A stretch of 39,721 bases of DNA from Deltaproteobacteria bacterium (GTDB taxonomy: Bacteria > UBA10199 > GCA-002796325 > 1-14-0-20-49-13). The translations under genes were made by a program, and so were the position numbers. Of the stretch, positions 1 to 39,721 are shown piece after piece. Positions within the stretch are counted from its first letter, which is position 1; every line of letters begins with the position of its first letter. The notes beneath the pieces are model-generated. The model was not told the origin of the DNA, searched no databases, and saw nothing but the letters and a program-made list of their open reading frames with translations. The stretch is from NCBI GenBank assembly GCA_016180865.1, contig JACPAJ010000013.1, positions 1-39,721 on the forward strand, in the 5' to 3' direction.

Positions 1-1
1 G

Positions 2-1069
2 TTTGAGATAGAAGAGCTTATAGCCGTGATAGAAAAGCTGACGCGCACGCAGGAAGTAAGAAAAAGGCATAACGCGCTTTTGGAAGATGTATGCGGAACA
101 AACGCAGCGACGCGGTTTTTAGGAAATAGTCCTGCATTTTGCGAGCTTTTAAATACGGCCAGCCGGTTAAGAGGGCATAACGCAAACATATTAATAGAAG
201 GCGAAAGCGGAACCGGCAAAGAGCTTTTGGCAAAATATATACATAGCTTGGAGCGGGACATCCATCGGCCGTTCGTTGCTGTAAATTGCGCCGGAATACC
301 CGATACGCTAATGGAATCGGAGCTGTTTGGGTATGAAAAAGGCGCGTTTACCGGCGCGGTATGCAGAAAGATCGGCAAGTTTGAGTTTGCTAATAACGGA
401 GATATATTTTTAGACGAGATAAGCACGCTTAAGCCTGAACTGCAGGCAAAGCTTCTGCGCGTATTGCAGGAGAGAGAGGTAACTAGGCTAGGCGGAAACA
501 GCGTTATAAGGATAAATTTTAGAGTTATAGCGGCAACCAACCAGAATTTAGAGAAGATGGTGGAAGCCGGCCTGTTCAGGGCCGATTTGTATCATCGTTT
601 GGCGGTTGTTCATTTAAACGTGCCGCCGCTAAGGGAAAGGATCGACGACATACCCTTTTTAGCTAAACATTTTTTGGATAAATATAAGAGAGGGGATAAA
701 GCCAAAGAGATAACGTCTAAGGCGCTGAGCGCATTAAAAGACTATATTTGGCCCGGGAACGTCCGTGAGCTGGAGAATTTAATGCACAGTTTGACTGTTA
801 TGGTGCCGGAGCAGATAATAGACGAAGACGATTTGGCTGAACTGCGTAGCAAGAATCCTTATAGATATAAGACTAAGATGGAAGAAGACGGCAGAATATC
901 GAATTTAGCGCTGGATGAATATGTGGATACGCTGGCGCGTGATTATATAAAGCGGGTTTTAAGGATAAGCAAAGGGAATAAAACTGCCGCGGCAGAAAAG
1001 CTGAAGGTCAGCCGGTCGACGTTTTATAATCGCTGCAAGGAGCTTGGCATACCGCTGGAGAGGGAATAA
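2..1069 (+). CDS. Sigma-54-dependent transcriptional activator (NtrC family; AAA+ plus Fis HTH), 5'-truncated by the window edge
   Basis: Walker A GESGTGKE, ESELFGYEKGAFTGA, FLDEI, WPGNVREL and C-terminal HTH GNKTAAAEKLKVSRSTFY. The frame is open to the window start (FEIEELIAVIEK), which looks like the end of a receiver domain. Confidence 0.95.
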   Translation, partial: FEIEELIAVIEKLTRTQEVRKRHNALLEDVCGTNAATRFLGNSPAFCELLNTASRLRGHNANILIEGESGTGKELLAKYIHSLERDIHRPFVAVNCAGIPDTLMESELFGYEKGAFTGAVCRKIGKFEFANNGDIFLDEISTLKPELQAKLLRVLQEREVTRLGGNSVIRINFRVIAATNQNLEKMVEAGLFRADLYHRLAVVHLNVPPLRERIDDIPFLAKHFLDKYKRGDKAKEITSKALSALKDYIWPGNVRELENLMHSLTVMVPEQIIDEDDLAELRSKNPYRYKTKMEEDGRISNLALDEYVDTLARDYIKRVLRISKGNKTAAAEKLKVSRSTFYNRCKELGIPLERE

Positions 1070-1073
1070 GGCC

Positions 1074-1271
1074 ATGAACGAATACGAAATAGGCATAAAA
1101 AAGCTTTTGCATGACATAAATAGTTCGCTGACGCCGTTAATCGGATTTTTGCGCGAAGTGGAGGCCAAAATAAGCAATAATCCCGATCTCTCCAAATATC
1201 ATGCCCTCGCAAAAAAAAGCGCGGAGAAGATTAAAAAGGCTATTTCGGAAGAAGGGAAGATGAAGAGATGA
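1074..1271 (+). CDS. Small stand-alone HisKA/DHp-like protein (65 aa)
   Basis: ATG at 1074 follows GGAGAGGG. LLHDINSSLTPLIGFL resembles an H-box helix. The stop overlaps the next ATG (ATGA). Confidence 0.6.
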   Translation: MNEYEIGIKKLLHDINSSLTPLIGFLREVEAKISNNPDLSKYHALAKKSAEKIKKAISEEGKMKR

Positions 1272-2014
1272 CACCCGCAGGCGTCAAAATTCTTGGCGTG
1301 TATAATAGCATTGAGATAATGCATATATCCAAGCCGGAGGATTCTCTGCTATCGGATCCTCAATTAAAAAGTAAAATACTTACTGAATGTAGGGAAGTGC
1401 AACTGGAGGTTTGGAATCCCAAAATGTCAATAGAAGAAAATACCATTAAAAATAGTGGATTAACTCTTTTGTCGCACGCCGGTAATTTTATTGGATTTAT
1501 CTCATATCAGGTCTTGCAATGTTCCAATTCACATATTCTATATTTTCATGACTTGATGATAAAAAAATCTTTTCAAAGTTTAGGGCTTTTTCGGACAGCG
1601 TTAATGATGTCTATCGTCTGCGCCTCTCAAGATTATAAGATGGATGAATTTACCGGTATGACGATTACGTACAATGCGAGGGTGATTAAGAGCTTATATT
1701 TCAAGCCGCATATTTTTAAAAATATCTCATTTCCGACGCCATCAAATAAGCACAAGATGCTGTTAAGAGAGCATGGAAGCCATTTTTTTGACCCAAGAGA
1801 ATTAGATATAGAAAACGGAATAGTAAGAAAAATGTGGCTGCAATCCAAGAAAGACGGCCAACATATAAATGATAATAGCGAACTTTCGATATTGACTGGC
1901 ACATATCTGAATCCCGTTGATGGAGACAGCATAGTACTATTATTTGATATTGATGAAAAGTCCATTGAACATATAAATAATTTTTTAAAGGAAAGGGTTG
2001 GTCAAACGCCATGA
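1268..2014 (+). CDS. GNAT-fold acyltransferase-like protein
   Basis: FIGFISY...ILYFHDLMIKKSFQSLGLFR resembles GNAT beta3-beta4 and motif A (Q/RxxGxG). Translationally coupled on both sides. Confidence 0.6.
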   Translation: MTPAGVKILGVYNSIEIMHISKPEDSLLSDPQLKSKILTECREVQLEVWNPKMSIEENTIKNSGLTLLSHAGNFIGFISYQVLQCSNSHILYFHDLMIKKSFQSLGLFRTALMMSIVCASQDYKMDEFTGMTITYNARVIKSLYFKPHIFKNISFPTPSNKHKMLLREHGSHFFDPRELDIENGIVRKMWLQSKKDGQHINDNSELSILTGTYLNPVDGDSIVLLFDIDEKSIEHINNFLKERVGQTP

Positions 2015-3594
2015 AAAGAAATGTAGCCATGTTTGCAGTTGTTATCATGGCGGTAGGTGCTGTGGGCTTTTTATTATGCGGAAGTTATTTTAAGGGAGAT
2101 TCTCTGCCAAAAAATCCAACTATCGGCAATAGTATTTATTATATGCCATTGGAGGATCGCGTTCAAACACTTAACCCGCGTGAAGTGCGGTTCAGATCCG
2201 ATTATCAAATAATGAAAGCTATATATGATCAGTTTATAGGGATTAGTCGTGACGGTTATGTTGCGCCGCGTGTTTGCTATCGCTGGGAAATTTCTGATGA
2301 TTTTAAGCGATACACCTTCTACTTAAAGGATGGTGTGTTTTTTCACGACGGTAAAAAGTTGACATCACGCGATATTCTTTTTTCATTTCATTATGCAGGC
2401 AAAAACCCAACGATATTATATAAACTATTTACCGATATTGATGGCTACGAAGAATATTACAGAGGGAAAGCAGATCATATAAGTGGCATAAAAATCATCG
2501 ACGATTATACAATTCAGATAACACTAAAAGACTCCAAACCAATCTTTTTATATAAGCTTTCCGATCCAAGATTTGTTATTCTACCGGAAAACTTTCATGG
2601 CATCGATGAGGCGGATTTTTTTAAGATGCCGATTGGCGCAGGTCCATATATGCTCAAATTTTGGGATGAAAATAAAATAGTGATTTCAAGATTTGATAAT
2701 TACTATGGGCAAAAAGGGTACATAAAAGAATTTCACATTATCCCTATGGAACGGCAGGATGTAATTAAAACATTTGAAAATGGCAAAATTTTTAATTTAC
2801 CATATTCATTAAATATTAAGACTAGTGAAATAAATAGGACTGATATTGCTTTTCAACGTGCCGATATGATTGGCGTACACATGTTATTTTTTAATAATCA
2901 AAAATATCCATTGACAAATAAATTTGTGCGTTTGGCAATAAGAGCCGCTATAGACAGAGATAGATTAGTCGAAAAATGTTATCCGGAGAATGAAGTTGCT
3001 TCCGGAATAATACCAACTGGACTTGTTGGTTCTGCAAATTCACGTGGCGAATTCTATGATTTGAATAATTCCGTTGAATATTATCTAAACAAAGCAGGAC
3101 TTAAGACTAAGGACTTGCCGCTAATGCATGTGATTCGTTTTAAGGAAACACAAGATAACTGTTTTAAACCCACCATTGAGAAGATGTTTAAGAACGCAAA
3201 GCTCCCGATTACTGTTGAAATTTTGTCATATGAGGATGGCATGAAGCTTTTTTCCGATAATGATTATCATATTTTGTCGGAATGGATAACTGTAAGAAAC
3301 CTTGAACCGCTAAATATAATTCATTTCTTTGATGGCAGATCCACACAAAATCTGGCAAAGATTGATGATATAGATATTAACAAATTGATCGATCTTGCAG
3401 AAGGTGCAAGATCCAGAGCATCGAGAGCGGCAATTTACAAGGAAATTAGCGATCATATCGTCAGAAAAGCATATGTCGTAGACATGGATTATCTTCGCAG
3501 AGATTTCATTTACGATCAGCGTGTTAGGGGGCCTTCAATTCCTGATCCAATAAGTCAATTAGTAGGGTTCAATGAGATATGGTTGGAGGACTGA
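2011..3594 (+). CDS. Family 5 (OppA/DppA-like) solute-binding protein with no cognate permease or ATPase in the window
   Basis: N-terminal hydrophobic anchor, WEISDDFKRYTFYLKDGVFFHDGKKLTSRD, PIGAGPY and VRLAIRAAIDR are SBP_bac_5 signatures. Confidence 0.92.
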   Translation: MKRNVAMFAVVIMAVGAVGFLLCGSYFKGDSLPKNPTIGNSIYYMPLEDRVQTLNPREVRFRSDYQIMKAIYDQFIGISRDGYVAPRVCYRWEISDDFKRYTFYLKDGVFFHDGKKLTSRDILFSFHYAGKNPTILYKLFTDIDGYEEYYRGKADHISGIKIIDDYTIQITLKDSKPIFLYKLSDPRFVILPENFHGIDEADFFKMPIGAGPYMLKFWDENKIVISRFDNYYGQKGYIKEFHIIPMERQDVIKTFENGKIFNLPYSLNIKTSEINRTDIAFQRADMIGVHMLFFNNQKYPLTNKFVRLAIRAAIDRDRLVEKCYPENEVASGIIPTGLVGSANSRGEFYDLNNSVEYYLNKAGLKTKDLPLMHVIRFKETQDNCFKPTIEKMFKNAKLPITVEILSYEDGMKLFSDNDYHILSEWITVRNLEPLNIIHFFDGRSTQNLAKIDDIDINKLIDLAEGARSRASRAAIYKEISDHIVRKAYVVDMDYLRRDFIYDQRVRGPSIPDPISQLVGFNEIWLED

Positions 3595-4847
3595 TGGTGG
3601 ATATCAAAACCCGCATTTATCATAAGTTGGATAATATACCTCAATTAGAGTGGGATTGCCTAGCCAAAGGCTCTTCGATTTTCTACAATTATGGTTGGTT
3701 CAAAACGTTTGAACACGAGTTGTCAAATGAACCTGTTTATATAACAGCATATGCCGGTAAACGCCTGCTAGGTATATTGCCTGCTTTTATAGTGCGCGAT
3801 CCTAATACGTATGTATACCACAATCCACGTGACGTTATATTTTCCGACGATTTTTTGTTGCAAGCGGCCAATTTCGGAAGGGCTCATGTTTTAGTGCGAG
3901 CTTTTAAAAAGCTGAACAAGCGGATACATCCCATTCTTAATAAGATATTTTTCCCGGCATTGGTGTGTGTATCTCCCCTTGGATATGAAAGTGATCTATT
4001 GGTTGATAGAACGGATGTTTATCACAATGATATTGTTGTTCATTTGCTCAATGAAGCAGAACAAGTGGCTCAATCGCATAGAATACGAAGTGTAATGTTT
4101 TTGTGGGCACACAATACAAATACTATGCTTACAAAAAAACTGTATGAACACAAATATCTGGGTTCATATGGAAAACCAACATTTATAATGCCGGTAAAAT
4201 GGAGTTCGTTTGATGGCTATTTGTCAGATTTTAATTCCAACAGAAAATACTCCATTAATAAAGAAATAAAACACTTTGCCAAAACTGGCATTAGCCTTGA
4301 ATGTTGCCATAATCAAGAAATGAGTGCCAGCTTAGATAAGGTTGCGGCCCTCGTTAAAGAGCTTATGCAGAGACATGGGTATGAAATTTCCTTTGATAAA
4401 CAATTTAATAGAATAAAGGATTTATATCACAATTTGCCAAATGAGACGGTTACTTACCTCGCTAAAATAGATAATAAAATAATAGGTTACCTTCTTTCTT
4501 TTGTCAAAAATGGAATCTGTTATCCTAAATTACTTGGCTTTGATAATAACTTCACATCAGGAACATTTACGTATTTTAATATATTTTTTTATAACCTAAT
4601 CAAATCTGTAATAGAAACCGGTAAAATAAAACAAATTTACTATGGTTTTGCTTCTGAAGAGGCAAAATTTAAAAGAGGTTGTCAATCTTATAATGCCTAC
4701 AATTACTATAAGTTAATGAATTCCACTTGGCATTGCCTACTTGATAAATTTCTTAAACATTACAATAAAGCTAGAAAAAACTATTATAAGTCAAAATATG
4801 GGCATCTGGTTTTAGAAAAAGAAAATAGCTTTTTGAACAGCGAATAA
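3594..4847 (+). CDS. FemAB/BioF2-like double-GNAT acyl- or aminoacyltransferase
   Basis: W...FYNYGWFKTFE, WSSFDGYLSDFNSNRKYSINKE, LGFD, YFNIFFY and EAKFKRG match the FemAB-like/Acetyltransf_6 pattern. GGAGGA precedes ATG 3594, which overlaps the upstream stop. Confidence 0.8.
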   Translation: MVDIKTRIYHKLDNIPQLEWDCLAKGSSIFYNYGWFKTFEHELSNEPVYITAYAGKRLLGILPAFIVRDPNTYVYHNPRDVIFSDDFLLQAANFGRAHVLVRAFKKLNKRIHPILNKIFFPALVCVSPLGYESDLLVDRTDVYHNDIVVHLLNEAEQVAQSHRIRSVMFLWAHNTNTMLTKKLYEHKYLGSYGKPTFIMPVKWSSFDGYLSDFNSNRKYSINKEIKHFAKTGISLECCHNQEMSASLDKVAALVKELMQRHGYEISFDKQFNRIKDLYHNLPNETVTYLAKIDNKIIGYLLSFVKNGICYPKLLGFDNNFTSGTFTYFNIFFYNLIKSVIETGKIKQIYYGFASEEAKFKRGCQSYNAYNYYKLMNSTWHCLLDKFLKHYNKARKNYYKSKYGHLVLEKENSFLNSE

Positions 4848-4854
4848 AAAATAT

Positions 4855-7611
4855 ATGGCAAAGAAAAAAATGCTTTTGCATGTGATTTTATCGAATGAGC
4901 TGAAATACTTTGTAATAGTTTTTATGGCGTCCACAGCACTTATTTTGCTGGCAATTTCCGATTCCATTAATAAATATGGTAAAGCTTCAAATGAAGCCAC
5001 TATCAAGCAGACAACCGCCGCAATTTTGACATATTTACAGGAAGGCAATTATTACTCTTTAAAACATAACCTTGATCAGTTAACCTCCTCAGAGGTTCTA
5101 AAAAATGCAGTAGTGTTCGATCACCACGGCAAAAAATTTAGTGAAAGCGGAACTAATACAACCACTTTAGGAAAAATCAAAATTGATCAATCGTTGCCTC
5201 AAAAGCCAAACGAACTCAGTTATCAAAAAATCGGCACGCGTGAAATTATAGTTGCACATATTTATGATTCTGAGGGTGTTTTATGGGGTATCTTGGCTGT
5301 GGAAGCCAATAACGCTTTATCGTACTATCTTTTGAAAAATGTCTCTATAATTTTACTGATAAGCGCTGTCTTGCTGCTATTTTTGCATACTATGGTGAGT
5401 TATAAAGTAGTTTCTAAAGCGATTATGCCTTTGCGATTATTGACAAATGAGGTTGATAGCATCTCTACAAGTATACAGAATACCAGTAAAAATGGTTTTC
5501 ATCTTGATAGCAATATGATGACATACATTGAATCTCTATCTTTGAAGCTTAATCAGTTTACTGATGAAAAAGAGGAAATTCAAATTTTGATGTTTTCTTT
5601 CCGCAAATTATTGGAGGTCTTGATTACTTATTGGAGGCTTACCATTCAAAATAAATCCCTTGCCTCCATCGGCTCCTCTACGGCGATGGTGGCGCACGAT
5701 GTAAGAAAGCCTTTGACGAGCATGAAGGCGCTGCTGACGAGCTTGCCTGCGATAAAGGATAATCCGGCGGAACTGAAGAAGATGATATCGGTTGTGGACG
5801 GGAGCATAGTTCATACAAACGCCATGCTGAACGAGATACTGGATTTTTCGCGGGATTCTACGGCTTTGGAATTAAATGAGCACGATCCCGTAGGAGTGAT
5901 AACATCTGCTTTAAGCGATGTGCTTAGGAATCATCCTGGGAGCGATGTTAGAATAGAATATGATTTAAAGCACGCGCACGTGCTGCATGTGGACGGCAAT
6001 CGCATAATCAGAGTGCTTACGAATATAATAGACAACGCTCTAAGCGCGATGACGAACGGAGATGGCAAAGCGGTTGGGAGATTGCGGGTGAGGACGGAAG
6101 AGAAATCAGCAATCAATGCCCCCTCACCCTATCCCTCTCCCTCGAGGGGAGAGGGGAAGGGAGAGGGTGATAATATCATACGGATTATCATCTCCGATTC
6201 CGGACCCGGAATACCTGAAGACGCTTTGCCAAGGCTATTCGATCCATTTTTCACATTTGGGAAGAAGGGCGGCACGGGCTTAGGGCTAGCAATCTGCAAG
6301 AAAGTAATAGATATGCACGGGGGGAAGATAGAGGCGAGGAATGCATGTCATCCTTCAACGACCTGTCATCCCCGTGAAAACGGGGATCCAGAGTGTATGC
6401 ATGAGATTCCTGCTTTCGCAGGAATGACAGAGCACGGCGCTGAATTCATCATCGAGCTTCCGGCCGGCGAAAAAACCGCCGCAATAAACGAGTCAGAGCT
6501 GATAAATGATTCCAGCGAGCTAAAGGCATTTCGCGAAGAGGAGGCTCTGCGGGAGGATAGCGGGGGCGACATAGCCAACACGGCGGAGTTTATGCGAATA
6601 AATAAGGAGCGCGGGCGGTTATCCCGCATGCTGATAGTAGATGACGAGCCTTTGTTCAGAGAAACGATACGATATATGCTCAACGGTTTAGATCAGGTAA
6701 AAGACCATATAAGAGTAGTTGAAGTCGATAGCGCTGAGAAAGGGCTGGAGATGCTGGCTGGAGCAGGAGATCCTTCGGCCGCGCCTCAGGATGACAGGCC
6801 AATTTTTGACTACGTTATAGCCGACATAGATTTAGGCAAGCGGAAGATGAACGGATATGATTTTACGCAGGAGATATTAAAGAAATATCCAAATACATAC
6901 GTGCTGATACATTCAAATAAGCGGAAAGAGGAGCTGGATATAGAGATTCGCGTCATTGCGAGCGCAGCGAAGCAATCTCCCGAACCGAGTTGTATGCGGG
7001 AGATTGCTTCGTCGTCCCTCGATGGCCTCGGGACTCCTCGCAATGACATACAGCCCCGCTTCCTTGGCTTTCTCCCCAAGCCGATGAAGGCATCTGAGTT
7101 ATTGCAGTTTTTGGCTTGCAGGAGCTTTGAGATGGCGCAGCCACATGGCGGTGTCATTGCGAGCCGAGCACTCAATCCTTTGAGTGCTTCGGCGTGGCAA
7201 TCTCCCGAACACAATTGTATGCACGGGATTGCTTCGTCGCCTCCGGCTCCTCGCAATGACAAGAAGAATGTTCTTCTATTGAATGACGATGAAGGATTGA
7301 ATTTCAGCATAGGGATGACGTTGAAATCGCAGAATATGCATGTGACGGATGTAACGAGCGTTAAAGACGCGCTTCAAAAGTTAGCAAAGAACAAGTTTGA
7401 CATGATTATATCCGATATAAACTTGGGCGAAGGTCAGCCGAACGGATATGATTTTTTGAAAGAGGTGCGTAAAACCGAAAGCAGCGTTCCCTTTATCTTC
7501 GCATCCGGCTACAGCAAGGCCGAAGAATGGCCCAAAGCCTCCGCTGCAGGCGCAACCGCTTATCTTCAGCTCCCGATTGACCTAAAAGAAATGGTGGAAG
7601 TTTTTAGTTAA
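4855..7611 (+). CDS. Membrane hybrid sensor histidine kinase (2 TM, HisKA, HATPase, two receiver domains) with in-frame palindromic insertions
   Basis: H-box AHDVRKP, N-box NIIDNA, DSGPGI, FDPFFT, GTGLGL. REC1 LIVDDE...DIDLG...PKP; REC2 LLNDD...DINLG. Confidence 0.93.
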   Translation: MAKKKMLLHVILSNELKYFVIVFMASTALILLAISDSINKYGKASNEATIKQTTAAILTYLQEGNYYSLKHNLDQLTSSEVLKNAVVFDHHGKKFSESGTNTTTLGKIKIDQSLPQKPNELSYQKIGTREIIVAHIYDSEGVLWGILAVEANNALSYYLLKNVSIILLISAVLLLFLHTMVSYKVVSKAIMPLRLLTNEVDSISTSIQNTSKNGFHLDSNMMTYIESLSLKLNQFTDEKEEIQILMFSFRKLLEVLITYWRLTIQNKSLASIGSSTAMVAHDVRKPLTSMKALLTSLPAIKDNPAELKKMISVVDGSIVHTNAMLNEILDFSRDSTALELNEHDPVGVITSALSDVLRNHPGSDVRIEYDLKHAHVLHVDGNRIIRVLTNIIDNALSAMTNGDGKAVGRLRVRTEEKSAINAPSPYPSPSRGEGKGEGDNIIRIIISDSGPGIPEDALPRLFDPFFTFGKKGGTGLGLAICKKVIDMHGGKIEARNACHPSTTCHPRENGDPECMHEIPAFAGMTEHGAEFIIELPAGEKTAAINESELINDSSELKAFREEEALREDSGGDIANTAEFMRINKERGRLSRMLIVDDEPLFRETIRYMLNGLDQVKDHIRVVEVDSAEKGLEMLAGAGDPSAAPQDDRPIFDYVIADIDLGKRKMNGYDFTQEILKKYPNTYVLIHSNKRKEELDIEIRVIASAAKQSPEPSCMREIASSSLDGLGTPRNDIQPRFLGFLPKPMKASELLQFLACRSFEMAQPHGGVIASRALNPLSASAWQSPEHNCMHGIASSPPAPRNDKKNVLLLNDDEGLNFSIGMTLKSQNMHVTDVTSVKDALQKLAKNKFDMIISDINLGEGQPNGYDFLKEVRKTESSVPFIFASGYSKAEEWPKASAAGATAYLQLPIDLKEMVEVFS
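6118..6170. repeat. Palindromic REP/RPE-like element 1 (CCCTCTCCC/GGGAGAGGG type), in frame in the kinase
   Basis: CCCTCTCCC 6133-6141 pairs with GGGAGAGGG 6147-6155. TCACCCT 6124-6130 pairs with AGGGTGA 6164-6170. Encodes APSPYPSPSRGEGKGEG. Confidence 0.85.
6363..6430. repeat. Palindromic REP/RPE-like element 2 (GTCATCCCCG...GGAATGAC type)
   Basis: Terminal inverted repeat CTGTCAT/ATGACAG with internal hairpins ATCCCCG-TGAAAA-CGGGGAT and ATTCCTGC-TTTC-GCAGGAAT. A partial TGTCATCC copy precedes it at 6346. Encodes CHPRENGDPECMHEIPAFAGMT. Confidence 0.9.
6767..6796. repeat. Half palindromic element 3 (GAGATCCTTCG...CTCAGGATGAC type)
   Basis: GAGATCCTTCGGCCGCGCCTCAGGATGACA encodes the insert GDPSAAPQDDR in REC1 and ends in the same ATGAC terminus as the other elements. 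Confidence 0.7.
6952..7047. repeat. Palindromic element 4 (GTCATTGCGAG...CTCGCAATGAC type)
   Basis: 11-bp terminal inverted repeat 6952-6962/7037-7047. Perfect 15-bp inner inverted repeat CGAAGCAATCTCCCG 6968-6982 / CGGGAGATTGCTTCG 6997-7011. Confidence 0.92.
7152..7261. repeat. Palindromic element 5 (same family as element 4) with a nested extra hairpin
   Basis: TGTCATTGCGAG 7152-7163 pairs with CTCGCAATGACA 7250-7261. Nested hairpin GCCGAGCACTCAA-TCCT-TTGAGTGCTTCGGC at 7163-7193. Confidence 0.92.
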
Positions 7612-7739
7612 GACGTGTGGTGAGGATACCCCATTTTTATGGGTTTTCTGCGACGCTCACGATAGTCGGATAAACACACAGACAACTAACCGAAATTCCA
7701 CAATAATTATAAAAAAAGAACTTATCATTTTTAAGTTGA

Positions 7740-7756
7740 TTGGCACGTTTTATGCT
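7740..7756 (+). promoter_or_regulatory. Sigma-54 (-24/-12) promoter
   Basis: TTGGCACGTTTTATGCT has GG at 7742-43 and GC at 7754-55 with exact 10-nt spacing (consensus TGGCACG-N4-TTGC). It follows an AT-rich tract, and a sigma-54 activator is in the same locus. Confidence 0.85.
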
Positions 7757-7770
7757 TTGTTATTGGTTTC

Positions 7771-8607
7771 ATGAAAGAGGCATTTAAAACAATTGATAGA
7801 ATAGCGCACGATATGGCCTCATCCATCATGGCGATCCGTTTCTTTCTTAATAAGTTATTGAATTTCGATCCAACAGCTAAACTTGAAGAGTTGAGAGACA
7901 GCTTAAGAGAGTCTTTGAGAAATATAAAAGATGATGCAAAACTCAATTCAATTATCAGAGAAATCTCGGAAAGCATGCGCTCAGAAATTCAATTTATAGA
8001 AAAAGCGGCCGCATCGATACAAAAGGCGGACGATGAAACTATAGAAAGGCTCTGTGCCGCAAAACGATCGATAGATAAGATTAAGGCAATGGCCGACAAT
8101 CTTAAGAAAGCCGGCGAATGCAAAGAGGCGTTAAGCTGCCAAACATCCGTCGCCAGAATCATTAAAGGAACAATTGAGGAGCTTCGGCCGGTATTGGGCG
8201 AAAAAAATATTTCGCTCGATTTTATTTATAATGCCGAGGTGATTGTAAATATTGATGAATCAACTATTAACCGCGTTATCAGCAATATGATAGTAAATGC
8301 GTCCGAAGCCATGAGTGAAGGAGATATAGCCGTTCATCTTCATACGCACGAAGATGTGATAAGAATAGAAGTTGTAGATAACGGAAAAGGAATTCTGGAC
8401 AGGATTGCCCCGAAGATATTCAAACAGGGTTTTACATTCGGCAAAAAAGACGGAACCGGAACCGGCCTTGCATTTTGCGAAGAGGCTGTAAATTCACATG
8501 GAGGCCGATTAGCGGTTCATAGCAGATCAAAACAGGGATCTATTTTTGCCGTAAGCCTGCCCGCCAAAAGAGAAACGCCCACGCTGGATGAAGATTCGGT
8601 TGAATAA
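7771..8607 (+). CDS. Cytoplasmic histidine kinase with no sensor domain (HisKA-HATPase)
   Basis: IAHDMASS H-box at residue 13, NMIVNASEA, DNGKGI, GFTFGKKDGTGTGLA. Confidence 0.88.
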   Translation: MKEAFKTIDRIAHDMASSIMAIRFFLNKLLNFDPTAKLEELRDSLRESLRNIKDDAKLNSIIREISESMRSEIQFIEKAAASIQKADDETIERLCAAKRSIDKIKAMADNLKKAGECKEALSCQTSVARIIKGTIEELRPVLGEKNISLDFIYNAEVIVNIDESTINRVISNMIVNASEAMSEGDIAVHLHTHEDVIRIEVVDNGKGILDRIAPKIFKQGFTFGKKDGTGTGLAFCEEAVNSHGGRLAVHSRSKQGSIFAVSLPAKRETPTLDEDSVE

Positions 8608-8676
8608 CCGCCCATTATTTTTTTGACAAAGCCGCCGTTATTAAGCTAAGCTTCTTCTCAGAAAGGATAAAAATAT

Positions 8677-9159
8677 ATGAAAATAAAAATTATTTTGCTG
8701 TCTGTTTTTCTTGCGTTGCCGGGTCTTGCCAAAGCGGAATTAATAAAAGGCGATATTTTAGCAGGCGTCGGGGCGGGATTCACAATTCACGGCGGAGCGT
8801 TTGACGGCCAGGCGGCGGGGGAATATTATTACAAAAATAACATTTCTTTTTTGATGAATTTTGACACTTTTGCGAATTCCTCCGGCGCTGTATTTAATTT
8901 TCAGCCTGCCGCCAGATATCATTTTAATATAAAAGAAGCGCCCAAATTAACGCCGTTTTTGGGGATTGGACTCGGGGCTTTTGTTAATAACCACGGAAAC
9001 GGGGGTTTAAGCATTGCCGCTCCTGATTTTGGCCTCGATTATAACGTCGCGAGAAATGTCTACCTTTATTCAAATATTGATTTTTTGCATCTCACTGATT
9101 TCGACGGCTATGAATGGACGTTTAAATGGACTGTTGCCGGCGTGAAATTTAAATTTTAA
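8677..9159 (+). CDS. Small outer-membrane beta-barrel protein
   Basis: Signal peptide ending AKA, alternating aromatic/Gly strands, C-terminal AGVKFKF BAM-type signal, AAGGA RBS. Confidence 0.82.
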   Translation: MKIKIILLSVFLALPGLAKAELIKGDILAGVGAGFTIHGGAFDGQAAGEYYYKNNISFLMNFDTFANSSGAVFNFQPAARYHFNIKEAPKLTPFLGIGLGAFVNNHGNGGLSIAAPDFGLDYNVARNVYLYSNIDFLHLTDFDGYEWTFKWTVAGVKFKF

Positions 9160-9165
9160 CTCGGC

Positions 9166-10326
9166 ATGAAAAAATGTCTGCCATTTCTTTTAGTTCTGCT
9201 CTTGGCATCGTGTGCCGGCTCAAAAAAGACGGAAGATTCCAAGCTTAACTGGCTTATGTCGTGGGATGAGGCGGCTTCCGTTGCGACAAAGGAAAGCAGG
9301 CAGATGATTGCGGAGTTCTCCACCGAATGGTGCCCTTACTGCAAATTTATCGATGAAAAAATCTTTACCGATGGAGAAGTGGGCGATAAATTATCCAAAT
9401 TTGTTCTGCTTAGACTTGACGGCGATAAGGCTTCAAGCCAAACCTACATGGACAAATTCGATGTAAAGGGATTTCCCACCTTCATTATATTTGATGAAAA
9501 AGGGGCTGAACTAAAAAGGTTCAACGATTTGAATGACAAAGGAGATCTGCTGGCGATTTTGGAAAATACAGCTTCCGACGAAACAAAACTATCCGAAAAC
9601 ATAGATTCTATAGAAATTGCTAAATTGCTTATTTCCAAATTTCCGCACTCTCCATTTTTGCCGGTTTATTATAAAAAACTCGCCGATTTCTATGCCTCGG
9701 CGACCGTAAAAAACAGTTATCTGAAGGCTGCAAAAGGCATAATTGAAACAGCGCTAAATCATTTTTCAACTCTGGATTTAAGGACTCAAAGAATCGCTGC
9801 CGATCAATATGTAGATCTTCTGGCTGAAATTTTAAAAGAGCTGGAAGAATATCAGGGCATAAAGGGCGTTTATTCAAAAGGAGCCGCATTATCAAAAGAG
9901 ATCGTCCAGAAAAACGGCGGCATTGAAAATAACCGTTACCTGATAGGAAATATAGTTTATTATTATTTAAAAGTAGGCGAGCTGAAACACGCAAAAGATT
10001 TTTTAATCGCTGCGGAAAAAGCCAATCCTTCATATTGGCCGGTTTATTCCAATTTTGCGAAAGTCTATAAAGCGCTCGGTGAAACGGACGAAGCTGTCAA
10101 ATACTGCAAAAAAGGATACGAGCTTGCCGAAGAAGTTGCCAGACCCAGAATAGCGTTGATTTGGGCGGAAGTTCTTGCAGACGCAAAAAAATATAAAGAA
10201 GCGGTCGATGTATTGAAATCGGCGGAAGACGATCTTATCAAGACCGGCTCGTCCGATAAAGGCCGCGCAAAAAAATTATCAGAGCAGCTTAAGAAAAGCA
10301 GAATTGAAATGGAATCCTTCCTCTAA
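9166..10326 (+). CDS. Lipoprotein with thioredoxin-fold (WCPYC) domain and TPR repeats
   Basis: Lipobox LASC, FSTEWCPYCK, cis-Pro motif VKGFPT, helical TPR-like C-terminus. Confidence 0.88.
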   Translation: MKKCLPFLLVLLLASCAGSKKTEDSKLNWLMSWDEAASVATKESRQMIAEFSTEWCPYCKFIDEKIFTDGEVGDKLSKFVLLRLDGDKASSQTYMDKFDVKGFPTFIIFDEKGAELKRFNDLNDKGDLLAILENTASDETKLSENIDSIEIAKLLISKFPHSPFLPVYYKKLADFYASATVKNSYLKAAKGIIETALNHFSTLDLRTQRIAADQYVDLLAEILKELEEYQGIKGVYSKGAALSKEIVQKNGGIENNRYLIGNIVYYYLKVGELKHAKDFLIAAEKANPSYWPVYSNFAKVYKALGETDEAVKYCKKGYELAEEVARPRIALIWAEVLADAKKYKEAVDVLKSAEDDLIKTGSSDKGRAKKLSEQLKKSRIEMESFL

Positions 10327-10775
10327 TTCGCCCCTTCGCAAATCCAGCGGGCAATAGTTAAGATGTCATCAGAACTCCACGCAGTGCCGCCATTAGGCAT
10401 TCTTACTCCCGAAACAGGGTCGGTTAGCTTATTATAAAGATAGCTTTCGGTTGTATCCAGAGAACCGCCCGTAATATAAGTTCTTGTGCCGCCGATGGAG
10501 GCTACTTCGACGATATTTGCCTTTGCCTCTTCTTCCGTGCTTAAATCGGGCGTTCTTGTTCCGCCGTGGCAGCTTGAATTGACGCAGCCTTTTCCCGATG
10601 TGGCGTTCATTATGGCATATACTTCGCTAAATGTTGCCGTTCCGCTGACTTCAGCGCACGTTATGGGAAATGTCGTTTCATCGGTTGTTGTGCTGCTTGA
10701 ACTTGTTGTGCTATTATAACTGCCACAGGATGCCGCCAAAAGCGCAGCGATTAAAATTATTTTTTTGATGTCCAT
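10323..10775 (-). CDS. Lipoprotein with a cytochrome-c-like domain (atypical CX4CH)
   Basis: MDIKK...LAASC lipobox, Ser/Thr linker, GCVNSSCHGG, and RMPNGG...IARWICEGA as in planctomycete-type cytochrome c domains. Confidence 0.7.
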   Translation of the reverse strand: MDIKKIILIAALLAASCGSYNSTTSSSSTTTDETTFPITCAEVSGTATFSEVYAIMNATSGKGCVNSSCHGGTRTPDLSTEEEAKANIVEVASIGGTRTYITGGSLDTTESYLYNKLTDPVSGVRMPNGGTAWSSDDILTIARWICEGAN

Positions 10776-10946
10776 AAAATAAATTAAAATCACCAAAAAC
10801 AGGCGAATTCAATTATCTATTCATAAAAGGCGAAAAAAATCAAAAATTTTGTTCAATATGCCAGTACAGATAATGCCAAATTCATCTATACATTGCAAAT
10901 ATATTACTTTAGTTCTCAGAAAAAATATATTAATCTCTGCAACTGA

Positions 10947-12752
10947 ATGGATAACTTGGAATTTCTTCAAAAAATTGCTGTCAGGCTCCGGATAGATTCT
11001 CTCATGATGACTACGGAAGCGGGTTCCGGGCATCCGACCACATGTCTTTCTGCCGCAGAATTAATAAGCAGTCTCTTTTTTAGCGAGATGAACCTTAATG
11101 AAGATGAATTCATCCTGTCCAAAGGGCATGCTGCGCCGATACTGTGGGCGGCGTATGCCGAAGCAGGTTTAATAGACAGGAATGAATTAAAGGGGCTGAG
11201 AAAGATTACAAGCAGTCTTGAGGGGCATCCAACGCCGCGGATGCCTTTTGTAAAAGTTGCGACAGGTTCATTAGGCCAGGGATTGAGCATTGGAGTTGGA
11301 TTTGCAGCCGGCGCCAAAATGAAAAAAACTAAAAATAAGGTTTATGTTCTTCTCGGCGATGGTGAATGTGCGGAGGGGAGCATTTGGGAGGCGGCAAATT
11401 CGGCGGTTTTTCATAAATTGGATAATCTTTATGCGATAGTTGATGTTAATAGGCTTGGCCAAAGCGGTCCGACGTCGCACGGACACGACATTGAAAGGCA
11501 TGTCGAAAAATTTTCGGCTTTTGGCTGGCATGCGGTTGCCATAGACGGGCATTCAATAGAGGAAATTTTAAAAACGTTTAAAGATTTATCGGGCATTAAA
11601 AAACCCAAAGCGATTCTTGCAAAGACGTTTAAAGGAAACGGAGTTTCGTTTTTAAAGGATAAGGACGGCTGGCATGGAAAGCCCTTGAATCGCGAAGAAC
11701 TGAAACTTGCTCTTGCGGAGCTTGGTGGATATCCAGAAATTAAAAATCTTTCCGATAAAATGGCGGTTTTAAATCAAGCCCATGCTTTAAGATTTAAATT
11801 CTCGCTTCCACCTAAAGAATATCCCTCGGATTCTGAAATTGCGACAAGGGAAGCTTTCGGACACGCGCTATTGGATATCGGAAATTTAAGCGATAAGGCG
11901 GTTGTTATCGATGGAGATGTTAATAATTCAACTGGAACAAATCTTTTTTTTAAAAAATATCCAGAACGGTTTTTTCAATCGTTTATAGCCGAACAAAATA
12001 TGGCTGGCGTTGCTTTAGGCTTTTCAAAGGCGGGATTTTTGCCGTTTGTCGCCACATTTTCCTGTTTTCTTTCACGTGCGCACGATCAGATAAGGATGGC
12101 CGCATGCTCTTCCGCTAACATTAAATTCATTGGCTCACATGCCGGCGTGAGCATTGGCGAAGACGGCCCTTCGCAAATGGGATTGGAGGATCTGGCTATT
12201 TTCAGGCCGATACCGCAATGCGCAATACTTTACCCTGCGGATGCTTATTCAACAAGAGCTTGCACGGAACTTATCGCCAATAGCGCTAACATTTCATACT
12301 TGAGAACAACGAGGCAAAAAACTCCGGTAATTTATGCAATAAATGATAAATTTGAAATTGGAGGTTCCAAAACAGTAAAAAAATCATCCAAAGATTTAGT
12401 GACGATAATTGCGGCGGGCATAACCGTGCATAATGCGATTGCTGCATATGAGGAGCTTAAAAGAGATGGCGTGCTCGTGAGAATTCTAGACGCGTATTCG
12501 GTAAAGCCGATAGATGAAAAAGGCATTAATGCAGCTATTAGCGAAACATCTGACCGCGCAATAATAGTCGAAGACCATTTTGAGGCCGGAGGCTTGGGCG
12601 ATGCGGTTCGTGCGGCGATCAAAGGAGATGCAAAAATAATTCATCTTGCGGTCAGGGAAATTCCGCGTTCGGGAAAACCGGAAGAACTTATGGAAAAATA
12701 TGGGATAGGGAAAGAATCCATCATTAAAGCAGTAAAAGACCTTATATGCTGA
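10947..12752 (+). CDS. tkt: Transketolase
   Basis: AGSGHPT, FILSKGHAAP, LEGHP, TGSLGQG, TPP motif GDGECAEGSIWE, IAEQNM, GEDGPSQM. Confidence 0.96.
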   Translation: MDNLEFLQKIAVRLRIDSLMMTTEAGSGHPTTCLSAAELISSLFFSEMNLNEDEFILSKGHAAPILWAAYAEAGLIDRNELKGLRKITSSLEGHPTPRMPFVKVATGSLGQGLSIGVGFAAGAKMKKTKNKVYVLLGDGECAEGSIWEAANSAVFHKLDNLYAIVDVNRLGQSGPTSHGHDIERHVEKFSAFGWHAVAIDGHSIEEILKTFKDLSGIKKPKAILAKTFKGNGVSFLKDKDGWHGKPLNREELKLALAELGGYPEIKNLSDKMAVLNQAHALRFKFSLPPKEYPSDSEIATREAFGHALLDIGNLSDKAVVIDGDVNNSTGTNLFFKKYPERFFQSFIAEQNMAGVALGFSKAGFLPFVATFSCFLSRAHDQIRMAACSSANIKFIGSHAGVSIGEDGPSQMGLEDLAIFRPIPQCAILYPADAYSTRACTELIANSANISYLRTTRQKTPVIYAINDKFEIGGSKTVKKSSKDLVTIIAAGITVHNAIAAYEELKRDGVLVRILDAYSVKPIDEKGINAAISETSDRAIIVEDHFEAGGLGDAVRAAIKGDAKIIHLAVREIPRSGKPEELMEKYGIGKESIIKAVKDLIC

Positions 12753-14365
12753 ATATTTTATTAAAAAATCAGCTTCTGGTTCTATTAGCCATAATTTTTT
12801 TGGGATATATGCTCGGCAATATCCGCTTCAAGGGGATAGCCGTCGGCAATCCGATGTGCCTCTTTGTCGCGATTGCCGCCGGCGCGCTCGGGGCGGAAAT
12901 TCCCGCTATCATTACAAATTTAGGAATTGTATTTTTTGTTTATTCGGTTGGCCTTCAAGCCGGTCCCCAATTCTTCGCTCTTTTTGGAAAACGCGGGCTT
13001 AAGTTTTCAGCTCTTTCCATATTTACGGTTTGTTTTGGCGCTGCGATAACGCTTTTGCTGGCTTATCTATTGAATGTCAGGCTGGAATCGGCGGTTGGAA
13101 TTTTCGCCGGCGCGGTGACAAGCACGCCGGCTCTTGCTTCGGCAATAAATGCGCTGGAAGCGTATTTCCCTGCGTCAAGCGGCGTTACCTCGCTTGGCTA
13201 TGCTTTTGCCTATCCTTTCGGCCTTGTCAGCCAGCTGATATTCATACAGCTTGCGCCTAAAATATTTGCGGCAAAAATAAATGAAGAAAAGCAATTGGCC
13301 CGGGAAGCGAAACAGAGGCTCGAATTTCATTCGCGCCAGTATCTTCTTACCAACGCAAATTTCGCCGGCAAAAAGATAGAAGAATATGATCTGCATAATT
13401 TTTGCAGAGTCAATCTCAGCCGGTATAAGCACGGAAACGAAATTAAAATATGCGTTCCGGAGTCGGTGTTGAGGTTGGGCGATATTGTCATTGCCGTAGG
13501 CTCCGAGGAAGAGCTCGAAAAATTTAAAGTGCTGTTCGGGGAAGAAGTGAAAACAGAAATGCCGAAGGACTCCAATTTCGAATCAAAAGATATTTATATA
13601 AGCGGGCCAAATGTGATCAATAAAACGCTTCGGGATCTGGCGCTGCCGGAAACGCGGGGGATAACAATAACGAGGCTTTACAGGGGCGATACGATAATAT
13701 CGCCGACCGGACATGTAGTGCTTGAAACAGGAGATCTCATTAGAGTTGTCGGCCAGAAAGAGGATGTTGCGTATTTTGCCGGACAGGCCGGTTCGGAAAA
13801 AAGAAGGCTGGACGACACAAATCTTTTGATTTTGGCGGTTGGCATGTTTGTCGGCGCTCTTATCGGGGAAATTCCGATAGAAATAGGGAGGCTTTCGTTT
13901 AAACTCGGTCTTGCGGGAGGGCCTCTTCTGGCGGCGCTGATTTTAGGGCATTTCGGGCGCGTTGGCAGACAATCGGTTAGAATTCCAAATGCCACGAAAT
14001 TTTTTCTGCGCGAGATAGGCCTTGTTTTCTTTTTAATTGGAGTGGGCGTAAAAACCGGCCATGAACTTGTAATGGCGGCTCATACATACAATGCCTTTGT
14101 GTTCCTTTTTATGGGGGCGGTAATCTCGCTTGTAACGATTTTTGGCTCGATGTTTTTAATTTATAAGGTTTTTAAGACGCCTGTTACGGAATCCCTTGGC
14201 GCGCTTTGCGGCGCCAGAACAAGCAGTTCATCGCTGGGCGTATTGATAAAAACGCTGGATGACGAGTCCCCGAGCATAACTTATGCGGCCGCTTATCCCG
14301 TTGCCATAATTGCTCTTACGCTTATGGGGCAGATTATGGTCTGGGTTGGAATGATTTTTCTTTGA
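12746..14365 (+). CDS. AspT/YidE/YbjL family antiporter with two TrkA-C domains
   Basis: FVYSVGLQAGP, AGAVTSTPALA, GYAFAYPFG, LGLAGGPL, YAAAYP, with duplicated membrane halves. Confidence 0.92.
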   Translation: MLNILLKNQLLVLLAIIFLGYMLGNIRFKGIAVGNPMCLFVAIAAGALGAEIPAIITNLGIVFFVYSVGLQAGPQFFALFGKRGLKFSALSIFTVCFGAAITLLLAYLLNVRLESAVGIFAGAVTSTPALASAINALEAYFPASSGVTSLGYAFAYPFGLVSQLIFIQLAPKIFAAKINEEKQLAREAKQRLEFHSRQYLLTNANFAGKKIEEYDLHNFCRVNLSRYKHGNEIKICVPESVLRLGDIVIAVGSEEELEKFKVLFGEEVKTEMPKDSNFESKDIYISGPNVINKTLRDLALPETRGITITRLYRGDTIISPTGHVVLETGDLIRVVGQKEDVAYFAGQAGSEKRRLDDTNLLILAVGMFVGALIGEIPIEIGRLSFKLGLAGGPLLAALILGHFGRVGRQSVRIPNATKFFLREIGLVFFLIGVGVKTGHELVMAAHTYNAFVFLFMGAVISLVTIFGSMFLIYKVFKTPVTESLGALCGARTSSSSLGVLIKTLDDESPSITYAAAYPVAIIALTLMGQIMVWVGMIFL

Positions 14366-14399
14366 ATTTGCGGGAGTATATTGTAAATTATAGGGTGAT

Positions 14400-16073
14400 A
14401 TGACAAAAGCACTGGAAGAAATTCTTTTAAGCGAAGGCTTGATCACAAAAGACAGGCTTGCTGTGGCAAAAGAATCTTTGAAAAATCTAGGCGGAACACT
14501 GGATCAGGTTTTAATCGAAAAAGGATTCTTAACCGAAGAGCAGATTTTAAAGGCCCTTGCCAAAAGAATGAACACTATTTTTGTAACGCTTTCCAAATAT
14601 AAAATCGATCCGGCGGCAGTAAGGCTTTTGAACGTTTCGCTGGCCAGAAAACACCGCGCGATACCGATTTTCAAGATAGAGGATAAAGTGACAGTCGCCA
14701 TATCGAACCCTCTTAATGTTTCGGCTCTTGATGACATTCGCGATGCAATCGGACATGAAATCAATCCTGTGCTAGCTCTGGATGCCGACATTGAAAAAGC
14801 GATAAAAGAATTCTACCGGGGCACAGGTTTAACGGAAGAGGGGGCGGTGGCAAAAGTGGAGGTGATAGGGTTTGAAGATAGAAGCGAAGAGTCAGTCTCA
14901 ATTGAAAAAATAGCGAAAGCGGCCAGCGGGGAGCAGATTGTTACGGCGGTAAATAATATAATAGCTCAGGCCGCGGCCGACCGCTCGAGCGATATTCATT
15001 TTGAGCCTGTGCGCGACGCCTTAAAAATCAGATTCAGAATCGACGGCGTTTTAGAGGATTTTTCCAGCCTCCCCAAAAAAATGCACATGCCGACCGTCTC
15101 CCGAATTAAAATTATGGGCGGGATGGATGTTGCGGAACACCGAATTCCGCAGGACGGCCGCGTGAGAGTCAGAACGCAGGGGCGCGAAATAGACATGCGC
15201 ATTGCGACATATCCGACGGTATTCGGAGAGGCGGCAACGGTCAGGCTTTTAGGCAAAGAAGAACTTTTAACTCTTGAAGATATAGGATTTTGCAAAAACG
15301 ATCTTAATGTTTTTATACAGCTTATAACCAAACCGCATGGAATTCTGCTTGTTACGGGGCCCACAGGCAGCGGCAAAACAACGACGCTATATGCGTCCCT
15401 TATGCATGTGAATTCAAGGGACAAGCATATTCTTTCAATTGAAGATCCGGTTGAAAACGAAATTCCGGGCATTGATCAGCAGCAGATAAATCCGAAAGCG
15501 GGCCTTACATTCGCCTCGGCCTTAAGATCGATGCTAAGACAGGATCCGGATATAATAATGGTCGGAGAAATCAGGGATAAAGAGACCGCGGATATGGCGA
15601 TCCGCGCTTCCATGACCGGCCATTTTGTTTTTTCAACGCTCCACACAAATACAGCCATAGGCGTCATACCGCGCCTTTTAGACCTTGGCGTGGAATCGTA
15701 TCTTCTTTCATCAACGCTGCTTGGCGCCATATCGCAGCGGCTTGTGAGAAAAATCTGCCCAAAGTGCAAAGAGGAAGCCGAGATCCCGCGCGAGCTTGCT
15801 GTGGGGCTCGGAGTTAAAAGCATAAAATCATTCAAGGGCAAAGGCTGCAAAGAATGCCGCAATACCGGATATTTCGGACGCACGGCGATTTTTGAAATTA
15901 TCCAGACAGATGATGATTTAAAAAAGATGATCAGCGAAAAAATGCCGGAAGTAAGGATTATGGAAGCCGTTAAAGATAAAGGGTATCATTCTATTCTCGA
16001 TGACGGACTGGAAAAAATTAAGAACGGCATAACAACCGTGGAAGAAGTCCTTAAAGTCACCGAAAGTTTGTAA
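14400..16073 (+). CDS. pilB: Type IV pilus/T2SS assembly ATPase (PilB/GspE/MshE family)
   Basis: SDIHFEP, RFRIDG, PQDGR, GPTGSGKTTTLY, LRQDPDIIMVGEIRD, STLHTN and CPKC/CKEC zinc motif. Confidence 0.95.
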   Translation: MTKALEEILLSEGLITKDRLAVAKESLKNLGGTLDQVLIEKGFLTEEQILKALAKRMNTIFVTLSKYKIDPAAVRLLNVSLARKHRAIPIFKIEDKVTVAISNPLNVSALDDIRDAIGHEINPVLALDADIEKAIKEFYRGTGLTEEGAVAKVEVIGFEDRSEESVSIEKIAKAASGEQIVTAVNNIIAQAAADRSSDIHFEPVRDALKIRFRIDGVLEDFSSLPKKMHMPTVSRIKIMGGMDVAEHRIPQDGRVRVRTQGREIDMRIATYPTVFGEAATVRLLGKEELLTLEDIGFCKNDLNVFIQLITKPHGILLVTGPTGSGKTTTLYASLMHVNSRDKHILSIEDPVENEIPGIDQQQINPKAGLTFASALRSMLRQDPDIIMVGEIRDKETADMAIRASMTGHFVFSTLHTNTAIGVIPRLLDLGVESYLLSSTLLGAISQRLVRKICPKCKEEAEIPRELAVGLGVKSIKSFKGKGCKECRNTGYFGRTAIFEIIQTDDDLKKMISEKMPEVRIMEAVKDKGYHSILDDGLEKIKNGITTVEEVLKVTESL

Positions 16074-16078
16074 AGTTT

Positions 16079-17298
16079 ATGCCCGTATTTTTATACAAGT
16101 CGCGCGATTCAAAAGGGACGCTCGTTTCAGGTGAAATGGAGGCCGCAAACGCCGACGATGTGAGAAGAAACCTTTCGGAAAAGGGGCTTCTTCCGACCCG
16201 TATCGAGCCAAAGGGCTTGTCGATATCCATCCCGCAATTTTTCAGGCAAAGATCAAAGGGAAAAGTCCGCGATCTAATAGCGCTAACGCGCCAGTTTTAT
16301 GCTCTGTTTAAGGCCGGCGTTAACATGGATAGAATTCTTTTCACCCTTGCGCGCCAAAGCGAAAATTCAAGATTGAGAATCGCTCTTGAAGAGATAAGAC
16401 GCGATGTTTCCAAAGGATCGGGCCTGGCAGCTGCTTTTGGAAAGCATCCGGATATTTTTAATGAATTATACGTAAATATGCTGAGCGTCGGCGAGACCGG
16501 AGGCGTATTGGAGCAGTCGCTTTTAAAACTGGTGGAAATTTTAAAAAAAGAACATAAACTTATCACAAGCGTTAAATCGGCCACTCTCTACCCAAAGATC
16601 GTCATTGTAGTGTTCTTTATGGTTGTGGCTTTAATGATTGTTTTTGTAATTCCGCGGTTTGCCGACTTTTACGCGGGATTTAAAGCGGAGCTTCCTTTGC
16701 CGACGCGGATTTTAATTGCCGTTAGCGATTTTGTGTCGGCGTACTGGTATTTTTTTCTGGCCGGAATTGCTTTCGGAACTGTTTTTGTAAGAAGGCTGAA
16801 AAATACATCGAAAGGAAATATTTTTTTCGATCGCCTTAGATTTAAAATTCCGGTCTTTGGAAAACTTCACCAGCTTGTTATCAATGCAAGGTTCGGCCAC
16901 CTTGTGGCGGCGATGTATAAAAGCGGTTTGCCGCTTGCAACGGCTTTGGATATAGTCGGCAGAACGATCGGCAATAAAGTTTTCCAGAAAGAGATCGAAG
17001 GCTTGAATGACGATGTTTCAAAGGGCTCTTCCTTGTCGGCTTCCATGGAGGCAAAGCCGTACTTCACGTTTCTAATGACTGAAACAACCGCTGTTGGCGA
17101 ACAGACGGGGTCTCTCGATGAAATGATGGAGACGACCGCGCAATTTTATGATGAAGAAATAGATGCCATGCTCGTCAATTGGTAACGCTTATTGAACCGA
17201 TGCTGCTTGTAGCGATATTTGGCCTTGTGGCACTGCTTGCGCTTGCCATATTTTTGCCGTGGTGGAACGTCACAAGGCTTATTTTACAGGGAGGATAA
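16079..17298 (+). pseudogene. pilC: PilC/GspF/MshG platform protein, frameshifted near 17180 (possible sequencing error)
   Basis: The ORF ends ...DAMLVNW* at 17185, but the family C-terminus VTLIEPMLLVAIFGLVALLALAIFLPWWNVTRLILQGG* continues in another frame to 17298. One added T (AAT TTG GTA) restores the gene. Confidence 0.9.
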
Positions 17299-17337
17299 AA
17301 TAATCTTTTGATGTCAAGGCACTTTTTTTTGACATAA

Positions 17338-17724
17338 TTGGGCTTATATATTATTGTTGTGAATAAAATAAGGCGTTATAAAAATGATTGGATTGTAATT
17401 GCCGGAATTTTATTGGTATTATCCTCAATTTATGGCACAATGATTTACGAACAAAGGATGAGGCTTCATGAAGAAGCGCTGATAAGCGAATTACGATCTT
17501 TGAGAATTGCGGTGGCAGCTTTTCATATTATTAACGGGAGAAATCCGAGGGATTTTAACGAGCTTTCGGCGGCGGTTATGAAAACAGCCGACAATAAAGA
17601 ACGCAGATTTCTTCCTTCAAATATTATAAAAAGAGATTTCATGGATGTGTTTGGCAACCCGTACGTTTATGATCCTTCGATTGGATGGGTTAGATGCACA
17701 ACGTCGGATTATAGTGATTGGTGA
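17338..17724 (+). CDS. Pilin-like membrane protein with a GspG-like C-terminus; paralog of 18278..18637 (start uncertain)
   Basis: One N-terminal TM, then ELRSLR...NPRDF...DVFGNPYVYDPSIGWV...YSDW. Confidence 0.75.
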   Translation: MGLYIIVVNKIRRYKNDWIVIAGILLVLSSIYGTMIYEQRMRLHEEALISELRSLRIAVAAFHIINGRNPRDFNELSAAVMKTADNKERRFLPSNIIKRDFMDVFGNPYVYDPSIGWVRCTTSDYSDW

Positions 17725-17763
17725 TTTAAGTGCGAAGGCTGATAGTATTAAAGTAAACAAATA

Positions 17764-17829
17764 GCCCGCCACTAAACCATTGGCGGGCGTAAGAACGCCT
17801 AAACTCATCGGAATTCGCTAAGGCGTTCT
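17764..17829 (+). promoter_or_regulatory. Tandem hairpins in the leader of the major pilin gene
   Basis: GCCCGCCA 17764-71 pairs with TGGCGGGC 17781-88, and AGAACGCCT 17792-800 pairs with AGGCGTTCT 17821-29. Both lie just 5' of the GGAGGA RBS. Confidence 0.5.
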
Positions 17830-17843
17830 AACGGAGGATAATT

Positions 17844-18266
17844 ATGCGAAGAGAAAAAGGTTTTACATTAATTGAACTTGTGCTTGTCATTGCCGTACTG
17901 GGGGTTTTGGCCGTGTCGGCGCTGCCCAACCTTTTCGATATTTCATTGACGAACGCCAGAAATAATGCGCGAGACGGCGTAGTCGGCGCAGTTCAGGCCG
18001 GTCTTTCACTTTACGGAGCCAACCAAATTTCTCAAGGGAACACCGAATCGTATCCGACATTGCTTGAAACAAGCGATTTGGCCGATGGAACGGCTTCCAG
18101 CCGCACGAATCCGCTTTTCAATAATATCCTGCAGGGCGGCGTAACGCGCGATTGGACAAAAAAGAACGATACCTGTTACACCTATACCGGAGGAGGAGCG
18201 ACGGATGATTATCAGTATACCGCCGGAACGACGGGCACGTTTGTATTTGCCAGCGGCGGATGCTAA
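17844..18266 (+). CDS. Type IV major pilin, MshA-like
   Basis: Class III signal KG|FTLIELVLVIAVLG, ALP...NAR...GVVGAV as in MSHA pilins, two C-terminal Cys, strong RBS. Confidence 0.92.
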   Translation: MRREKGFTLIELVLVIAVLGVLAVSALPNLFDISLTNARNNARDGVVGAVQAGLSLYGANQISQGNTESYPTLLETSDLADGTASSRTNPLFNNILQGGVTRDWTKKNDTCYTYTGGGATDDYQYTAGTTGTFVFASGGC

Positions 18267-18277
18267 ACGAGGTGTTT

Positions 18278-18637
18278 ATGAAGAGATCCAAAATTGAAAT
18301 TTTTGCCGTTGTTGCGGTTGTAATCTTGGCAGTCGGAATTTTCGGCGTTAAATCATTTTTAATAAATAAGGCCGAAAAAGAGAATGCGCTCATGGCTGAA
18401 CTCAAGTCTTTGCGGACATCGGTTCAAATTTATCTTGTGCTGAATAAGAGCTATCCATCGGACCTGAAAAGCCTTGCCGGCCAAAAATTCGTTCTCGGCA
18501 ATAAAGAAGAATCCTACGTTAAGGGCATTAAACTTGATAGAGATGGATATCCGATAGATGTTTTCGGCCAAAAGTTTGATTATAACCCAAGAACGGGCTG
18601 GGTAAATTCTTCAGTAAAAAGATATTCAGAATGGTAA
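18278..18637 (+). CDS. Pilin-like membrane protein; paralog of 17338..17724
   Basis: GAGGTG RBS before ATG 18278, TM, then ELKSLR...YPSDL...DVFGQKFDYNPRTGWV...YSEW. Confidence 0.8.
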   Translation: MKRSKIEIFAVVAVVILAVGIFGVKSFLINKAEKENALMAELKSLRTSVQIYLVLNKSYPSDLKSLAGQKFVLGNKEESYVKGIKLDRDGYPIDVFGQKFDYNPRTGWVNSSVKRYSEW

Positions 18638-19095
18638 AAGCTTTAAAGGGTTTTACCCTTATTGAAACGCTTTTAGTGATCGCTATTCTGGGAATTTTGT
18701 CTATAGCGCTCGTTACGCGCATATTTAATTATAAAAGATCCTATATTGAAGTAACGTCAAAGAAAGCCGCGAGCGATATTGAATATGCCAGAAGCCTTGC
18801 GATGATGAAACAGGGGACGACTTACGGGGTTTTTTTCGATGACGCCAATGATCGATATACGGTTTATGCAACAAGCACTGCAACTCCCGTTGCGGACCCC
18901 CAAACGAAGCAAAATCTTATTGAAACATTTTCAAGATGGCCCGGAGTTACGATTACCGGAGGCAATTTTACTGTTGAATTCAATCAATGGGGGTCTCCTA
19001 CGACAGGCGGCGGCGGAAGCGTGACGCTTACCGACGGCACAAACTCAAAGACGGTCACCATTACGGCAGGCACGGGGAAGGTGAGTGTGCAATAA
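18631..19095 (+). CDS. Minor pilin (FimU/GspH/MshC-like)
   Basis: KG|FTLIETLLV, DIEYARSLAM, VEFNQWGSP, TGKV. Confidence 0.9.
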   Translation: MVKALKGFTLIETLLVIAILGILSIALVTRIFNYKRSYIEVTSKKAASDIEYARSLAMMKQGTTYGVFFDDANDRYTVYATSTATPVADPQTKQNLIETFSRWPGVTITGGNFTVEFNQWGSPTTGGGGSVTLTDGTNSKTVTITAGTGKVSVQ

Positions 19096-19529
19096 TGTTC
19101 AAGCAACAAGCAACTAGCAAGGGTGTGACGTTGATCGAGGCAGTTCTAATGATCGGCATTGTCGGGGCCGGTCTCATTGGAATAGCTTATACAATGTTCG
19201 GCGGCCCCAAATCCGCTCTGATAGCCGACCAGACAGTTGTTGCAGCCCATTTGGCCCGTGAAAAGATGGAACAGATCCTTGCGGACAGGGCAAATAACGG
19301 TTACGCAACGACAATTGCCACAAGTTATTCCGATGGCGCATTAACCGGCAATTACAGCATTTATACGAGAAACGTTACGATTACGGAAGTTGATTCAGAT
19401 GCTGACGGCGGCAGCGACGATTTTCTGGATGCTTTAGCCGGTTCAGGATACGCCAGAGTAACTACGACTGTAACATGGAACAGCGGAAACAACACCGTAA
19501 AAGAGGAGATGCTGATTGCAAATTATTAG
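19095..19529 (+). CDS. Minor pilin (PilV/GspI/MshD-like)
   Basis: The true start is ATG 19095 (TAATG overlap). KG|VTLIEAV, AAHLAREKMEQI, RVTTTVTW. Confidence 0.88.
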   Translation: MFKQQATSKGVTLIEAVLMIGIVGAGLIGIAYTMFGGPKSALIADQTVVAAHLAREKMEQILADRANNGYATTIATSYSDGALTGNYSIYTRNVTITEVDSDADGGSDDFLDALAGSGYARVTTTVTWNSGNNTVKEEMLIANY

Positions 19530-20034
19530 AGCCCATTTGCGGCGCGGCGGATTTACGCTTGTAGAACTTGTTTTGTCTATTGCTATCATTGCGATTCTTG
19601 CTGCAAGCGTCGGGCCGATTTTAACGACAAGTTTCAGAGGCTATGATCTTGTTGCAAAAAGACGGATAGCGCTGGCCCAAATCAGAATAGCGCTGGACAG
19701 AATGTGCGGTGAAATTGCTCTTATTCCGGACACAGCCAATATTGTCACATTTACCTCTACAAATTTCACATTTAATATTCCGAGCGAAAGCAATGTTGCA
19801 TATACAACAAGCGGAAGCACTCTTACACGTAGCGGCGTGAATCTGGCCGATAATGTAACTTCGCTCGCATTTACTTATCTTGATTCGGCCGGCAATTCAA
19901 CGGCGACAAAGGCAAATATAAAAAGGATAAAAGTTGAAGCGTCGGTTACAGCAGGTGCCGGCATGGGAACGTTAAATATAAGGGATCAAGTTTTTCCGCG
20001 GAGGTTTGCAAGCGCTTATGCAGGGTATCAGTAA
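19516..20034 (+). CDS. Minor pilin (PilW/GspJ/MshO-like)
   Basis: GG|FTLVELVLSIAII, ALDRMCGEI, LADNVTSLAFTYLD. Confidence 0.9.
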   Translation: MQIIRAHLRRGGFTLVELVLSIAIIAILAASVGPILTTSFRGYDLVAKRRIALAQIRIALDRMCGEIALIPDTANIVTFTSTNFTFNIPSESNVAYTTSGSTLTRSGVNLADNVTSLAFTYLDSAGNSTATKANIKRIKVEASVTAGAGMGTLNIRDQVFPRRFASAYAGYQ

Positions 20035-22270
20035 ATATAAGGGCCAAAACGGAGTAACCGTCATCGCAGCGCTTGTTGCGGTATTTTTCATCGGCGCTGT
20101 CGGCGCGGGAATGGCATATTTTGTCGCGTCCAATCAGCAGACCCGGATACAGCAGGTGACGCGCGATCAGGCTCTTTATTCAAACATGGCCGGGATGGAA
20201 TTTGCGCTGCGCCAGATTATGGTCAGCGGCTCGCAGGCAACTTCTATCACGCGGAAATTTGTCGGCGAAACCATAACAATAACTCGCTCAAGCGGAGCGA
20301 TAAACGTTTCAACGGCAAAAAAGGACGCGTTTTCTTCTCATTCGATCACAGACCCGAATCCCCCGAATCTTGCAAATTGCCTTGTTATAAATACCGCTGC
20401 CGCCGCCGTAACCGACCAGAATCCTGGAGATAAGCACAGGCTTACCGGCATAACTCTAAGCCGCGATGCGAGCTGCACGGATGCGCTTACAATCAACTCC
20501 ATGAGCACAACTACATGGGCGCCCGATAACGGAGAGCTTTTAAATGCGATTGAAATTGCCGGTTCGCCGACCGAATTCAGCGGCCCGGCGGCGGGAAGCG
20601 GCGGAACGTTTGATTTCGGTTCGAATGATTATGCTATTAATGATGCCGCAACGCATAATCTCACATATGTCCAGTGGAATTCCGACATGAGCGGCCACAA
20701 TTTCCATCTTGTTTTTAACTTTACGATAAATGCCCAGACTTTCAGCAAATCGGCCGATGTCAATTTTTTGGCCGCGAATCAGGCCGGATGTTTCAGCTGG
20801 ACTACGACAAGCGCAAGGCTTTCATTTACTTCCAACGCGTGGCGCGATCTTATAAACACAAGCATTGCAAACTCCTGCGCGCAGCCGATAAGGCTTGATA
20901 AGATGACAGTTTCATGGACTCCGACAACGCCTTCGCGAAATCTTACGAATGTCCAGCTCAACGGCGGCTCGGAAGAGTTCACCGGTACGGCCGCAAGCGG
21001 AGTTCAAATTGAAGTCGATGATCTTATATCGGCATCTTCGTCTCAAACTGTCAATTATTTCAGATTTGACGGCGATATGCTGGGGCGGAATTATAGCGTT
21101 GTTTGGACATTTGCCGACGGAACGTCAACGACGCTATCTTTAAATCTTTTTAATGCAAATGAAAATAATTGTTTAACAATTAATACCGCCAATGTCGCGG
21201 TTTCCGGAAATGATGTTACCGGGCTTACCGTCCAAAATATCTGCAGCGCCGATATAGGAATGACTTCGGCAACGATGACGTGGAGCGGAGGGCCGGCAAA
21301 TTTCACGGCTATTTCAATCGACGATGTTGACGGCACAAATACCTATTCCGGAACTTTTGCAAGCGGCGCGGCGCTTGATTTTGCAACTGTAGATGCCGTT
21401 GACGGCAATCTGTATTATCCGGACGGAAGCGGAGTGAAAAATATAAATTCGCTTAGTTTCAGCTCCACTCCCGCCGGAACAACGTTTACTATTACGTTTA
21501 CAATGGCCGACGGTACGACTAAAGCCGCTACATTTACGCCTCAAACGCAGGCAAATTGTTTGAGCGTGAATATGCTCGGCAGTTCGCTTACAAACGGCAG
21601 CAAAGACCTTAGCGGGATAACAACTACCAATAATTGCAGCTTTCCAATCACATGGGCGCAGACAACGGTCACTACATCTTCGACGCGCAATTTGACGCAG
21701 ATAGTTGCCGATGGCGTAACTATTTTCAGCGGTAGCGCTGGCAGCGGCGTAACGGTCGACAACACGGATGTTGTTTATTCAGCATCGCAAACTGTTTCAA
21801 TCGACAGATTCAGGTTCAGCGGGAGCGTGGCCAATCGCGTCATAACGATAGATTTCATAATGGGAGATGGCTCGACTCAAACGGCTGAATTTTCAGAAAA
21901 ATTCTGCCTTGTGCCGAATACATCTGCAGCCACAATCGGCGGCACGGGAGGCGTCGATCTTTTGGGAATTACGATTAATAACCAATGCACCGCGCGTTCG
22001 ATCATTTGGATCACCACGGTTGCCAGTTGGACGCCGACGTCGCCTACAAGAAATTTAACGTCGATAGTCGTTGACGGTTCGTCTGTTTTCAGCGGTTCGA
22101 TGGCATCCGGCGGCACAACGAATAATTCCAACGTTACGCTGACAGCCGGTCAAACAAGGGCAATTACAAGATTTCGCTTCAGCGGAGATATGACCGGCAG
22201 AACGTTTACAATCACATTTAATATGCAGGACACATCGAGCGACACAACGCCGTCTTTCACGCCGCCGTAA
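20006..22270 (+). CDS. Large minor pilin (PilX/GspK/MshP-like N-terminus) fused to five Cys-paired beta-rich repeats; putative tip adhesin
   Basis: NG|VTVIAALV without E5, QALYSNMAGMEFALRQ, then Thr/Ser-rich repeats beginning ANCLVINT, AGCFSWTT, NNCLTINT, ANCLSVNM and KFCLVPNT. Confidence 0.85.
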   Translation: MQALMQGISKYKGQNGVTVIAALVAVFFIGAVGAGMAYFVASNQQTRIQQVTRDQALYSNMAGMEFALRQIMVSGSQATSITRKFVGETITITRSSGAINVSTAKKDAFSSHSITDPNPPNLANCLVINTAAAAVTDQNPGDKHRLTGITLSRDASCTDALTINSMSTTTWAPDNGELLNAIEIAGSPTEFSGPAAGSGGTFDFGSNDYAINDAATHNLTYVQWNSDMSGHNFHLVFNFTINAQTFSKSADVNFLAANQAGCFSWTTTSARLSFTSNAWRDLINTSIANSCAQPIRLDKMTVSWTPTTPSRNLTNVQLNGGSEEFTGTAASGVQIEVDDLISASSSQTVNYFRFDGDMLGRNYSVVWTFADGTSTTLSLNLFNANENNCLTINTANVAVSGNDVTGLTVQNICSADIGMTSATMTWSGGPANFTAISIDDVDGTNTYSGTFASGAALDFATVDAVDGNLYYPDGSGVKNINSLSFSSTPAGTTFTITFTMADGTTKAATFTPQTQANCLSVNMLGSSLTNGSKDLSGITTTNNCSFPITWAQTTVTTSSTRNLTQIVADGVTIFSGSAGSGVTVDNTDVVYSASQTVSIDRFRFSGSVANRVITIDFIMGDGSTQTAEFSEKFCLVPNTSAATIGGTGGVDLLGITINNQCTARSIIWITTVASWTPTSPTRNLTSIVVDGSSVFSGSMASGGTTNNSNVTLTAGQTRAITRFRFSGDMTGRTFTITFNMQDTSSDTTPSFTPP

Positions 22271-22285
22271 GAGGCCGAAAGATAG

Positions 22286-22314
22286 TTGAATTTATTGAGC
22301 ATGAATGCTATCAT
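22286..22314 (+). promoter_or_regulatory. Putative sigma-70 promoter with extended -10
   Basis: TTGAAT-N17-TATCAT with TG at -15/-14, 9 nt before ATG 22324. Confidence 0.55.
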
Positions 22315-22323
22315 TAACGACAT

Positions 22324-23868
22324 ATGAAACAACGAGTGAAACGCAAGCCGGCATCAGAAAAACTTAAAAAACCGATCGCCAAGGATAAAGATATAACCGT
22401 CCTTAATCAGACTTTATTGAATACCATCCCCTTTCCAATGGATATTGTGGACGATACAGGAACGATTCTTTACATGAGCGAATTAATGCAAAAAATGGCT
22501 GGTAAAAATGGCGCCGGCAAAAAATGCTGGCTGCTTTACAGGGATGATAAAGTCAGGTGTCCCGCATGCCCTCTTGAAACGGGAATAACCGTCGGAGAAA
22601 CGAAAACCATAGATGTGGGAAGCTGCTTTGGAGGAAAGCAGATGGAGGTTACTCACACCGGGATGATCTATAAAAGCAAAAAAGTGATTCTTGAAATTTT
22701 TTACGATATAACCGAAAGAAAAAAAGCCGATGAAGTTTTGAAAAATATCAGGGAAAAACTTGAAGAGAAAAATTTTGAATTAAAGCGGCTAAATGAAGTC
22801 AAATCCGAATTTGTGGCGACAGTTTCGCATGAGCTCAGAACTCCTTTGGCTTCGATCAAAGAAGCCATTTCGCTTATTTTGGACGGAGTGTCAGGGGAAA
22901 CTAACGAAAAACAGCGCAACTTTTTAAGCATCGCCAACAGAAATATCGACCGGCTTACCGGTTTAATCAACAATCTTCTCGATATTTCTAAAATCGAAAC
23001 CGGCAAGCTCAAGCTTTATAAAACGAATTTTTTGATGATGGATGTTATAAAAGAGGTTATCGATTCATTCAAACATCTTGCAGAGAATAAGAGAATTAAC
23101 CTGCGGCTGATCGAGAAAACCGACCTTCCGTCTGTATATGCGGACAAAGACAAGATAACGCAGATAATTATCAATCTCCTTTCAAATGCTTTAAAATTCA
23201 CGCCTGAAGGCGGTTTTGTGGAAGTTTCGACAGATTATACAAAATCGGATAAGGAATTCGTTGAAGTTGAAGTTAAAGATTCCGGAATGGGCATCGCCGA
23301 AGATGACATGCCAAAGCTTTTCCATAAATTCCAGCAGATCGACGGATCGATAACCCGCAAAATCGGCGGAACGGGCCTGGGGCTGGCCATCTCAAGGGAA
23401 ATTATCGAAATGCACGAAGGCAGAATCTGGGCGGCGTCTGAACTGGGCAAGGGGAGCCGCTTTGGGTTCATTCTGCCGGTTATTCCAATGGGGAAGATTA
23501 AAGTCGATAAAAAGAGGATTTTGATAATTGACGATGACCCCGATCTTTGCGAAACTCTAAAAACAAGGCTTGAAGCCAATGAATTTATCGTATTTACGGC
23601 TTTAAACGGGATGGACGGAATTGAACTGGCAAAGAAAAACAGGCCGAATCTTATTATTTTGGATTTAATGATGCCGGAAATGGATGGTTTTCAAGTTTGC
23701 CAGTCATTAATGAAAGACAGCCAGACATCTTCCATCCCCGTGGTGGTGTTGACTGTCCTTGATCAGGAGGAGGCAATACGAAAAGCCTTGTGTAAAGGCG
23801 CGGTAGGATATATGATTAAGCCATACGATTCCGAATCGCTGCTGGAAACAGTCAGGGAGTTTTTATGA
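22324..23868 (+). CDS. Hybrid histidine kinase (Cys-containing PAS, HisKA, HATPase, receiver)
   Basis: GKKCW...CPACP PAS motif, VSHELRTPL, NLLSNALKFT, GGTGLGL, ILIIDDD...DLMMPEMDG. Confidence 0.95.
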   Translation: MKQRVKRKPASEKLKKPIAKDKDITVLNQTLLNTIPFPMDIVDDTGTILYMSELMQKMAGKNGAGKKCWLLYRDDKVRCPACPLETGITVGETKTIDVGSCFGGKQMEVTHTGMIYKSKKVILEIFYDITERKKADEVLKNIREKLEEKNFELKRLNEVKSEFVATVSHELRTPLASIKEAISLILDGVSGETNEKQRNFLSIANRNIDRLTGLINNLLDISKIETGKLKLYKTNFLMMDVIKEVIDSFKHLAENKRINLRLIEKTDLPSVYADKDKITQIIINLLSNALKFTPEGGFVEVSTDYTKSDKEFVEVEVKDSGMGIAEDDMPKLFHKFQQIDGSITRKIGGTGLGLAISREIIEMHEGRIWAASELGKGSRFGFILPVIPMGKIKVDKKRILIIDDDPDLCETLKTRLEANEFIVFTALNGMDGIELAKKNRPNLIILDLMMPEMDGFQVCQSLMKDSQTSSIPVVVLTVLDQEEAIRKALCKGAVGYMIKPYDSESLLETVREFL

Positions 23869-24230
23869 CAAAAAAAATATTGATTGTGGATGACGAGAAG
23901 GATCTGGTTGAAACCCTTTCCTTCAGGCTGGAAGCCGCCGGTTATGCTATTATCACCGCTTTTGACGGGAAAGAAGGTCTGGAAAAAGCGCGTTCCGAAA
24001 AGCCGGATATCGTGCTTTTGGACATCATGATGCCCAAGATGGATGGCTATCAGGTTTGCAGGATGTTGAAATTCGATGACGAATATAAGCATATGCCGAT
24101 AATCATGCTTACCGCGCGGGGGCAGGAGCAGGATAAAAAGACGGGAGAAAACGTCGGAGCGGACGATTACGTCACAAAACCTTTTGACAGCGGGGACCTT
24201 CTCACGCGCATTAAAAAGCTTTTAAAATGA
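23865..24230 (+). CDS. Single-domain response regulator
   Basis: ILIVDDE, DIMMPKMDG, MLTA, DYVTKPF. Confidence 0.95.
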   Translation: MTKKILIVDDEKDLVETLSFRLEAAGYAIITAFDGKEGLEKARSEKPDIVLLDIMMPKMDGYQVCRMLKFDDEYKHMPIIMLTARGQEQDKKTGENVGADDYVTKPFDSGDLLTRIKKLLK

Positions 24231-24613
24231 AGTACGAAATTTTAATAGCGGACGATGATCGCGACTTTGTCACGGTTCTGAAGGAGCGTCTTGAATCAAG
24301 CGGCTTTATAACAGATTGCGCCTACGAAGGCGTCAGGACTATCGAGCTGGCCCATAAGAAAAAACCCGATTTGATTTTGCTGGACTGGAAAATGCCCGCA
24401 GGCGGCGCATCTACGGTTTTACAGTATTTGAAGGAGAAGCCGGAAACGAAAAACATCCCCGTTATTGTTATTACCGGAGTCGCCGATAATTTTTTGGAGT
24501 CTAAAGCGGCGTCATTGGGGGCCAAATATTTTATACGAAAACCGTACGATCCTCATCTGCTCATCGACACAATAAACGAAATCCTGGCTTTAAGAACCGA
24601 AAAATCAAAATAG
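24227..24613 (+). CDS. Single-domain response regulator
   Basis: ILIADDD, LDWKMPAG, VITG, FIRKPY. Confidence 0.93.
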   Translation: MKYEILIADDDRDFVTVLKERLESSGFITDCAYEGVRTIELAHKKKPDLILLDWKMPAGGASTVLQYLKEKPETKNIPVIVITGVADNFLESKAASLGAKYFIRKPYDPHLLIDTINEILALRTEKSK

Positions 24614-24659
24614 ATATTTTTCTTTAACATTTCATAAAGTTATGCTACTTTCATGACTT

Positions 24660-25535
24660 ATGTATCTTGAGTATTTTAATTTTACTGATGAGCCGTTTAA
24701 AATAACGCCGGATTCAAAATATCTTTATCTGTCCCGCCAGCACGAGGAGGTTTTGCAAGCGCTCCTTTACGGCATTACACAGCGCAAAGGCTTTATGGCT
24801 GTAATCGGAGACATCGGAACCGGAAAGACAACCATAAGCCGCGCGCTTTTAAACAGGCTTGATAAATCGATCGATACATCCATTATTTTAAATCCGATGC
24901 TTTCCGTTCAGGAGCTGCTGGAGGCCATTAACGACGATTTTGGAAATGCGGCAGCTACGAGAGATACGGTTAAGGGGCAGATAGATGCGCTGAATGAATT
25001 CATGCTGCGCCGCCTACGCTTCAATAAAAATGCGATTGTGATGATAGATGAAGCGCAGCATTTGAGCGTTGAATCCATGGAGATGCTGAGGCTGCTGTCA
25101 AATCTGGAGACCGAAGATAAAAAGCTGATGCAGATAATTTTTCTGGGGCAGAAAGAGCTTGAAACAAAATTGAAATCGCCGGAACTCCGCCAGCTCGACC
25201 AGAGAATAGGCATTCGCTATTTTCTGGGGCCGCTGAATTACACCGAGACGTGCAATTATATTGTTCACAGGATAACAATGGCCGGAGGCGGGGGCGGCAG
25301 CATTCAGCTTGAAGAGCGGGGGTTGAGGAAAATTTTTGAATATTCAAAGGGAGTGCCGCGCAGGGTCAATATGATTTGCGACAGAAGCCTGCTGGAAGCT
25401 TTTGCACAGAGAAGCAAGCTTGTTACCAGCGGGATTGTAAAAGCCGCTATTCGCGACATTGAAGGCCTCTCAAACCCGAGCGGAGTCGCATTTTCCGGCA
25501 GAAAAAAAGTTTGGGAATTCTGGAAGTGGTTTTAA
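24660..25535 (+). CDS. ExeA/GspA/MshM-family AAA ATPase
   Basis: MYLEYFNFTDEPFKITPD, GDIGTGKT, IDEAQ, LRLLSNLET, GVPRRVNMICD. Confidence 0.93.
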   Translation: MYLEYFNFTDEPFKITPDSKYLYLSRQHEEVLQALLYGITQRKGFMAVIGDIGTGKTTISRALLNRLDKSIDTSIILNPMLSVQELLEAINDDFGNAAATRDTVKGQIDALNEFMLRRLRFNKNAIVMIDEAQHLSVESMEMLRLLSNLETEDKKLMQIIFLGQKELETKLKSPELRQLDQRIGIRYFLGPLNYTETCNYIVHRITMAGGGGGSIQLEERGLRKIFEYSKGVPRRVNMICDRSLLEAFAQRSKLVTSGIVKAAIRDIEGLSNPSGVAFSGRKKVWEFWKWF

Positions 25536-25550
25536 AAATCAGGGGGATAA

Positions 25551-26336
25551 ATGTCCGTAATTTTAAAAGCTCTCAAAAGCCAGGAGAGAGAATCAAATAA
25601 TATCAGCAAGTCGCCGTTAATTATTCCAGAAGGCGAAGGTTTTTTTAAAGGCAGGCAGTCGATGGTTAAAAAAGATCCTTACGTCTCCAAAAAAAGGATT
25701 TATGTTTTAAGCGTTCTTTTTGCCGCTGCGGTTATTTTTGCAGTTGCTCTTCAGTGGGTGAAAAACAGGCCGGCCGAGCCTGAGTCTGCAAAACAACCGG
25801 CTGTTGCTCATGCGGTTGAAAATTCAAATCAAACCGCACTGGCTGTTCAAGCGGAAACAAGCGAGGCTGTTCCGGCAGACATAGTTGAACGGGCAAATGC
25901 AGCTTTTGCCGGCGGAGATTATGAAACCGCAGTGAAATTGTTTAAGGAAGCAATCGCGAAAGATCAAAACAATGCAATGCTTCATAATAATTTAGGGCTT
26001 ATATTTGTAAAAAAAGAGCTCTATTCCAGCGCGGAAGATGAGTATAAAAAAGCGCTTGAATCTGACGATAAGTGCGCGGAATGTTTTAATAATTTTGGAT
26101 ATCTGAAATCGATATTGGGAGAATCGTTTGAGGCGAGGAAATATTTTGAAAAGGCATCGGTGTTATTAGCATCGTACGCAGATCCGTATTTTAACCTGGC
26201 GGTCTTATCCGAAAAAGAAGGGGACATAGGCAATGCCGTTAAATATTACAGGCAGTTCATCGAGCTCTATCCGAATAAAAGCGATACGCTCTATTCTAAA
26301 GTCAACAAACGGGTAATTGAACTTGCCGGGAAATAG
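25551..26336 (+). CDS. Membrane-anchored TPR protein (ExeB/MshN-like)
   Basis: MSVILKALK N-terminus typical of ExeB/MshN, a TM segment and TPR motifs (HNNLG, FNNFG, YFNLA). Confidence 0.85.
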   Translation: MSVILKALKSQERESNNISKSPLIIPEGEGFFKGRQSMVKKDPYVSKKRIYVLSVLFAAAVIFAVALQWVKNRPAEPESAKQPAVAHAVENSNQTALAVQAETSEAVPADIVERANAAFAGGDYETAVKLFKEAIAKDQNNAMLHNNLGLIFVKKELYSSAEDEYKKALESDDKCAECFNNFGYLKSILGESFEARKYFEKASVLLASYADPYFNLAVLSEKEGDIGNAVKYYRQFIELYPNKSDTLYSKVNKRVIELAGK

Positions 26337-26338
26337 TT

Positions 26339-27346
26339 ATGGCTAAGATTTCATTAGGGGTCGACATAGGCTCTGAAGATATAAAAGTAGTATGCCTGGA
26401 AAAAAATGAAGAAAGTTATAAGCTGAATTCTTACGGCCATTTCAGGTTCGGCGGCGACGAAGAGGCTTTAAAAAGATTTGTGCAGGAAGCAAAGCTTCCG
26501 AAGGGCGATGTAAGAATAAATATTGAAGACAGCTCTTTAAAAATAAGAAGGCTTGATCTGCCGACCATGACCGAAGAGGAATTTAATGAGGCCGTTCGCT
26601 GGGGGATGAAGGATATTGTTGAAGGGGATATTAACGATTTTATCTTTCGCTGTTCAAAAATAGATCCGACGGATCTGAGCCTTGAAAATAAAATTCCGAT
26701 GCTGGTTTTTGCAATCAAGGCCGATACGGTGTCTGGCAGGCGCAGTTTTGCTAAGCGCATAGGCTTTAAAATCCCAAGCATTATAGAACCCAATGCAGGT
26801 GCTCTGGCATGTCTTTTTGATGCGCTGAAGGGAAAAGAAAGAGACTCTTCAAAAGCGGTTGTTGATTTAGGGAGGGTCTTTTCGCCTTTTATCGTTATCG
26901 GGAAAAAAGGGCTGGTTTTTTCCAGGCCGATGAACGGCTGCAGCGAAATTAATTTTATCGGCCAGCTTGCGCGGGACTTAGGCATAGGCTCAAAAGAGGC
27001 GGAAGATTTAAAGCAAAAATTTTTTGGAGGAGGAAAAATAAGCGGAGAAATTGAGACAAGGCTTAAAAATTCCGTGACGCAGTTTTATTCAAAAATGGCC
27101 GTTGAAATTCAGCGGTCTATTGACGGGTATAATCTTGTTTTCGGCAGGCAGAAAGTCGATGAAATTTTTCTTTGCGGAAACGGCGCGTACAGCAAAGGGC
27201 TGATTGGTTATCTTAATCAGACTCTTGGCGTTAAAACGGGCATATTGGATCCGTTCGAATTTGCCGATACGCGAGAATTCAGCCCTGGGCCGTTTGACGG
27301 CAAACGGGCTCTTTTTGCGGTTGCTTGCGGGCTTGCGGTTGATTGA
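26339..27346 (+). CDS. pilM: Type IV pilus assembly protein PilM
   Basis: LGVDIGSEDIKVV, VVDLG, EIQRSIDGY, IFLCGNGA, AVACGLA. Confidence 0.92.
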   Translation: MAKISLGVDIGSEDIKVVCLEKNEESYKLNSYGHFRFGGDEEALKRFVQEAKLPKGDVRINIEDSSLKIRRLDLPTMTEEEFNEAVRWGMKDIVEGDINDFIFRCSKIDPTDLSLENKIPMLVFAIKADTVSGRRSFAKRIGFKIPSIIEPNAGALACLFDALKGKERDSSKAVVDLGRVFSPFIVIGKKGLVFSRPMNGCSEINFIGQLARDLGIGSKEAEDLKQKFFGGGKISGEIETRLKNSVTQFYSKMAVEIQRSIDGYNLVFGRQKVDEIFLCGNGAYSKGLIGYLNQTLGVKTGILDPFEFADTREFSPGPFDGKRALFAVACGLAVD

Positions 27347-27361
27347 TTCGGCGCAAATTTT

Positions 27362-27898
27362 ATGCATATTAACTTTGAAACAAAGAGAAATGTGTTTGAA
27401 ATGATTCTGTTGAAGGGGCTTGAAGTTAATAGGCTGCTGATGGTTTTTTTCGTTATCGGTGTAATTATGCTGATGGTTTTATTCGGCCTGGTTCAAAAAT
27501 TCCGCCTCGATTATCTTGGGGCAAAAAGAATAAAAATGGAACATCAGGTGATAGAATTGCGCAAAGGAACGCCCCTTGAAAATCTTTCGATAGCAAGCAG
27601 CGCAGGCAAGGATCAGATATTTATAAATTATGAAGAAAAAATCATCTGGTCGGATATTCTTAAAGAACTTTCGGTTTACTGCCCTGAAAATGTGCAAGTT
27701 ACGCAGTTTAAAAGTACTAGTTCCGGCCGGACAGTTAACATAGGCGGCGACGCGCCGGATCAGGCGAGCGTTGCCGATTTTGTAAAAGCCCTTCAGGGAA
27801 GCGGAACTTTTAAGGACGTTAAACTTTTGTCCTCAACATCCGTTCAGGCTGAGGGCGGGAGCACGAGGATCGTTTACAGCATTGCAAGCACAATATGA
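27362..27898 (+). CDS. pilN: PilN-family protein
   Basis: HINF motif, TM, WSDILKELS...PENVQV, FVKALQGSGTFKDVKL; lies after pilM. Confidence 0.82.
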   Translation: MHINFETKRNVFEMILLKGLEVNRLLMVFFVIGVIMLMVLFGLVQKFRLDYLGAKRIKMEHQVIELRKGTPLENLSIASSAGKDQIFINYEEKIIWSDILKELSVYCPENVQVTQFKSTSSGRTVNIGGDAPDQASVADFVKALQGSGTFKDVKLLSSTSVQAEGGSTRIVYSIASTI

Positions 27899-28473
27899 AC
27901 ATTCATCTATCAAGCGTTGACTGGCAGCAGCGCCCCAACAGGCGCGAAAAAATCATATTTGCCTGTTCCGTTCTCATATTTTTTGCGGTTTTTTTAAAAT
28001 CATGCTGGTATCCGAGCAACAAAGCCATTGGGGTTGCAAAATCGGAATTGAAAGGCATTATCGAAGAAAAAATAGCCTTGGAAAGAAACGCCGGGTTGTT
28101 GCAGGACACAGATGCGAAAGGCAAGCTCTGGACGGGAACCCCCGATGAAAGGGTCGCCTATATTAAAATGGCCCAGAGAGTAAGCGAATCGCCGAATGTT
28201 GTTCTGATGAAAGAATTTTCCAACCCTGCGCTTTTGCGGGATGTGAAACTGTCAAACATAGATTTTCCGGACCAAAAAAATGAAAGCGGAATGATAAAGC
28301 AGCAGTGGAAAATCAATGTCAACGGAGCGTTTGTATCGGTAGGTAAATATATTGAGAGATTAGAAGGCTTGCCAATGCTTTTATTTATTGATAATATAAC
28401 GTTCAATTCGGCAAACGATCCGTTTGGGCGCGTTAATGCCGAGGTTGAAGGAACCGTTTATGGCTGGAAATAA
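27895..28473 (+). CDS. pilO: PilO/GspM/MshJ-like protein
   Basis: RREK plus TM, coiled coil, INVNGAF...YIERLEGLP; gene order pilM-N-O. Confidence 0.75.
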   Translation: MNIHLSSVDWQQRPNRREKIIFACSVLIFFAVFLKSCWYPSNKAIGVAKSELKGIIEEKIALERNAGLLQDTDAKGKLWTGTPDERVAYIKMAQRVSESPNVVLMKEFSNPALLRDVKLSNIDFPDQKNESGMIKQQWKINVNGAFVSVGKYIERLEGLPMLLFIDNITFNSANDPFGRVNAEVEGTVYGWK

Positions 28474-28831
28474 TTTATTCAGATTATCGTTTGCGGTGCT
28501 TGTCCTTGCTTTTGCGCTTTCAGCTTCTGCAGAGCAGGGGAAAAAGGCGCTTTCAGGCCTGAATATAGAGGAATTTGAGCAGAAAAAGGAGAGGCCGACC
28601 GACTGGAGCAAGAATCCTTTTGTCATTCCAGCGGCGGATGTGGCGGTAAGCGAATTAAAACTTTCGGGAATCGTTTACAGTGAAAAGGAATCCGCAGCGA
28701 TTGTAAGCGATAATATCGTTAAAATCGGCGATAAAATAGGATCGAACGAAGTTGTTGCAATAGAAAAGATGAGAGTTGTTATAAGAAACGAAAACGGCCT
28801 TTTTGGAATTGCCCTTAGCGGAGGGAAATGA
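28460..28831 (+). CDS. PilP/MshK-like protein
   Basis: Signal peptide, KNPF, LKLSGIVYS...AIV...VKIGDKI; lies directly before the secretin. Confidence 0.75.
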   Translation: MAGNNLFRLSFAVLVLAFALSASAEQGKKALSGLNIEEFEQKKERPTDWSKNPFVIPAADVAVSELKLSGIVYSEKESAAIVSDNIVKIGDKIGSNEVVAIEKMRVVIRNENGLFGIALSGGK

Positions 28832-30198
28832 AGAAATTTATAATATTTTGCCTGCTGATGCTGTCGTGCGACCTCTGGTCTTATGAAAGGCTTTTCAGCG
28901 TCGAGTTTCGCGATGCCGATATCAAGAGCGTTCTAAGGCTCTTGGCAAAGATGGACGACCGGAATATCGTTGTTCCCGACAAAATTGAAGGAAAAGTAAC
29001 CGCCAGTTTTGAAAACATAGGATTATATGATGCGCTTGACGCTGTTTTAAAAACGCACGGCTATGGCGTGATTGAAGAAAATAATATCCTGCAGGTCCTT
29101 TCAAAGGACGAAATGCAGTCTTTAGGCGAAGATCTTCAGCAGGCGACATTCATTCTGCAGTATGCAAAAGCTTCGGACATCCTTCCGCAAATACAGGCGT
29201 TAATCACATCGCGCGGTTCCGCAGTTGCGGATGAAAGGACAAATACGATTTTCGTGAGAGATTCAAATGCCGCCGTTAACAACATAAGAGGGCTTGTCGC
29301 AAATATCGATAAAAAAGACAGCCAGGTGCTGATCGAAGCTAAAATAATCGAAGCGAGCCTGGATTTTATAAGAAGCCTTGGCGTGCAGTGGGGCGTCACG
29401 AAATCAGGCGGAAAAATCCAGACAGCGGGAGTTGAGGCCGTGGGAACCGCCGATAGCGGAAGAACTCTGATGCTGAATTCTCCGGCCGTTGGATTGAATT
29501 CCGGCGCGCCTTTGGGCGGTGTTGGAATGATTTTGGGGAGTTTCCGCGGGACGCTTACGGATGTGCAGCTGACAACCGCCGAACAGAAAGGGGATGTCAG
29601 CATTCTTTCAAGGCCGTCCGTTACGACAATCAATAATCATTCCGCATCTATCAGAAGCGGAGCCAAATTCTACGTCAAAACAAGCGGCAACGTAACGATC
29701 GGCGGAACAACAGGCGCTGCGGTTTCGACAGGCACAAATCTGCAGCAAATCGTTACGGGGATAGAATTGAAGGTGACGCCGCAGATTTCAATGGACGAAT
29801 TTATCAAGCTTGATATCGCAGCAACCGAATCCGAGGCGGATTTTACAAAAGCAATTGAGGGAATACCGGCAGTCCTTGATAATACAGCCACGACAACCGT
29901 TATGCTTAAAAACGGCGAAACAACAATTATCGGCGGACTTTTCCGCGTGCGCGATGCGAAAACCATTAAAGGGATTCCGGGACTCATGAAAATTCCGATT
30001 TTAGGAAATCTATTCAAGAGCAAGTCAAAAACTAAAGCCAGGAGCGAGCTGCTGATATTTATCACTCCTAAGATTATAGAATCTACTCTTTCAAGCCTTC
30101 CTCATTATGAGGAGCCGGACAGCATGTATTATACAGAGCCCATTTTAAATCCCGAACGAAAAGAGAAGAAGAAACGCAAATTCCGATTCAAGTATTAA
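28828..30198 (+). CDS. pilQ: Secretin (PilQ/MshL/GspD family)
   Basis: FRDADIKSVL, DERTNT, QVLIEAKIIE, TGIELKVTPQI, IPILGNLFK, ELLIFITPKI. Confidence 0.94.
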   Translation: MKKFIIFCLLMLSCDLWSYERLFSVEFRDADIKSVLRLLAKMDDRNIVVPDKIEGKVTASFENIGLYDALDAVLKTHGYGVIEENNILQVLSKDEMQSLGEDLQQATFILQYAKASDILPQIQALITSRGSAVADERTNTIFVRDSNAAVNNIRGLVANIDKKDSQVLIEAKIIEASLDFIRSLGVQWGVTKSGGKIQTAGVEAVGTADSGRTLMLNSPAVGLNSGAPLGGVGMILGSFRGTLTDVQLTTAEQKGDVSILSRPSVTTINNHSASIRSGAKFYVKTSGNVTIGGTTGAAVSTGTNLQQIVTGIELKVTPQISMDEFIKLDIAATESEADFTKAIEGIPAVLDNTATTTVMLKNGETTIIGGLFRVRDAKTIKGIPGLMKIPILGNLFKSKSKTKARSELLIFITPKIIESTLSSLPHYEEPDSMYYTEPILNPERKEKKKRKFRFKY

Positions 30199-30279
30199 TT
30201 GGTTTTCTGCTTTTCATTGACAATTTTCCCACTATCTATAAAATAAAGATCGTAGTTAACTGAAGATAAGGGAGCTTTT

Positions 30280-30996
30280 ATGCCATACGCAATATTATTG
30301 GTGGATGACGATAACATTTTCAGAGGTGAGTTAAAGGCAGCATTGTCGGACGAATATAATGTGTTTGAGGCTGCTAATGGCCATGAGGCGCTGGACATGC
30401 TGAAAAAGCCAAATGAAATCGACCTTGTGATTTTAGATGTGATGATGCCGGGGCTGAAAGGGACGGAAGTTTTAAAAGAGATGAAGAGAGTTTCTCCGGA
30501 ACTTGGGATTATTATTTTAACGGGATTCAGCACGAAGGATGTGGCGATCGATGCTTTAAAAGGGCGCGCGGACGATTACATTGAGAAGCCTTTTAAGCTT
30601 GAGAAACTGAATTCTGTTATGGAAAACCTGCTTAAATCAAAAAACGGAGAGCTTAATATTAATGAATGCGATGTAAAGGGAAAAGTCGAGCACGTTAAGC
30701 GTTTTGTCGAGAGAAATTATCACAAGAAAATAAGCCTTAAAGATGCTGCAACCGTTGTAGGGCTGTCGCCTAAGTATTTAAGCAGGGTATTCAGGCAGGA
30801 GACCGGGAACGGATTGAGCGATTATAAGTCCAGAATAAAAATTGACATGGCAAAATCATGGCTTAAATCGACGGGATATAATGTGAATCAGATTGCGGAC
30901 AGGCTCGGCTATCAAAATGTCGAATCGTTCATAAGAACATTTAAAAAATATGCCAGATGCACGCCGACGGATTATAAAAAAGTCAACGGATCTTAA
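30280..30996 (+). CDS. Response regulator with AraC-type HTH (YesN-like)
   Basis: ILLVDDD, DVMMPG, YIEKP, then SPKYLSRVFRQETG...IADRLGYQNVESFIRTFKK. Confidence 0.94.
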   Translation: MPYAILLVDDDNIFRGELKAALSDEYNVFEAANGHEALDMLKKPNEIDLVILDVMMPGLKGTEVLKEMKRVSPELGIIILTGFSTKDVAIDALKGRADDYIEKPFKLEKLNSVMENLLKSKNGELNINECDVKGKVEHVKRFVERNYHKKISLKDAATVVGLSPKYLSRVFRQETGNGLSDYKSRIKIDMAKSWLKSTGYNVNQIADRLGYQNVESFIRTFKKYARCTPTDYKKVNGS

Positions 30997-31004
30997 ACGC
31001 CGAC

Positions 31005-32357
31005 TCAACTTTTTTGGGGCAGGCGCAAAACCAAGGATGTTCCCGATCCCTCTTTGCTTCTAATATCAATCGAGCCGTTATGAAGATCTATGATTTGCCG
31101 GCAGACCGAAAGGCCCAGACCGGTGCCTTTTGACTTGGTTGTAAAAAAAGGTTCAAATGCCCTTTGTAAAATCTCTTTATCCATGCCGCTGCCGTTGTCG
31201 CTGATAAATATTTTTATGAATCCGTTTTCACAATCATACGTAATGCTGATTTTTCCGTCAGAATCTGAAACGGCGTCGAAAGCGTTATTTAATATATTGC
31301 AGAAAACCTCCCTCATTTGCAAGGGGTCTGCTTTAACATAGATATTTTCGGAATTTTTTAGTTCGTTATTGATAGTTACCTTTTTAGCGGATTGTTTCTG
31401 CGTGACAGAGACACATTCCTCAATAATTGAAGCGAGATTGACATCTTCGCGGGCAGGAGGTTTAATATGAGAATAATACAGCAGATTGCTGATTATTTGG
31501 GCGCTTTCGGCGACTTTTTTCTCTATATTTGAAACAAATCCTTCGAGGCCGGGGTTTTTTGCTTTAATTTTGATATTTTCGGCGGCAAGGCTTATGGCTG
31601 CGAGCGGATTGCGCAGTTCATGGGCAACGATTGCCGAAAGAGCTCCTATATCGGAAAGATGTTTTGTTTTTTCAAGCTCTATGTGGGCATTTAATAATGC
31701 ATCGGTTTTTTCTTTAATGAGTTTTTCAAGAGTTTCTTTGTCCCGTTTCAAAACTTCTTTGGCCTTTTTATATTCCGAACTCTCTATTATCTCCCATTCC
31801 CTGTCGCGCTTAATTATGGCAAACTGATGATTATTGACTACGTCTATGATTTCGGAAGCGCCGCATCTTTCAAGCGAATATGTGCATAGCGCGATCATGC
31901 GGTATTTTCCGATGACGGAATTAACCGCTTCTTCATAATCGGTAAAATCCCTCCAGTCTTTCTTTTCCAGCCAGAGGGTGTTTCCGGTAAGTCTCAGCCC
32001 TTCAAAACCTTTGGCCGATGCTTTATTTAATTTATCGACCCATCCGTTGAGGACTCTTCGCGATTCAAAACGGCCGTTTTGAATGTACCATTCGGAATAA
32101 GGGATGATTTCCAGCTGGCCTTTGTCCGTAAAACCTTGCAGGTTCTTAACGCTTTTTTTCAGTTCGGAGCGGGCTTCGTCTGTGTTTAACGGATCAGATG
32201 TCACCCACATGCAGAATTCATTATTATCAAGCCCGCTTTTGAAATACGGATCCTCTTTAGTTTTGTAAAACTGGCAGAAATGAGAGCCCCATTCAATATC
32301 GCCGATAACGCTTATTCCCGAGTTTCTTAATTTATCTGGATTTGATGAAGCATTCAT
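31005..32357 (-). CDS. MEDS-domain sensor histidine kinase
   Basis: LRNSGISVIGDIEWGSHFCQFY...GLRLTGNT...ALCTYSL matches MEDS; VAHELRNPL; GTGLGL. Confidence 0.92.
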   Translation of the reverse strand: MNASSNPDKLRNSGISVIGDIEWGSHFCQFYKTKEDPYFKSGLDNNEFCMWVTSDPLNTDEARSELKKSVKNLQGFTDKGQLEIIPYSEWYIQNGRFESRRVLNGWVDKLNKASAKGFEGLRLTGNTLWLEKKDWRDFTDYEEAVNSVIGKYRMIALCTYSLERCGASEIIDVVNNHQFAIIKRDREWEIIESSEYKKAKEVLKRDKETLEKLIKEKTDALLNAHIELEKTKHLSDIGALSAIVAHELRNPLAAISLAAENIKIKAKNPGLEGFVSNIEKKVAESAQIISNLLYYSHIKPPAREDVNLASIIEECVSVTQKQSAKKVTINNELKNSENIYVKADPLQMREVFCNILNNAFDAVSDSDGKISITYDCENGFIKIFISDNGSGMDKEILQRAFEPFFTTKSKGTGLGLSVCRQIIDLHNGSIDIRSKEGSGTSLVLRLPQKS

Positions 32358-32472
32358 ATTTTTTAAAACCCCCTCAATGCTGATTTTATAGCTCTTGTTG
32401 ATAAATTAGCAATGAATATAATTTACTATTATCCTCTTTTGTTTGACTTTACGCCGCAATGATAACGTCTGC

Positions 32473-32501
32473 TTGACACGGTAAAGTTAGACCTATAAAA
32501 T
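32473..32501 (+). promoter_or_regulatory. Sigma-70 promoter
   Basis: TTGACA-N17-TAAAAT, 11 nt before ATG 32513. Confidence 0.7.
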
Positions 32502-32512
32502 TAAAATTAGAT

Positions 32513-33577
32513 ATGAAAATTGAAAATGAAGTGTTGAACAGCATAATAGAGTTAAACCCGTATGCGATCGGTTTTGGGGATAAAGAAGGCCATGTTTTTA
32601 AGGTAAACAAAGCTTTTATTGATTTATTCGGAAGCGCTCCTCCGCCGGATTACAACATTTATAAAGATCCGAATCTGACTAAGCCCGAATTTTCGGAATT
32701 ATTCGAAAAAATGCGGAAAGGCGAGACAGTTGCTTTTCCCGAAATATGGTTTAATGCGCATAAAGCCAACCCGAATCTTCCCGACAAGGAAATATGCGTA
32801 AGGACGGTTGTCTTTGCCATCAAGGGTGCCGGCGGGGATATATTATATTTCATTGCAATGCATGAGGATATCACGAAGCGCAAACGCCTGGAAAAAATTA
32901 AAGATGAGTTTATAGGGATTGTTTCGCATGAACTGCGAACGCCTCTCACAATTCTCAAAGAAGGATTATCACAGGTTCTTGACGGCCTGCACGGCGCTAT
33001 TAACAATAAACTGAGGGATGCGCTGACAAACTCTCTTTCCAACGTGGAACGCCTTACAAAAAACATACAGAATTTATTGGTAGTTTCACAGGTTAGAACA
33101 GGGGATCTGCAGCTGAAAAAGGCGGCAGCGGACATCGTAAGCCTTATTAAAAAATCATGTTCTAAGTATAAAGTTATAGCCAAAAAGAACGGATTAAAAT
33201 TTAATCTTAAGGCTCCTTCAATGGCTGTAAAAACGTTCATAGATGCCGAAAAAATAATAAAAGCTTTTGAGCATCTGCTTGAAAACGCCGTTAAGTTTAC
33301 TAATAAAGGGGAAATAAATGTGGAGTTGAGAGTTAAAGATAAGCATGTCGAATGCTTGGTAAGCGACACGGGAACCGGCATTGCATCGGAAGATATGCCG
33401 AGACTATTTGAACTATTCGAACAGATTGAAAGAAAGCCCGGCCCCGGCGAAAGGGGCGTCGGGATAGGCCTTGCCATAGTTAAAGGAATTATTTTGCTGC
33501 ACGGCGGAAAAATTTGGGCTGAAAGTAAATTAGGCAGAGGCACAAAAATCACATTTTCCATCCCAAGAAAAATTTAA
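32513..33577 (+). CDS. PAS-domain histidine kinase
   Basis: PAS ending EDITKRK, VSHELRTPL, LLENAVKFT, DTGTGI, GVGIGL. Confidence 0.94.
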   Translation: MKIENEVLNSIIELNPYAIGFGDKEGHVFKVNKAFIDLFGSAPPPDYNIYKDPNLTKPEFSELFEKMRKGETVAFPEIWFNAHKANPNLPDKEICVRTVVFAIKGAGGDILYFIAMHEDITKRKRLEKIKDEFIGIVSHELRTPLTILKEGLSQVLDGLHGAINNKLRDALTNSLSNVERLTKNIQNLLVVSQVRTGDLQLKKAAADIVSLIKKSCSKYKVIAKKNGLKFNLKAPSMAVKTFIDAEKIIKAFEHLLENAVKFTNKGEINVELRVKDKHVECLVSDTGTGIASEDMPRLFELFEQIERKPGPGERGVGIGLAIVKGIILLHGGKIWAESKLGRGTKITFSIPRKI

Positions 33578-33648
33578 AATCTGCATTGACATTGATTTAA
33601 AAAATCTGTATTTAATGGCCATTCTGAATTAACAAGGAGGAGGGGATA

Positions 33649-33801
33649 ATGGATAAGAAGAAAAAAGATGAACTGGCCAAAACGTGCTGCGGGCCTAAAG
33701 TAACGACGGAAAAGTCGTCTAAAAAGCAAAAGTGGGAAAAACCGTCGCTTGAAAATGTGTCGACCCGTGTTATGGCACAGCCGTATATCAGATTTACATG
33801 A
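33649..33801 (+). CDS. Putative RiPP precursor peptide (50 aa, PqqA-like WxKP motif); not in the ORF track
   Basis: Strong RBS AAGGAGGAGGGG. Translation MDKKKKDELAKTCCGPKVTTEKSSKKQKWEKPSLENVSTRVMAQPYIRFT*. Lies directly upstream of PqqD-family and radical SAM genes. Confidence 0.88.
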   Translation: MDKKKKDELAKTCCGPKVTTEKSSKKQKWEKPSLENVSTRVMAQPYIRFT

Positions 33802-33827
33802 GTCGCAATTAGTTGATTTTATTAAAT

Positions 33828-33860
33828 AAAAGGAGCAGCCAATTTAAGCTGCTCCTTTTT
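33828..33860 (+). terminator. Stem-loop or intrinsic terminator between the precursor and the maturase genes
   Basis: AAAAGGAGCAGC-CAATTTAA-GCTGCTCCTTTTT: perfect 12-bp inverted repeat with a T tract. Confidence 0.85.
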
Positions 33861-33882
33861 AATTATCTACCGGAGGTTATAT

Positions 33883-34131
33883 ATGAAATTTGCAAATTCA
33901 GTAAAGGTGCGCAGTGAAAAATTTGGATCGGTTGTTTTTGAAACCCTTCGGGAAAGAGTTTTTGTCTCAAATACGACCGGAGCGGATGTTTTAAAACTTA
34001 TAGAAGACGGCAAAACAAAAGAAGAGATAATTGCCGATTTGTCCGCTAAATACGATGGCAACGAAAGCACAATAAAGAACGACATTGCCGAATATTTTGC
34101 ATGTCTTGAACAAAACAATCTATTAGCTTAG
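33883..34131 (+). CDS. PqqD-family RiPP recognition element (MftB-like N-terminus)
   Basis: 82 aa; VKVRSEKFGSVVF...NTTGADVLKLIEDGKTKEEIIADLSAKYD...DIAEYFACL; GGAGGT RBS. Confidence 0.92.
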   Translation: MKFANSVKVRSEKFGSVVFETLRERVFVSNTTGADVLKLIEDGKTKEEIIADLSAKYDGNESTIKNDIAEYFACLEQNNLLA

Positions 34132-34148
34132 AAAAGGAGACTAATAAA

Positions 34149-35141
34149 ATGGTTATCGAAAACGATCTTCGCATAATGGCGAAGCAGTACGTTCCGGAAG
34201 GCGGGAGCTTTGCCGATTTTGAGGCGCCTTTATTTATGGCGTGGCAGCTGAATCAGGAATGCAACATCGCATGCCTGCACTGCTGCGAAGAGGCGGGGCA
34301 TTTTATGCCGGACACTCTTAATTCAAACGAGGTTGCAAATTTTTGCGAGCAGATTACCACTATGAAAATTCCTTATGTCGCAATCTCCGGCGGAGAGCCG
34401 ATGCTGCACAAGGATTTTTATAAAATATGCGAATATTTCAGAAAGCATAATATAAGCCTGAAAGTTGAGACCAATGGGCTTCTTATCACAAAAGAAAAAG
34501 CCAAATGGTTTGGAAGCCTTGGATTCAGATCTGTTCAGGTGAGCGTTGACGGCGCAACCGCCGAGGCGCACGAAAAATTGAGAATTAAGGGCAAATGGCA
34601 GCCGACGATCGATGCGTGCAAATATCTTGTGGAAGCCGGAGTAACGACGGAAATAGTTTTTGTCCCCACAAAATTCAATATTCATGAAACCGGCCAGTTG
34701 ATCGATATGGCCCATAAAATGGGCATTTACGGCGTTTATACAGGCAAAACCATGAGAATTGGCCGTGCTGCCGAAAACTGGGACGCGCTTTGCCCGACGG
34801 ACGCTCAGTACGAAGAATTTTTTAAAGTGCTGAAGGAGAAACAGGCGTCTTATGAAGGCAGAATGAAGGTCTATTATTATCCTTATGATGTTATTGAGGA
34901 ACTGAAATACAGGCTGGAATATCCTTCGGCGAGTCTCCTTGTCATTCCCAACGGAAAAGTAAAGCTTATCGGGCCTATGCCGTTCTTGTGCGGAGATCTT
35001 CGGAAGCACACTTTGGCCGAAATCTGGGAGAGATATAAAAAATCGTGGAAGGACCCTAAAGTTACGGCGTTTGCCAAGAAAGTTATCGCGGATCCAACAA
35101 TGGTAGCGAAGGCCAATGACTGGGTTGAGCTATATAACTAA
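34149..35141 (+). CDS. Radical SAM enzyme (PqqE/MftC-like) with a degenerate SPASM/twitch-like tail
   Basis: CNIACLHC (CxxxCxxC), SGGEP, ETNG, VQVSVDGA...HEKLR; tail IPNGKV...GDLRKHTLAEIW. Confidence 0.93.
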   Translation: MVIENDLRIMAKQYVPEGGSFADFEAPLFMAWQLNQECNIACLHCCEEAGHFMPDTLNSNEVANFCEQITTMKIPYVAISGGEPMLHKDFYKICEYFRKHNISLKVETNGLLITKEKAKWFGSLGFRSVQVSVDGATAEAHEKLRIKGKWQPTIDACKYLVEAGVTTEIVFVPTKFNIHETGQLIDMAHKMGIYGVYTGKTMRIGRAAENWDALCPTDAQYEEFFKVLKEKQASYEGRMKVYYYPYDVIEELKYRLEYPSASLLVIPNGKVKLIGPMPFLCGDLRKHTLAEIWERYKKSWKDPKVTAFAKKVIADPTMVAKANDWVELYN

Positions 35142-36000
35142 ATTACTCACGTTTATCCGGTACCGCTTTCTCCTTTTTGCAGGGGTTTTGCCGTATTTTC
35201 TCGGCGCGTCTATTGCCTATCAAAAGCTCGAGCTCTTTAATTTGAAGTTTTTTTTGCTTGGCTTAAGCGGCCTTGTTTTTGTGCTGATAGGAGTGGAAGC
35301 GTTCAATGAATATTTTGACTGGATCCTCGGCACCGACAGAATTTTTCAGATCGATCAAAAGCCTATCGGAAAGAAAAAATTTTATATCGGCATCGCGGCT
35401 TTTTTTGCAGCTCTCTTGTTTGCTGTTTATCTGACTTTAATAATCGGAAAGGGGATTGCGATATTTGCGCTTATTGGTTTTGCGGCGGCGGCATCTTATC
35501 TTGGACCGCCGGTCAAATTTGCGTATCGCGGTCTTGGGGAGGCGGTTATTGCTCTTGCTTATGGGCCGGCAATGGTTTTGGGAAGCTATTATTTGCAGAC
35601 TAAAACGGTGGATACGGAGCCGCTTTTAATTTCCATCCTTCCGGCGATATTATTATATTCAATAGCAATCATTAATGAAGTGCCCGATTTTTTGCAGGAC
35701 AGCCTTGTCGGCAAGCAAAATATCTGCGTAAGGCTGGGCAGGATCGGAGCGGTAAGGCTTTATGCCGGATTGCTGGGCCTATTTTTTGCAGCTGCTCTAG
35801 CTTTAATTGCTTTGCGTAAAATTCCGTTAACTGTGGGGGTGACTTTTTTTCTTATTCCTCTCGGTTTTTATAACTATCGCAAAGCGTGTAAATATTTTGA
35901 GGCCCCAGCCGATTTTTATCCGGTAATCCGCGGAACGCTTTTATTTTATATCATCGCAATGGTTATCTGCATTTTAAGCATTATTTTCCGGCCATTCTGA
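35116..36000 (+). CDS. UbiA-superfamily prenyltransferase, MenA-like
   Basis: FNEYFD...GTD, YLGPPVKFAYRGLGE, NEVPDFLQDSLVGKQNICVRLG, multiple TMs; overlaps the rSAM gene. Confidence 0.9.
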   Translation: MTGLSYITKLLTFIRYRFLLFAGVLPYFLGASIAYQKLELFNLKFFLLGLSGLVFVLIGVEAFNEYFDWILGTDRIFQIDQKPIGKKKFYIGIAAFFAALLFAVYLTLIIGKGIAIFALIGFAAAASYLGPPVKFAYRGLGEAVIALAYGPAMVLGSYYLQTKTVDTEPLLISILPAILLYSIAIINEVPDFLQDSLVGKQNICVRLGRIGAVRLYAGLLGLFFAAALALIALRKIPLTVGVTFFLIPLGFYNYRKACKYFEAPADFYPVIRGTLLFYIIAMVICILSIIFRPF

Positions 36001-36013
36001 TTTGTGCCGGCTT

Positions 36014-36100
36014 TCATCGAACTAACGCCTCTTTTTTCGCCCGCGGCCATGATTTTATCTCGGCCTCGCGCTTTAGCGCCTTGCTCTTGGAAAAAATACT
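36014..36100 (-). pseudogene. C-terminal remnant of a GIY-YIG (UPF0213/YhbQ-like) nuclease
   Basis: The minus strand reads SKSKALKREAEIKSWPRAKKEALVR*, matching the family's A.KRE..IK.W.R.KK.AL tail. There is an in-frame stop upstream at 36101-36103. Confidence 0.75.
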
Positions 36101-36118
36101 TTACAAATCCAAATTACG
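36091..36118 (+). repeat. Direct repeat, copy 1 (partner at 38372-38399)
   Basis: AAAAAATACTTTACAAATCCAAATTACG vs AAAAAGGACCTTACAAATCCAAATTACG: 25/28 identical, last 18 exact. Confidence 0.85.
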
Positions 36119-36237
36119 TATTCCCATCTTTTCAAAAATAATACTTGTCACAGCCACTAGTTTATGAGGTTATGGCAGGTACATAAAAAGGGGGATGGCC
36201 AAAATGCAAAAAAGATTTATCAAAGGGAGAAAACATC

Positions 36238-36825
36238 ATGATTGATTTGAATAATGTTGTAACAAACTTGAGAAAAAATGGTTTCATTGCCGAGGTTTTT
36301 TCTGACCGGGCTTCTTTAGTGACCGCGATTCTCGAGAAGTTGGCCCATTCAAAAAGTATCAGCAGGGGAGGATCTGTCACATTAGATCAACTGGGTATTC
36401 CCGATGCCATTCGTGCCAAGGGATTGCCGTTCAGGGGAAATGCAACCTATGAGGATCGTCTCGCCGCTTTATCAGCGGATCATTTTTTGACAGGAACCAA
36501 TGCCATTACCGAAGAGGGATATTTGGTCAATGTGGATGGAACCGGAAGCAGGATTGCGGCGATTAGCTTTGGCCCCAAGCAGGTTTTCGTGGTCTGCGGC
36601 ACCAATAAAATCGTGAAAAACGTCAAGGCCGGGTTTGAACGGATAAGGGCCATTGCGGCACCCAAAACGAGCGCTTTGATAAAGAGAAACACCCCATGTC
36701 TATCTTTCGGACGGTGTATGAACTCAAACAGCCCGGACTGCATTTGCCGAAAACGGCATGTGACGCTTAGGGGTGAAGAAGGGAGAGTGAGCGTCTTTTT
36801 AATCAATGAACCGCTAGGGTTCTAA
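36238..36825 (+). CDS. LUD-domain (LutC/YkgG-like) protein
   Basis: GGSVTL, FLTGTNAITEEGYLVNVDGTGSR, FGPKQV...GTNKIV, PC...C...C cluster, INEPLGF. Confidence 0.9.
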   Translation: MIDLNNVVTNLRKNGFIAEVFSDRASLVTAILEKLAHSKSISRGGSVTLDQLGIPDAIRAKGLPFRGNATYEDRLAALSADHFLTGTNAITEEGYLVNVDGTGSRIAAISFGPKQVFVVCGTNKIVKNVKAGFERIRAIAAPKTSALIKRNTPCLSFGRCMNSNSPDCICRKRHVTLRGEEGRVSVFLINEPLGF

Positions 36826-36839
36826 AGGAGTGTCTCGAG

Positions 36840-37076
36840 GTGGAAAAGATAGAGGTCCTATTTAAGAATGAATCTTCCCGCCAATGCTCGGTGTATGTGG
36901 GGTCAGAAATAAGCGATCAGATTCCCAAAATTGCGGCGAACCTGAAAGCCAGCAAGGCTTTTGTGCTGTGTGATTCTAAGGTGCAAATGGTTGGACGAAT
37001 CATCGCCAAGAAGATACGTACGGTCTGCAATGTTGATCTCTATGTCATGGAAGCCACATCATATGTTAATACTTGA
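36840..37076 (+). pseudogene. aroB: Truncated N-terminus of a 3-dehydroquinate synthase/sugar-phosphate cyclase
   Basis: AAGGAG RBS. IEV...VYVG...KAFVLCDSKV...VMEA resembles the AroB N-terminus but stops after 78 aa, where E.xK is expected. Confidence 0.6.
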
Positions 37077-37104
37077 ATGCTATAATCTGACCCCCAATTT
37101 ACAC

Positions 37105-37143
37105 AAATAATACTTTGACAATTACAAAGTAATAATTTATAAT
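37105..37143 (+). promoter_or_regulatory. Consensus sigma-70 promoter overlapped by an operator-like palindrome
   Basis: TTGACA 37115-20, N17, TATAAT 37138-43. Inverted repeat TACTTTG 37111-17 / CAAAGTA 37125-31. Confidence 0.88.
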
Positions 37144-37149
37144 AGCCAT

Positions 37150-38373
37150 ATGTATAAAAAAAGGCTTATAGAACAAGCTGTTATAAAGGCATCAAAGACC
37201 TTTCCAGTGATTATGTTGACGGGTAGCCGCCAGGCGGGAAAGACCACACTTTTTCGAACTCTTGAACCTAATAGACGATTCATTACCTTAGATGATCTTC
37301 AATTAAGGCGTTATGCAAAAGAGGATCCAAAGGGTTTTATAAACGAGTTTAAACCTCCGGTATTCATTGACGAGTTTCAATATGCTCCGGACATTTTACC
37401 GTATATAAAAATTGCCGTTGATGAAAAGAGGACAAAAACGCAAAGCGCCGATGGTTATTTTTGGCTTTCGGGTTCGCAAAATTTCAAGATGATGGAGCAT
37501 GTTCAGGAGTCGCTTGCCGGACGCGTTGCAATTCTGCAACTATTAGGATTTTGCAGGCCGGAAATCGACGACAGTCGCATGGAATTCGAAAAGCCTCCCT
37601 ATTTCCTTGCTCCAATCGAATCGCGCTTCGAAACGAGCCGGAATGTGAACGACATCTTTGAATTTATAGTTCGCGGAGATAAACCGGAAATATGGACCAA
37701 ACCGGAAATAGACAGAAATGTTTTCTATTCATCCTACATACAAACTTATCTTGAAAGGGACGTTCGCAGTCAAATCGGTATCAGAGATATCGGCCTATTT
37801 GAAAAATTCATGCGCATGCTAGCTGCGCGCAGCGCCGACCTTTTGAATCTATCTGCGCTTGCAAGTGATGTCGGGGTCACTCAACCGACGGTTGCGCAGT
37901 GGCTTAATGTGTTGGAAAGAAGTTATCAGATATTTATTCTAAAGCCTTATTACCGCGGCCACGCCAAAAGATGCGTTAAGACGCCAAAGGCATATTTCTT
38001 GGATACGGGGCTATTGTCTTATTTTCTTAATATCAACGATGTCAAAACAGCCGTTTCACATCATTTTAACGGAAAACTTTTTGAAACATGGGTTGTCTCC
38101 GAAACCATAAAAAGTCTTTGGCATAGGGGCCTCGATGCGAATCTCTTTTTTTGGAGAACAAGGGATGGCGATGAAATTGACCTCTTATATGAAGGCACAG
38201 AGCTTTTGCCCTCTGAGATCAAGCTTGCAAATTCACCTTCAATAGGCGTCATATCTGCCGCAAAAAAAATAAAGGGGATTAATGTGGGAGCAAAAAGGAT
38301 AATCTGTACCACAGAAAAAAATGCATCGCTTGCAAGTGATACTACGTTGATTTCAGCATGGAACTTGTTTTAA
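37150..38373 (+). CDS. AAA_14 ATPase with DUF4143 domain
   Basis: GSRQAGKTTL, IDEFQYAP, LSGSQ, ESLAGR, YLERDV, KTPKAYFLDTGL, FWRTRDGDEIDL, EIK. Confidence 0.93.
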   Translation: MYKKRLIEQAVIKASKTFPVIMLTGSRQAGKTTLFRTLEPNRRFITLDDLQLRRYAKEDPKGFINEFKPPVFIDEFQYAPDILPYIKIAVDEKRTKTQSADGYFWLSGSQNFKMMEHVQESLAGRVAILQLLGFCRPEIDDSRMEFEKPPYFLAPIESRFETSRNVNDIFEFIVRGDKPEIWTKPEIDRNVFYSSYIQTYLERDVRSQIGIRDIGLFEKFMRMLAARSADLLNLSALASDVGVTQPTVAQWLNVLERSYQIFILKPYYRGHAKRCVKTPKAYFLDTGLLSYFLNINDVKTAVSHHFNGKLFETWVVSETIKSLWHRGLDANLFFWRTRDGDEIDLLYEGTELLPSEIKLANSPSIGVISAAKKIKGINVGAKRIICTTEKNASLASDTTLISAWNLF

Positions 38374-38399
38374 AAAGGACCTTACAAATCCAAATTACG
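38372..38399 (+). repeat. Direct repeat, copy 2 (partner at 36091-36118)
   Basis: TTACAAATCCAAATTACG at 38382-38399 is identical to 36101-36118. Confidence 0.85.
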
Positions 38400-38422
38400 C
38401 AGTAAAATGGAGTTATGTATTC

Positions 38423-38662
38423 CAGTTATCGAAGGACCTAAGAAATGAGCTTCCCGAAGTAAAAGGGTTTTCTGAACGAAATATGGGGCGCATGATTGCC
38501 TTTTATCGGGCATATCCTGCCCCGAATTCAATTTTGCCACAGGCTGTGGCAAAAATAGAGTTTGAAAACATTAATATTATCAAGATGATACCATGGGGGC
38601 ACCATTTTTTATTGTTAGAGAAGATCAAGAACATCGAAACAACAAAGGCCATAACCCGTTGA
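38423..38662 (+). pseudogene. Internal fragment of a DUF1016/YhcG-family PD-(D/E)XK nuclease gene
   Basis: QLSKDLRNELPEVKGFSERNMGRMIAFYRAY...ILPQAVAK...IPWGHHFLLLEKIK*; no N-terminus and no nuclease domain. Confidence 0.85.
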
Positions 38663-38677
38663 AGATTATGGCCTTTT
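38644..38677. terminator. Intrinsic terminator-like hairpin
   Basis: AAAGGCCATAA 38644-54 pairs with TTATGGCCTTT 38666-76, followed by T-rich sequence. Confidence 0.65.
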
Positions 38678-38901
38678 CGTTTTGCTCCGCTGGATAGACC
38701 AAGTTAGAACCTGTTTGTTTGATGGCTAGTTTTATCAATAGGGCCTTGTCTCAACCTTCCGAGTCCTACCTCGGAAAACCGGTTTAATAGCGTAACAAAT
38801 TGCATTGTATTTAGCCAACACAGCCCCCGTATAAAAGCCCAGTTATAAATAAGTTATTATTAGTTAGCCTTTTTTTATAACCCATGCTAACAATCCTAAA
38901 C

Positions 38902-39721
38902 ATGGATCCAAGAATAAACCCATACGCCCCCGGTGCAGGTACCATTCCACCCGAACTAGCAGGTCGTGACGATATCATTGAAAAAGCTTCAATAGCGCTG
39001 GATCGGTGCCGTAACGGTCTTGCATCGCGCGGCCTATGCTTGGTTGGACTGCGCGGGGTTGGAAAGACAGTTTTGCTGACACGCATTTCACAAGAAGCAG
39101 AAGCTAAAGGTTTTGCCGTGGTTTCCATCGAAACCCCTGAAAAACGATCCTTGCCTGCTCTGCTCATCCCCGCCCTGCGAACAGCCCTCATAAAACTGGA
39201 TGTAATGGTAGCGACCAAAGAGCTCGGTAAGCGCACCATGCGAGTATTGGGTGGTTTTGTTGGCGCAATGAAGGTCAAGTATAACGACATCGAATTCGGT
39301 TTAGATCTGGGTAGTGAAGATGGGGTCGCGGACTCAGGCGATCTAGAACACGATTTGATAGCATTGTTTACCGAGATCGGAAAAGTGGCCAAGACAAAAA
39401 ATACGGCGCTGGTCCTTTGCATCGACGAAATCCAATACATTGAAGAAGAGCAATTTGCGGCGCTCATCATGGCGCTACATAAATGCGCGCAAAATCAATT
39501 ACCAGTCATTTTAGTTGGCGCCGGTTTACCCCAACTTGTCGGACAGGCGGGGCGTGCCAAATCCTACGCTGAAAGACTTTTTGAATATCCTAACGTTGGA
39601 CCATTAAAAGAGACGGCTGCAATGGCCGCACTCGAAGTGCCAGCTGTCAAACATAACGTCCGGTTTGAGAGAAATGCACTGAACGAGATCATTTCCCAGA
39701 CAAAAGGCTGTCCGTATTTTT
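38902..39721 (+). CDS. AAA_16-like P-loop ATPase, 3'-truncated by the window edge; not in the ORF track
   Basis: MDPRINPYAPGAGTIPPELAGRDD..., Walker A GLRGVGKT, Walker B LCIDEIQ, VGAGLP, SYAERLF. The frame is open to the window end. Confidence 0.92.
   Translation, partial: MDPRINPYAPGAGTIPPELAGRDDIIEKASIALDRCRNGLASRGLCLVGLRGVGKTVLLTRISQEAEAKGFAVVSIETPEKRSLPALLIPALRTALIKLDVMVATKELGKRTMRVLGGFVGAMKVKYNDIEFGLDLGSEDGVADSGDLEHDLIALFTEIGKVAKTKNTALVLCIDEIQYIEEEQFAALIMALHKCAQNQLPVILVGAGLPQLVGQAGRAKSYAERLFEYPNVGPLKETAAMAALEVPAVKHNVRFERNALNEIISQTKGCPYF

Follow-up and report, generated by a model that had tools for sequence, protein, structure and literature searches.

The LuxPQ relay ends at the sigma-54 activator LuxO, and AioR of the arsenite system AioX-AioS-AioR is sigma-54-dependent. 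In comQXPA and agr, variation is confined to the genes that make the signal and to the kinase's sensor part, while the kinase core and regulator are conserved. ComQXPA pherotype diversity is the topic of PMC4408185 and PMC4008528, as far as excerpts of both indicate. Excerpts of PMC8050422 describe precedents that the locus studied here resembles: in Vibrio cholerae, the family-5 binding protein CBP controls the hybrid kinase ChiS via its periplasmic domain and is encoded next to signalling genes; in Vibrio harveyi, the transporter-independent binding protein LuxP and the hybrid kinase LuxQ pass a self-made signal into a phosphorelay; and AioX, a non-transport binding protein, works with a two-component regulator and a kinase whose periplasmic domain is sCache-like. 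Genes of kinase-stimulating binding proteins, according to the same excerpts, adjoin signalling genes rather than transporter genes. Histidine kinases also undergo lineage-specific expansion and domain shuffling, and part of Alm et al. 2006 (PMC1630713) sets out a pattern that our kinase family shares, in which the transmitter core is duplicated and new sensor domains are attached.

Here we analysed a locus in a 39,721-nucleotide stretch of DNA (the window) from an uncultured groundwater bacterium, in which enzymes may make the very molecule that their own cluster detects. The reading we favour, at a probability a little short of even, is that these enzymes build a self-made signal sensed through a replaceable AT-rich cassette that feeds a sigma-54 phosphorelay. 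The locus contains the following parts.

2..1069, + strand: sigma-54-dependent activator (AAA+, Fis-type HTH; Pfam Sigma54_activat 4.8e-65, AAA_lid_14, HTH_8)
1074..1271, + strand: stand-alone DHp (HisKA-like) protein, 65 aa, with an H-box-like motif (translation)
1268..2014, + strand: GNAT-fold acyltransferase of a very rare family, 248 aa, first cassette gene (AlphaFold model)
2011..3594, + strand: family-5 (Opp/Dpp-type) solute-binding protein, 527 aa (Pfam SBP_bac_5 9.2e-55)
3579..4847, + strand: FemAB-like tandem-GNAT protein, 422 aa (Pfam FemAB_like 76.1 bits, cut-off 27)
4855..5571, + strand: variable kinase sensor part, with TM1, a ~125-aa periplasmic domain, TM2 and a linker (hydrophobic stretches in the translation)
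5572..7611, + strand: hybrid-kinase transmitter core, with a DHp containing His281, a catalytic domain and two receivers (Pfam HisKA, HATPase_c, two Response_reg)

The sequence-only reading had proposed an AT-rich block whose composition switches inside the kinase gene just before the H-box; genome-wide GC windows and change-point fitting both bear this out, and its three hand counts (13/60, 17/60 and 31/60 G+C) were exact on recount. Positions 1268-5660 have 34.9% GC against a genome mean of 45.2% (SD 2.0, 4,393-base windows), a value reached by 0 of 5,656 genome windows of equal size. GC3 is 0.50 for the activator and 0.535 for the kinase core but 0.31-0.37 across the four cassette parts; overall GC is 0.456 in the activator gene, 0.359 in both the 248-aa GNAT and binding-protein genes, 0.339 in the FemAB-like gene, 0.344 in the sensor part (GC3 0.343) and 0.488 in the core. 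The fall is largest at third codon positions, so amino-acid content alone is insufficient as an explanation, and the input block is foreign-looking. A maximum-likelihood two-change-point fit to bases 1-8000 placed the borders at 1360 and 5660 (segment GC 0.451 before, 0.347 between and 0.472 past them). The second border lies inside the kinase gene, ~12 codons ahead of the phospho-accepting histidine (residue 281, base 5695), and coincides with the homology break seen on alignment to a paralog. We ruled out an assembly chimera, as both borders are spanned by contigs of other sequencing runs that differ little or not at all (X2 record 2, 679-2934; X4 record 17, 559-1776; X3 record 14, 5143-5841).

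Four repeat elements, none assigned a strand, interrupt the core in frame.

6114..6174: GC-rich palindromic element in the kinase ATP-binding domain (16 further genome copies)
6359..6431: second element (19 further genome copies)
6952..7048: third element, first receiver region (7 further genome copies)
7151..7262: fourth element, between the two receiver domains (9 further genome copies)

These GC-rich insertions lift core GC from 0.472 to 0.488, and the contrast between cassette and core is therefore slightly overstated. The first is missing from the paralog on contig C41 and the third from 4/4 aligned relatives. In other runs, loose contig ends accumulate at the first element and summed contig depth is very high at the fourth.

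Low GC3 is also expected from relaxed selection and AT-biased mutation, which, with the small number of GNAT homologs, is consistent with the AT-rich genes being drifting or recently acquired chance neighbours with no functional link. We regard this as highly improbable, because the reading frames are intact, of considerable length and coupled in translation (they overlap at 1268/1271, 2011/2014 and 3579/3594, and 7 bases separate the pair at 4847/4855), pLDDT 90 marks the GNAT model as confident, another genus retains GNAT and binding protein at 51-55% identity, a FemAB-like gene is kept with family-5 binding proteins in another family, and the layout repeats in 8/12 related loci.

The activator, the stand-alone DHp protein and the DHp-catalytic-REC-REC kinase core form the conserved output frame of a sigma-54 phosphorelay. 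The activator is NtrC-type; the contig start cuts off its 5' end including the receiver domain, and it is 52% identical to a full-length REC-AAA-HTH paralog on C41. Although the 65-aa protein scores 17.9 bits against Pfam HisKA, under the 26.9 cut-off, its homolog in the metagenomic locus L024 (42% identical, 32.6 bits) also directly follows the activator, and at C41 the kinase is followed by a 90-aa ORF that reaches 44.6 bits; we propose that the 65-aa protein relays phosphate from hybrid kinase to activator. The kinase core shares 51% identity with the C41 paralog (residue 240 to the C-terminus) and 48-53% with metagenomic relatives L024-L031.

A search for loci with the same activator and kinase core and other intervening genes, as the sequence-only reading had anticipated, found them in the paralog and in metagenomic relatives. 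At C41, in the same genome, the frame is kept at 51-52% identity and encloses a GNAT, an Amidohydro_3 enzyme, a Peripla_BP_6 protein and an unrelated sensor; the two kinase cores of this genome nonetheless pair in the tree (support 92/87) despite their differing cassettes. Unrelated cassettes are joined at the DHp start, in some cases recently: L029 and L031 share 83-84% DNA identity from 13 codons ahead of the histidine with nothing alike upstream, and L047 and L029, from one metagenome, are 98% identical over 197 bases from 11 codons ahead of it, below unrelated cassettes. Modular exchange of input cassettes on a conserved frame is thus well supported by these alignments, from the paralog and from relatives whose 83-98% identical cores carry other input sets. 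Cores are only 51-58% identical, indicating that exchange at the window locus is old. In 8/9 close loci, the GC of the core exceeds that of the sensor part by 0.07 or more. Upstream sequence exists for 12 related loci; 8 of them encode a binding protein (of family 5, family 1 or Peripla_BP_6) and 5 a GNAT. Binding proteins and sensors travel together between loci: those of C41 and L030 are 46% and 38% identical, respectively, and in the G086 locus, where family-5 binding proteins likewise accompany a FemAB-like gene, the FemAB-like protein is 44%, the binding proteins 26-27% and the sensor 23-25% identical to the window's.

The binding protein is an orphan, as the sequence-only reading had stated. 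No transporter gene adjoins it and no importer lies in the cassette, judged from window ORFs and Pfam. In the genome, BPD_transp_1 permeases are confined to contigs C112, C149 and C44, and the only Opp-type permeases found, a pair on C112, have their own binding protein, although the window protein may share them for uptake. The 527-aa protein has an N-terminal hydrophobic signal or anchor, read from its translation. Given signal-like N-termini and the lack of any LivHM-type permease in the 84% complete genome, despite two Peripla_BP_6 genes, the binding proteins of these loci are exported and probably without a transport role, and we propose the window's as a co-sensor of the kinase. The kinase sensor part shows no similarity to the N-terminus of the C41 paralog, and its fold lead (Atlas) is sCache/CHASE8-like (TM ~0.6).

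Both predicted GNAT-type enzymes were recovered as folds. The 248-aa protein has no match in Pfam or NCBIfam, and a search of 1.84 billion representative proteins gave 20 matches at E<=1e-3; its AlphaFold model (pLDDT 90.3) matches GCN5 (Z 14.5, rmsd 2.5 over 159 residues) and it carries a partial motif A, Q-x-x-G. Among solved structures, it lies closest to acetyltransferases of proteins and peptides (GCN5, the Nat family and RimI), with neither LuxI nor FeeM among the structural matches listed, and the GNATs of C41 and L030 show no detectable likeness. The model of the 422-aa protein (pLDDT 76.7) has Weissella FemX as top Foldseek match (E 5e-10, TM 0.53/0.65); its other best matches include the MprF soluble domain, FemA and two tRNA-dependent peptide synthases, Sbb17/Sba18. 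Judged from this model, it is probably an aminoacyl-tRNA-dependent aminoacyl transferase.

FemX as top match, a Pfam family described in terms of peptidoglycan biosynthesis and recognition, and GNAT neighbours that acetylate proteins and peptides could instead point to enzymes acting on peptidoglycan precursors or proteins, with the binding protein sensing wall peptides in a cell-wall feedback. MppA, a family-5 binding protein for murein tripeptide according to an excerpt of PMC8050422, is a precedent. This explanation is rather improbable: the FemAB-like gene occurs in only 5/93 and the GNAT family in only 2/93 genomes of the phylum, too rarely for a core wall function, and cassettes with Peripla_BP_6, family-1 or GAF components clash with a wall theme.

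GNAT enzymes also confer self-protection in the tabtoxin and phosphinothricin systems, and the FemX-like fold matches, besides the antibiotic-pathway proteins Sbb17/Sba18, a tandem GNAT of clavulanic acid biosynthesis. An L-amino-acid ligase lies between the GNAT and binding-protein genes in sister genus G001; its closest solved relatives are BL00235 and BacD, the bacilysin synthetase. The locus might accordingly be a small cluster for a secreted peptide-like antimetabolite, regulated by binding protein and kinase on an outside cue, with the GNAT for self-protection. We find this improbable for so very small a cluster without exporter, warhead-synthesis or immunity-transporter genes; co-inheritance of binding protein and sensor with the enzymes better fits a product-related ligand. 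The G001 contig breaks off within the binding-protein gene, at the very point after which a FemAB-like gene would be expected, and the ligase may be an addition rather than its replacement.

G001 also bears on how the cassette varies. Its GNAT, binding protein and kinase core are 55%, 51% and 54% identical to the window's, an even divergence across the locus, and four groundwater runs from two studies all contain this cassette, with no joints or loose ends listed at the cassette borders. Pherotype-like polymorphism between strains, as first suggested, thus finds no support.

Beyond the kinase lies a candidate output promoter, predicted by consensus scanning.

7741..7756, + strand: sigma-54 promoter-like site TGGCACGTTTTATGCT, one mismatch to TGGCAC-N5-TTGCW
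7771..8607, + strand: HATPase_c protein, 278 aa, first gene after the site (Pfam HATPase_c 3.3e-20)

The site lies 15 bases ahead of the next gene, and equally good matches occur at 0.049 per kb on both strands genome-wide. The gene at 7771..8607, with 8677-9159 and 9166-10326, is a possible target operon. Sites with 0-1 mismatch also stand directly upstream of operons in C41, L030, G001:C130 and L027; they can be read as self-regulation and would suit substrate induction equally.

We also considered whether the kinase senses an outside nutrient or peptide, for example from prey or cell walls, which the enzymes modify, detoxify or use inside the cell, with cassettes as substrate specificities. 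Not every cassette of this kinase family has a binding protein, and some look catabolic, which counts against signal synthesis: L036 pairs a CN_hydrolase with an NCS1 permease, an importer; L031 an aldolase with a family-1 binding protein; L026/L051 carry an alpha/beta hydrolase; and C41 has its amidohydrolase. L047 has a GAF sensor and G013 a dCache sensor. The binding protein-kinase pairs tabulated in the excerpts of PMC8050422 sense nutrients or ions, LuxPQ excepted. We nevertheless hold this explanation to be unlikely, because the window cassette has no importer, its GNAT and FemX-like transferase and the G001 ligase form bonds rather than degrade, and the radical SAM enzyme, GNAT and methyltransferase of L030 are no catabolic set. 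By eye, the L030 radical SAM translation ends in a Cys-rich, SPASM-type C-terminus, without a profile match.

The cassette enzymes, including the G001 ligase and the L030 set, thus look biosynthetic, and we infer that they make the sensed ligand, our favoured self-made signal. The GNAT and FemX-like enzyme, both cytoplasmic and amide-forming, would yield a small N-acylated aminoacyl or peptide-like compound that would leave the cell and be caught by the periplasmic binding protein, which, by analogy with CBP-ChiS, LuxP-LuxQ and AioX-AioS, would dock when loaded onto the kinase periplasmic domain. From the domain content, phosphate would then pass from kinase His to Asp, to the DHp protein and to the activator, which would switch on sigma-54 promoters at the candidate sites. 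No product, exporter or precursor gene was identified in the window, and the cassette leaves no space for a small ORF.

Each known system departs from this arrangement. CBP is a chitin-sugar binder that additionally works with a transporter, and ChiS itself binds DNA, whereas output from the locus studied here would run through the DHp protein to a separate sigma-54 activator; enzymes like the GNAT and the FemX-like transferase are missing from the ChiS operon. LuxP belongs to Peripla_BP_4, LuxQ has a tandem PAS-like domain, and the signal synthase, LuxS, is unlike GNATs and has its gene elsewhere; we know of no cassette exchange for LuxP-LuxQ. AioX-AioS-AioR responds to an inorganic outside ligand through a non-hybrid kinase, with no co-encoded ligand-making enzymes. 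The comQXPA and agr systems vary as alleles inside one species and use a ribosomal pre-peptide, whereas the window has no pre-peptide gene and no within-population variants in four runs, its comparisons being with paralogs or different organisms. Unlike kinase domain shuffling, this locus family swaps multi-gene input blocks (enzymes, binding protein and sensor), and in each the composition changes sharply at the DHp border.

The locus joins an AT-rich cassette of input genes to a frame of predicted phosphotransfer and output genes, and the two meet inside the hybrid kinase, at the start of its DHp domain.

Features of the kinase locus.
2-1069, plus strand: sigma-54 activator, its 5' end, with the receiver domain, lost at the contig start
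1074-1271, plus strand: 65-aa ORF with an H-box-like motif, read as part of the conserved frame
1268-2014, plus strand: 248-aa protein with a predicted GNAT fold, no family match
2011-3594, plus strand: family-5 binding protein with a signal-like N-terminus
3579-4847, plus strand: FemAB-like protein (Pfam FemAB_like)
4855-7611, plus strand: hybrid kinase; sensor residues 1-239, then DHp with His281, catalytic domain and two receiver domains
7741, plus strand: sigma-54-type site directly 5' of a three-gene group

The kinase matches HisKA, HATPase_c and two REC domains. In residues 1-239, hydrophobic stretches read from the translation suggest two membrane helices flanking ~125 aa of periplasmic domain, for which an Atlas lead suggests an sCache/CHASE8-like fold. 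The receiver domain cut from the activator is present in its paralog on C41, another contig of the same genome. The 65-aa ORF scores under the Pfam HisKA cut-off; its homolog in the metagenomic relative L024, directly 3' of the L024 activator, scores above it, as does a 90-aa ORF 3' of the C41 kinase. We read the 65-aa ORF as a probable stand-alone DHp phosphotransfer protein belonging to the frame, and propose that hybrid kinase, DHp protein and activator would form a multi-step phosphorelay. A candidate output of this relay is the group behind the 7741 site (7741-10326), which encodes a HATPase_c-only protein, an uncharacterized 160-aa protein and a thioredoxin-TPR protein. Separately, the kinase core carries four GC-rich palindromic repeat elements (6114-6174, 6359-6431, 6952-7048 and 7151-7262), each an in-frame insertion that leaves the reading frame intact. 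Each recurs 7-19 more times in the genome, and all are missing from the paralog and other relatives. They resemble palindromic elements that occur within genes of Rickettsia.

The source is a 1.77-Mb metagenome-assembled genome (153 contigs, 84% complete) in which the window is contig C129. Its GC content is 34.9% at 1268-5660, against a mean of 45.2% (SD 2.0) for same-size windows of the genome, none of which, among 5,656, was as low. A two-change-point fit set the cassette borders at 1360 and 5660. Most of the shift sits at third codon positions: GC3 in the cassette is 0.31-0.37, against 0.50 for the activator and 0.535 for the kinase core. The sequence-only reading had described an AT-rich cassette with a composition switch inside the kinase; window GC, GC3 and the change-point fit confirm it, and its three hand counts of GC proved exact on recount. 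The cassette is not an assembly chimera, because contigs from other runs span both borders with few or no differences. These contigs come from groundwater metagenomes, and no RNA dataset is among the listed runs carrying the stretch. A search for repeats at the borders returned short, chance-level matches only. The C41 locus is likewise among the AT-richest stretches of the genome; others, after C129 and C41, lie at C93 ~25600-28200, C144 ~4600-6800 and C76 ~26600. The sensor part lies at least 0.07 below the core in GC in 8 of 9 close loci, and in L030 and L024, both metagenomic relatives, the change points again lie where the DHp domain begins.

The C41 locus reads activator, 44-aa ORF, GNAT, Amidohydro_3, Peripla_BP_6, hybrid kinase and DHp ORF. 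Its activator is 52% identical to that of the window. The kinases are alike only from residue 240 onward, where identity is 51% through to the C-terminus. Searching metagenomes with an alignment of the core gave 74 loci, and we compared 12 related loci that had upstream sequence: a binding protein is encoded in 8 and absent from 4, and a GNAT is encoded in 5.

Input genes at the window locus, its paralog (C41), metagenomic relatives (L numbers) and a further related locus (G013): binding protein; accompanying genes.
Window: family 5 binding protein; GNAT, FemAB-like
C41: Peripla_BP_6; GNAT, amidohydrolase
L024: family 5 binding protein; GNAT
L026/L051: family 5 binding protein; alpha/beta hydrolase
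L053: family 5 binding protein; unannotated 134-aa ORF
L030: Peripla_BP_6; radical SAM, GNAT, methyltransferase
L031: family 1 binding protein; aldolase
L032: family 1 binding protein; none seen, the contig beginning within the binding-protein gene
L027, L029: without binding protein; methyltransferase and unknown 185-189-aa protein
L047: without binding protein; Ham1-like protein, GNAT, Ser/Thr kinase, GAF sensor
G013: without binding protein; dCache sensor

Several pairs of loci locate the join at the nucleotide level. L029 and L031 share 83-84% DNA identity from 13 codons before the phosphoacceptor His onward, and upstream of this nothing is alike. Within one metagenome, L047 4651-4847 is 98% identical to L029 2381-2577, starting 11 codons before the His, with unrelated genes upstream and the L047 contig stopping 197 bases past the join; the two may be alleles or paralogs. 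For L053 and L027 the identity at the same position is 90% over 212 bases. Several contigs terminate near the join, which is what a core present in several copies in one genome or population would lead to. A core tree, in which 10 of 13 inner branches are unresolved, pairs both cores of this genome (support 92/87) although their cassettes differ. With cores only 51-58% identical, exchange at the window's own locus is old. Modular exchange of the AT-rich input cassette on a conserved core, which the sequence-only reading had proposed, is thus well supported by the C41 paralog and the metagenomic relatives.

The further suggestion that this exchange produces pherotype-like variation found no support: four runs from two studies carry the same cassette, with no sign of alternatives. 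The listings for these runs show neither joints nor loose ends where the cassette borders lie, at a depth of ~4-6 and with contigs that drop rare variants. G001, a genome of the sister genus, encodes both the rare GNAT and the binding protein on one contig, at 55% and 51% identity to those of the window, and a kinase core at 54% identity on a second contig. Divergence from G001 is therefore even across the locus (51-55%), a pattern that the sequence-only reading had listed among its refuting conditions. In the four other genera of the family, activator matches are all ~54-55% identical and multi-copy, and a synteny comparison gave no match to the thioredoxin-TPR neighbour.

The 248-aa protein has no Pfam or NCBIfam match, and a set of 1.84 billion representative proteins contains just 20 relatives. 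Its model (pLDDT 90.3) superposes on GCN5 with Z 14.5 and rmsd 2.5 over 159 residues, the Foldseek probability is 1.00, and the acyl-CoA-binding motif A is partial (Q-x-x-G), which together place it by predicted structure in the GNAT superfamily. The listed structural matches include no LuxI/FeeM-type synthases. The FemAB-like protein scores 76.1 bits against a Pfam FemAB_like cut-off of 27 and has no PDB match above chance by sequence. Its model (pLDDT 76.7; best Foldseek match FemX, TM 0.53/0.65) lies nearest to FemX, the MprF soluble domain, FemA and tRNA-dependent peptide synthases, pointing to a FemABX-type tandem-GNAT fold with predicted use of an aminoacyl-tRNA donor. We found nothing on the function of this family (PF04339, DUF482) in open-access papers. 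Word-based homolog searches returned 2 proteins each for the GNAT and the FemAB-like protein, and a scan of the genome collection with the FemAB-like alignment returned a single contig, from G086, a genome of another family.

It is plausible that these enzymes synthesize the ligand that the kinase senses. They are bond-forming. In the G086 locus a FemAB-like gene stays together with a related sensor and binding proteins of family 5, and G001 has an L-amino-acid ligase, a relative of BL00235 and BacD, between the same GNAT and binding protein. This ATP-grasp ligase occupies 1003-2319 (minus strand) of contig C130 (L104), ~80 bases behind whose sigma-54-type site (TGGCATGCGCATTGCT) the GNAT begins. 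The ligase may nevertheless add to the FemAB-like gene rather than replace it, as the contig ends exactly where that gene could follow. Other evidence weighs against ligand synthesis: no product, exporter or precursor gene was found, some sister cassettes look catabolic, and the structurally nearest neighbours of the GNAT are protein and peptide acetyltransferases. Within 1268-4855 of the window there is no small ORF and no free intergenic space, the 65-aa ORF at 1074 being the probable DHp protein.

The binding protein and its partners bear on the same question. Its N-terminal hydrophobic signal or anchor, read from the translation, suggests that it is exported. The FemAB-like gene and the kinase follow it, and no transporter genes adjoin it. 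That the cassette contains no importer gene is a point in favour of ligand synthesis; a point against is an Opp permease pair elsewhere in the genome, where permease matches are confined to contigs C112, C149 and C44. Also in favour, a LivHM-type permease was not found in the 84%-complete assembly, despite two Peripla_BP_6 genes. The second of these is on contig C74 (13174-14331, minus strand); for the first, on C41, we considered an AmiC-like cytoplasmic amide sensor and rejected it because the protein has a signal sequence. Between C41 and L030 the binding proteins are 46% and the sensors 38% identical, and binding-protein type and sensor type are inherited together, which speaks for ligand synthesis. 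This joint inheritance is also indirect evidence that the binding protein may touch the sensor domain directly. Complex prediction of binding-protein residues 30-527 with the kinase periplasmic domain (36-160) gave a score of 0.02, which weighs neither for nor against such contact.

Regulation adds a further point in favour of ligand synthesis, in that sigma-54 sites lie immediately 5' of the operons in C41, L030, G001:C130 and L027, against a background of 0.049 such sites per kb. Allowing one mismatch at most, the genome as a whole has 87 sigma-54-type sites in 1.77 Mb, and NtrC-type activators are numerous in it and its relatives, so the lineage appears to rely heavily on sigma-54 control. 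Both Peripla_BP_6 cassettes also start with a small ORF (C41 8061-8195, 44 aa; L030 4908-5069, 53 aa) that has a strong ribosome-binding site. Its product starts lysine-rich, continues with a hydrophobic stretch and carries Cys-Lys near the C-terminus (ending ICKH and LCKGN, respectively), and in L030 a radical SAM gene comes next. This layout recalls exported signal pre-peptides, but the two ORFs align only weakly and over low-complexity sequence.

A tentative and, as a whole, rather doubtful reading is that these loci form a family of plug-in self-signalling circuits in an uncultured phylum of outer-membrane bacteria from groundwater. Every AT-rich cassette would specify a small peptide-like signal of its own, along with the periplasmic binding protein and sensor domain that match it. 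Some signals would be non-ribosomal products of a GNAT acting with either a FemX-like transferase or an L-amino-acid ligase; others would be tiny exported peptides that a radical SAM enzyme has modified. Spliced at one point onto a common hybrid-kinase, DHp and sigma-54 output, such cassettes could open new private signal channels by exchange. Should the sensed ligand indeed be a product of the enzymes, the loci would represent new peptide-like signalling chemistry in outer-membrane bacteria and a natural plug-and-play sensor design.

Binding-protein-dependent kinases and sensor-domain shuffling are already known. Alm et al. 2006 (PMC1630713) describe kinase cores that were duplicated and then domain-shuffled, and two further papers (PMC4408185, PMC4008528) document ComQXPA pherotype diversity. 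The exchange of multi-gene input cassettes comprising enzymes, binding protein and sensor on a common core appeared undescribed in open-access papers. New here are whole multi-gene input blocks swapped before a single transmitter core: composition breaks sharply at the DHp border, and the most recent joins still show 98% DNA identity. In comQXPA and agr, as in the window, the variable region ends in the kinase between sensor and transmitter; there, however, strains of one species carry alternative cassettes and a ribosomal pre-peptide gene adjoins the modifying enzyme, and the window cassette has no such gene. A review (PMC8050422) places the genes of kinase-stimulating binding proteins with signalling genes, with LuxP-LuxQ, TorT-TorS, AioX-AioS and the family-5 pair CBP-ChiS as examples. 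The locus in the window resembles all four: the binding-protein gene lies near a kinase gene and not near transporter genes, and a probably exported binding protein is paired with a kinase whose periplasmic domain is predicted to lie between two membrane helices.

Follow-up and report, generated by a model that had tools for sequence, protein, structure and literature searches.

What are the five in-frame inserts that lie within a single histidine kinase gene of an uncultured groundwater bacterium, and how has the reading frame of that gene stayed open across them? The gene is located in a 39,721-nt stretch of DNA, referred to as the window, for which an earlier note made from the sequence alone had reported five palindromic elements of four types inserted in frame. 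By Pfam searching, the encoded protein contains a HisKA domain (residues 276-333), an HATPase_c domain (380-536) and two Response_reg domains, and the H, N, G1, F and G2 boxes as well as the receiver aspartates are all present. Columns that were invariant, or nearly so, in alignments with homologs comprised H281, N390/N394, G450/G452, G473-L478, D596/D597, D659 and K742. The Pfam domains and the invariant phospho-acceptors H281 and D659 identify the protein as a hybrid sensor histidine kinase. The coordinates of the gene, the inserts (E1 to E5) and a further open reading frame (ORF) are given in Table 1.

Table 1. Positions in the window of the kinase gene, its five inserts and a reverse-strand ORF, with the evidence for each.
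Feature	Position	Strand	Basis
Hybrid sensor histidine kinase gene	4855..7611	+	918 aa, intact frame, Pfam domains
E1, type C element	6118..6170	+	Inverted repeat, fold, homolog gaps, genome copies
E2, type B element	6346..6430	+	Inverted repeat 6363-6430, fold, homolog gaps, genome copies
E3, right half of type D element	6763..6798	+	36-nt (12-codon) insertion, homolog gaps
E4, type A element, 96 nt	6952..7047	+	Inverted repeat, fold, homolog gaps
E5, type A element, 110 nt	7152..7261	+	Inverted repeat, fold, homolog gaps
Shadow ORF, 166 aa, not a gene	6810..7310	-	ORF list and inference

The inserts differ in sequence and architecture. E1 is a G+C-rich palindrome (CCCTCACCC..CCCTCGAGGGG..GGGTGA) encoding the peptide APSPYPSPSRGEGKGEGD; an inverted-repeat search placed its 21-nt arms at 6121-6167, and it sits in a beta-hairpin turn on the way from the N box to G1. 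E2, located after G2, consists of two hairpins, GTCATCCCCGTGAAAACGGGGATC and ATTCCTGCTTTCGCAGGAATGAC, with the encoded peptide CHPSTTCHPRENGDPECMHEIPAFAGMT. Its left border proved to be 18 nt farther out than first noted, with a duplicated partial terminus at 6346-6363 (TGTCATCC at 6346-6353) preceding the hairpins and bringing the insert to a total of 84 nt, i.e., 28 codons. The sequence of E3, GGAGATCCTTCG..CCTCAGGATGAC, is identical to the right half of an element of the form GTCATYCTGAG...CCTCAGGATGAC and occupies the alpha2-beta3 loop of receiver 1; the contig of one relative is 36 nt shorter at exactly this position. E4, in the alpha4-beta5 loop of the same receiver, has an outer stem (GTCATTGCGAG/CTCGCAATGAC; 11-nt arms in the inverted-repeat search), an inner stem (CGAAGCAATCTCCCG/CGGGAGATTGCTTCG; 15-nt arms) and a side hairpin, and encodes the peptide VIAS..PRND. 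E5 lies in the linker joining receivers 1 and 2 and combines 12-nt outer arms with a long first side hairpin, CCGAGCACTCAATCCTTTGAGTGCTTCGG.

When folded as DNA, four of the inserts were far more stable than their shuffled counterparts, with z-scores of -3.2 (E1), -6.2 (E2), -6.4 (E4) and -8.3 (E5) and 0/200 shuffles as good in each case. The palindromy of E3 did not exceed chance (z +0.26), 110 of 200 shuffles folding equally well. The claim of five palindromic elements therefore stands as regards five in-frame inserts, four of which are palindromic, but not as regards E3, which looks like one half of an element. The division into four types was correct, and the types represented by E2, E3 and E4/E5 were found to have one grammar in common, GTC-[AT...AT hairpin]-short loop-[AT...AT hairpin]-GAC, i.e., two inverted hairpin units. 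Rfam searches at the elements returned sub-threshold hairpin matches, none of them close to the gathering score.

Structure prediction, which the earlier note had proposed as a check on whether the inserts are surface loops, placed all five in coil regions that separate the secondary-structure elements of an AlphaFold model. The pLDDT was below 50 in E1, E2, E4 and E5 and approximately 56 in E3, the segments of the kinase model below 50 being 421-437 (E1), 501-506, 510-525, 708-731 (E4) and 764-801 (E5). The model and an alignment with homologs both bore out the positions originally assigned to the elements, i.e., between the N and G1 boxes, after G2, twice in receiver 1 and in the linker between the receivers.

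The same alignment defined the empty sites. All five inserts corresponded to gaps in a paralog from the same genome (G000:C41) and in three orthologs (G001, G002 and G013), as well as in most of 26 further homologs, with E3 missing from 26/26. These 26 were drawn from 30 homologs, have E of 1e-119 or better, and exclude P0006, P0018, P0026 and P0028, of which one is a near-duplicate, two have different sensor domains and one is incomplete. Several homologous loops were filled by other elements. At the E2 loop, the paralog carries a different 96-nt palindrome whose matches in the rest of the genome are all short and partial, so that its family is undefined. In P0002, a homolog found in a different metagenome, the E1 and E2 loops are filled by type D elements, with one and a half elements at the E1 site, and the E4 loop by one of type A. 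Judged by peptide signature, inserts resembling types A, B or D also occupy the E2, E4 and E5 loops of other homologs. An extra peptide at the E1 loop of the G001 ortholog was also considered as an element and rejected (hairpin z -1.5; 17/200 shuffles).

The integrity of the assembly was examined using independent contigs of four groundwater runs, all of one study, one of which may be the source of the window. These contigs tiled 5859-7531 with 0 differing letters, which speaks against the misassembly that the earlier note had listed as a refutation. They bridged E1, E3 and E4 in full (X1 5988-6276 and X2 5800-6302 for E1; X3 6721-6910 for E3; X1 6952-7181 and X2 6950-7087 for E4), and E2 and E5 at the junctions. 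Depth reached 12692 at element positions as against approximately 40-60 in the flanks, showing how abundant these repeats are in the community, and unitigs ended at the element borders. Both features are compatible with repeats of the community having been spliced into the gene by the assembler. We consider such an artefact scarcely credible, given that exact contigs of four runs cross the borders, that the frame is preserved at 5/5 sites and that an unrelated metagenome contig, that of P0002, has elements in the same loops.

We also weighed the possibility that the kinase is dead or dying and that its frame is open by chance. Five insertions in one gene are a heavy load, the genome has a paralog without these inserts, and in receiver 2 a Q replaces the usual lysine. 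This Q, however, is invariant across the homolog family and is thus a family trait; 918 codons remain open across the five insertions with every catalytic motif intact, and essential single-copy genes such as those for LeuRS, CysRS and CarB have like inserts. A pseudogene is accordingly very improbable. Since the frame is open and the motifs are intact, the inserts are probably translated and the kinase is probably still functional. The ORF on the opposite strand is open because the palindromic elements are also free of stops in reverse reading.

Mapping of copies genome-wide, coding as well as intergenic, had likewise been suggested in the earlier note, which had seen no intact copies elsewhere in the window. 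That observation was correct, and the genome outside the window contains many. In this 1.77-Mb, 84%-complete genome, nhmmer identified 160 loci belonging to three families (68 of type A, 56 of type B and 36 of type C), and GTCAT..ATGAC inverted-terminus pairs numbered 53, compared with 1-4 in shuffled sequence. With in-frame loci defined by a frame open for at least 40 aa on each side, 24/68 type A, 24/56 type B and 30/36 type C loci were in frame, and random intervals gave 1038/1500. The resulting 78 in-frame copies are distributed over 60 ORFs, of which 14 contain two or more, and 19 of 20 host ORFs tested had Pfam domains (MetH, LeuRS, CarB, CarA, CysRS and UvrB amongst others). The families are also present in intergenic DNA. 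When elements outside ORFs were cut out in silico, the loci flagged as regaining a long frame numbered 13 for type A and 5 for type B, but 81 boundary offsets were allowed without a control and no conclusion is drawn from these counts. Target-site duplications of 2-5 nt were found in 0-2/37 type A and 0/13 type B copies, and the insertion sites had no conserved target sequence beyond a T at -1 and an A at +1. Type C lacks GTCAT termini, and no candidate mobiliser was found for it; its share in ORFs exceeds that of random intervals, an excess not predicted by a model of purely selfish insertion.

The earlier note had proposed that the gene is an insertion hotspot. This part of its reading held to the extent that the kinase is the densest element cluster in the genome, at least four elements within 1150 nt arising in 2% of 2000 permutations in which the 160 loci were placed randomly (P=0.02), and that other palindromes occupy the same loops in the paralog and P0002; the gene is not, however, special in kind, in-frame copies being spread over so many other ORFs. 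Under a hotspot, the elements would prefer these sites, either as hairpin-prone DNA or on account of a resident older element, and the clustering would reflect insertion bias and not only survival. The A, B or D-like inserts in the loops of further homologs fit this idea, and the duplicated partial terminus of E2 and the one and a half elements of P0002 suggest insertion beside an existing element. Against it, the target sequence is essentially unconserved, the window's four other histidine kinase genes are without copies, clusters of at least three were a chance outcome in half of the permutations, and selection would spare insertions in exactly those loops that are far from active sites. Selection for permissive loops, acting as a filter, accounts for the data no less well than targeted insertion, and we regard a targeted hotspot as rather unlikely.

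A further alternative is that the inserts are kept for function, the peptides as docking loops or the hairpins as RNA structures tuning translation or mRNA decay. The frequency of type C in ORFs would agree with this, as would the type A side arms, 54/57 of which are distinct in sequence yet keep their hairpins (mean -7.8 vs -2.8 kcal/mol in shuffles). Such upkeep is, however, equally expected if an element must fold as single-stranded DNA in order to move. In addition, the inserts are predicted to be disordered, most homologs are without them, and the same families occur in genes for various unrelated housekeeping enzymes as well as between genes. Adaptive use is therefore improbable.

A clue to the origin of the type A elements came from contig C12, on which the two halves of a type A element, left and then right, enclose an ORF of 96 aa encoding a GIY-YIG protein. 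The protein is a single domain with a Pfam GIY-YIG match of 56 bits; small GIY-YIG proteins had zero sequence matches in NCBIfam or PDB. Amongst 72 homologous GIY-YIG loci with full flanks, from many phyla, 58 have GTCATTGCGAG on both sides with at most one mismatch. The type of E4 and E5 is thus the gene-less form of a cassette that bears a 96-aa GIY-YIG gene between its two halves, and the GIY-YIG protein of C12 is a candidate partner or mobiliser of type A elements. By eye, a second small GIY-YIG gene (on C58) had no flanking element within approximately 230-300 nt per side, and for types B, C and D no GIY-YIG partner was found in the 84%-complete genome.

Hairpin repeats (NTS/dRS3 and Ssn-related motifs, SRM) beside small GIY-YIG ssDNA nucleases termed Ssn were described in 2025 (PMC11893778). 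According to that paper, Ssn nucleases cut ssDNA, and transposition is not shown for them. The left half of E2 (6364-6391) matches the published SRM pattern, which had 34 matches in the genome, 25 of them in type B loci, compared with 5-6 in shuffles. None of the 34 fell in type A loci, and the type A and type D halves in E3, E4 and E5 do not fit the pattern because it does not allow their nested extra hairpin. The elements resemble the NTS/dRS3/SRM repeats in that hairpin units start with GTCAT and finish with ...ATC, the type B halves being similar to the NTS consensus, and in the order of hairpin, small GIY-YIG gene and inverted hairpin, seen here for type A, with a spread over many bacterial phyla (PMC11893778). 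They differ in that the units are mostly inverted doublets with nested extra hairpins, about half of them within coding sequence. The Ssn paper deals with repeats around genes and with a role in limiting transformation, and its main text uses neither the term "in-frame" nor "intragenic" (PMC11893778).

The analogy drawn in the earlier note with Rickettsia palindromic elements (RPEs) fits, the inserts in the kinase being in-frame, dispersed palindromes in loops. Of the 44 insertions reported for R. conorii, nearly half are able to form translational fusions (Ogata et al., 2000, 2002, via PMC10969869). RPEs, as summarised in PMC10969869, likewise are dispersed palindromes of approximately 50-150 nt, many in frame in unrelated conserved genes and giving fold-compatible extra peptides, with several families per genome and a comparable share in ORFs. 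The host here, in contrast, is neither a Rickettsia nor a close relative of one: it is a groundwater organism, and the best named matches of one window protein were Omnitrophota MAGs at 45-46% identity. The present families, with their GTCAT termini, would also be distinct in sequence; five insertions lie in one gene, and one of the families is a GIY-YIG cassette without its gene. A literature search found no GIY-YIG link for RPEs.

Two other systems show partial likeness. REPINs, considered together with REP-associated tyrosine transposases (RAYTs), share the inverted doublets of short palindromes forming a long hairpin, the absence of target-site duplication and the singlet remnants. The genome contains five RAYT-like genes, none with a type A, B or C copy closer than 7 kb, and the only one above the NCBIfam cut-off (contig C29) is flanked by a different repeat, TAAGTGTCCGACACTTA. 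A RAYT as mobiliser of types A-C was rejected for want of adjacency. MITEs (Correia/NEMIS, ERIC, Coxiella QMITE1; PMC10969869) are similarly short and non-autonomous with terminal inverted repeats, and some make intragenic in-frame fusions; the present elements differ in having neither target-site duplications nor an identified DDE transposase parent. Literature searches with element termini and peptides gave chance primer matches only, apart from the Ssn paper (PMC11893778), and a search covering that paper in its main text found no description of in-frame palindromes outside Rickettsia, in Omnitrophota or with GIY-YIG.

Taken together, the data indicate that the inserts are most probably real, RPE-like in-frame insertions of Ssn-type hairpin repeats. 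Small non-coding hairpin repeats would have spread through the genome and entered the kinase gene without loss of frame, in the case of E3 as a half copy. They would survive because they have no stops in the frame used, add whole codons and are sited in turns and linkers far from the catalytic and phosphorylation sites, and they would be read as disordered peptides. A GIY-YIG nuclease or another host function may move them via single-stranded hairpin DNA. Beyond this, we tentatively raise a broader possibility, doubtful at present: gene-less Ssn-type doublets, and cassettes with GIY-YIG between inverted GTCAT hairpins, might supply translated protein-coding palindromes to bacteria at large, RPEs being one local case of this. 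Integration of ssDNA hairpins would then occur preferentially into or beside earlier copies, and certain protein loops, such as those of this kinase family, would act as recurrent landing pads that gain and swap peptide segments.

These findings bear on annotation. The repeats give rise to shadow ORFs, add to the apparent length of proteins, fragment metagenome assemblies where the elements begin and end, and lead to spurious protein families; annotation improves once they are recognised. In-frame "selfish DNA" in proteins has been regarded as a peculiarity of Rickettsia (PMC10969869). The same in-frame behaviour is now seen in a distant uncultured groundwater lineage, in several families that have entered essential enzymes and a signalling protein. 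A GIY-YIG gene with the same flanking hairpins across phyla offers a testable candidate for the origin and movement of the elements, and the role of the recently described Ssn repeats would widen from that of intergenic signals to the reshaping of protein loops.

A hybrid sensor histidine kinase gene with five inserted stretches (E1-E5) lies in the window, which is contig C129 of genome G000, an assembly of 1.77 Mb in 153 contigs with 45% G+C and an estimated completeness of 84%. The HATPase_c match, in which 107 profile positions are spread across 157 residues, already hints at extra material. Contig C41 carries a paralog that is 59% identical in its main aligned segment and 48% in the whole-length alignment. 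When this paralog and orthologs from G001, G002 and G013 were aligned with the gene, as the earlier note had suggested for defining empty sites, all five stretches were gaps in these four homologs. They were also gaps in most of 26 further public-protein homologs, with E3 missing from all 26. In these alignments the conserved residues of the kinase and receiver domains were intact. Since no stops interrupt E4 and E5 in the reverse reading, a 166-aa frame antisense to the kinase (6810-7310, minus strand) stays open and could be mis-called as a gene.

Kinase gene, its inserted stretches and other element-bearing features of G000
Feature	Location	Strand	Description
Hybrid kinase ORF	4855-7611	+	918 aa; HisKA 276-333, HATPase_c 380-536, two receiver domains
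E1	6118-6170		type C
E2	6346-6430		type B
E3	6763-6798		right half of type D
E4	6952-7047		type A
E5	7152-7261		type A
Paralog palindrome TGCGATGGT...ACCATCGCA	C41:24435-24530 (L013:2436-2531)		at the E2 loop
MetH gene	C33:1144-3915 (L227)	-	three type A elements in frame
Leucyl-tRNA synthetase fragment	C151		three type C elements

Six groundwater metagenome runs from two studies contain the stretch; none of the six is listed as RNA. Logan contigs of four of these runs, all from one study (X1-X4), tile 5859-7531 with zero differing letters; they bridge E1 (X1, 5988-6276; X2, 5800-6302), E3 (X3, 6721-6910) and E4 (X1, 6952-7181; X2, 6950-7087), and cross the borders of E2 and E5. Misassembly as the source of the insertions is countered by these exact contigs across element borders. 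One contig of a close relative has 24 nt in place of 60 nt at 6744-6805, and is thus 12 codons shorter exactly at E3. Summed contig depth at the elements reached 12692 (X1), compared with about 40-60 in the flanks; at type A elements (6952-7015 and 7208-7271) it was 100-300 times that of the flanks in X1-X4, where unitigs ended at the type A borders. This excess indicates that the repeats are very common in the groundwater community, and that the type A family is extremely abundant across it.

The elements were folded as single-stranded DNA and each was compared with 200 dinucleotide shuffles. The earlier note had described five palindromic elements, and this held for four of them: inverted repeats were present at E1, E2, E4 and E5, with fold z-scores of -3.2, -6.2, -6.4 and -8.3, respectively, and none of the 200 shuffles folded as well in any case. 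For E3, palindromy beyond chance was not found (z +0.26; 110 of 200 shuffles folded as well). The fold of E4 and E5 is a closed outer stem (GTCATTGCGAG/CTCGCAATGAC) that encloses the conserved inner hairpin CGAAGCAATCTCC...GGAGATTGCTTCG along with variable side hairpins (one or two). E2 forms two separate hairpins bounded by GTCAT and ATGAC, with an 18-nt duplicated partial terminus immediately upstream (6346-6363). E3 matches the right half of the GTCATTCTGAG...CCTCAGGATGAC type.

The same loops have been used by other elements. At the E2 loop, the C41 paralog carries a different 96-nt palindrome (z -3.0), which had only short partial matches elsewhere in G000, so that its family is not defined. 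In the DNA of P0002, a kinase homolog from another metagenome, the E1 loop holds one complete GTCATTCTGAG...CCTCAGGATGAC element and an additional half, the E2 loop a second complete one, and the E4 loop a complete type A element. Judging by peptide signature, other homologs may hold type A, B or D-like inserts at the E2, E4 and E5 loops. In an AlphaFold2 model built on a 27-sequence alignment (mean pLDDT 74), all five inserts lie in coil between secondary-structure elements, in agreement with the loop positions proposed for them. Low-confidence segments (421-437, 501-506, 510-525, 708-731 and 764-801) correspond to E1, E2, E4 and E5, and E3 falls inside a block of pLDDT 56. The E1 and E2 sites are two beta-hairpin turns of the ATPase domain, those of E3 and E4 are the alpha2-beta3 and alpha4-beta5 loops of receiver 1, and E5 occupies the inter-receiver linker. 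The CheY fold has its alpha-to-beta loops on the opposite face from the phosphorylation site.

Profile searches of G000 yielded 68 type A, 56 type B and 36 type C (E1-like) loci; within the window they matched only the copies inside the kinase gene, as the earlier note had stated. Elsewhere in the window, a long same-strand cluster (14400-30198) encodes a type IV pilus or type II secretion-like machine (PilB-like ATPase, PilC-like protein, several prepilins, PilM, PilN and secretin), interleaved with one hybrid kinase and two single-domain receivers. G000 has 53 GTCAT...ATGAC pairs whose arms are complementary over 11 nt, vs 1-4 in shuffles. With a minimum of 40 aa of open frame on each side of the locus as the criterion, 24/68 type A, 24/56 type B and 30/36 type C copies were in open frames, compared with 1038/1500 random intervals. 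These 78 copies are distributed across 60 ORFs with a median length of 407 aa, and 14 of the ORFs have at least two. The kinase has the highest count, with four copies plus E3, followed by two ORFs with three copies each, all type A in one and all type C in the other. Its cluster is the densest in G000; at least four loci per 1150 nt occurred in 2% of 2000 random-placement permutations. Pfam domains were found in 19 of 20 host ORFs tested, and hosts include methionine synthase, leucyl- and cysteinyl-tRNA synthetases, both carbamoyl-phosphate synthase chains, UvrB, Mur ligase, squalene-hopene cyclase, ferrochelatase, TGT and urocanase. The right terminus contains TGA in one frame; the predicted peptides of copies inside ORFs use the other two, with the endings ...RND/GND or ...AMT.

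No Rfam family fits the elements, and no target-site duplication was found at their copies; most type A copies have T before and A after. Type A side arms were distinct in sequence in 54 of 57 cases, yet folded far better than shuffles. Across one-genome-per-species contigs, exact matches to the type A pattern number at least 125. Those listed come from Proteobacteria, Chloroflexota, Bacteroidota, Planctomycetota, Patescibacteria, Omnitrophota and others, and 20 of 117 classifiable copies among them are in open frames. A contig labelled as a Halobacteria archaeon MAG (L064) has one exact type A element, reflecting either binning contamination or cross-domain occurrence. The pattern is present in 13 of 41 relatives of G000. 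Among these are the five genomes of its family, where the loop variants are particular to each genome; in G004, 5 of 20 sampled copies were in long open frames.

The paper on the Ssn GIY-YIG ssDNA nucleases (PMC11893778) describes a Neisseria hairpin (NTS) and a degenerate Ssn-related motif (SRM) flanking small GIY-YIG genes in many bacteria. The SRM pattern given there matches the left half of E2, and has 34 matches in G000 vs 5-6 in shuffles, 25 of them inside type B loci. G000 has two small GIY-YIG genes. One, a 96-aa ORF on C12, sits between the left and right halves of a type A element; its relatives span many phyla (58-69% identity in the best 80 of at least 571), and 58 of 72 of their loci with full flanks have a type A terminus on both sides. 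From this arrangement and these flanks, type A is the gene-less form of a GIY-YIG cassette. On C70, the centre of a 148-nt type A copy is long and A+T-rich, and the right end of this centre is, by eye, like the C12 spacer beside the gene start; the copy looks like an internal-deletion intermediate. RAYT was rejected as the mobiliser of types A, B and C, since none of the five RAYT-like genes in G000 is near any copy. The RAYT-like gene on C29 (L144; NCBIfam REP_Tyr_transpos, 86.8 bits, above cut-off) has doublets of a different palindrome, TAAGTGTCCGACACTTA, on both sides (12563-12615 and 13378-13429), the 12-mers of which occur 48 times with both strands counted. This locus is a classical REP-RAYT arrangement, distinct from the kinase elements. 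Type C, a G+C-rich PSP...GEG palindrome found in open frames more often than random intervals, lacks GTCAT ends, and a search of G000 found neither a mobiliser nor a partner gene for it; mostly coding, it stands apart from the other types.

The insertions in the kinase are real, and the best explanation is that Ssn-type hairpin repeats inserted in frame have survived in permissive loops. Events of this kind are those of the Rickettsia palindromic elements; here both the host and the families are new.

Follow-up and report, generated by a model that had tools for sequence, protein, structure and literature searches.

An undescribed gene cassette around a ribosomal peptide, found in hundreds of bacterial species near respiratory-chain genes, hints at a new membrane cofactor

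To our knowledge, PQQ and mycofactocin are the only redox cofactors made out of a ribosomal peptide by a radical SAM enzyme that an RRE guides. In the PQQ precursor, PqqA, the modified motif carries a Glu and a Tyr four residues apart (Glu-x-x-x-Tyr); the mycofactocin precursor ends in Val-Tyr, and its genes are accompanied by nicotinoprotein dehydrogenases. The twitch/SPASM maturases SkfB, SuiB and CteB also modify peptides through an RRE, which is fused to the enzyme, and they hold auxiliary Fe-S clusters. Isoprenoids are put on ribosomal peptides by ComQ and by the prenyltransferases of cyanobactin pathways (F-type), which are soluble proteins with a polyprenyl-synthase-like or ABBA fold and act on variable peptides; ComQXPA systems combine such a variable pheromone peptide with a membrane sensor kinase.

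The locus described here lies in a stretch of 39,721 nucleotides from a deltaproteobacterial contig (JACPAJ010000013.1), referred to below as the window. Its five elements, all on the plus strand, fall within positions 33649-36000 and are preceded by a ribosome-binding stretch:

33631..33642, plus strand: Shine-Dalgarno-like stretch AAGGAGGAGGGG, read from the sequence, which stops 5 nt short of the ATG at 33649
33649..33801, plus strand: precursor peptide gene, 50 aa (from the ORF list and homologues)
33829..33865, plus strand: hairpin and U-run between the precursor and pqqD genes (from folding)
33883..34131, plus strand: PqqD-family RRE, 82 aa (PF05402, E 3.9e-12)
34149..35141, plus strand: radical SAM enzyme, 330 aa (PF04055, E 4.9e-22)
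35116..36000, plus strand: UbiA-superfamily polyprenyltransferase, MenA-related, 294 aa (PF01040, E 2.8e-18)

The compact, same-strand cluster is thus present as a first-pass annotation of the window had described it, with the ubiA gene overlapping the radical SAM gene by 26 nt, and the scanned neighbours in the window (ORFs to 37100) include, as it had also stated, no pqqB, pqqC, pqqF, mftD, mftE, protease or exporter. On the 5' side stand two histidine kinases, one with a PAS and the other with a MEDS domain, and on the 3' side a LUD-domain protein and a 78-aa ORF without family match. The wider window codes for type IV pilus/secretion and two-component proteins and for a LUD-domain protein; as functional context the window's own neighbourhood is uninformative, being silent on respiration. 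The stretch is contained in four DNA runs, all from one groundwater study, and in no RNA run among the sequencing runs matched.

Of 56 evaluable loci, all of them found via the peptide alone, 54 have the same gene set, and the arrangement is therefore far beyond chance. It takes two forms. Type A, the form of the window, has the order peptide-PqqD-rSAM-UbiA and is complete in 13/13 evaluable loci; type B, which is larger and the commoner form among the kept loci, has the order PqqD-rSAM1-UbiA-rSAM2-peptide-rSAM3 and is complete in 41/43. As ubiA lies between rSAM1 and rSAM2 in type B, the prenyltransferase gene is there inside the cluster. The high-GC loci were mapped by tblastn with reference proteins. 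In the reverse direction, the peptide was found in 36 of 57 metagenome loci retrieved via the radical SAM enzyme alone; of the 21 misses, one is a spurious 22% match and the other 20 have less than 260 nt upstream of pqqD or start inside the cluster, so that the peptide is present in all such loci with enough upstream DNA. In contigs of one genome per species, 280 of 305 pattern matches were confirmed as copies of the peptide, and the 80 kept loci carry at least eight phylum labels. The proposal of the first-pass annotation, a new system of precursor, RRE, radical SAM enzyme and UbiA-type prenyltransferase, thus holds as a genuine conserved cassette, which is neither PQQ nor mycofactocin; the four-gene architecture is as it had drawn it, and the form with three radical SAM enzymes had escaped its notice. 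It knew of no described pathway of this architecture, and neither a published description in the literature nor an NCBIfam model at cut-off was found in our searches.

The precursor (MDKKKKDELAKTCCGPKVTTEKSSKKQKWEKPSLENVSTRVMAQPYIRFT; 50 aa, 33649-33801) consists of a variable, Lys-rich N-terminus, a conserved leader, W29-x-K-P32-x-L-E-x-V-S38 (WxKPxLE[DE]VS), and a near-invariant C-terminal core, V/I-MAQPYIRFT. Residues V41 to T50 are invariant in 69 peptide homologues, and MAQPYIRFT forms the C-terminal end of 81/98 matches in an index-free profile search that covered 1.84 billion representatives. The closest relative, genome G004, carries an orthologue in the same position, 68% identical. 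These comparisons show the small ORF to be a real gene; it and its C-terminus are conserved wherever the radical SAM enzyme is found, contrary to the first of the outcomes that the first-pass annotation had named as fatal. Within the core, P-x-I-R-F-T is the steadiest stretch, the terminal Thr being altered once only, to Ser, in the 98 matches; in place of the Tyr, four of them have Phe (MAQPFIRFT) and one has Cys (MAQPCIRFT). With Phe or Cys at this position, a quinone made from Tyr is ruled out as the product of every member, and Phe lends itself poorly to aromatic prenylation; the earlier suggestion that modification and prenylation take place at the Tyr loses weight accordingly. The label 'PqqA-like' has also worn thin, the likeness being faint: 7/69 peptides touch the Pfam PqqA family, at best with E 0.096. 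The leader conserves W-x-x-P, and according to an excerpt of PMC12710340, the sequence recognised by PqqD-like RRE groups is W/Y/L-x-x-P/L/I.

The RRE of the window matches PF05402 with 46.8 bits (gathering score 23.4) and stays under the cut-off of all NCBIfam PqqD-type models; 62 orthologues share R10, E12, F14, G15, V17, F19, T21 and E24 without exception. It is presumed to be a leader-binding chaperone; complex prediction from the PqqD and peptide alignments gave a score of 0.45, with one control at 0.47, and counts neither for nor against such binding. In the radical SAM enzyme, the CX3CX2C motif (C38/C42/C45) is kept in at least 98% of each of the four groups of the family (type A and type B rSAM1, rSAM2 and rSAM3; 175 sequences). 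The only other Cys conserved in these 175 members is C281, which is missing from rSAM3; the cysteines of SPASM/twitch auxiliary Fe-S clusters are absent from the family. The C-terminal domain is nevertheless predicted to be SPASM/twitch-like in fold (AF2 model, pLDDT 93.2); the top fold matches of the model are SkfB, SuiB and PqqE, and SkfB is the closest solved protein in both sequence and fold (6efn, E 5.9e-20, TM 0.71). The cassette enzyme thus resembles SkfB, SuiB and CteB as a presumptive peptide-modifying radical SAM enzyme working through an RRE, but it keeps one non-motif Cys only where those hold auxiliary clusters, and its RRE is a separate protein where theirs is fused. Each of the four groups is monophyletic, with a weakly resolved branching order; simple orthology between the type A enzyme, placed with an SH-aLRT of 84, and type B rSAM1 is not supported.

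The prenyltransferase of the window matches PF01040 with 66.6 bits (34.2 needed) and remains below the cut-offs of TIGR00751 menA (64 bits vs 102.15) and of the other MenA models (24-94 bits; cut-offs 225-555). Both Asp-rich motifs, N64..D68..D74 and N187..D191..D195, are intact, each residue being kept in 66/66 cluster UbiAs; these also keep the MenA catalytic residues and the shared positions Y128, Y137/R138, E142 and K200, and have invariants of their own (an RYRF motif, E61, E65, R75 and F77). In a tree from a quick IQ-TREE search, run without bootstrap, the 66 form one clade (SH-aLRT 100) and nine canonical MenAs fall outside it; by sequence, then, the cluster enzymes lie beside rather than within canonical MenA, inside a MenA-like radiation. 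The second UbiA gene of the window's genome, on contig C149, passes the menA cut-off with 118 bits and is also outside the clade. The nearest solved relative is UBIAD1 (8djk, E 5.5e-5). With MenA and UBIAD1 the cluster enzymes share the UbiA fold, the two Asp-rich motifs, a MenA-like region of the tree and a link to long-chain polyprenyl synthases; unlike them, they score under the menA cut-off, form a separate clade, are always joined to peptide, RRE and radical SAM genes, and occur in carriers (38) without MenB or MqnA/D. The enzyme is thus syntenic throughout and set apart from canonical MenA, contrary to what a housekeeping MenA, the outcome that the first-pass annotation had named as fatal, would have given. 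As in the ComQ/ComX and cyanobactin systems, an isoprenoid would be put on a ribosomal peptide, but the enzyme here is an integral-membrane protein of the UbiA type and the core does not vary across phyla, whereas the peptides there are variable; the kinases that might recall ComQXPA carry PAS and MEDS domains in the window and are missing from the same place in G004. The literature search turned up no report of a RiPP prenyltransferase of the UbiA type.

Around the cassette, respiratory genes recur. A long-chain-type polyprenyl-diphosphate synthase stands directly upstream in 23/34 Elusimicrobiota type-B loci, and such a synthase lies 3' of ubiA in loci L074, L096 and L108. The nqrABCDEF operon of locus L040 stops 16 nt before the peptide gene, and an NqrF-like gene is found in 8/45 type-A loci. 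For proteobacterial type-B loci, frdCAB lies within 7 kb in 9/25; one genome, G063, carries the cluster in an island where it follows nuo2 (a second nuo operon), malic enzyme, 2-oxoacid:ferredoxin oxidoreductase, frdCAB and dctPQM and precedes dsbB and hemN. NuoH is present in 35/38 carrier genomes. None of the conserved neighbours of the loci codes for an exporter, a protease or an immunity protein. The cluster has no conserved gene for a peptidase, a hydroxylase or a methyltransferase, and UbiE/MenG exceeds its cut-off in 0/5 carrier genomes tested; the late steps that quinone synthesis usually has are thus not visible.

Known routes to a naphthoquinone head group are likewise missing from the carriers: MenB is found in 0/38 and MqnA/D in 0/38, with controls as expected and several of the genomes incomplete, while 29/41 genomes of the window's class do have MqnA/D. 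In 29/38 carriers no MenA-like enzyme other than the cluster UbiA is present, and in G045 no other UbiA-family gene at all; a canonical MenA is additionally present in nine of the 38, the window's genome included. In 151 sampled Elusimicrobiota, the peptide occurs in six and MqnA/D in eight, never together, and both are confined to the 51 genomes with strong NuoH; these co-occurrence counts are confounded by phylogeny. Within this phylum the argument from missing MenB and Mqn is weak. Ten genomes with complex I and with neither cluster nor Mqn were checked, and MenA or a MenA-like enzyme is present in 9/10 and MenB in 0/10, the nine genes having no radical SAM or PqqD gene adjoining; an unrecognised source of the head group, or salvage, is therefore common in Elusimicrobiota. 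A broader rule, that every Elusimicrobiota genome with complex I has Mqn, Men or the cluster, was rejected, since none of these is present in 11 of the 25 genomes that score highest for NuoH (the line at 290 bits that defines the 25 was drawn after the scores were seen).

The reading that we prefer, at about an even chance, is that the cassette makes, by a RiPP-type route, a membrane cofactor or electron carrier that derives from a peptide and is polyprenylated. What follows is inferred throughout: the chemistry and the order of the steps, the residue modified, and the release and respiratory role of the product. The precursor would be made in excess, through its strong ribosome-binding site and the hairpin after its gene. 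This hairpin (33829-33858) has an 11-bp stem and an 8-nt loop followed by a U-run, a centroid energy of -18.4 kcal/mol and a z-score of -3.36 against 200 shuffles; it is absent from the list of a consensus terminator scan, though folding shows it, and most of 51 type-A loci have in the peptide-pqqD spacer a segment with a folding energy of -13 kcal/mol or better (raw energies, no shuffle control). It is probably a leaky terminator or attenuator that fixes the ratio of peptide to enzymes. The PqqD-type RRE would then bind the leader and offer the core to the radical SAM enzyme (one in type A, three paralogues in type B), which, working without an auxiliary Fe-S cluster, would abstract a hydrogen atom from the core, leading to a cross-link or another C-H functionalisation. 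The MenA-related UbiA would add a long polyprenyl chain from polyprenyl diphosphate, and the product, perhaps trimmed by an unlinked peptidase, would work in the respiratory chain as a quinone-like carrier or cofactor. It speaks against this reading that the same core is served by one radical SAM enzyme in type A and by three in type B, which no single chemical scheme yet explains. Two products had been envisaged at the outset, a membrane-anchored cofactor and a lipopeptide signal; because the core hardly varies from phylum to phylum and the genes nearby are respiratory, the cofactor has gained ground over the signal.

It is very improbable that the cassette is a variant of the PQQ or mycofactocin pathway. 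The logic of precursor, PqqD and radical SAM enzyme is common to all three, and the cassette has in common with the PQQ core (pqqA/D/E) a leader of the W-x-x-P type, a discrete PqqD RRE, a radical SAM fold matching PqqE (6c8v) and a highly conserved precursor core, PQQ being itself a redox cofactor; with mycofactocin (mftA/B/C) it has in common a near-invariant C-terminal core and a scattered occurrence across phyla, and MftC is the best NCBIfam match of its radical SAM enzyme. This match covers residues 24-232 only, however, with 137.6 bits vs a cut-off of 265 (TIGR03962), and the other models also fall far short: 86.1 vs 381.35 for PqqE (TIGR02109), 28.4 vs 46 for PqqD (TIGR03859) and 17.8 vs 33 for MftB (TIGR03967), so that membership of either family is refuted by equivalog scores below cut-off. 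The weak PqqA likeness of seven peptides has to be set against a core in which Met, not Glu, stands four residues before the Tyr and which ends in Arg-Phe-Thr, not Val-Tyr. The SPASM cysteines are missing and a membrane UbiA is integral to the cluster; pqqB and pqqC are found neither among the scanned window neighbours nor among the conserved neighbours of the loci, mftD/E/F were not seen in the flanks, and the genes nearby encode respiratory complexes, not nicotinoprotein dehydrogenases.

More serious, though still unlikely, is a product that stays a prenylated lipopeptide, with its chain on the hydroxyl or carboxylate of the C-terminal Thr or on a cross-linked side chain, and that serves as a membrane-anchored structural element, signal or antibiotic instead of carrying electrons. 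It would agree with the missing peptidase and with the constancy of P-x-I-R-F-T, including its single Thr-to-Ser change. Some members of the UbiA superfamily, such as chlorophyll synthase, are O-prenylating or esterifying enzymes, and chlorophyll synthase models match the window UbiA weakly (NF005742, E 8.8e-10). A histidine kinase adjoins the cluster in 7/45 type-A loci, the window among them, but the kinases of the window have the PAS and MEDS domains noted above, without counterpart in G004. Signals and antibiotics of the RiPP kind usually vary in their core, whereas this one is unchanged under at least eight phylum labels, with no conserved exporter or immunity gene and with NQR, Frd/Nuo and polyprenyl synthase as recurrent neighbours. 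We give even less weight to two functions within one operon, with the UbiA prenylating a small aromatic acid, for example salvaged 1,4-dihydroxy-2-naphthoate, and the peptide, RRE and radical SAM enzyme making a separate soluble cofactor or modifying a partner protein. The MenA-like position of the clade and its retained MenA catalytic residues would suit such an enzyme, and the frequency of MenA without MenB or Mqn in Elusimicrobiota implies that salvage or some other route exists; yet this ubiA gene is never apart from the peptide system (54/56 loci), is interleaved with the radical SAM genes in type B and overlaps one in the window, its products form a single clade with invariant residues of their own, and 9/38 carriers retain a separate canonical MenA besides.

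A narrower form of the preferred cofactor reading, which is possible but tentative, is that the cassette makes a ribosomally encoded lipoquinone-like carrier. It would stand in for menaquinone where the classical and futalosine pathways are missing, and in ubiquinone-only proteobacteria it would add another pool, probably of low potential, to serve NQR, a second complex I and fumarate reductase.

If the cofactor reading is true, this would be the third peptide-derived redox cofactor and the first that is polyprenylated and membrane-bound, and thereby a new class of membrane electron carrier tied to NQR, complex I and fumarate reductase. It could explain quinone-dependent complexes without a recognisable quinone pathway in many uncultured respiring bacteria, among them large-genome Elusimicrobiota and some Planctomycetota and Lentisphaerota. 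Even if the product stays a lipopeptide, the cassette would provide the first integral-membrane UbiA-type enzyme acting on a ribosomal peptide, and it would establish a family of radical SAM enzymes that depend on an RRE but do without auxiliary clusters, in an easily tested system of four small genes and an invariant nine-residue core.

The cassette comprises genes for a precursor peptide, a PqqD-type RRE, a radical SAM (rSAM) enzyme and a UbiA-family protein; all elements that the first-pass annotation had listed for 33649-36000 are found in the ORF listing and in the sequence, and all lie on the + strand:

Upstream flank: two histidine kinases, of MEDS type and PAS type (family matches)
Ending 5 nt ahead of the ATG of the peptide ORF, + strand: AAGGAGGAGGGG stretch (read in the sequence)
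33649-33801, + strand: precursor peptide ORF, 50 aa
33829-33858, + strand: hairpin with an 11-bp stem and a U-run (fold z-score -3.36)
33883-34131, + strand: PqqD-domain protein, 82 aa (PF05402, E 3.9e-12)
34149-35141, + strand: rSAM protein, 330 aa (PF04055, E 4.9e-22)
35116-36000, + strand: UbiA-family protein, 294 aa (PF01040, E 2.8e-18)
Downstream flank: LUD-domain protein (family match)

The rSAM and UbiA genes share 26 nt. The hairpin was missed by a simple terminator scan of the window; most of 51 loci with the window's gene order (type A) have a stable hairpin of unrelated sequence in the spacer between peptide and pqqD, stable being a 50-nt window that folds at -13 kcal/mol or better (raw folding energy, unshuffled), and these hairpins would fit a conserved attenuator role. 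Elsewhere in the window, at 14400-30198, lie genes for a T2SSE ATPase, T2SSF, PilM and a secretin (type IV pilus or type II secretion-like), with genes for hybrid histidine kinases and response regulators in between; a 754-aa ORF at 20006-22270 has no Pfam match.

The same four genes occur in the same order in another genus of the same family (G004), where the peptide is 68% identical to that of the window and its last eleven residues are the same. A word-indexed protein search returned 69 homologues of the peptide, all unnamed; their N-termini vary, W29, P32, L34, V37 and S38 are conserved, and V41-T50 are invariant. A DNA scan for back-translated VMAQPYIR over one genome per species (185,579 species) gave 305 matches, 280 of them confirmed by tblastn. 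Because both searches hinge on the conserved tail, two checks independent of it were run. When metagenome contigs were searched with the rSAM alone, a peptide with a (V/I)MAQPYIRFT terminus lay immediately upstream in 36 of the 57 loci found; the remaining 21 comprise one spurious match (22%) and 20 loci that have less than 260 nt upstream of pqqD or start inside the cluster. The small ORF and its C-terminus are thus kept alongside homologous rSAMs, as the initial reading had supposed, the real misses being contigs that lack upstream DNA. A HMMER profile search, which uses no word index, was run over 1.84 billion representative proteins and gave 98 matches, 81 of them ending in MAQPYIRFT. The other 17 show single substitutions of Met (by Ile in one, by Thr in two), Gln (by Arg in one) or Thr (by Ser in one), or replace the core Tyr, by Phe in four and by Cys in one; of the rest, two have tails that diverge further, three are products of read-through or frameshift, and two are unrelated proteins. 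The core is thus extremely, not absolutely, constant, and Tyr is not its most constant residue among the profile matches. The MAQPFIRFT subfamily (P0147, P0151, P0152, P0156) and the one MAQPCIRFT protein (P0149) are short precursors of 37-43 aa with the leader ...DVTGK... Overall, the peptide core is under very strong purifying selection. The leader bears the W-x-x-P signature that a 2025 RRE survey assigns to PqqD-like RRE groups (PMC12710340).

The system is real and widespread. The best 80 of the 280 confirmed loci, all from MAGs, carry the NCBI labels Elusimicrobiota (36), Pseudomonadota (26, mostly Casimicrobiaceae/Burkholderiales), Planctomycetota (7) and Lentisphaerota, Omnitrophota, Bacillota, Chloroflexota and Caldifarciminota (1 each), with six lacking a phylum label; since all are MAGs, some of these labels may be wrong. 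In tblastn maps of these 80 loci two gene orders recur: type A, peptide-PqqD-rSAM-UbiA, in 15, and type B, PqqD-rSAM1-UbiA-rSAM2-peptide-rSAM3, in 63. Where enough DNA surrounds the peptide for evaluation, type A is complete in 13 of 13 loci and type B in 41 of 43, the two incomplete ones (L018 and L080) missing rSAM3; the prenyltransferase, whose synteny had been an open point of the first-pass annotation, is therefore syntenic in other genomes. Neither order applies to the remaining two loci. L059 is on a contig that stops 200 nt past the peptide. L047 (6300-8300), from a Casimicrobiaceae MAG, is a decayed type-B copy that frdCAB still adjoins: it retains an intact PqqD and peptide ORF and the first ~100 residues of rSAM1, has lost UbiA and rSAM2, and carries a frameshift in rSAM3. 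Two of the loci found with the rSAM lack a full UbiA directly downstream: L142 has no UbiA match, and in L139 the match is short, partial and some distance away. Both have insertions immediately behind the rSAM gene, judged by eye from the translations to be a terminase-small-subunit-like ORF in L142 (885-1478) and two small toxin-antitoxin-like ORFs in L139 (548-1140).

All four window proteins stay below the cut-offs of the NCBIfam models (release 20, June 2026), the peptide being without any match. The best matches of the rSAM are MftC, AhbD, NirJ2 and PqqE; the MftC model scores 137.6 bits (cut-off 265) and covers residues 24-232 only. Among solved structures, SkfB and PqqE are nearest to it in sequence, and SkfB (TM-score 0.71), SuiB and PqqE in fold (AF2 model, pLDDT 93.2). 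Across 175 members of the rSAM family the only conserved Cys residues are the CX3CX2C triad and C281, the latter missing from rSAM3; the C-terminal domain thus has a SPASM/twitch shape devoid of auxiliary-cluster ligands. The NCBIfam scores below cut-off and the lack of auxiliary-cluster Cys rule out membership in the PQQ or mycofactocin families. In a tree of 71 rows (all 16 A, every third B and two outgroups), groups A, B1, B2 and B3 are each monophyletic (SH-aLRT at least 98) and together stand apart from the other rSAMs of the window's genome, which has no B2 or B3 orthologue. A genome of the window's family (G001 contig C131, L005 1092-2373, minus strand) encodes a different rSAM, which has 31% identity and a C-terminus that is likewise poor in Cys; after it come ORFs of 147 aa and 163 aa, the second rich in Ala and Ser, and there is no UbiA in the vicinity. 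This region may be another peptide-modifying system.

In the prenyltransferase, both Asp-rich motifs are intact in 66 of 66 cluster UbiAs, which also share invariant residues specific to their clade: an N-terminal RYRF motif, E61, E65, R75 and F77. The menA model gives the window UbiA 64 bits (cut-off 102.15). A second UbiA gene of the window's genome (C149:12434-13276; L001 1408-2349) passes this cut-off at 118 bits and is its canonical MenA candidate; since MenB, MqnA/D and UbiE/MenG have no match above cut-off in this genome (84% complete), that candidate has no visible head-group pathway either. A tree was built from the 66 cluster UbiAs, nine canonical MenAs of cassette-carrying genomes, heme O synthases, 4-hydroxybenzoate prenyltransferases and others, after removal of every match under 700 nt and of three rows interrupted by in-frame stops. 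In it the cluster UbiAs fall into a single clade (SH-aLRT 100), which belongs to the MenA-like radiation and is separate from all canonical MenAs; because of this separation, the grouping with housekeeping MenA that would have spoken against the original proposal is not seen. Judged by its motifs and its place in the tree, the enzyme is MenA-related and predicted to be catalytically intact.

Three distinct neighbourhoods, in three lineages, touch the quinone-dependent respiratory chain or polyprenyl supply. In Elusimicrobiota, a polyprenyl-diphosphate synthase, often accompanied by a small regulator, lies directly upstream in 23 of 34 type-B loci; its best matches are long-chain enzymes (heptaprenyl and solanesyl diphosphate synthases), all below cut-offs. 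Three loci (L074, L096, L108) have such a synthase after ubiA. In Pseudomonadota type-B loci, frdCAB lies less than 7 kb away in 9 of 25, at times with dctPQM in between, and dsbB and hemN are downstream of the cluster. The 45-kb surroundings in the genome G063 read: second nuo operon, Fe-S protein, cNMP-binding regulator, malic enzyme, 2-oxoacid:ferredoxin oxidoreductase, frdCAB, dctPQM, cluster, dsbB, an SDR gene, a hemerythrin-like gene and hemN; the region looks like a transferable anaerobic-respiration island. Its second nuo operon encodes a divergent complex I and shares contig C2, about 262000-296000 (L177, L178), with the malic enzyme, oxidoreductase and fumarate reductase genes. Nine further proteobacterial genomes have a second, more divergent nuoH on the contig that carries the cluster, at a distance of 14-35 kb. 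In the type-A locus L040, 16 nt separate the peptide gene from the end of a complete Na+-NQR operon, nqrABCDEF, that precedes it (nqrC and nqrD above cut-offs, nqrB and nqrF within 20 bits of theirs); of the 45 type-A loci that span 4 kb or more, 8 have an NqrF-like gene and 5 have NqrD/E. Just upstream of the nqr operon of L040, at 6-983, is an AhbC/NirJ1-like rSAM (430 bits, cut-off 650), a hint that this neighbourhood also serves alternative chemistry of the heme or heme d1 type. The cassette is recurrently linked to complexes that reduce quinones or oxidise quinols, as well as to polyprenyl supply.

Genome-wide counts are confounded by shared ancestry and incomplete genomes; with this proviso, canonical MenA above cut-off occurs in 9 of 38 carriers of the cassette, MqnA/D (futalosine route, Mqn) and MenB (classical route) in 0 of 38 each, and NuoH in 35 of 38, 14 control genomes behaving as expected in these searches. 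UbiE/MenG above cut-off was found in none of five carriers tested. The cluster UbiA is the sole UbiA-family gene of G045 (Lentisphaerota) and is joined only by a heme O synthase in G041 (Elusimicrobiota); the two proteobacterial carriers examined lack MenA and encode a 4-hydroxybenzoate prenyltransferase of the ubiquinone type. In the window's class, MqnA/D occurs in 29 of 41 genomes and MenB in two more; in its family, all five genomes are without MqnA/D and MenB, and two have the cassette. Among 151 evenly drawn Elusimicrobiota, the peptide occurs in six genomes, all of 3.3-4.3 Mb (reversed control pattern in none), MqnA/D in eight others and MenB in none; all 14 fall among the 51 with a strong NuoH match. 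A clean replacement of Mqn by the cassette is disfavoured in this phylum, 11 of the 25 top-NuoH genomes (a line of about 290 bits, set after the fact) having neither; ten such genomes were checked, and nine of them encode MenA or a MenA-like protein, with neither rSAM nor PqqD adjacent.

As far as searched, the system is undescribed. The peptide fits no NCBIfam or Pfam family and the enzymes no specific model; a full-text search of literature outside subscription journals returned no description of the cassette, an uncommented supplementary listing being possible. Term look-ups in the groundwater Elusimicrobia preprint (10.1101/765248), the RRE-Finder paper (PMC7470986) and the 2025 survey (PMC12710340), supplements aside, brought up neither a prenyltransferase nor UbiA.

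Precursor, RRE, one or more rSAMs and a MenA-related prenyltransferase thus form a conserved operon, and its product may be read in several ways. A lipopeptide that stays peptide is the main alternative to a quinone-like product: the precursor has a Tyr-to-Phe subfamily, P-x-I-R-F-T is more constant than Tyr, a peptidase is lacking, and UbiA relatives with O-prenylating and esterifying activity exist. For its chemistry, attachment of the prenyl group to the C-terminal Thr as an ether or ester is a live alternative. We consider the lipopeptide reading rather improbable overall, and the gene context (NQR, Frd/Nuo, polyprenyl synthase) lends independent support to the other branch of the first-pass annotation, a cofactor. 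Less probable again is an operon of split function, made unlikely by the way the genes interleave and by the clade of their own that the UbiAs form.

The central idea of that annotation, a peptide that is radical-modified and then polyprenylated, outlasts the tests run against it (peptide conservation, synteny, UbiA tree). For a quinone-like product, the RRE would present the peptide core to the rSAM, which would form a radical-derived cross-link or other C-H functionalisation, and the UbiA enzyme would attach a long polyprenyl chain. We infer every chemical step of this route, and give it an even chance of being right; the cassette would then provide its carriers with a polyprenylated, quinone-like membrane carrier or cofactor.

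Follow-up and report, generated by a model that had tools for sequence, protein, structure and literature searches.

A Conserved Gene Cassette Joining a Short Peptide to a PqqD-Family Protein, a Radical SAM Enzyme, and a UbiA-Type Prenyltransferase: A Possible Source of a Membrane-Anchored Peptide

Results

Four Adjacent Genes in the Window

The DNA under study (hereafter the window, a stretch of 39,721 nucleotides from a Deltaproteobacteria bacterium) contains, as read from its sequence and the list of its open reading frames, a 50-amino-acid open reading frame at positions 33649–33801 of the forward strand whose inferred product is MDKKKKDELAKTCCGPKVTTEKSSKKQKWEKPSLENVSTRVMAQPYIRFT, followed by a stop codon. 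A previous, sequence-only reading had called attention to 33733–33801, that is, to the portion from W29 through the stop codon, and had taken the peptide to be a RiPP-type precursor encoded beside a PqqD-family peptide chaperone (RRE) and a radical SAM enzyme, an identification that gene order and Pfam matches bear out. The open reading frame is a genuine gene, and it is the first of four on the same strand. The features of the locus are as follows.

33634–33645, forward strand: Shine-Dalgarno-like sequence AAGGAGGAGGGG, 3 nt upstream of the precursor ATG, putative from its sequence
33649–33801, forward strand: precursor peptide gene, 50 amino acids plus stop; the leader is Lys-rich and variable, and after it come a docking segment and, at the C-terminus, an invariant core
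33733–33762, forward strand: leader docking segment W29-E-K-P-S-L-E-N-V-S38, assigned from conservation, the complex model, and PqqA spacing
33769–33798, forward strand: core V41-MAQPYIRFT50, near-invariant and the probable site of modification
33829–33858, forward strand: GC-rich hairpin with a T run after it, in the gap from the precursor gene to pqqD, terminator- or attenuator-like
33883–34131, forward strand: PqqD-family peptide chaperone (RRE), 82 amino acids (PF05402, 46.8 bits against a cut-off of 23.4)
34149–35141, forward strand: radical SAM peptide maturase, 330 amino acids, with C38-x3-C42-x2-C45 (PF04055) and a SkfB/PqqE-like fold, without the SPASM cysteine set
35116–36000, forward strand: UbiA-superfamily, MenA-like intramembrane prenyltransferase, 294 amino acids (PF01040, 66.6 bits against a cut-off of 34.2)

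A scan for consensus promoters and terminators returned nothing at the precursor gene, and the hairpin at 33829–33858 is absent from its list of terminators. Folding of 33802–33882 gave an 11-bp centroid stem and a minimum free energy of −20 kcal/mol (z = −2.97), and none of 200 shuffled sequences was as stable. The first 26 nt of ubiA lie within the end of the radical SAM gene.

With an alignment of the radical SAM enzyme as the sole query of GTDB species genomes, we recovered 62 loci, all from metagenome-assembled genomes (MAGs) and bearing more than 12 phylum labels. The genes have the same order across loci: precursor, PqqD, radical SAM enzyme, and MenA-like UbiA. A pqqD gene is present at 55 of the 62, and a gene for UbiA is adjacent at 59, which, together with its overlap with the radical SAM gene, indicates that the prenyltransferase is part of the system. 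Precursor orthologs were found at 50 loci by a phmmer search over all open reading frames; of the remaining 12, 11 are cut by a contig end no more than 585 nt upstream and one has a 39-amino-acid fragment. At one locus (L020) the precursor gene lies downstream of ubiA on the opposite strand, and at another (L033) a polyprenyl synthase gene directly follows the radical SAM gene, with no gene for the precursor, PqqD, or UbiA in the 584 nt upstream. The radical SAM gene was found in only two of 401 sampled Planctomycetota, both of them the seed genomes, and a cross-table of presence and absence within that phylum is therefore uninformative.

A Near-Invariant Core Preceded by a Variable Leader

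All 50 precursors located independently through the radical SAM gene terminate in D-V-S-x-x-[VI]-MAQPYIRFT. Counting back from the C-terminus, W at −22, P at −19, D at −15, V at −14, S at −13, and Y at −5 are constant (the window peptide has N at −15), position −10 is V or I, and −9 to −1 read MAQPYIRFT in every case; the leaders vary. Because the loci were recovered through the radical SAM enzyme and not through the precursor, this invariance is free of search bias. The consensus of the docking segment is W-x-K-P-x-L-E-D-V-S. The Lys-rich N-terminal region is, as had been proposed, an extra extension, being variable among homologs. The CC pair within it, which had also been singled out, is poorly conserved: CC or CxC occurs in five of 49 leaders, a count from which the over-extended, 228-amino-acid open reading frame of L057 was excluded.

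A wider search revealed exceptions within the core. We found 69 homologous protein clusters, and the precursor profile gave 98 matches at E ≤ 1e-3 against 1.84 billion representatives. The MAQPYIRFT end recurred in 78 of 95 further representatives from that search. Rare ends were TAQPYIRFT (two cases) and IAQPYIRFT, VLRPYIRFT, and MARPYIRFT (one each), from which it follows that the side chains of Met and Gln are dispensable, and four variants end in MAQPFIRFT, with Phe in place of Tyr. At the 50 loci themselves the core shows no such replacement; the changes of M to T, I, or V, of Q to R, and of Y to F are rare ones from the wider search. Four metagenome loci with the Phe-form core retain genes for PqqD and the radical SAM enzyme, and the two whose contigs are long enough also have UbiA.

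In Pfam, the 23-residue tail matched no family at E ≤ 10, and the whole peptide gave only a sub-threshold match to DUF7877 (13.4 bits against a cut-off of 27).

The Precursor Resembles PqqA in Spacing but Is Not PqqA

The sequence-only reading had placed the C-terminus of the peptide in exact register with PqqA, with Met in place of the Glu that PqqE cross-links to the Tyr four residues later. To examine this register we used two annotated, plasmid-encoded PqqAs, from Sulfitobacter (P0190) and Salipiger (P0191). In both, counting from W, K stands at +2 and P at +3, with Glu at +13 and Tyr at +17, which is the spacing of W29, K31, P32, M42 (+13), and Y46 (+17) in the window peptide. Thus, the register stands, with Met for Glu. 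The claim that four residues trail the Tyr, as they do in the PqqA of Klebsiella, is not general: 14 and 10 residues follow it in the PqqAs of P0190 and P0191, respectively. At the position of the Glu of PqqA, Met is present in the window peptide and in all 50 orthologs, T, I, or V occurs rarely in the wider family, and Glu never does.

Judged by sequence, the likeness is not significant as homology. An hhalign comparison of the precursor profile with the PqqA of P0190 aligned KWEKPSLENV with AWAKPIIREI over 10 columns, with a probability of 1.7% and an E value of 0.029, and the precursor matched no NCBIfam family at E ≤ 0.01 and no PqqA model in Pfam at E ≤ 10. Neither PqqB nor PqqC is encoded at the locus of the window, and the PqqC model (TIGR02111), which scored 383 bits against the Sulfitobacter plasmid control, had no match in the 84%-complete genome from which the window comes. 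In view of the missing family match, the Met in place of Glu, a radical SAM enzyme without SPASM cysteines whose PqqE score falls far short of the cut-off, and the absence of PqqC, the peptide is not PqqA. Likewise, the earlier prediction that the product is not PQQ is sustained: the cross-link position lacks Glu, neither PqqB nor PqqC is encoded at the locus, PqqC had no match in the genome, and the PqqE score is 86 bits against 381, so that the product cannot be PQQ.

A PqqD-Family Protein Predicted to Bind the Leader

The PqqD-family protein passes the cut-off of PF05402 and falls below every NCBIfam equivalog cut-off, including those of the PQQ-specific model TIGR03859 (28.4 bits against 46) and the MftB model TIGR03967 (17.8 against 33); it is therefore a member of the family and not the PQQ ortholog.

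A three-chain model of the peptide, PqqD, and the radical SAM enzyme had a complex score of 0.92 in three runs, as compared with 0.66 for the best of three controls. Among solved complexes, 58 of 80 reach the mark used for this score, as do two of 110 mismatched pairs. Contacts were at least 95% alike between runs, with a partner pLDDT of 60–61. The interface takes in residues 26–49 of the peptide, and its most confident contacts join peptide residues 31–38 to PqqD residues 25–33, 67, and 71. On the radical SAM enzyme the modeled contacts include C46, 197–199, and 242–244, which are invariant in alignment A2. The predicted model is thus in accord with the proposal that the WxKP region of the leader docks on PqqD. 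A control with the peptide, PqqD, and an unrelated third chain still scored 0.66, and the pass of the full complex may reflect resemblance to solved RRE–leader complexes. On gene order, conservation, and modeled docking, the cassette belongs to the class of RRE-dependent radical SAM RiPP systems.

A Radical SAM Enzyme with a SkfB/PqqE-Like Fold

In Pfam the radical SAM enzyme matched PF04055 only, with no SPASM match. Its best NCBIfam match was MftC (TIGR03962, 137.6 bits against a cut-off of 265), to which only the N-terminal 210 residues align, and the PqqE model TIGR02109 scored 86.1 bits against a cut-off of 381.35. The predicted structure (pLDDT 86.3) matched SkfB (6efn) with a Z score of 27.6 and an rmsd of 2.5 Å over 282 aligned residues, spanning model residues 9–322 and including the C-terminal domain. 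SkfB was also the top sequence match in the PDB (E = 9.6e-25), and the structures of SuiB (Z = 24.4) and PqqE (6c8v, Z = 22.5) were matched as well. Among 61 radical SAM sequences, the only invariant cysteines are those of CxxxCxxC; C46 (55 of 61) and C281 (59 of 61) are frequent.

The enzyme is itself highly conserved. The best 120 of 1,456 homologs (E ≤ 1e-40) are all at least 61% identical, and the labels include Planctomycetota, Omnitrophota, Elusimicrobia, Nitrospirota, Thermodesulfobacteriota, Aminicenantia, Lentisphaeria, and Bacillota. In the ESM Atlas the radical SAM clusters are labeled only "hypothetical protein."

A MenA-Like Prenyltransferase and Its Neighbors

The top NCBIfam matches of UbiA were DHNA polyprenyltransferases, all below cut-off (including the NF0047xx models, and TIGR00751 with 64 bits against 102.15). 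By sequence, then, the protein belongs to the UbiA superfamily but scores below the menA equivalog cut-off. Its two Asp-rich motifs, N64-E-x-F-D68-x3-G-x-D74 and N187-E-x-P-D191-x3-D195-x3-G-K, are at least 95% conserved in 50 cassette UbiAs. The genome of the window has a separate MenA-like gene that does pass the menA cut-off (118 against 102.15); its product is 29% identical to the cassette UbiA and shares the two motifs. In a quick, unrooted tree, a single branch with an SH-aLRT value of 100 separated the cassette UbiAs from 14 MenA-like paralogs.

Two kinds of gene recur around the cassette. A long-chain polyprenyl diphosphate synthase (PF00348, closest to HepT component II, 243 bits) is encoded at 14 of the 62 loci, nqrF is present at 14, and at least three nqr genes are present at nine. 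Adjacency to nqr or synthase genes was seen at 23 of the 62 loci overall, not all of them independent, as many come from related MAGs of Planctomycetota and Omnitrophota. The nqr genes are arranged in two ways, which belong to separate UbiA clades: nqrABCDEF followed by the cassette, and the cassette between nqrE and nqrF (L055 and L057). Within the window the cassette has no respiratory neighbors. The sequence-only reading had overlooked the MenA-like prenyltransferase, whose gene overlaps that of the radical SAM enzyme, as well as the nqr and polyprenyl synthase genes that recur beside related loci; together these change the likely nature of the product.

No recurring exporter, leader protease, or immunity gene was found among the neighbors of the 62 loci. 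Other candidate components were set aside. Histidine kinases near cassettes show only generic kinase-core likeness to those of the window (22%–33% identity), the LUD-domain gene downstream (36238–36825) has no counterpart at the 62 loci, and f11, an apparent neighbor family, probably arises as an artefact from the antisense strand of a kinase gene.

Respiration and Quinone Pathways in the Host Genomes

MqnA/D (PF02621) exceeded its cut-off in five of 50 cassette genomes as compared with 273 of 401 sampled Planctomycetota, a low frequency for which lineage, anaerobic lifestyle, and MAG incompleteness are confounders. MenB exceeded its cut-off in none of the 50 and in seven of 14 control genomes. 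In the window's genome none of MqnA/D, MqnC, MenB, MenD, and MenG exceeded its cut-off and no NQR genes were found, whereas two strong NuoH genes and a CydA-like gene were. Seventeen of the 50 cassette genomes had no match to NqrB or RnfD at E ≤ 1e-20. A MenA-like paralog is present in 13 of the 50, and a conventional prenylated naphthoquinone may therefore persist in some hosts.

Discussion

We favor, at somewhat better than an even chance, the explanation that the 50-amino-acid peptide is the precursor of an undescribed four-gene cassette of the RiPP type, whose product would be a PqqD-guided, radical SAM-modified, polyprenylated membrane peptide tied to respiration. The four genes would be co-transcribed. 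The leader, through its segment W-x-K-P-x-L-E-[DN]-V-S, would join PqqD as an extra β-strand, much as for PqqA, and the radical SAM enzyme, of SkfB/PqqE fold, would receive [VI]MAQP[YF]IRFT, the C-terminal core, from PqqD. That enzyme may act on the constant P-[Y/F]-I-R-F-T part, candidate chemistries being an aromatic-to-side-chain carbon–carbon link or a redox-neutral change such as epimerization. As the gene order suggests, UbiA, with its intact diphosphate-binding motifs, might then add a long polyprenyl chain from the synthase whose gene often follows. With neither a protease nor an exporter encoded in the cassette, the product would be retained in the cytoplasmic membrane. Its partners there could be respiratory complexes, Na+-NQR foremost, and its role that of a lipid-anchored redox compound or helper or, most boldly, that of a substitute for quinone. 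Both modification and prenylation are predicted here from genomes and models. The product is neither PQQ nor mycofactocin, and it is probably an undescribed membrane-anchored peptide: the near-constant core, the constant company of chaperone, radical SAM enzyme, and prenyltransferase, and the frequent NQR-operon setting argue for such a product over PQQ. Because the Phe subfamily keeps the cassette, UbiA included, phenol-dependent prenylation and a Tyr-derived quinone are disfavored as a general mechanism. Also weighing against the favored explanation are the lack of NQR genes in the window's genome and of respiratory neighbors beside its cassette, the MenA-like paralogs, the five cassette genomes with MqnA/D, and the arrangement at L033. 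The further proposition that the cassette is a third route to a lipoquinone-like carrier, serving Na+-NQR and complex I in anaerobic, uncultured lineages without known menaquinone pathways, seems to us doubtful. The lineages named in connection with such a carrier are Planctomycetota, Omnitrophota, Elusimicrobia, and others.

The sequence-only reading had predicted a Met-, Ala-, or Gln-to-Tyr cross-link in a PqqE-like window. That the cassette makes a soluble, non-PQQ cofactor by such a PqqE-type carbon–carbon link (Met42, Ala43, or Gln44 to Tyr46), with the prenyltransferase unrelated, is quite improbable. The W/K/P/(+13)/Tyr(+17) register common to the two annotated PqqAs, the presence of a PqqD domain on which the leader is predicted to dock, and the place of PqqE among the closest solved folds would all accord with it, but Met42 is replaced in nature by T, I, or V, Gln44 by R, and Tyr46, with the same enzymes, by Phe. 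The radical SAM enzyme, moreover, has no conserved auxiliary-cluster cysteines and no SPASM match, the equivalog models for PqqE and for PQQ-type PqqD give scores far under their cut-offs, and UbiA is encoded next to and overlapping the radical SAM gene in a genome without PqqC. Still less does the small open reading frame look like a regulatory leader peptide, acting by ribosome stalling or attenuation at the hairpin while the radical SAM enzyme and UbiA make a prenylated molecule that is not a peptide. Invariant C-terminal peptides are typical of arrest peptides, and a stable hairpin and T run do lie 3′ of the gene; we nevertheless hold this most improbable, given the PqqD-family RRE at 55 of 62 loci, the peptide-maturase fold of the radical SAM enzyme, the confident predicted docking of the peptide, and locus L020, where a precursor gene downstream of ubiA on the opposite strand makes operon attenuation impossible.

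Two further alternatives retain the prenylated peptide and differ as to its use. It might be a lipidated natural product (a signal, surfactant, or antibiotic), with the nqr and polyprenyl synthase neighbors incidental. Prenylated peptides are known from other families, the build of precursor, RRE, radical SAM enzyme, and tailoring enzyme is that of a typical RiPP cluster, the window's own locus has no respiratory neighbors, and the rarity of the cassette, with only the two seeds among 401 Planctomycetota, is the patchiness typical of accessory clusters. We consider this unlikely, however. Constancy of the core (50 of 50 loci, more than 12 phylum labels) and of the radical SAM enzyme (at least 61% identity among the best 120 of 1,456 homologs) is what a cofactor that has a conserved partner would show, and what secondary metabolites, which diversify, would not. 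In addition, the neighbors include no recurrent gene for export, leader proteolysis, or immunity, and nqr operons enclose the cassette in two arrangements. Alternatively, the prenylated peptide might not be a redox carrier but might serve Na+-NQR and related membrane complexes, to which it would belong as a small subunit, or which it would help to assemble, while anchored by its lipid. Consistent with such a role, the cassette lies between nqrE and nqrF (L055 and L057) or directly after or before nqrF, the entire decapeptide is invariant, as if contacting a conserved protein surface, and Tyr-to-Phe variants are tolerated. This, too, is not a likely explanation: the window's genome has the cassette and no NQR, 17 of 50 cassette genomes have no NqrB or RnfD match at E ≤ 1e-20, and the radical SAM enzyme would be left without an obvious role.

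We found no paper containing "AQPYIRFT" and no description of a PqqD/radical SAM/UbiA/precursor system in the openly searchable literature. One source mentions PqqD-like genes in general terms only (PMC9902471), and neither of two others bears on this cassette (PMC13608877 and PMC9324843).

Brought together here are an invariant peptide, a menaquinone-type prenyltransferase, and a long-chain prenyl synthase, often within operons for NADH:quinone reductase, and in most host genomes neither the classical nor the futalosine menaquinone pathway was seen. If the product were a membrane redox carrier, it would explain how quinone-dependent complexes run in these hosts and would represent a new class of quinone-like molecule; if it were a lipidated helper peptide, intramembrane polyprenylation would still be a new RiPP tailoring reaction. 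Few cofactors are known to us that derive from ribosomal peptides (PQQ and mycofactocin), and we know of none that is lipid-anchored by a UbiA-type enzyme.

Comparison with Known Systems

The cassette shares with the PQQ system a short precursor in which W-x-K-P is present and position +17 from the W is aromatic, a PqqD-family RRE, a radical SAM fold that matches PqqE (Z = 22.5), and a near-invariant core, as expected for the precursor of a cofactor. It differs in having Met for Glu, no SPASM cysteines, no pqqB or pqqC, and an obligatory UbiA, which is absent from the two PQQ clusters of Sulfitobacter (P0190) and Salipiger (P0191). In mycofactocin biosynthesis, too, a PqqD-like chaperone and a radical SAM enzyme act on a conserved C-terminal core, and mycofactocin is a peptide-derived redox cofactor. 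The mycofactocin core ends in a C-terminal Tyr, whereas the cassette core ends in IRFT; the MftC and MftB scores are sub-cut-off, auxiliary-cluster cysteines are lacking, and a prenyltransferase stands where mycofactocin has its tailoring genes.

The SkfB, SuiB, and CteB maturases include the best structural matches (SkfB, Z = 27.6; SuiB, Z = 24.4). In the cassette, however, the RRE is a separate protein and not an N-terminal domain, the enzyme has no twitch or SPASM auxiliary-cluster cysteines, and the core has no Cys for a thioether. In triceptides, an aromatic-x-x motif is cross-linked by a radical SAM/SPASM enzyme; the [Y/F]-I-R motif of the cassette would fit such a candidate link, although its enzyme has no SPASM cysteines. 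Finally, with MenA and the polyprenyl synthases of menaquinone synthesis the cassette has in common the UbiA fold, the two Asp-rich motifs, a neighboring synthase of HepT, solanesyl, or octaprenyl type, and a linkage to quinone reductase. In contrast to MenA, the cassette UbiA has a ribosomal peptide, an RRE, and a radical SAM enzyme as its partners, in genomes where the Men and Mqn enzymes were mostly not found.

The Four Genes of the Cassette

A strong Shine–Dalgarno-like sequence lies just 5' of the precursor ORF, and the cassette is laid out as follows:

33649–33801, + strand: precursor ORF of 50 codons, encoding MDKKKKDELAKTCCGPKVTTEKSSKKQKWEKPSLENVSTRVMAQPYIRFT
33829–33858, + strand: hairpin and T run, 3' of the precursor ORF
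33883–34131, + strand: PqqD-family protein (PF05402, 46.8 bits)
34149–35141, + strand: radical SAM protein (PF04055 as sole family match)
35116–36000, + strand: UbiA-family prenyltransferase, its start overlapping the radical SAM gene by 26 nt

The hairpin (MFE −20 kcal/mol, z −2.97) was equaled in stability by 0 of 200 shuffles. None of the four genes matched an NCBIfam model at cut-off. The top NCBIfam match of the radical SAM protein was MftC (137.6 against a cut-off of 265), and those of the UbiA protein were DHNA polyprenyltransferases (94 against 264); menA (TIGR00751) scored the latter at 64 against 102.

Upstream lies a complete type IV pilus/T2SS-like gene set (14400–30198) with PilB- and PilC-like proteins, pseudopilins, PilM, PilN, PilO- and PilP-like ORFs (read from position and sequence alone), and a probable secretin (28828–30198). 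Between this set and the precursor lie an AraC-type response regulator, a MEDS-domain kinase, and, immediately 5' of the precursor, a PAS kinase. Downstream of the cassette, in the 36840–38373 region, a 78-aa ORF without a family match ends just 5' of a DUF4143/AAA_14 ATPase gene (37150–38373), and a second ATPase gene (AAA_16, 38884–39720) runs off the window's end. A mobile or defence-type insertion could account for this stretch.

Likeness to PqqA

The sequence-only reading concerned the segment from W29 through the stop codon, which it placed in the register of PqqA with Met in place of the cross-linking Glu. Searching plasmids by tblastn with the window's radical SAM protein led to annotated pqq operons, from which two annotated pqqA genes were read out. 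Both products have W, K (+2), P (+3), Glu (+13), and Tyr (+17), and the window's peptide has W29, K31, P32, Met42 (+13), and Tyr46 (+17); given this identical spacing, the register and the replacement of Glu by Met are real. The supposed equality of the tails after Tyr is not general, because the two annotated PqqAs carry 14 and 10 residues past it. As evidence of homology the resemblance is weak, since hhalign aligned only ten leader residues with an annotated PqqA (probability 1.7%) and no PqqA model of NCBIfam or Pfam matched the peptide. The conclusion that the product is not PQQ stands, in view of this lack of a model match, the Met at the Glu position, and a PqqE score of 86 against a cut-off of 381 for the radical SAM protein.

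Conservation of the Core

A word-seeded search gave 69 homologous clusters, all with an identical C-terminus; as such a search is biased to shared 5-mers, we re-anchored the loci on the radical SAM gene. Searching species genomes with an alignment of 23 orthologous radical SAM proteins yielded 62 loci, every one in a MAG, labelled Planctomycetota, Omnitrophota, Elusimicrobia, Lentisphaerae, Acidobacteriota/Aminicenantia, Thermodesulfobacteriota, Nitrospirota, WOR-3, Bacillota, Calditrichaceae, Armatimonadota, Hydrogenedentota, and Brocadiaceae, with two archaeal-labelled bins. As judged by phmmer over every ORF, 50 of the 62 loci have the precursor, 55 PqqD, and 59 UbiA, in constant order; 11 of the 12 precursor-less loci are truncated at most 585 nt upstream, and the other holds a 39-aa fragment. 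Counting back from the C-terminus, all 50 precursors share W (−22), P (−19), D-V-S (−15 to −13), V or I (−10), and MAQPYIRFT (−9 to −1), and their leaders vary freely. The window's precursor has N at −15.

A profile search free of word seeding, covering 1.84 billion representatives, returned 98 matches at E ≤ 1e-3, 95 of them new. MAQPYIRFT ended 78 of the 95; variants were MAQPFIRFT (four), TAQPYIRFT (two), and, once each, IAQPYIRFT, VLRPYIRFT, MARPYIRFT, MAQPYIRFS, and MAQPCIRFT. The other six of the 95 are frame-shifted, read-through, more divergent, or unrelated sequences. A search of metagenome contigs for the Phe form gave five matches. Four are real loci that carry genes for the precursor, PqqD, and the radical SAM protein (UbiA is also present in L073 and L076, where the contig is long enough to reach it), and the fifth is a chance match. 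From these natural variants and Phe-form loci, the constant part of the core is P-[Y/F]-I-R-F-[T/S]; Met42 and Gln44 are dispensable and the Tyr hydroxyl is not universal. The predicted Met- or Gln-to-Tyr cross-link is thus not supported, both residues being replaced in nature and the Phe-for-Tyr loci keeping PqqD and the radical SAM gene.

The CC pair of the window's leader (C15–C16, 33691–33696) is not conserved in the family: CC or CxC occurs in 5 of 49 related leaders, some 13–30 residues before W (L009, L028, L029, L032, and L055; Elusimicrobia-like, some Planctomycetota).

Certain loci depart from the usual layout. One Omnitrophota locus (L033:1-2627), a true oddity, has a radical SAM gene followed directly by a polyprenyl synthase gene, with no precursor, PqqD, or UbiA; its upstream 584 nt look non-coding. 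Three others (L016:3722-5706, L017:81-2075, and L053:511-2565) have two tandem full-length radical SAM paralogues 5' of ubiA, which suggests that some lineages carry out two modifications or form a heterodimer. Two MAGs hold two complete cassettes each, with different leaders and an identical core (L008 and L011; L014 and L019); one of these MAGs has a copy 3' of a complete nqr operon and a second copy behind an nqrF whose upstream genes differ. Elsewhere in the window's genome are two tandem radical SAM genes (G000:C18:20248-21874; L002, L003) whose identity to the cassette enzyme is about 28%.

Predicted Docking of the Precursor

Three runs of a model of radical SAM, PqqD, and precursor, built with one alignment per chain, gave a score of 0.92 and shared at least 95% of their contacts. 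Of the controls, those with unrelated partners scored 0.02 and 0.00, and the one in which the radical SAM protein was replaced scored 0.66; the mark applied is one that 58 of 80 solved complexes and 2 of 110 mismatched pairs attain. Partner pLDDT was 60–61. The top-confidence contacts join PqqD 25–33/67/71 to peptide 31–38, supporting the proposal that the RRE would dock on the WxKP region. The predicted interface takes in peptide 26–49, and radical SAM contacts include C46, 197–199, and 242–244, invariant in the 23 orthologues. Part of the pass may come from likeness to solved RRE–leader complexes.

Possible Links to Quinone Metabolism

To survey the neighbours, we grouped the ORFs from the 62 loci into clusters, of which representatives were scanned. 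In 14 loci the cassette adjoins a gene for a long-chain polyprenyl diphosphate synthase (PF00348; nearest HepT-II, then solanesyl/octaprenyl synthases), nqrF (Fer2, FAD, and NAD domains; TIGR01941, 281 against 295) occurs in 14, and at least three nqr genes occur in 9. In one arrangement (L014, L031, L036, L038, L045, and L048) nqrABCDEF, sometimes with a 163-aa gene of no known family, precedes the cassette, which is sometimes followed by the polyprenyl synthase; in the other (L055, L057) the cassette separates nqrABCDE from nqrF. The gene for NqrF also directly follows the cassette in L042, L049, and L059. The two arrangements fall in different UbiA clades of a quick, unrooted tree. Insertion in a quinone reductase operon together with a downstream prenyl-chain synthase is as expected of quinone biosynthesis genes.

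The cassette-linked nqr operons begin with a gene (L055:59-1447; also in L014 and L038) for an NqrA-like protein with an RnfC-type 4Fe-4S dicluster C-terminus, a hybrid that falls short of the cut-off of canonical NqrA models (198.8 against 450). A gene for a protein of about 150–160 aa without a Pfam or NCBIfam family always lies 3' of nqrF, on whichever side of the cassette nqrF stands; its product could serve NQR as an accessory or be one more component of the cassette. It occurs at:

L045:3907-4398
L031:3811-4272
L048:3723-4157
L055:8026-8478
L057:8049-8504

Does the cassette simply replace a known quinone pathway? MqnA/D (PF02621) was above cut-off in 5 of 50 cassette genomes and in 273 of 401 sampled Planctomycetota (among which only the two seed genomes carry the cassette), and MenB in 0 of 50 against 7 of 14 control genomes, comparisons that are confounded by lineage, lifestyle, and MAG incompleteness. 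NqrB/RnfD-type matches at E ≤ 1e-20 occur in 33 of the 50. In the window's genome, which is 84% complete, none of MqnA/D, MqnC, MenB, MenD, or MenG was above cut-off; two strong NuoH genes and a CydA-like gene are present. The genome also has no NQR, which counts against simple replacement, as do its second, menA-passing UbiA and the menA-like paralogues in 13 of the 50 genomes. That second gene (G000:C149:12365-13306; L070:1408-2349) scores 118 against the menA cut-off of 102.15 and looks like an orphan MenA without a visible head-group pathway. Its Asp-rich motif pattern is identical to that of the cassette UbiA, and both motifs are retained by at least 95% of the 50 cassette copies. In the quick tree a single branch (SH-aLRT 100) divides the 50 cassette UbiAs from 14 MenA-like paralogues that share their genomes.

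The Product and Its Modification

The peptide is, we conclude, part of an undescribed cassette with cofactor-like conservation; no prior account of the four-gene system was found in the searchable literature, NCBIfam release 20, or Pfam. What is new is the presence of a MenA-like prenyltransferase as an obligatory member, together with repeated ties to polyprenyl synthesis and Na+-NQR. The product is most likely, though far from surely, a radical-SAM-modified, polyprenylated, membrane-retained peptide or fragment that would act with respiratory complexes. A true quinone-like carrier is possible and rather improbable, being weakened by the Phe subfamily.

The radical SAM protein, as modelled (pLDDT 86.3), has peptide maturases as its nearest structural matches: SkfB (Z 27.6, rmsd 2.5 Å, 282 residues aligned), SuiB (Z 24.4), and PqqE (Z 22.5), with SkfB and PqqE also the top PDB sequence matches. 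Only the CxxxCxxC triad is invariant in 61 family members (C46 in 55, C281 in 59, C157 in 48, and C215 in 45), and the Phe subfamily is without C46, C157, and C215, so a conserved auxiliary cluster is unlikely. A redox-neutral reaction would then be as open a possibility as a cross-link, and the improbability of an auxiliary cluster sets the cassette enzyme apart from PqqE and MftC.
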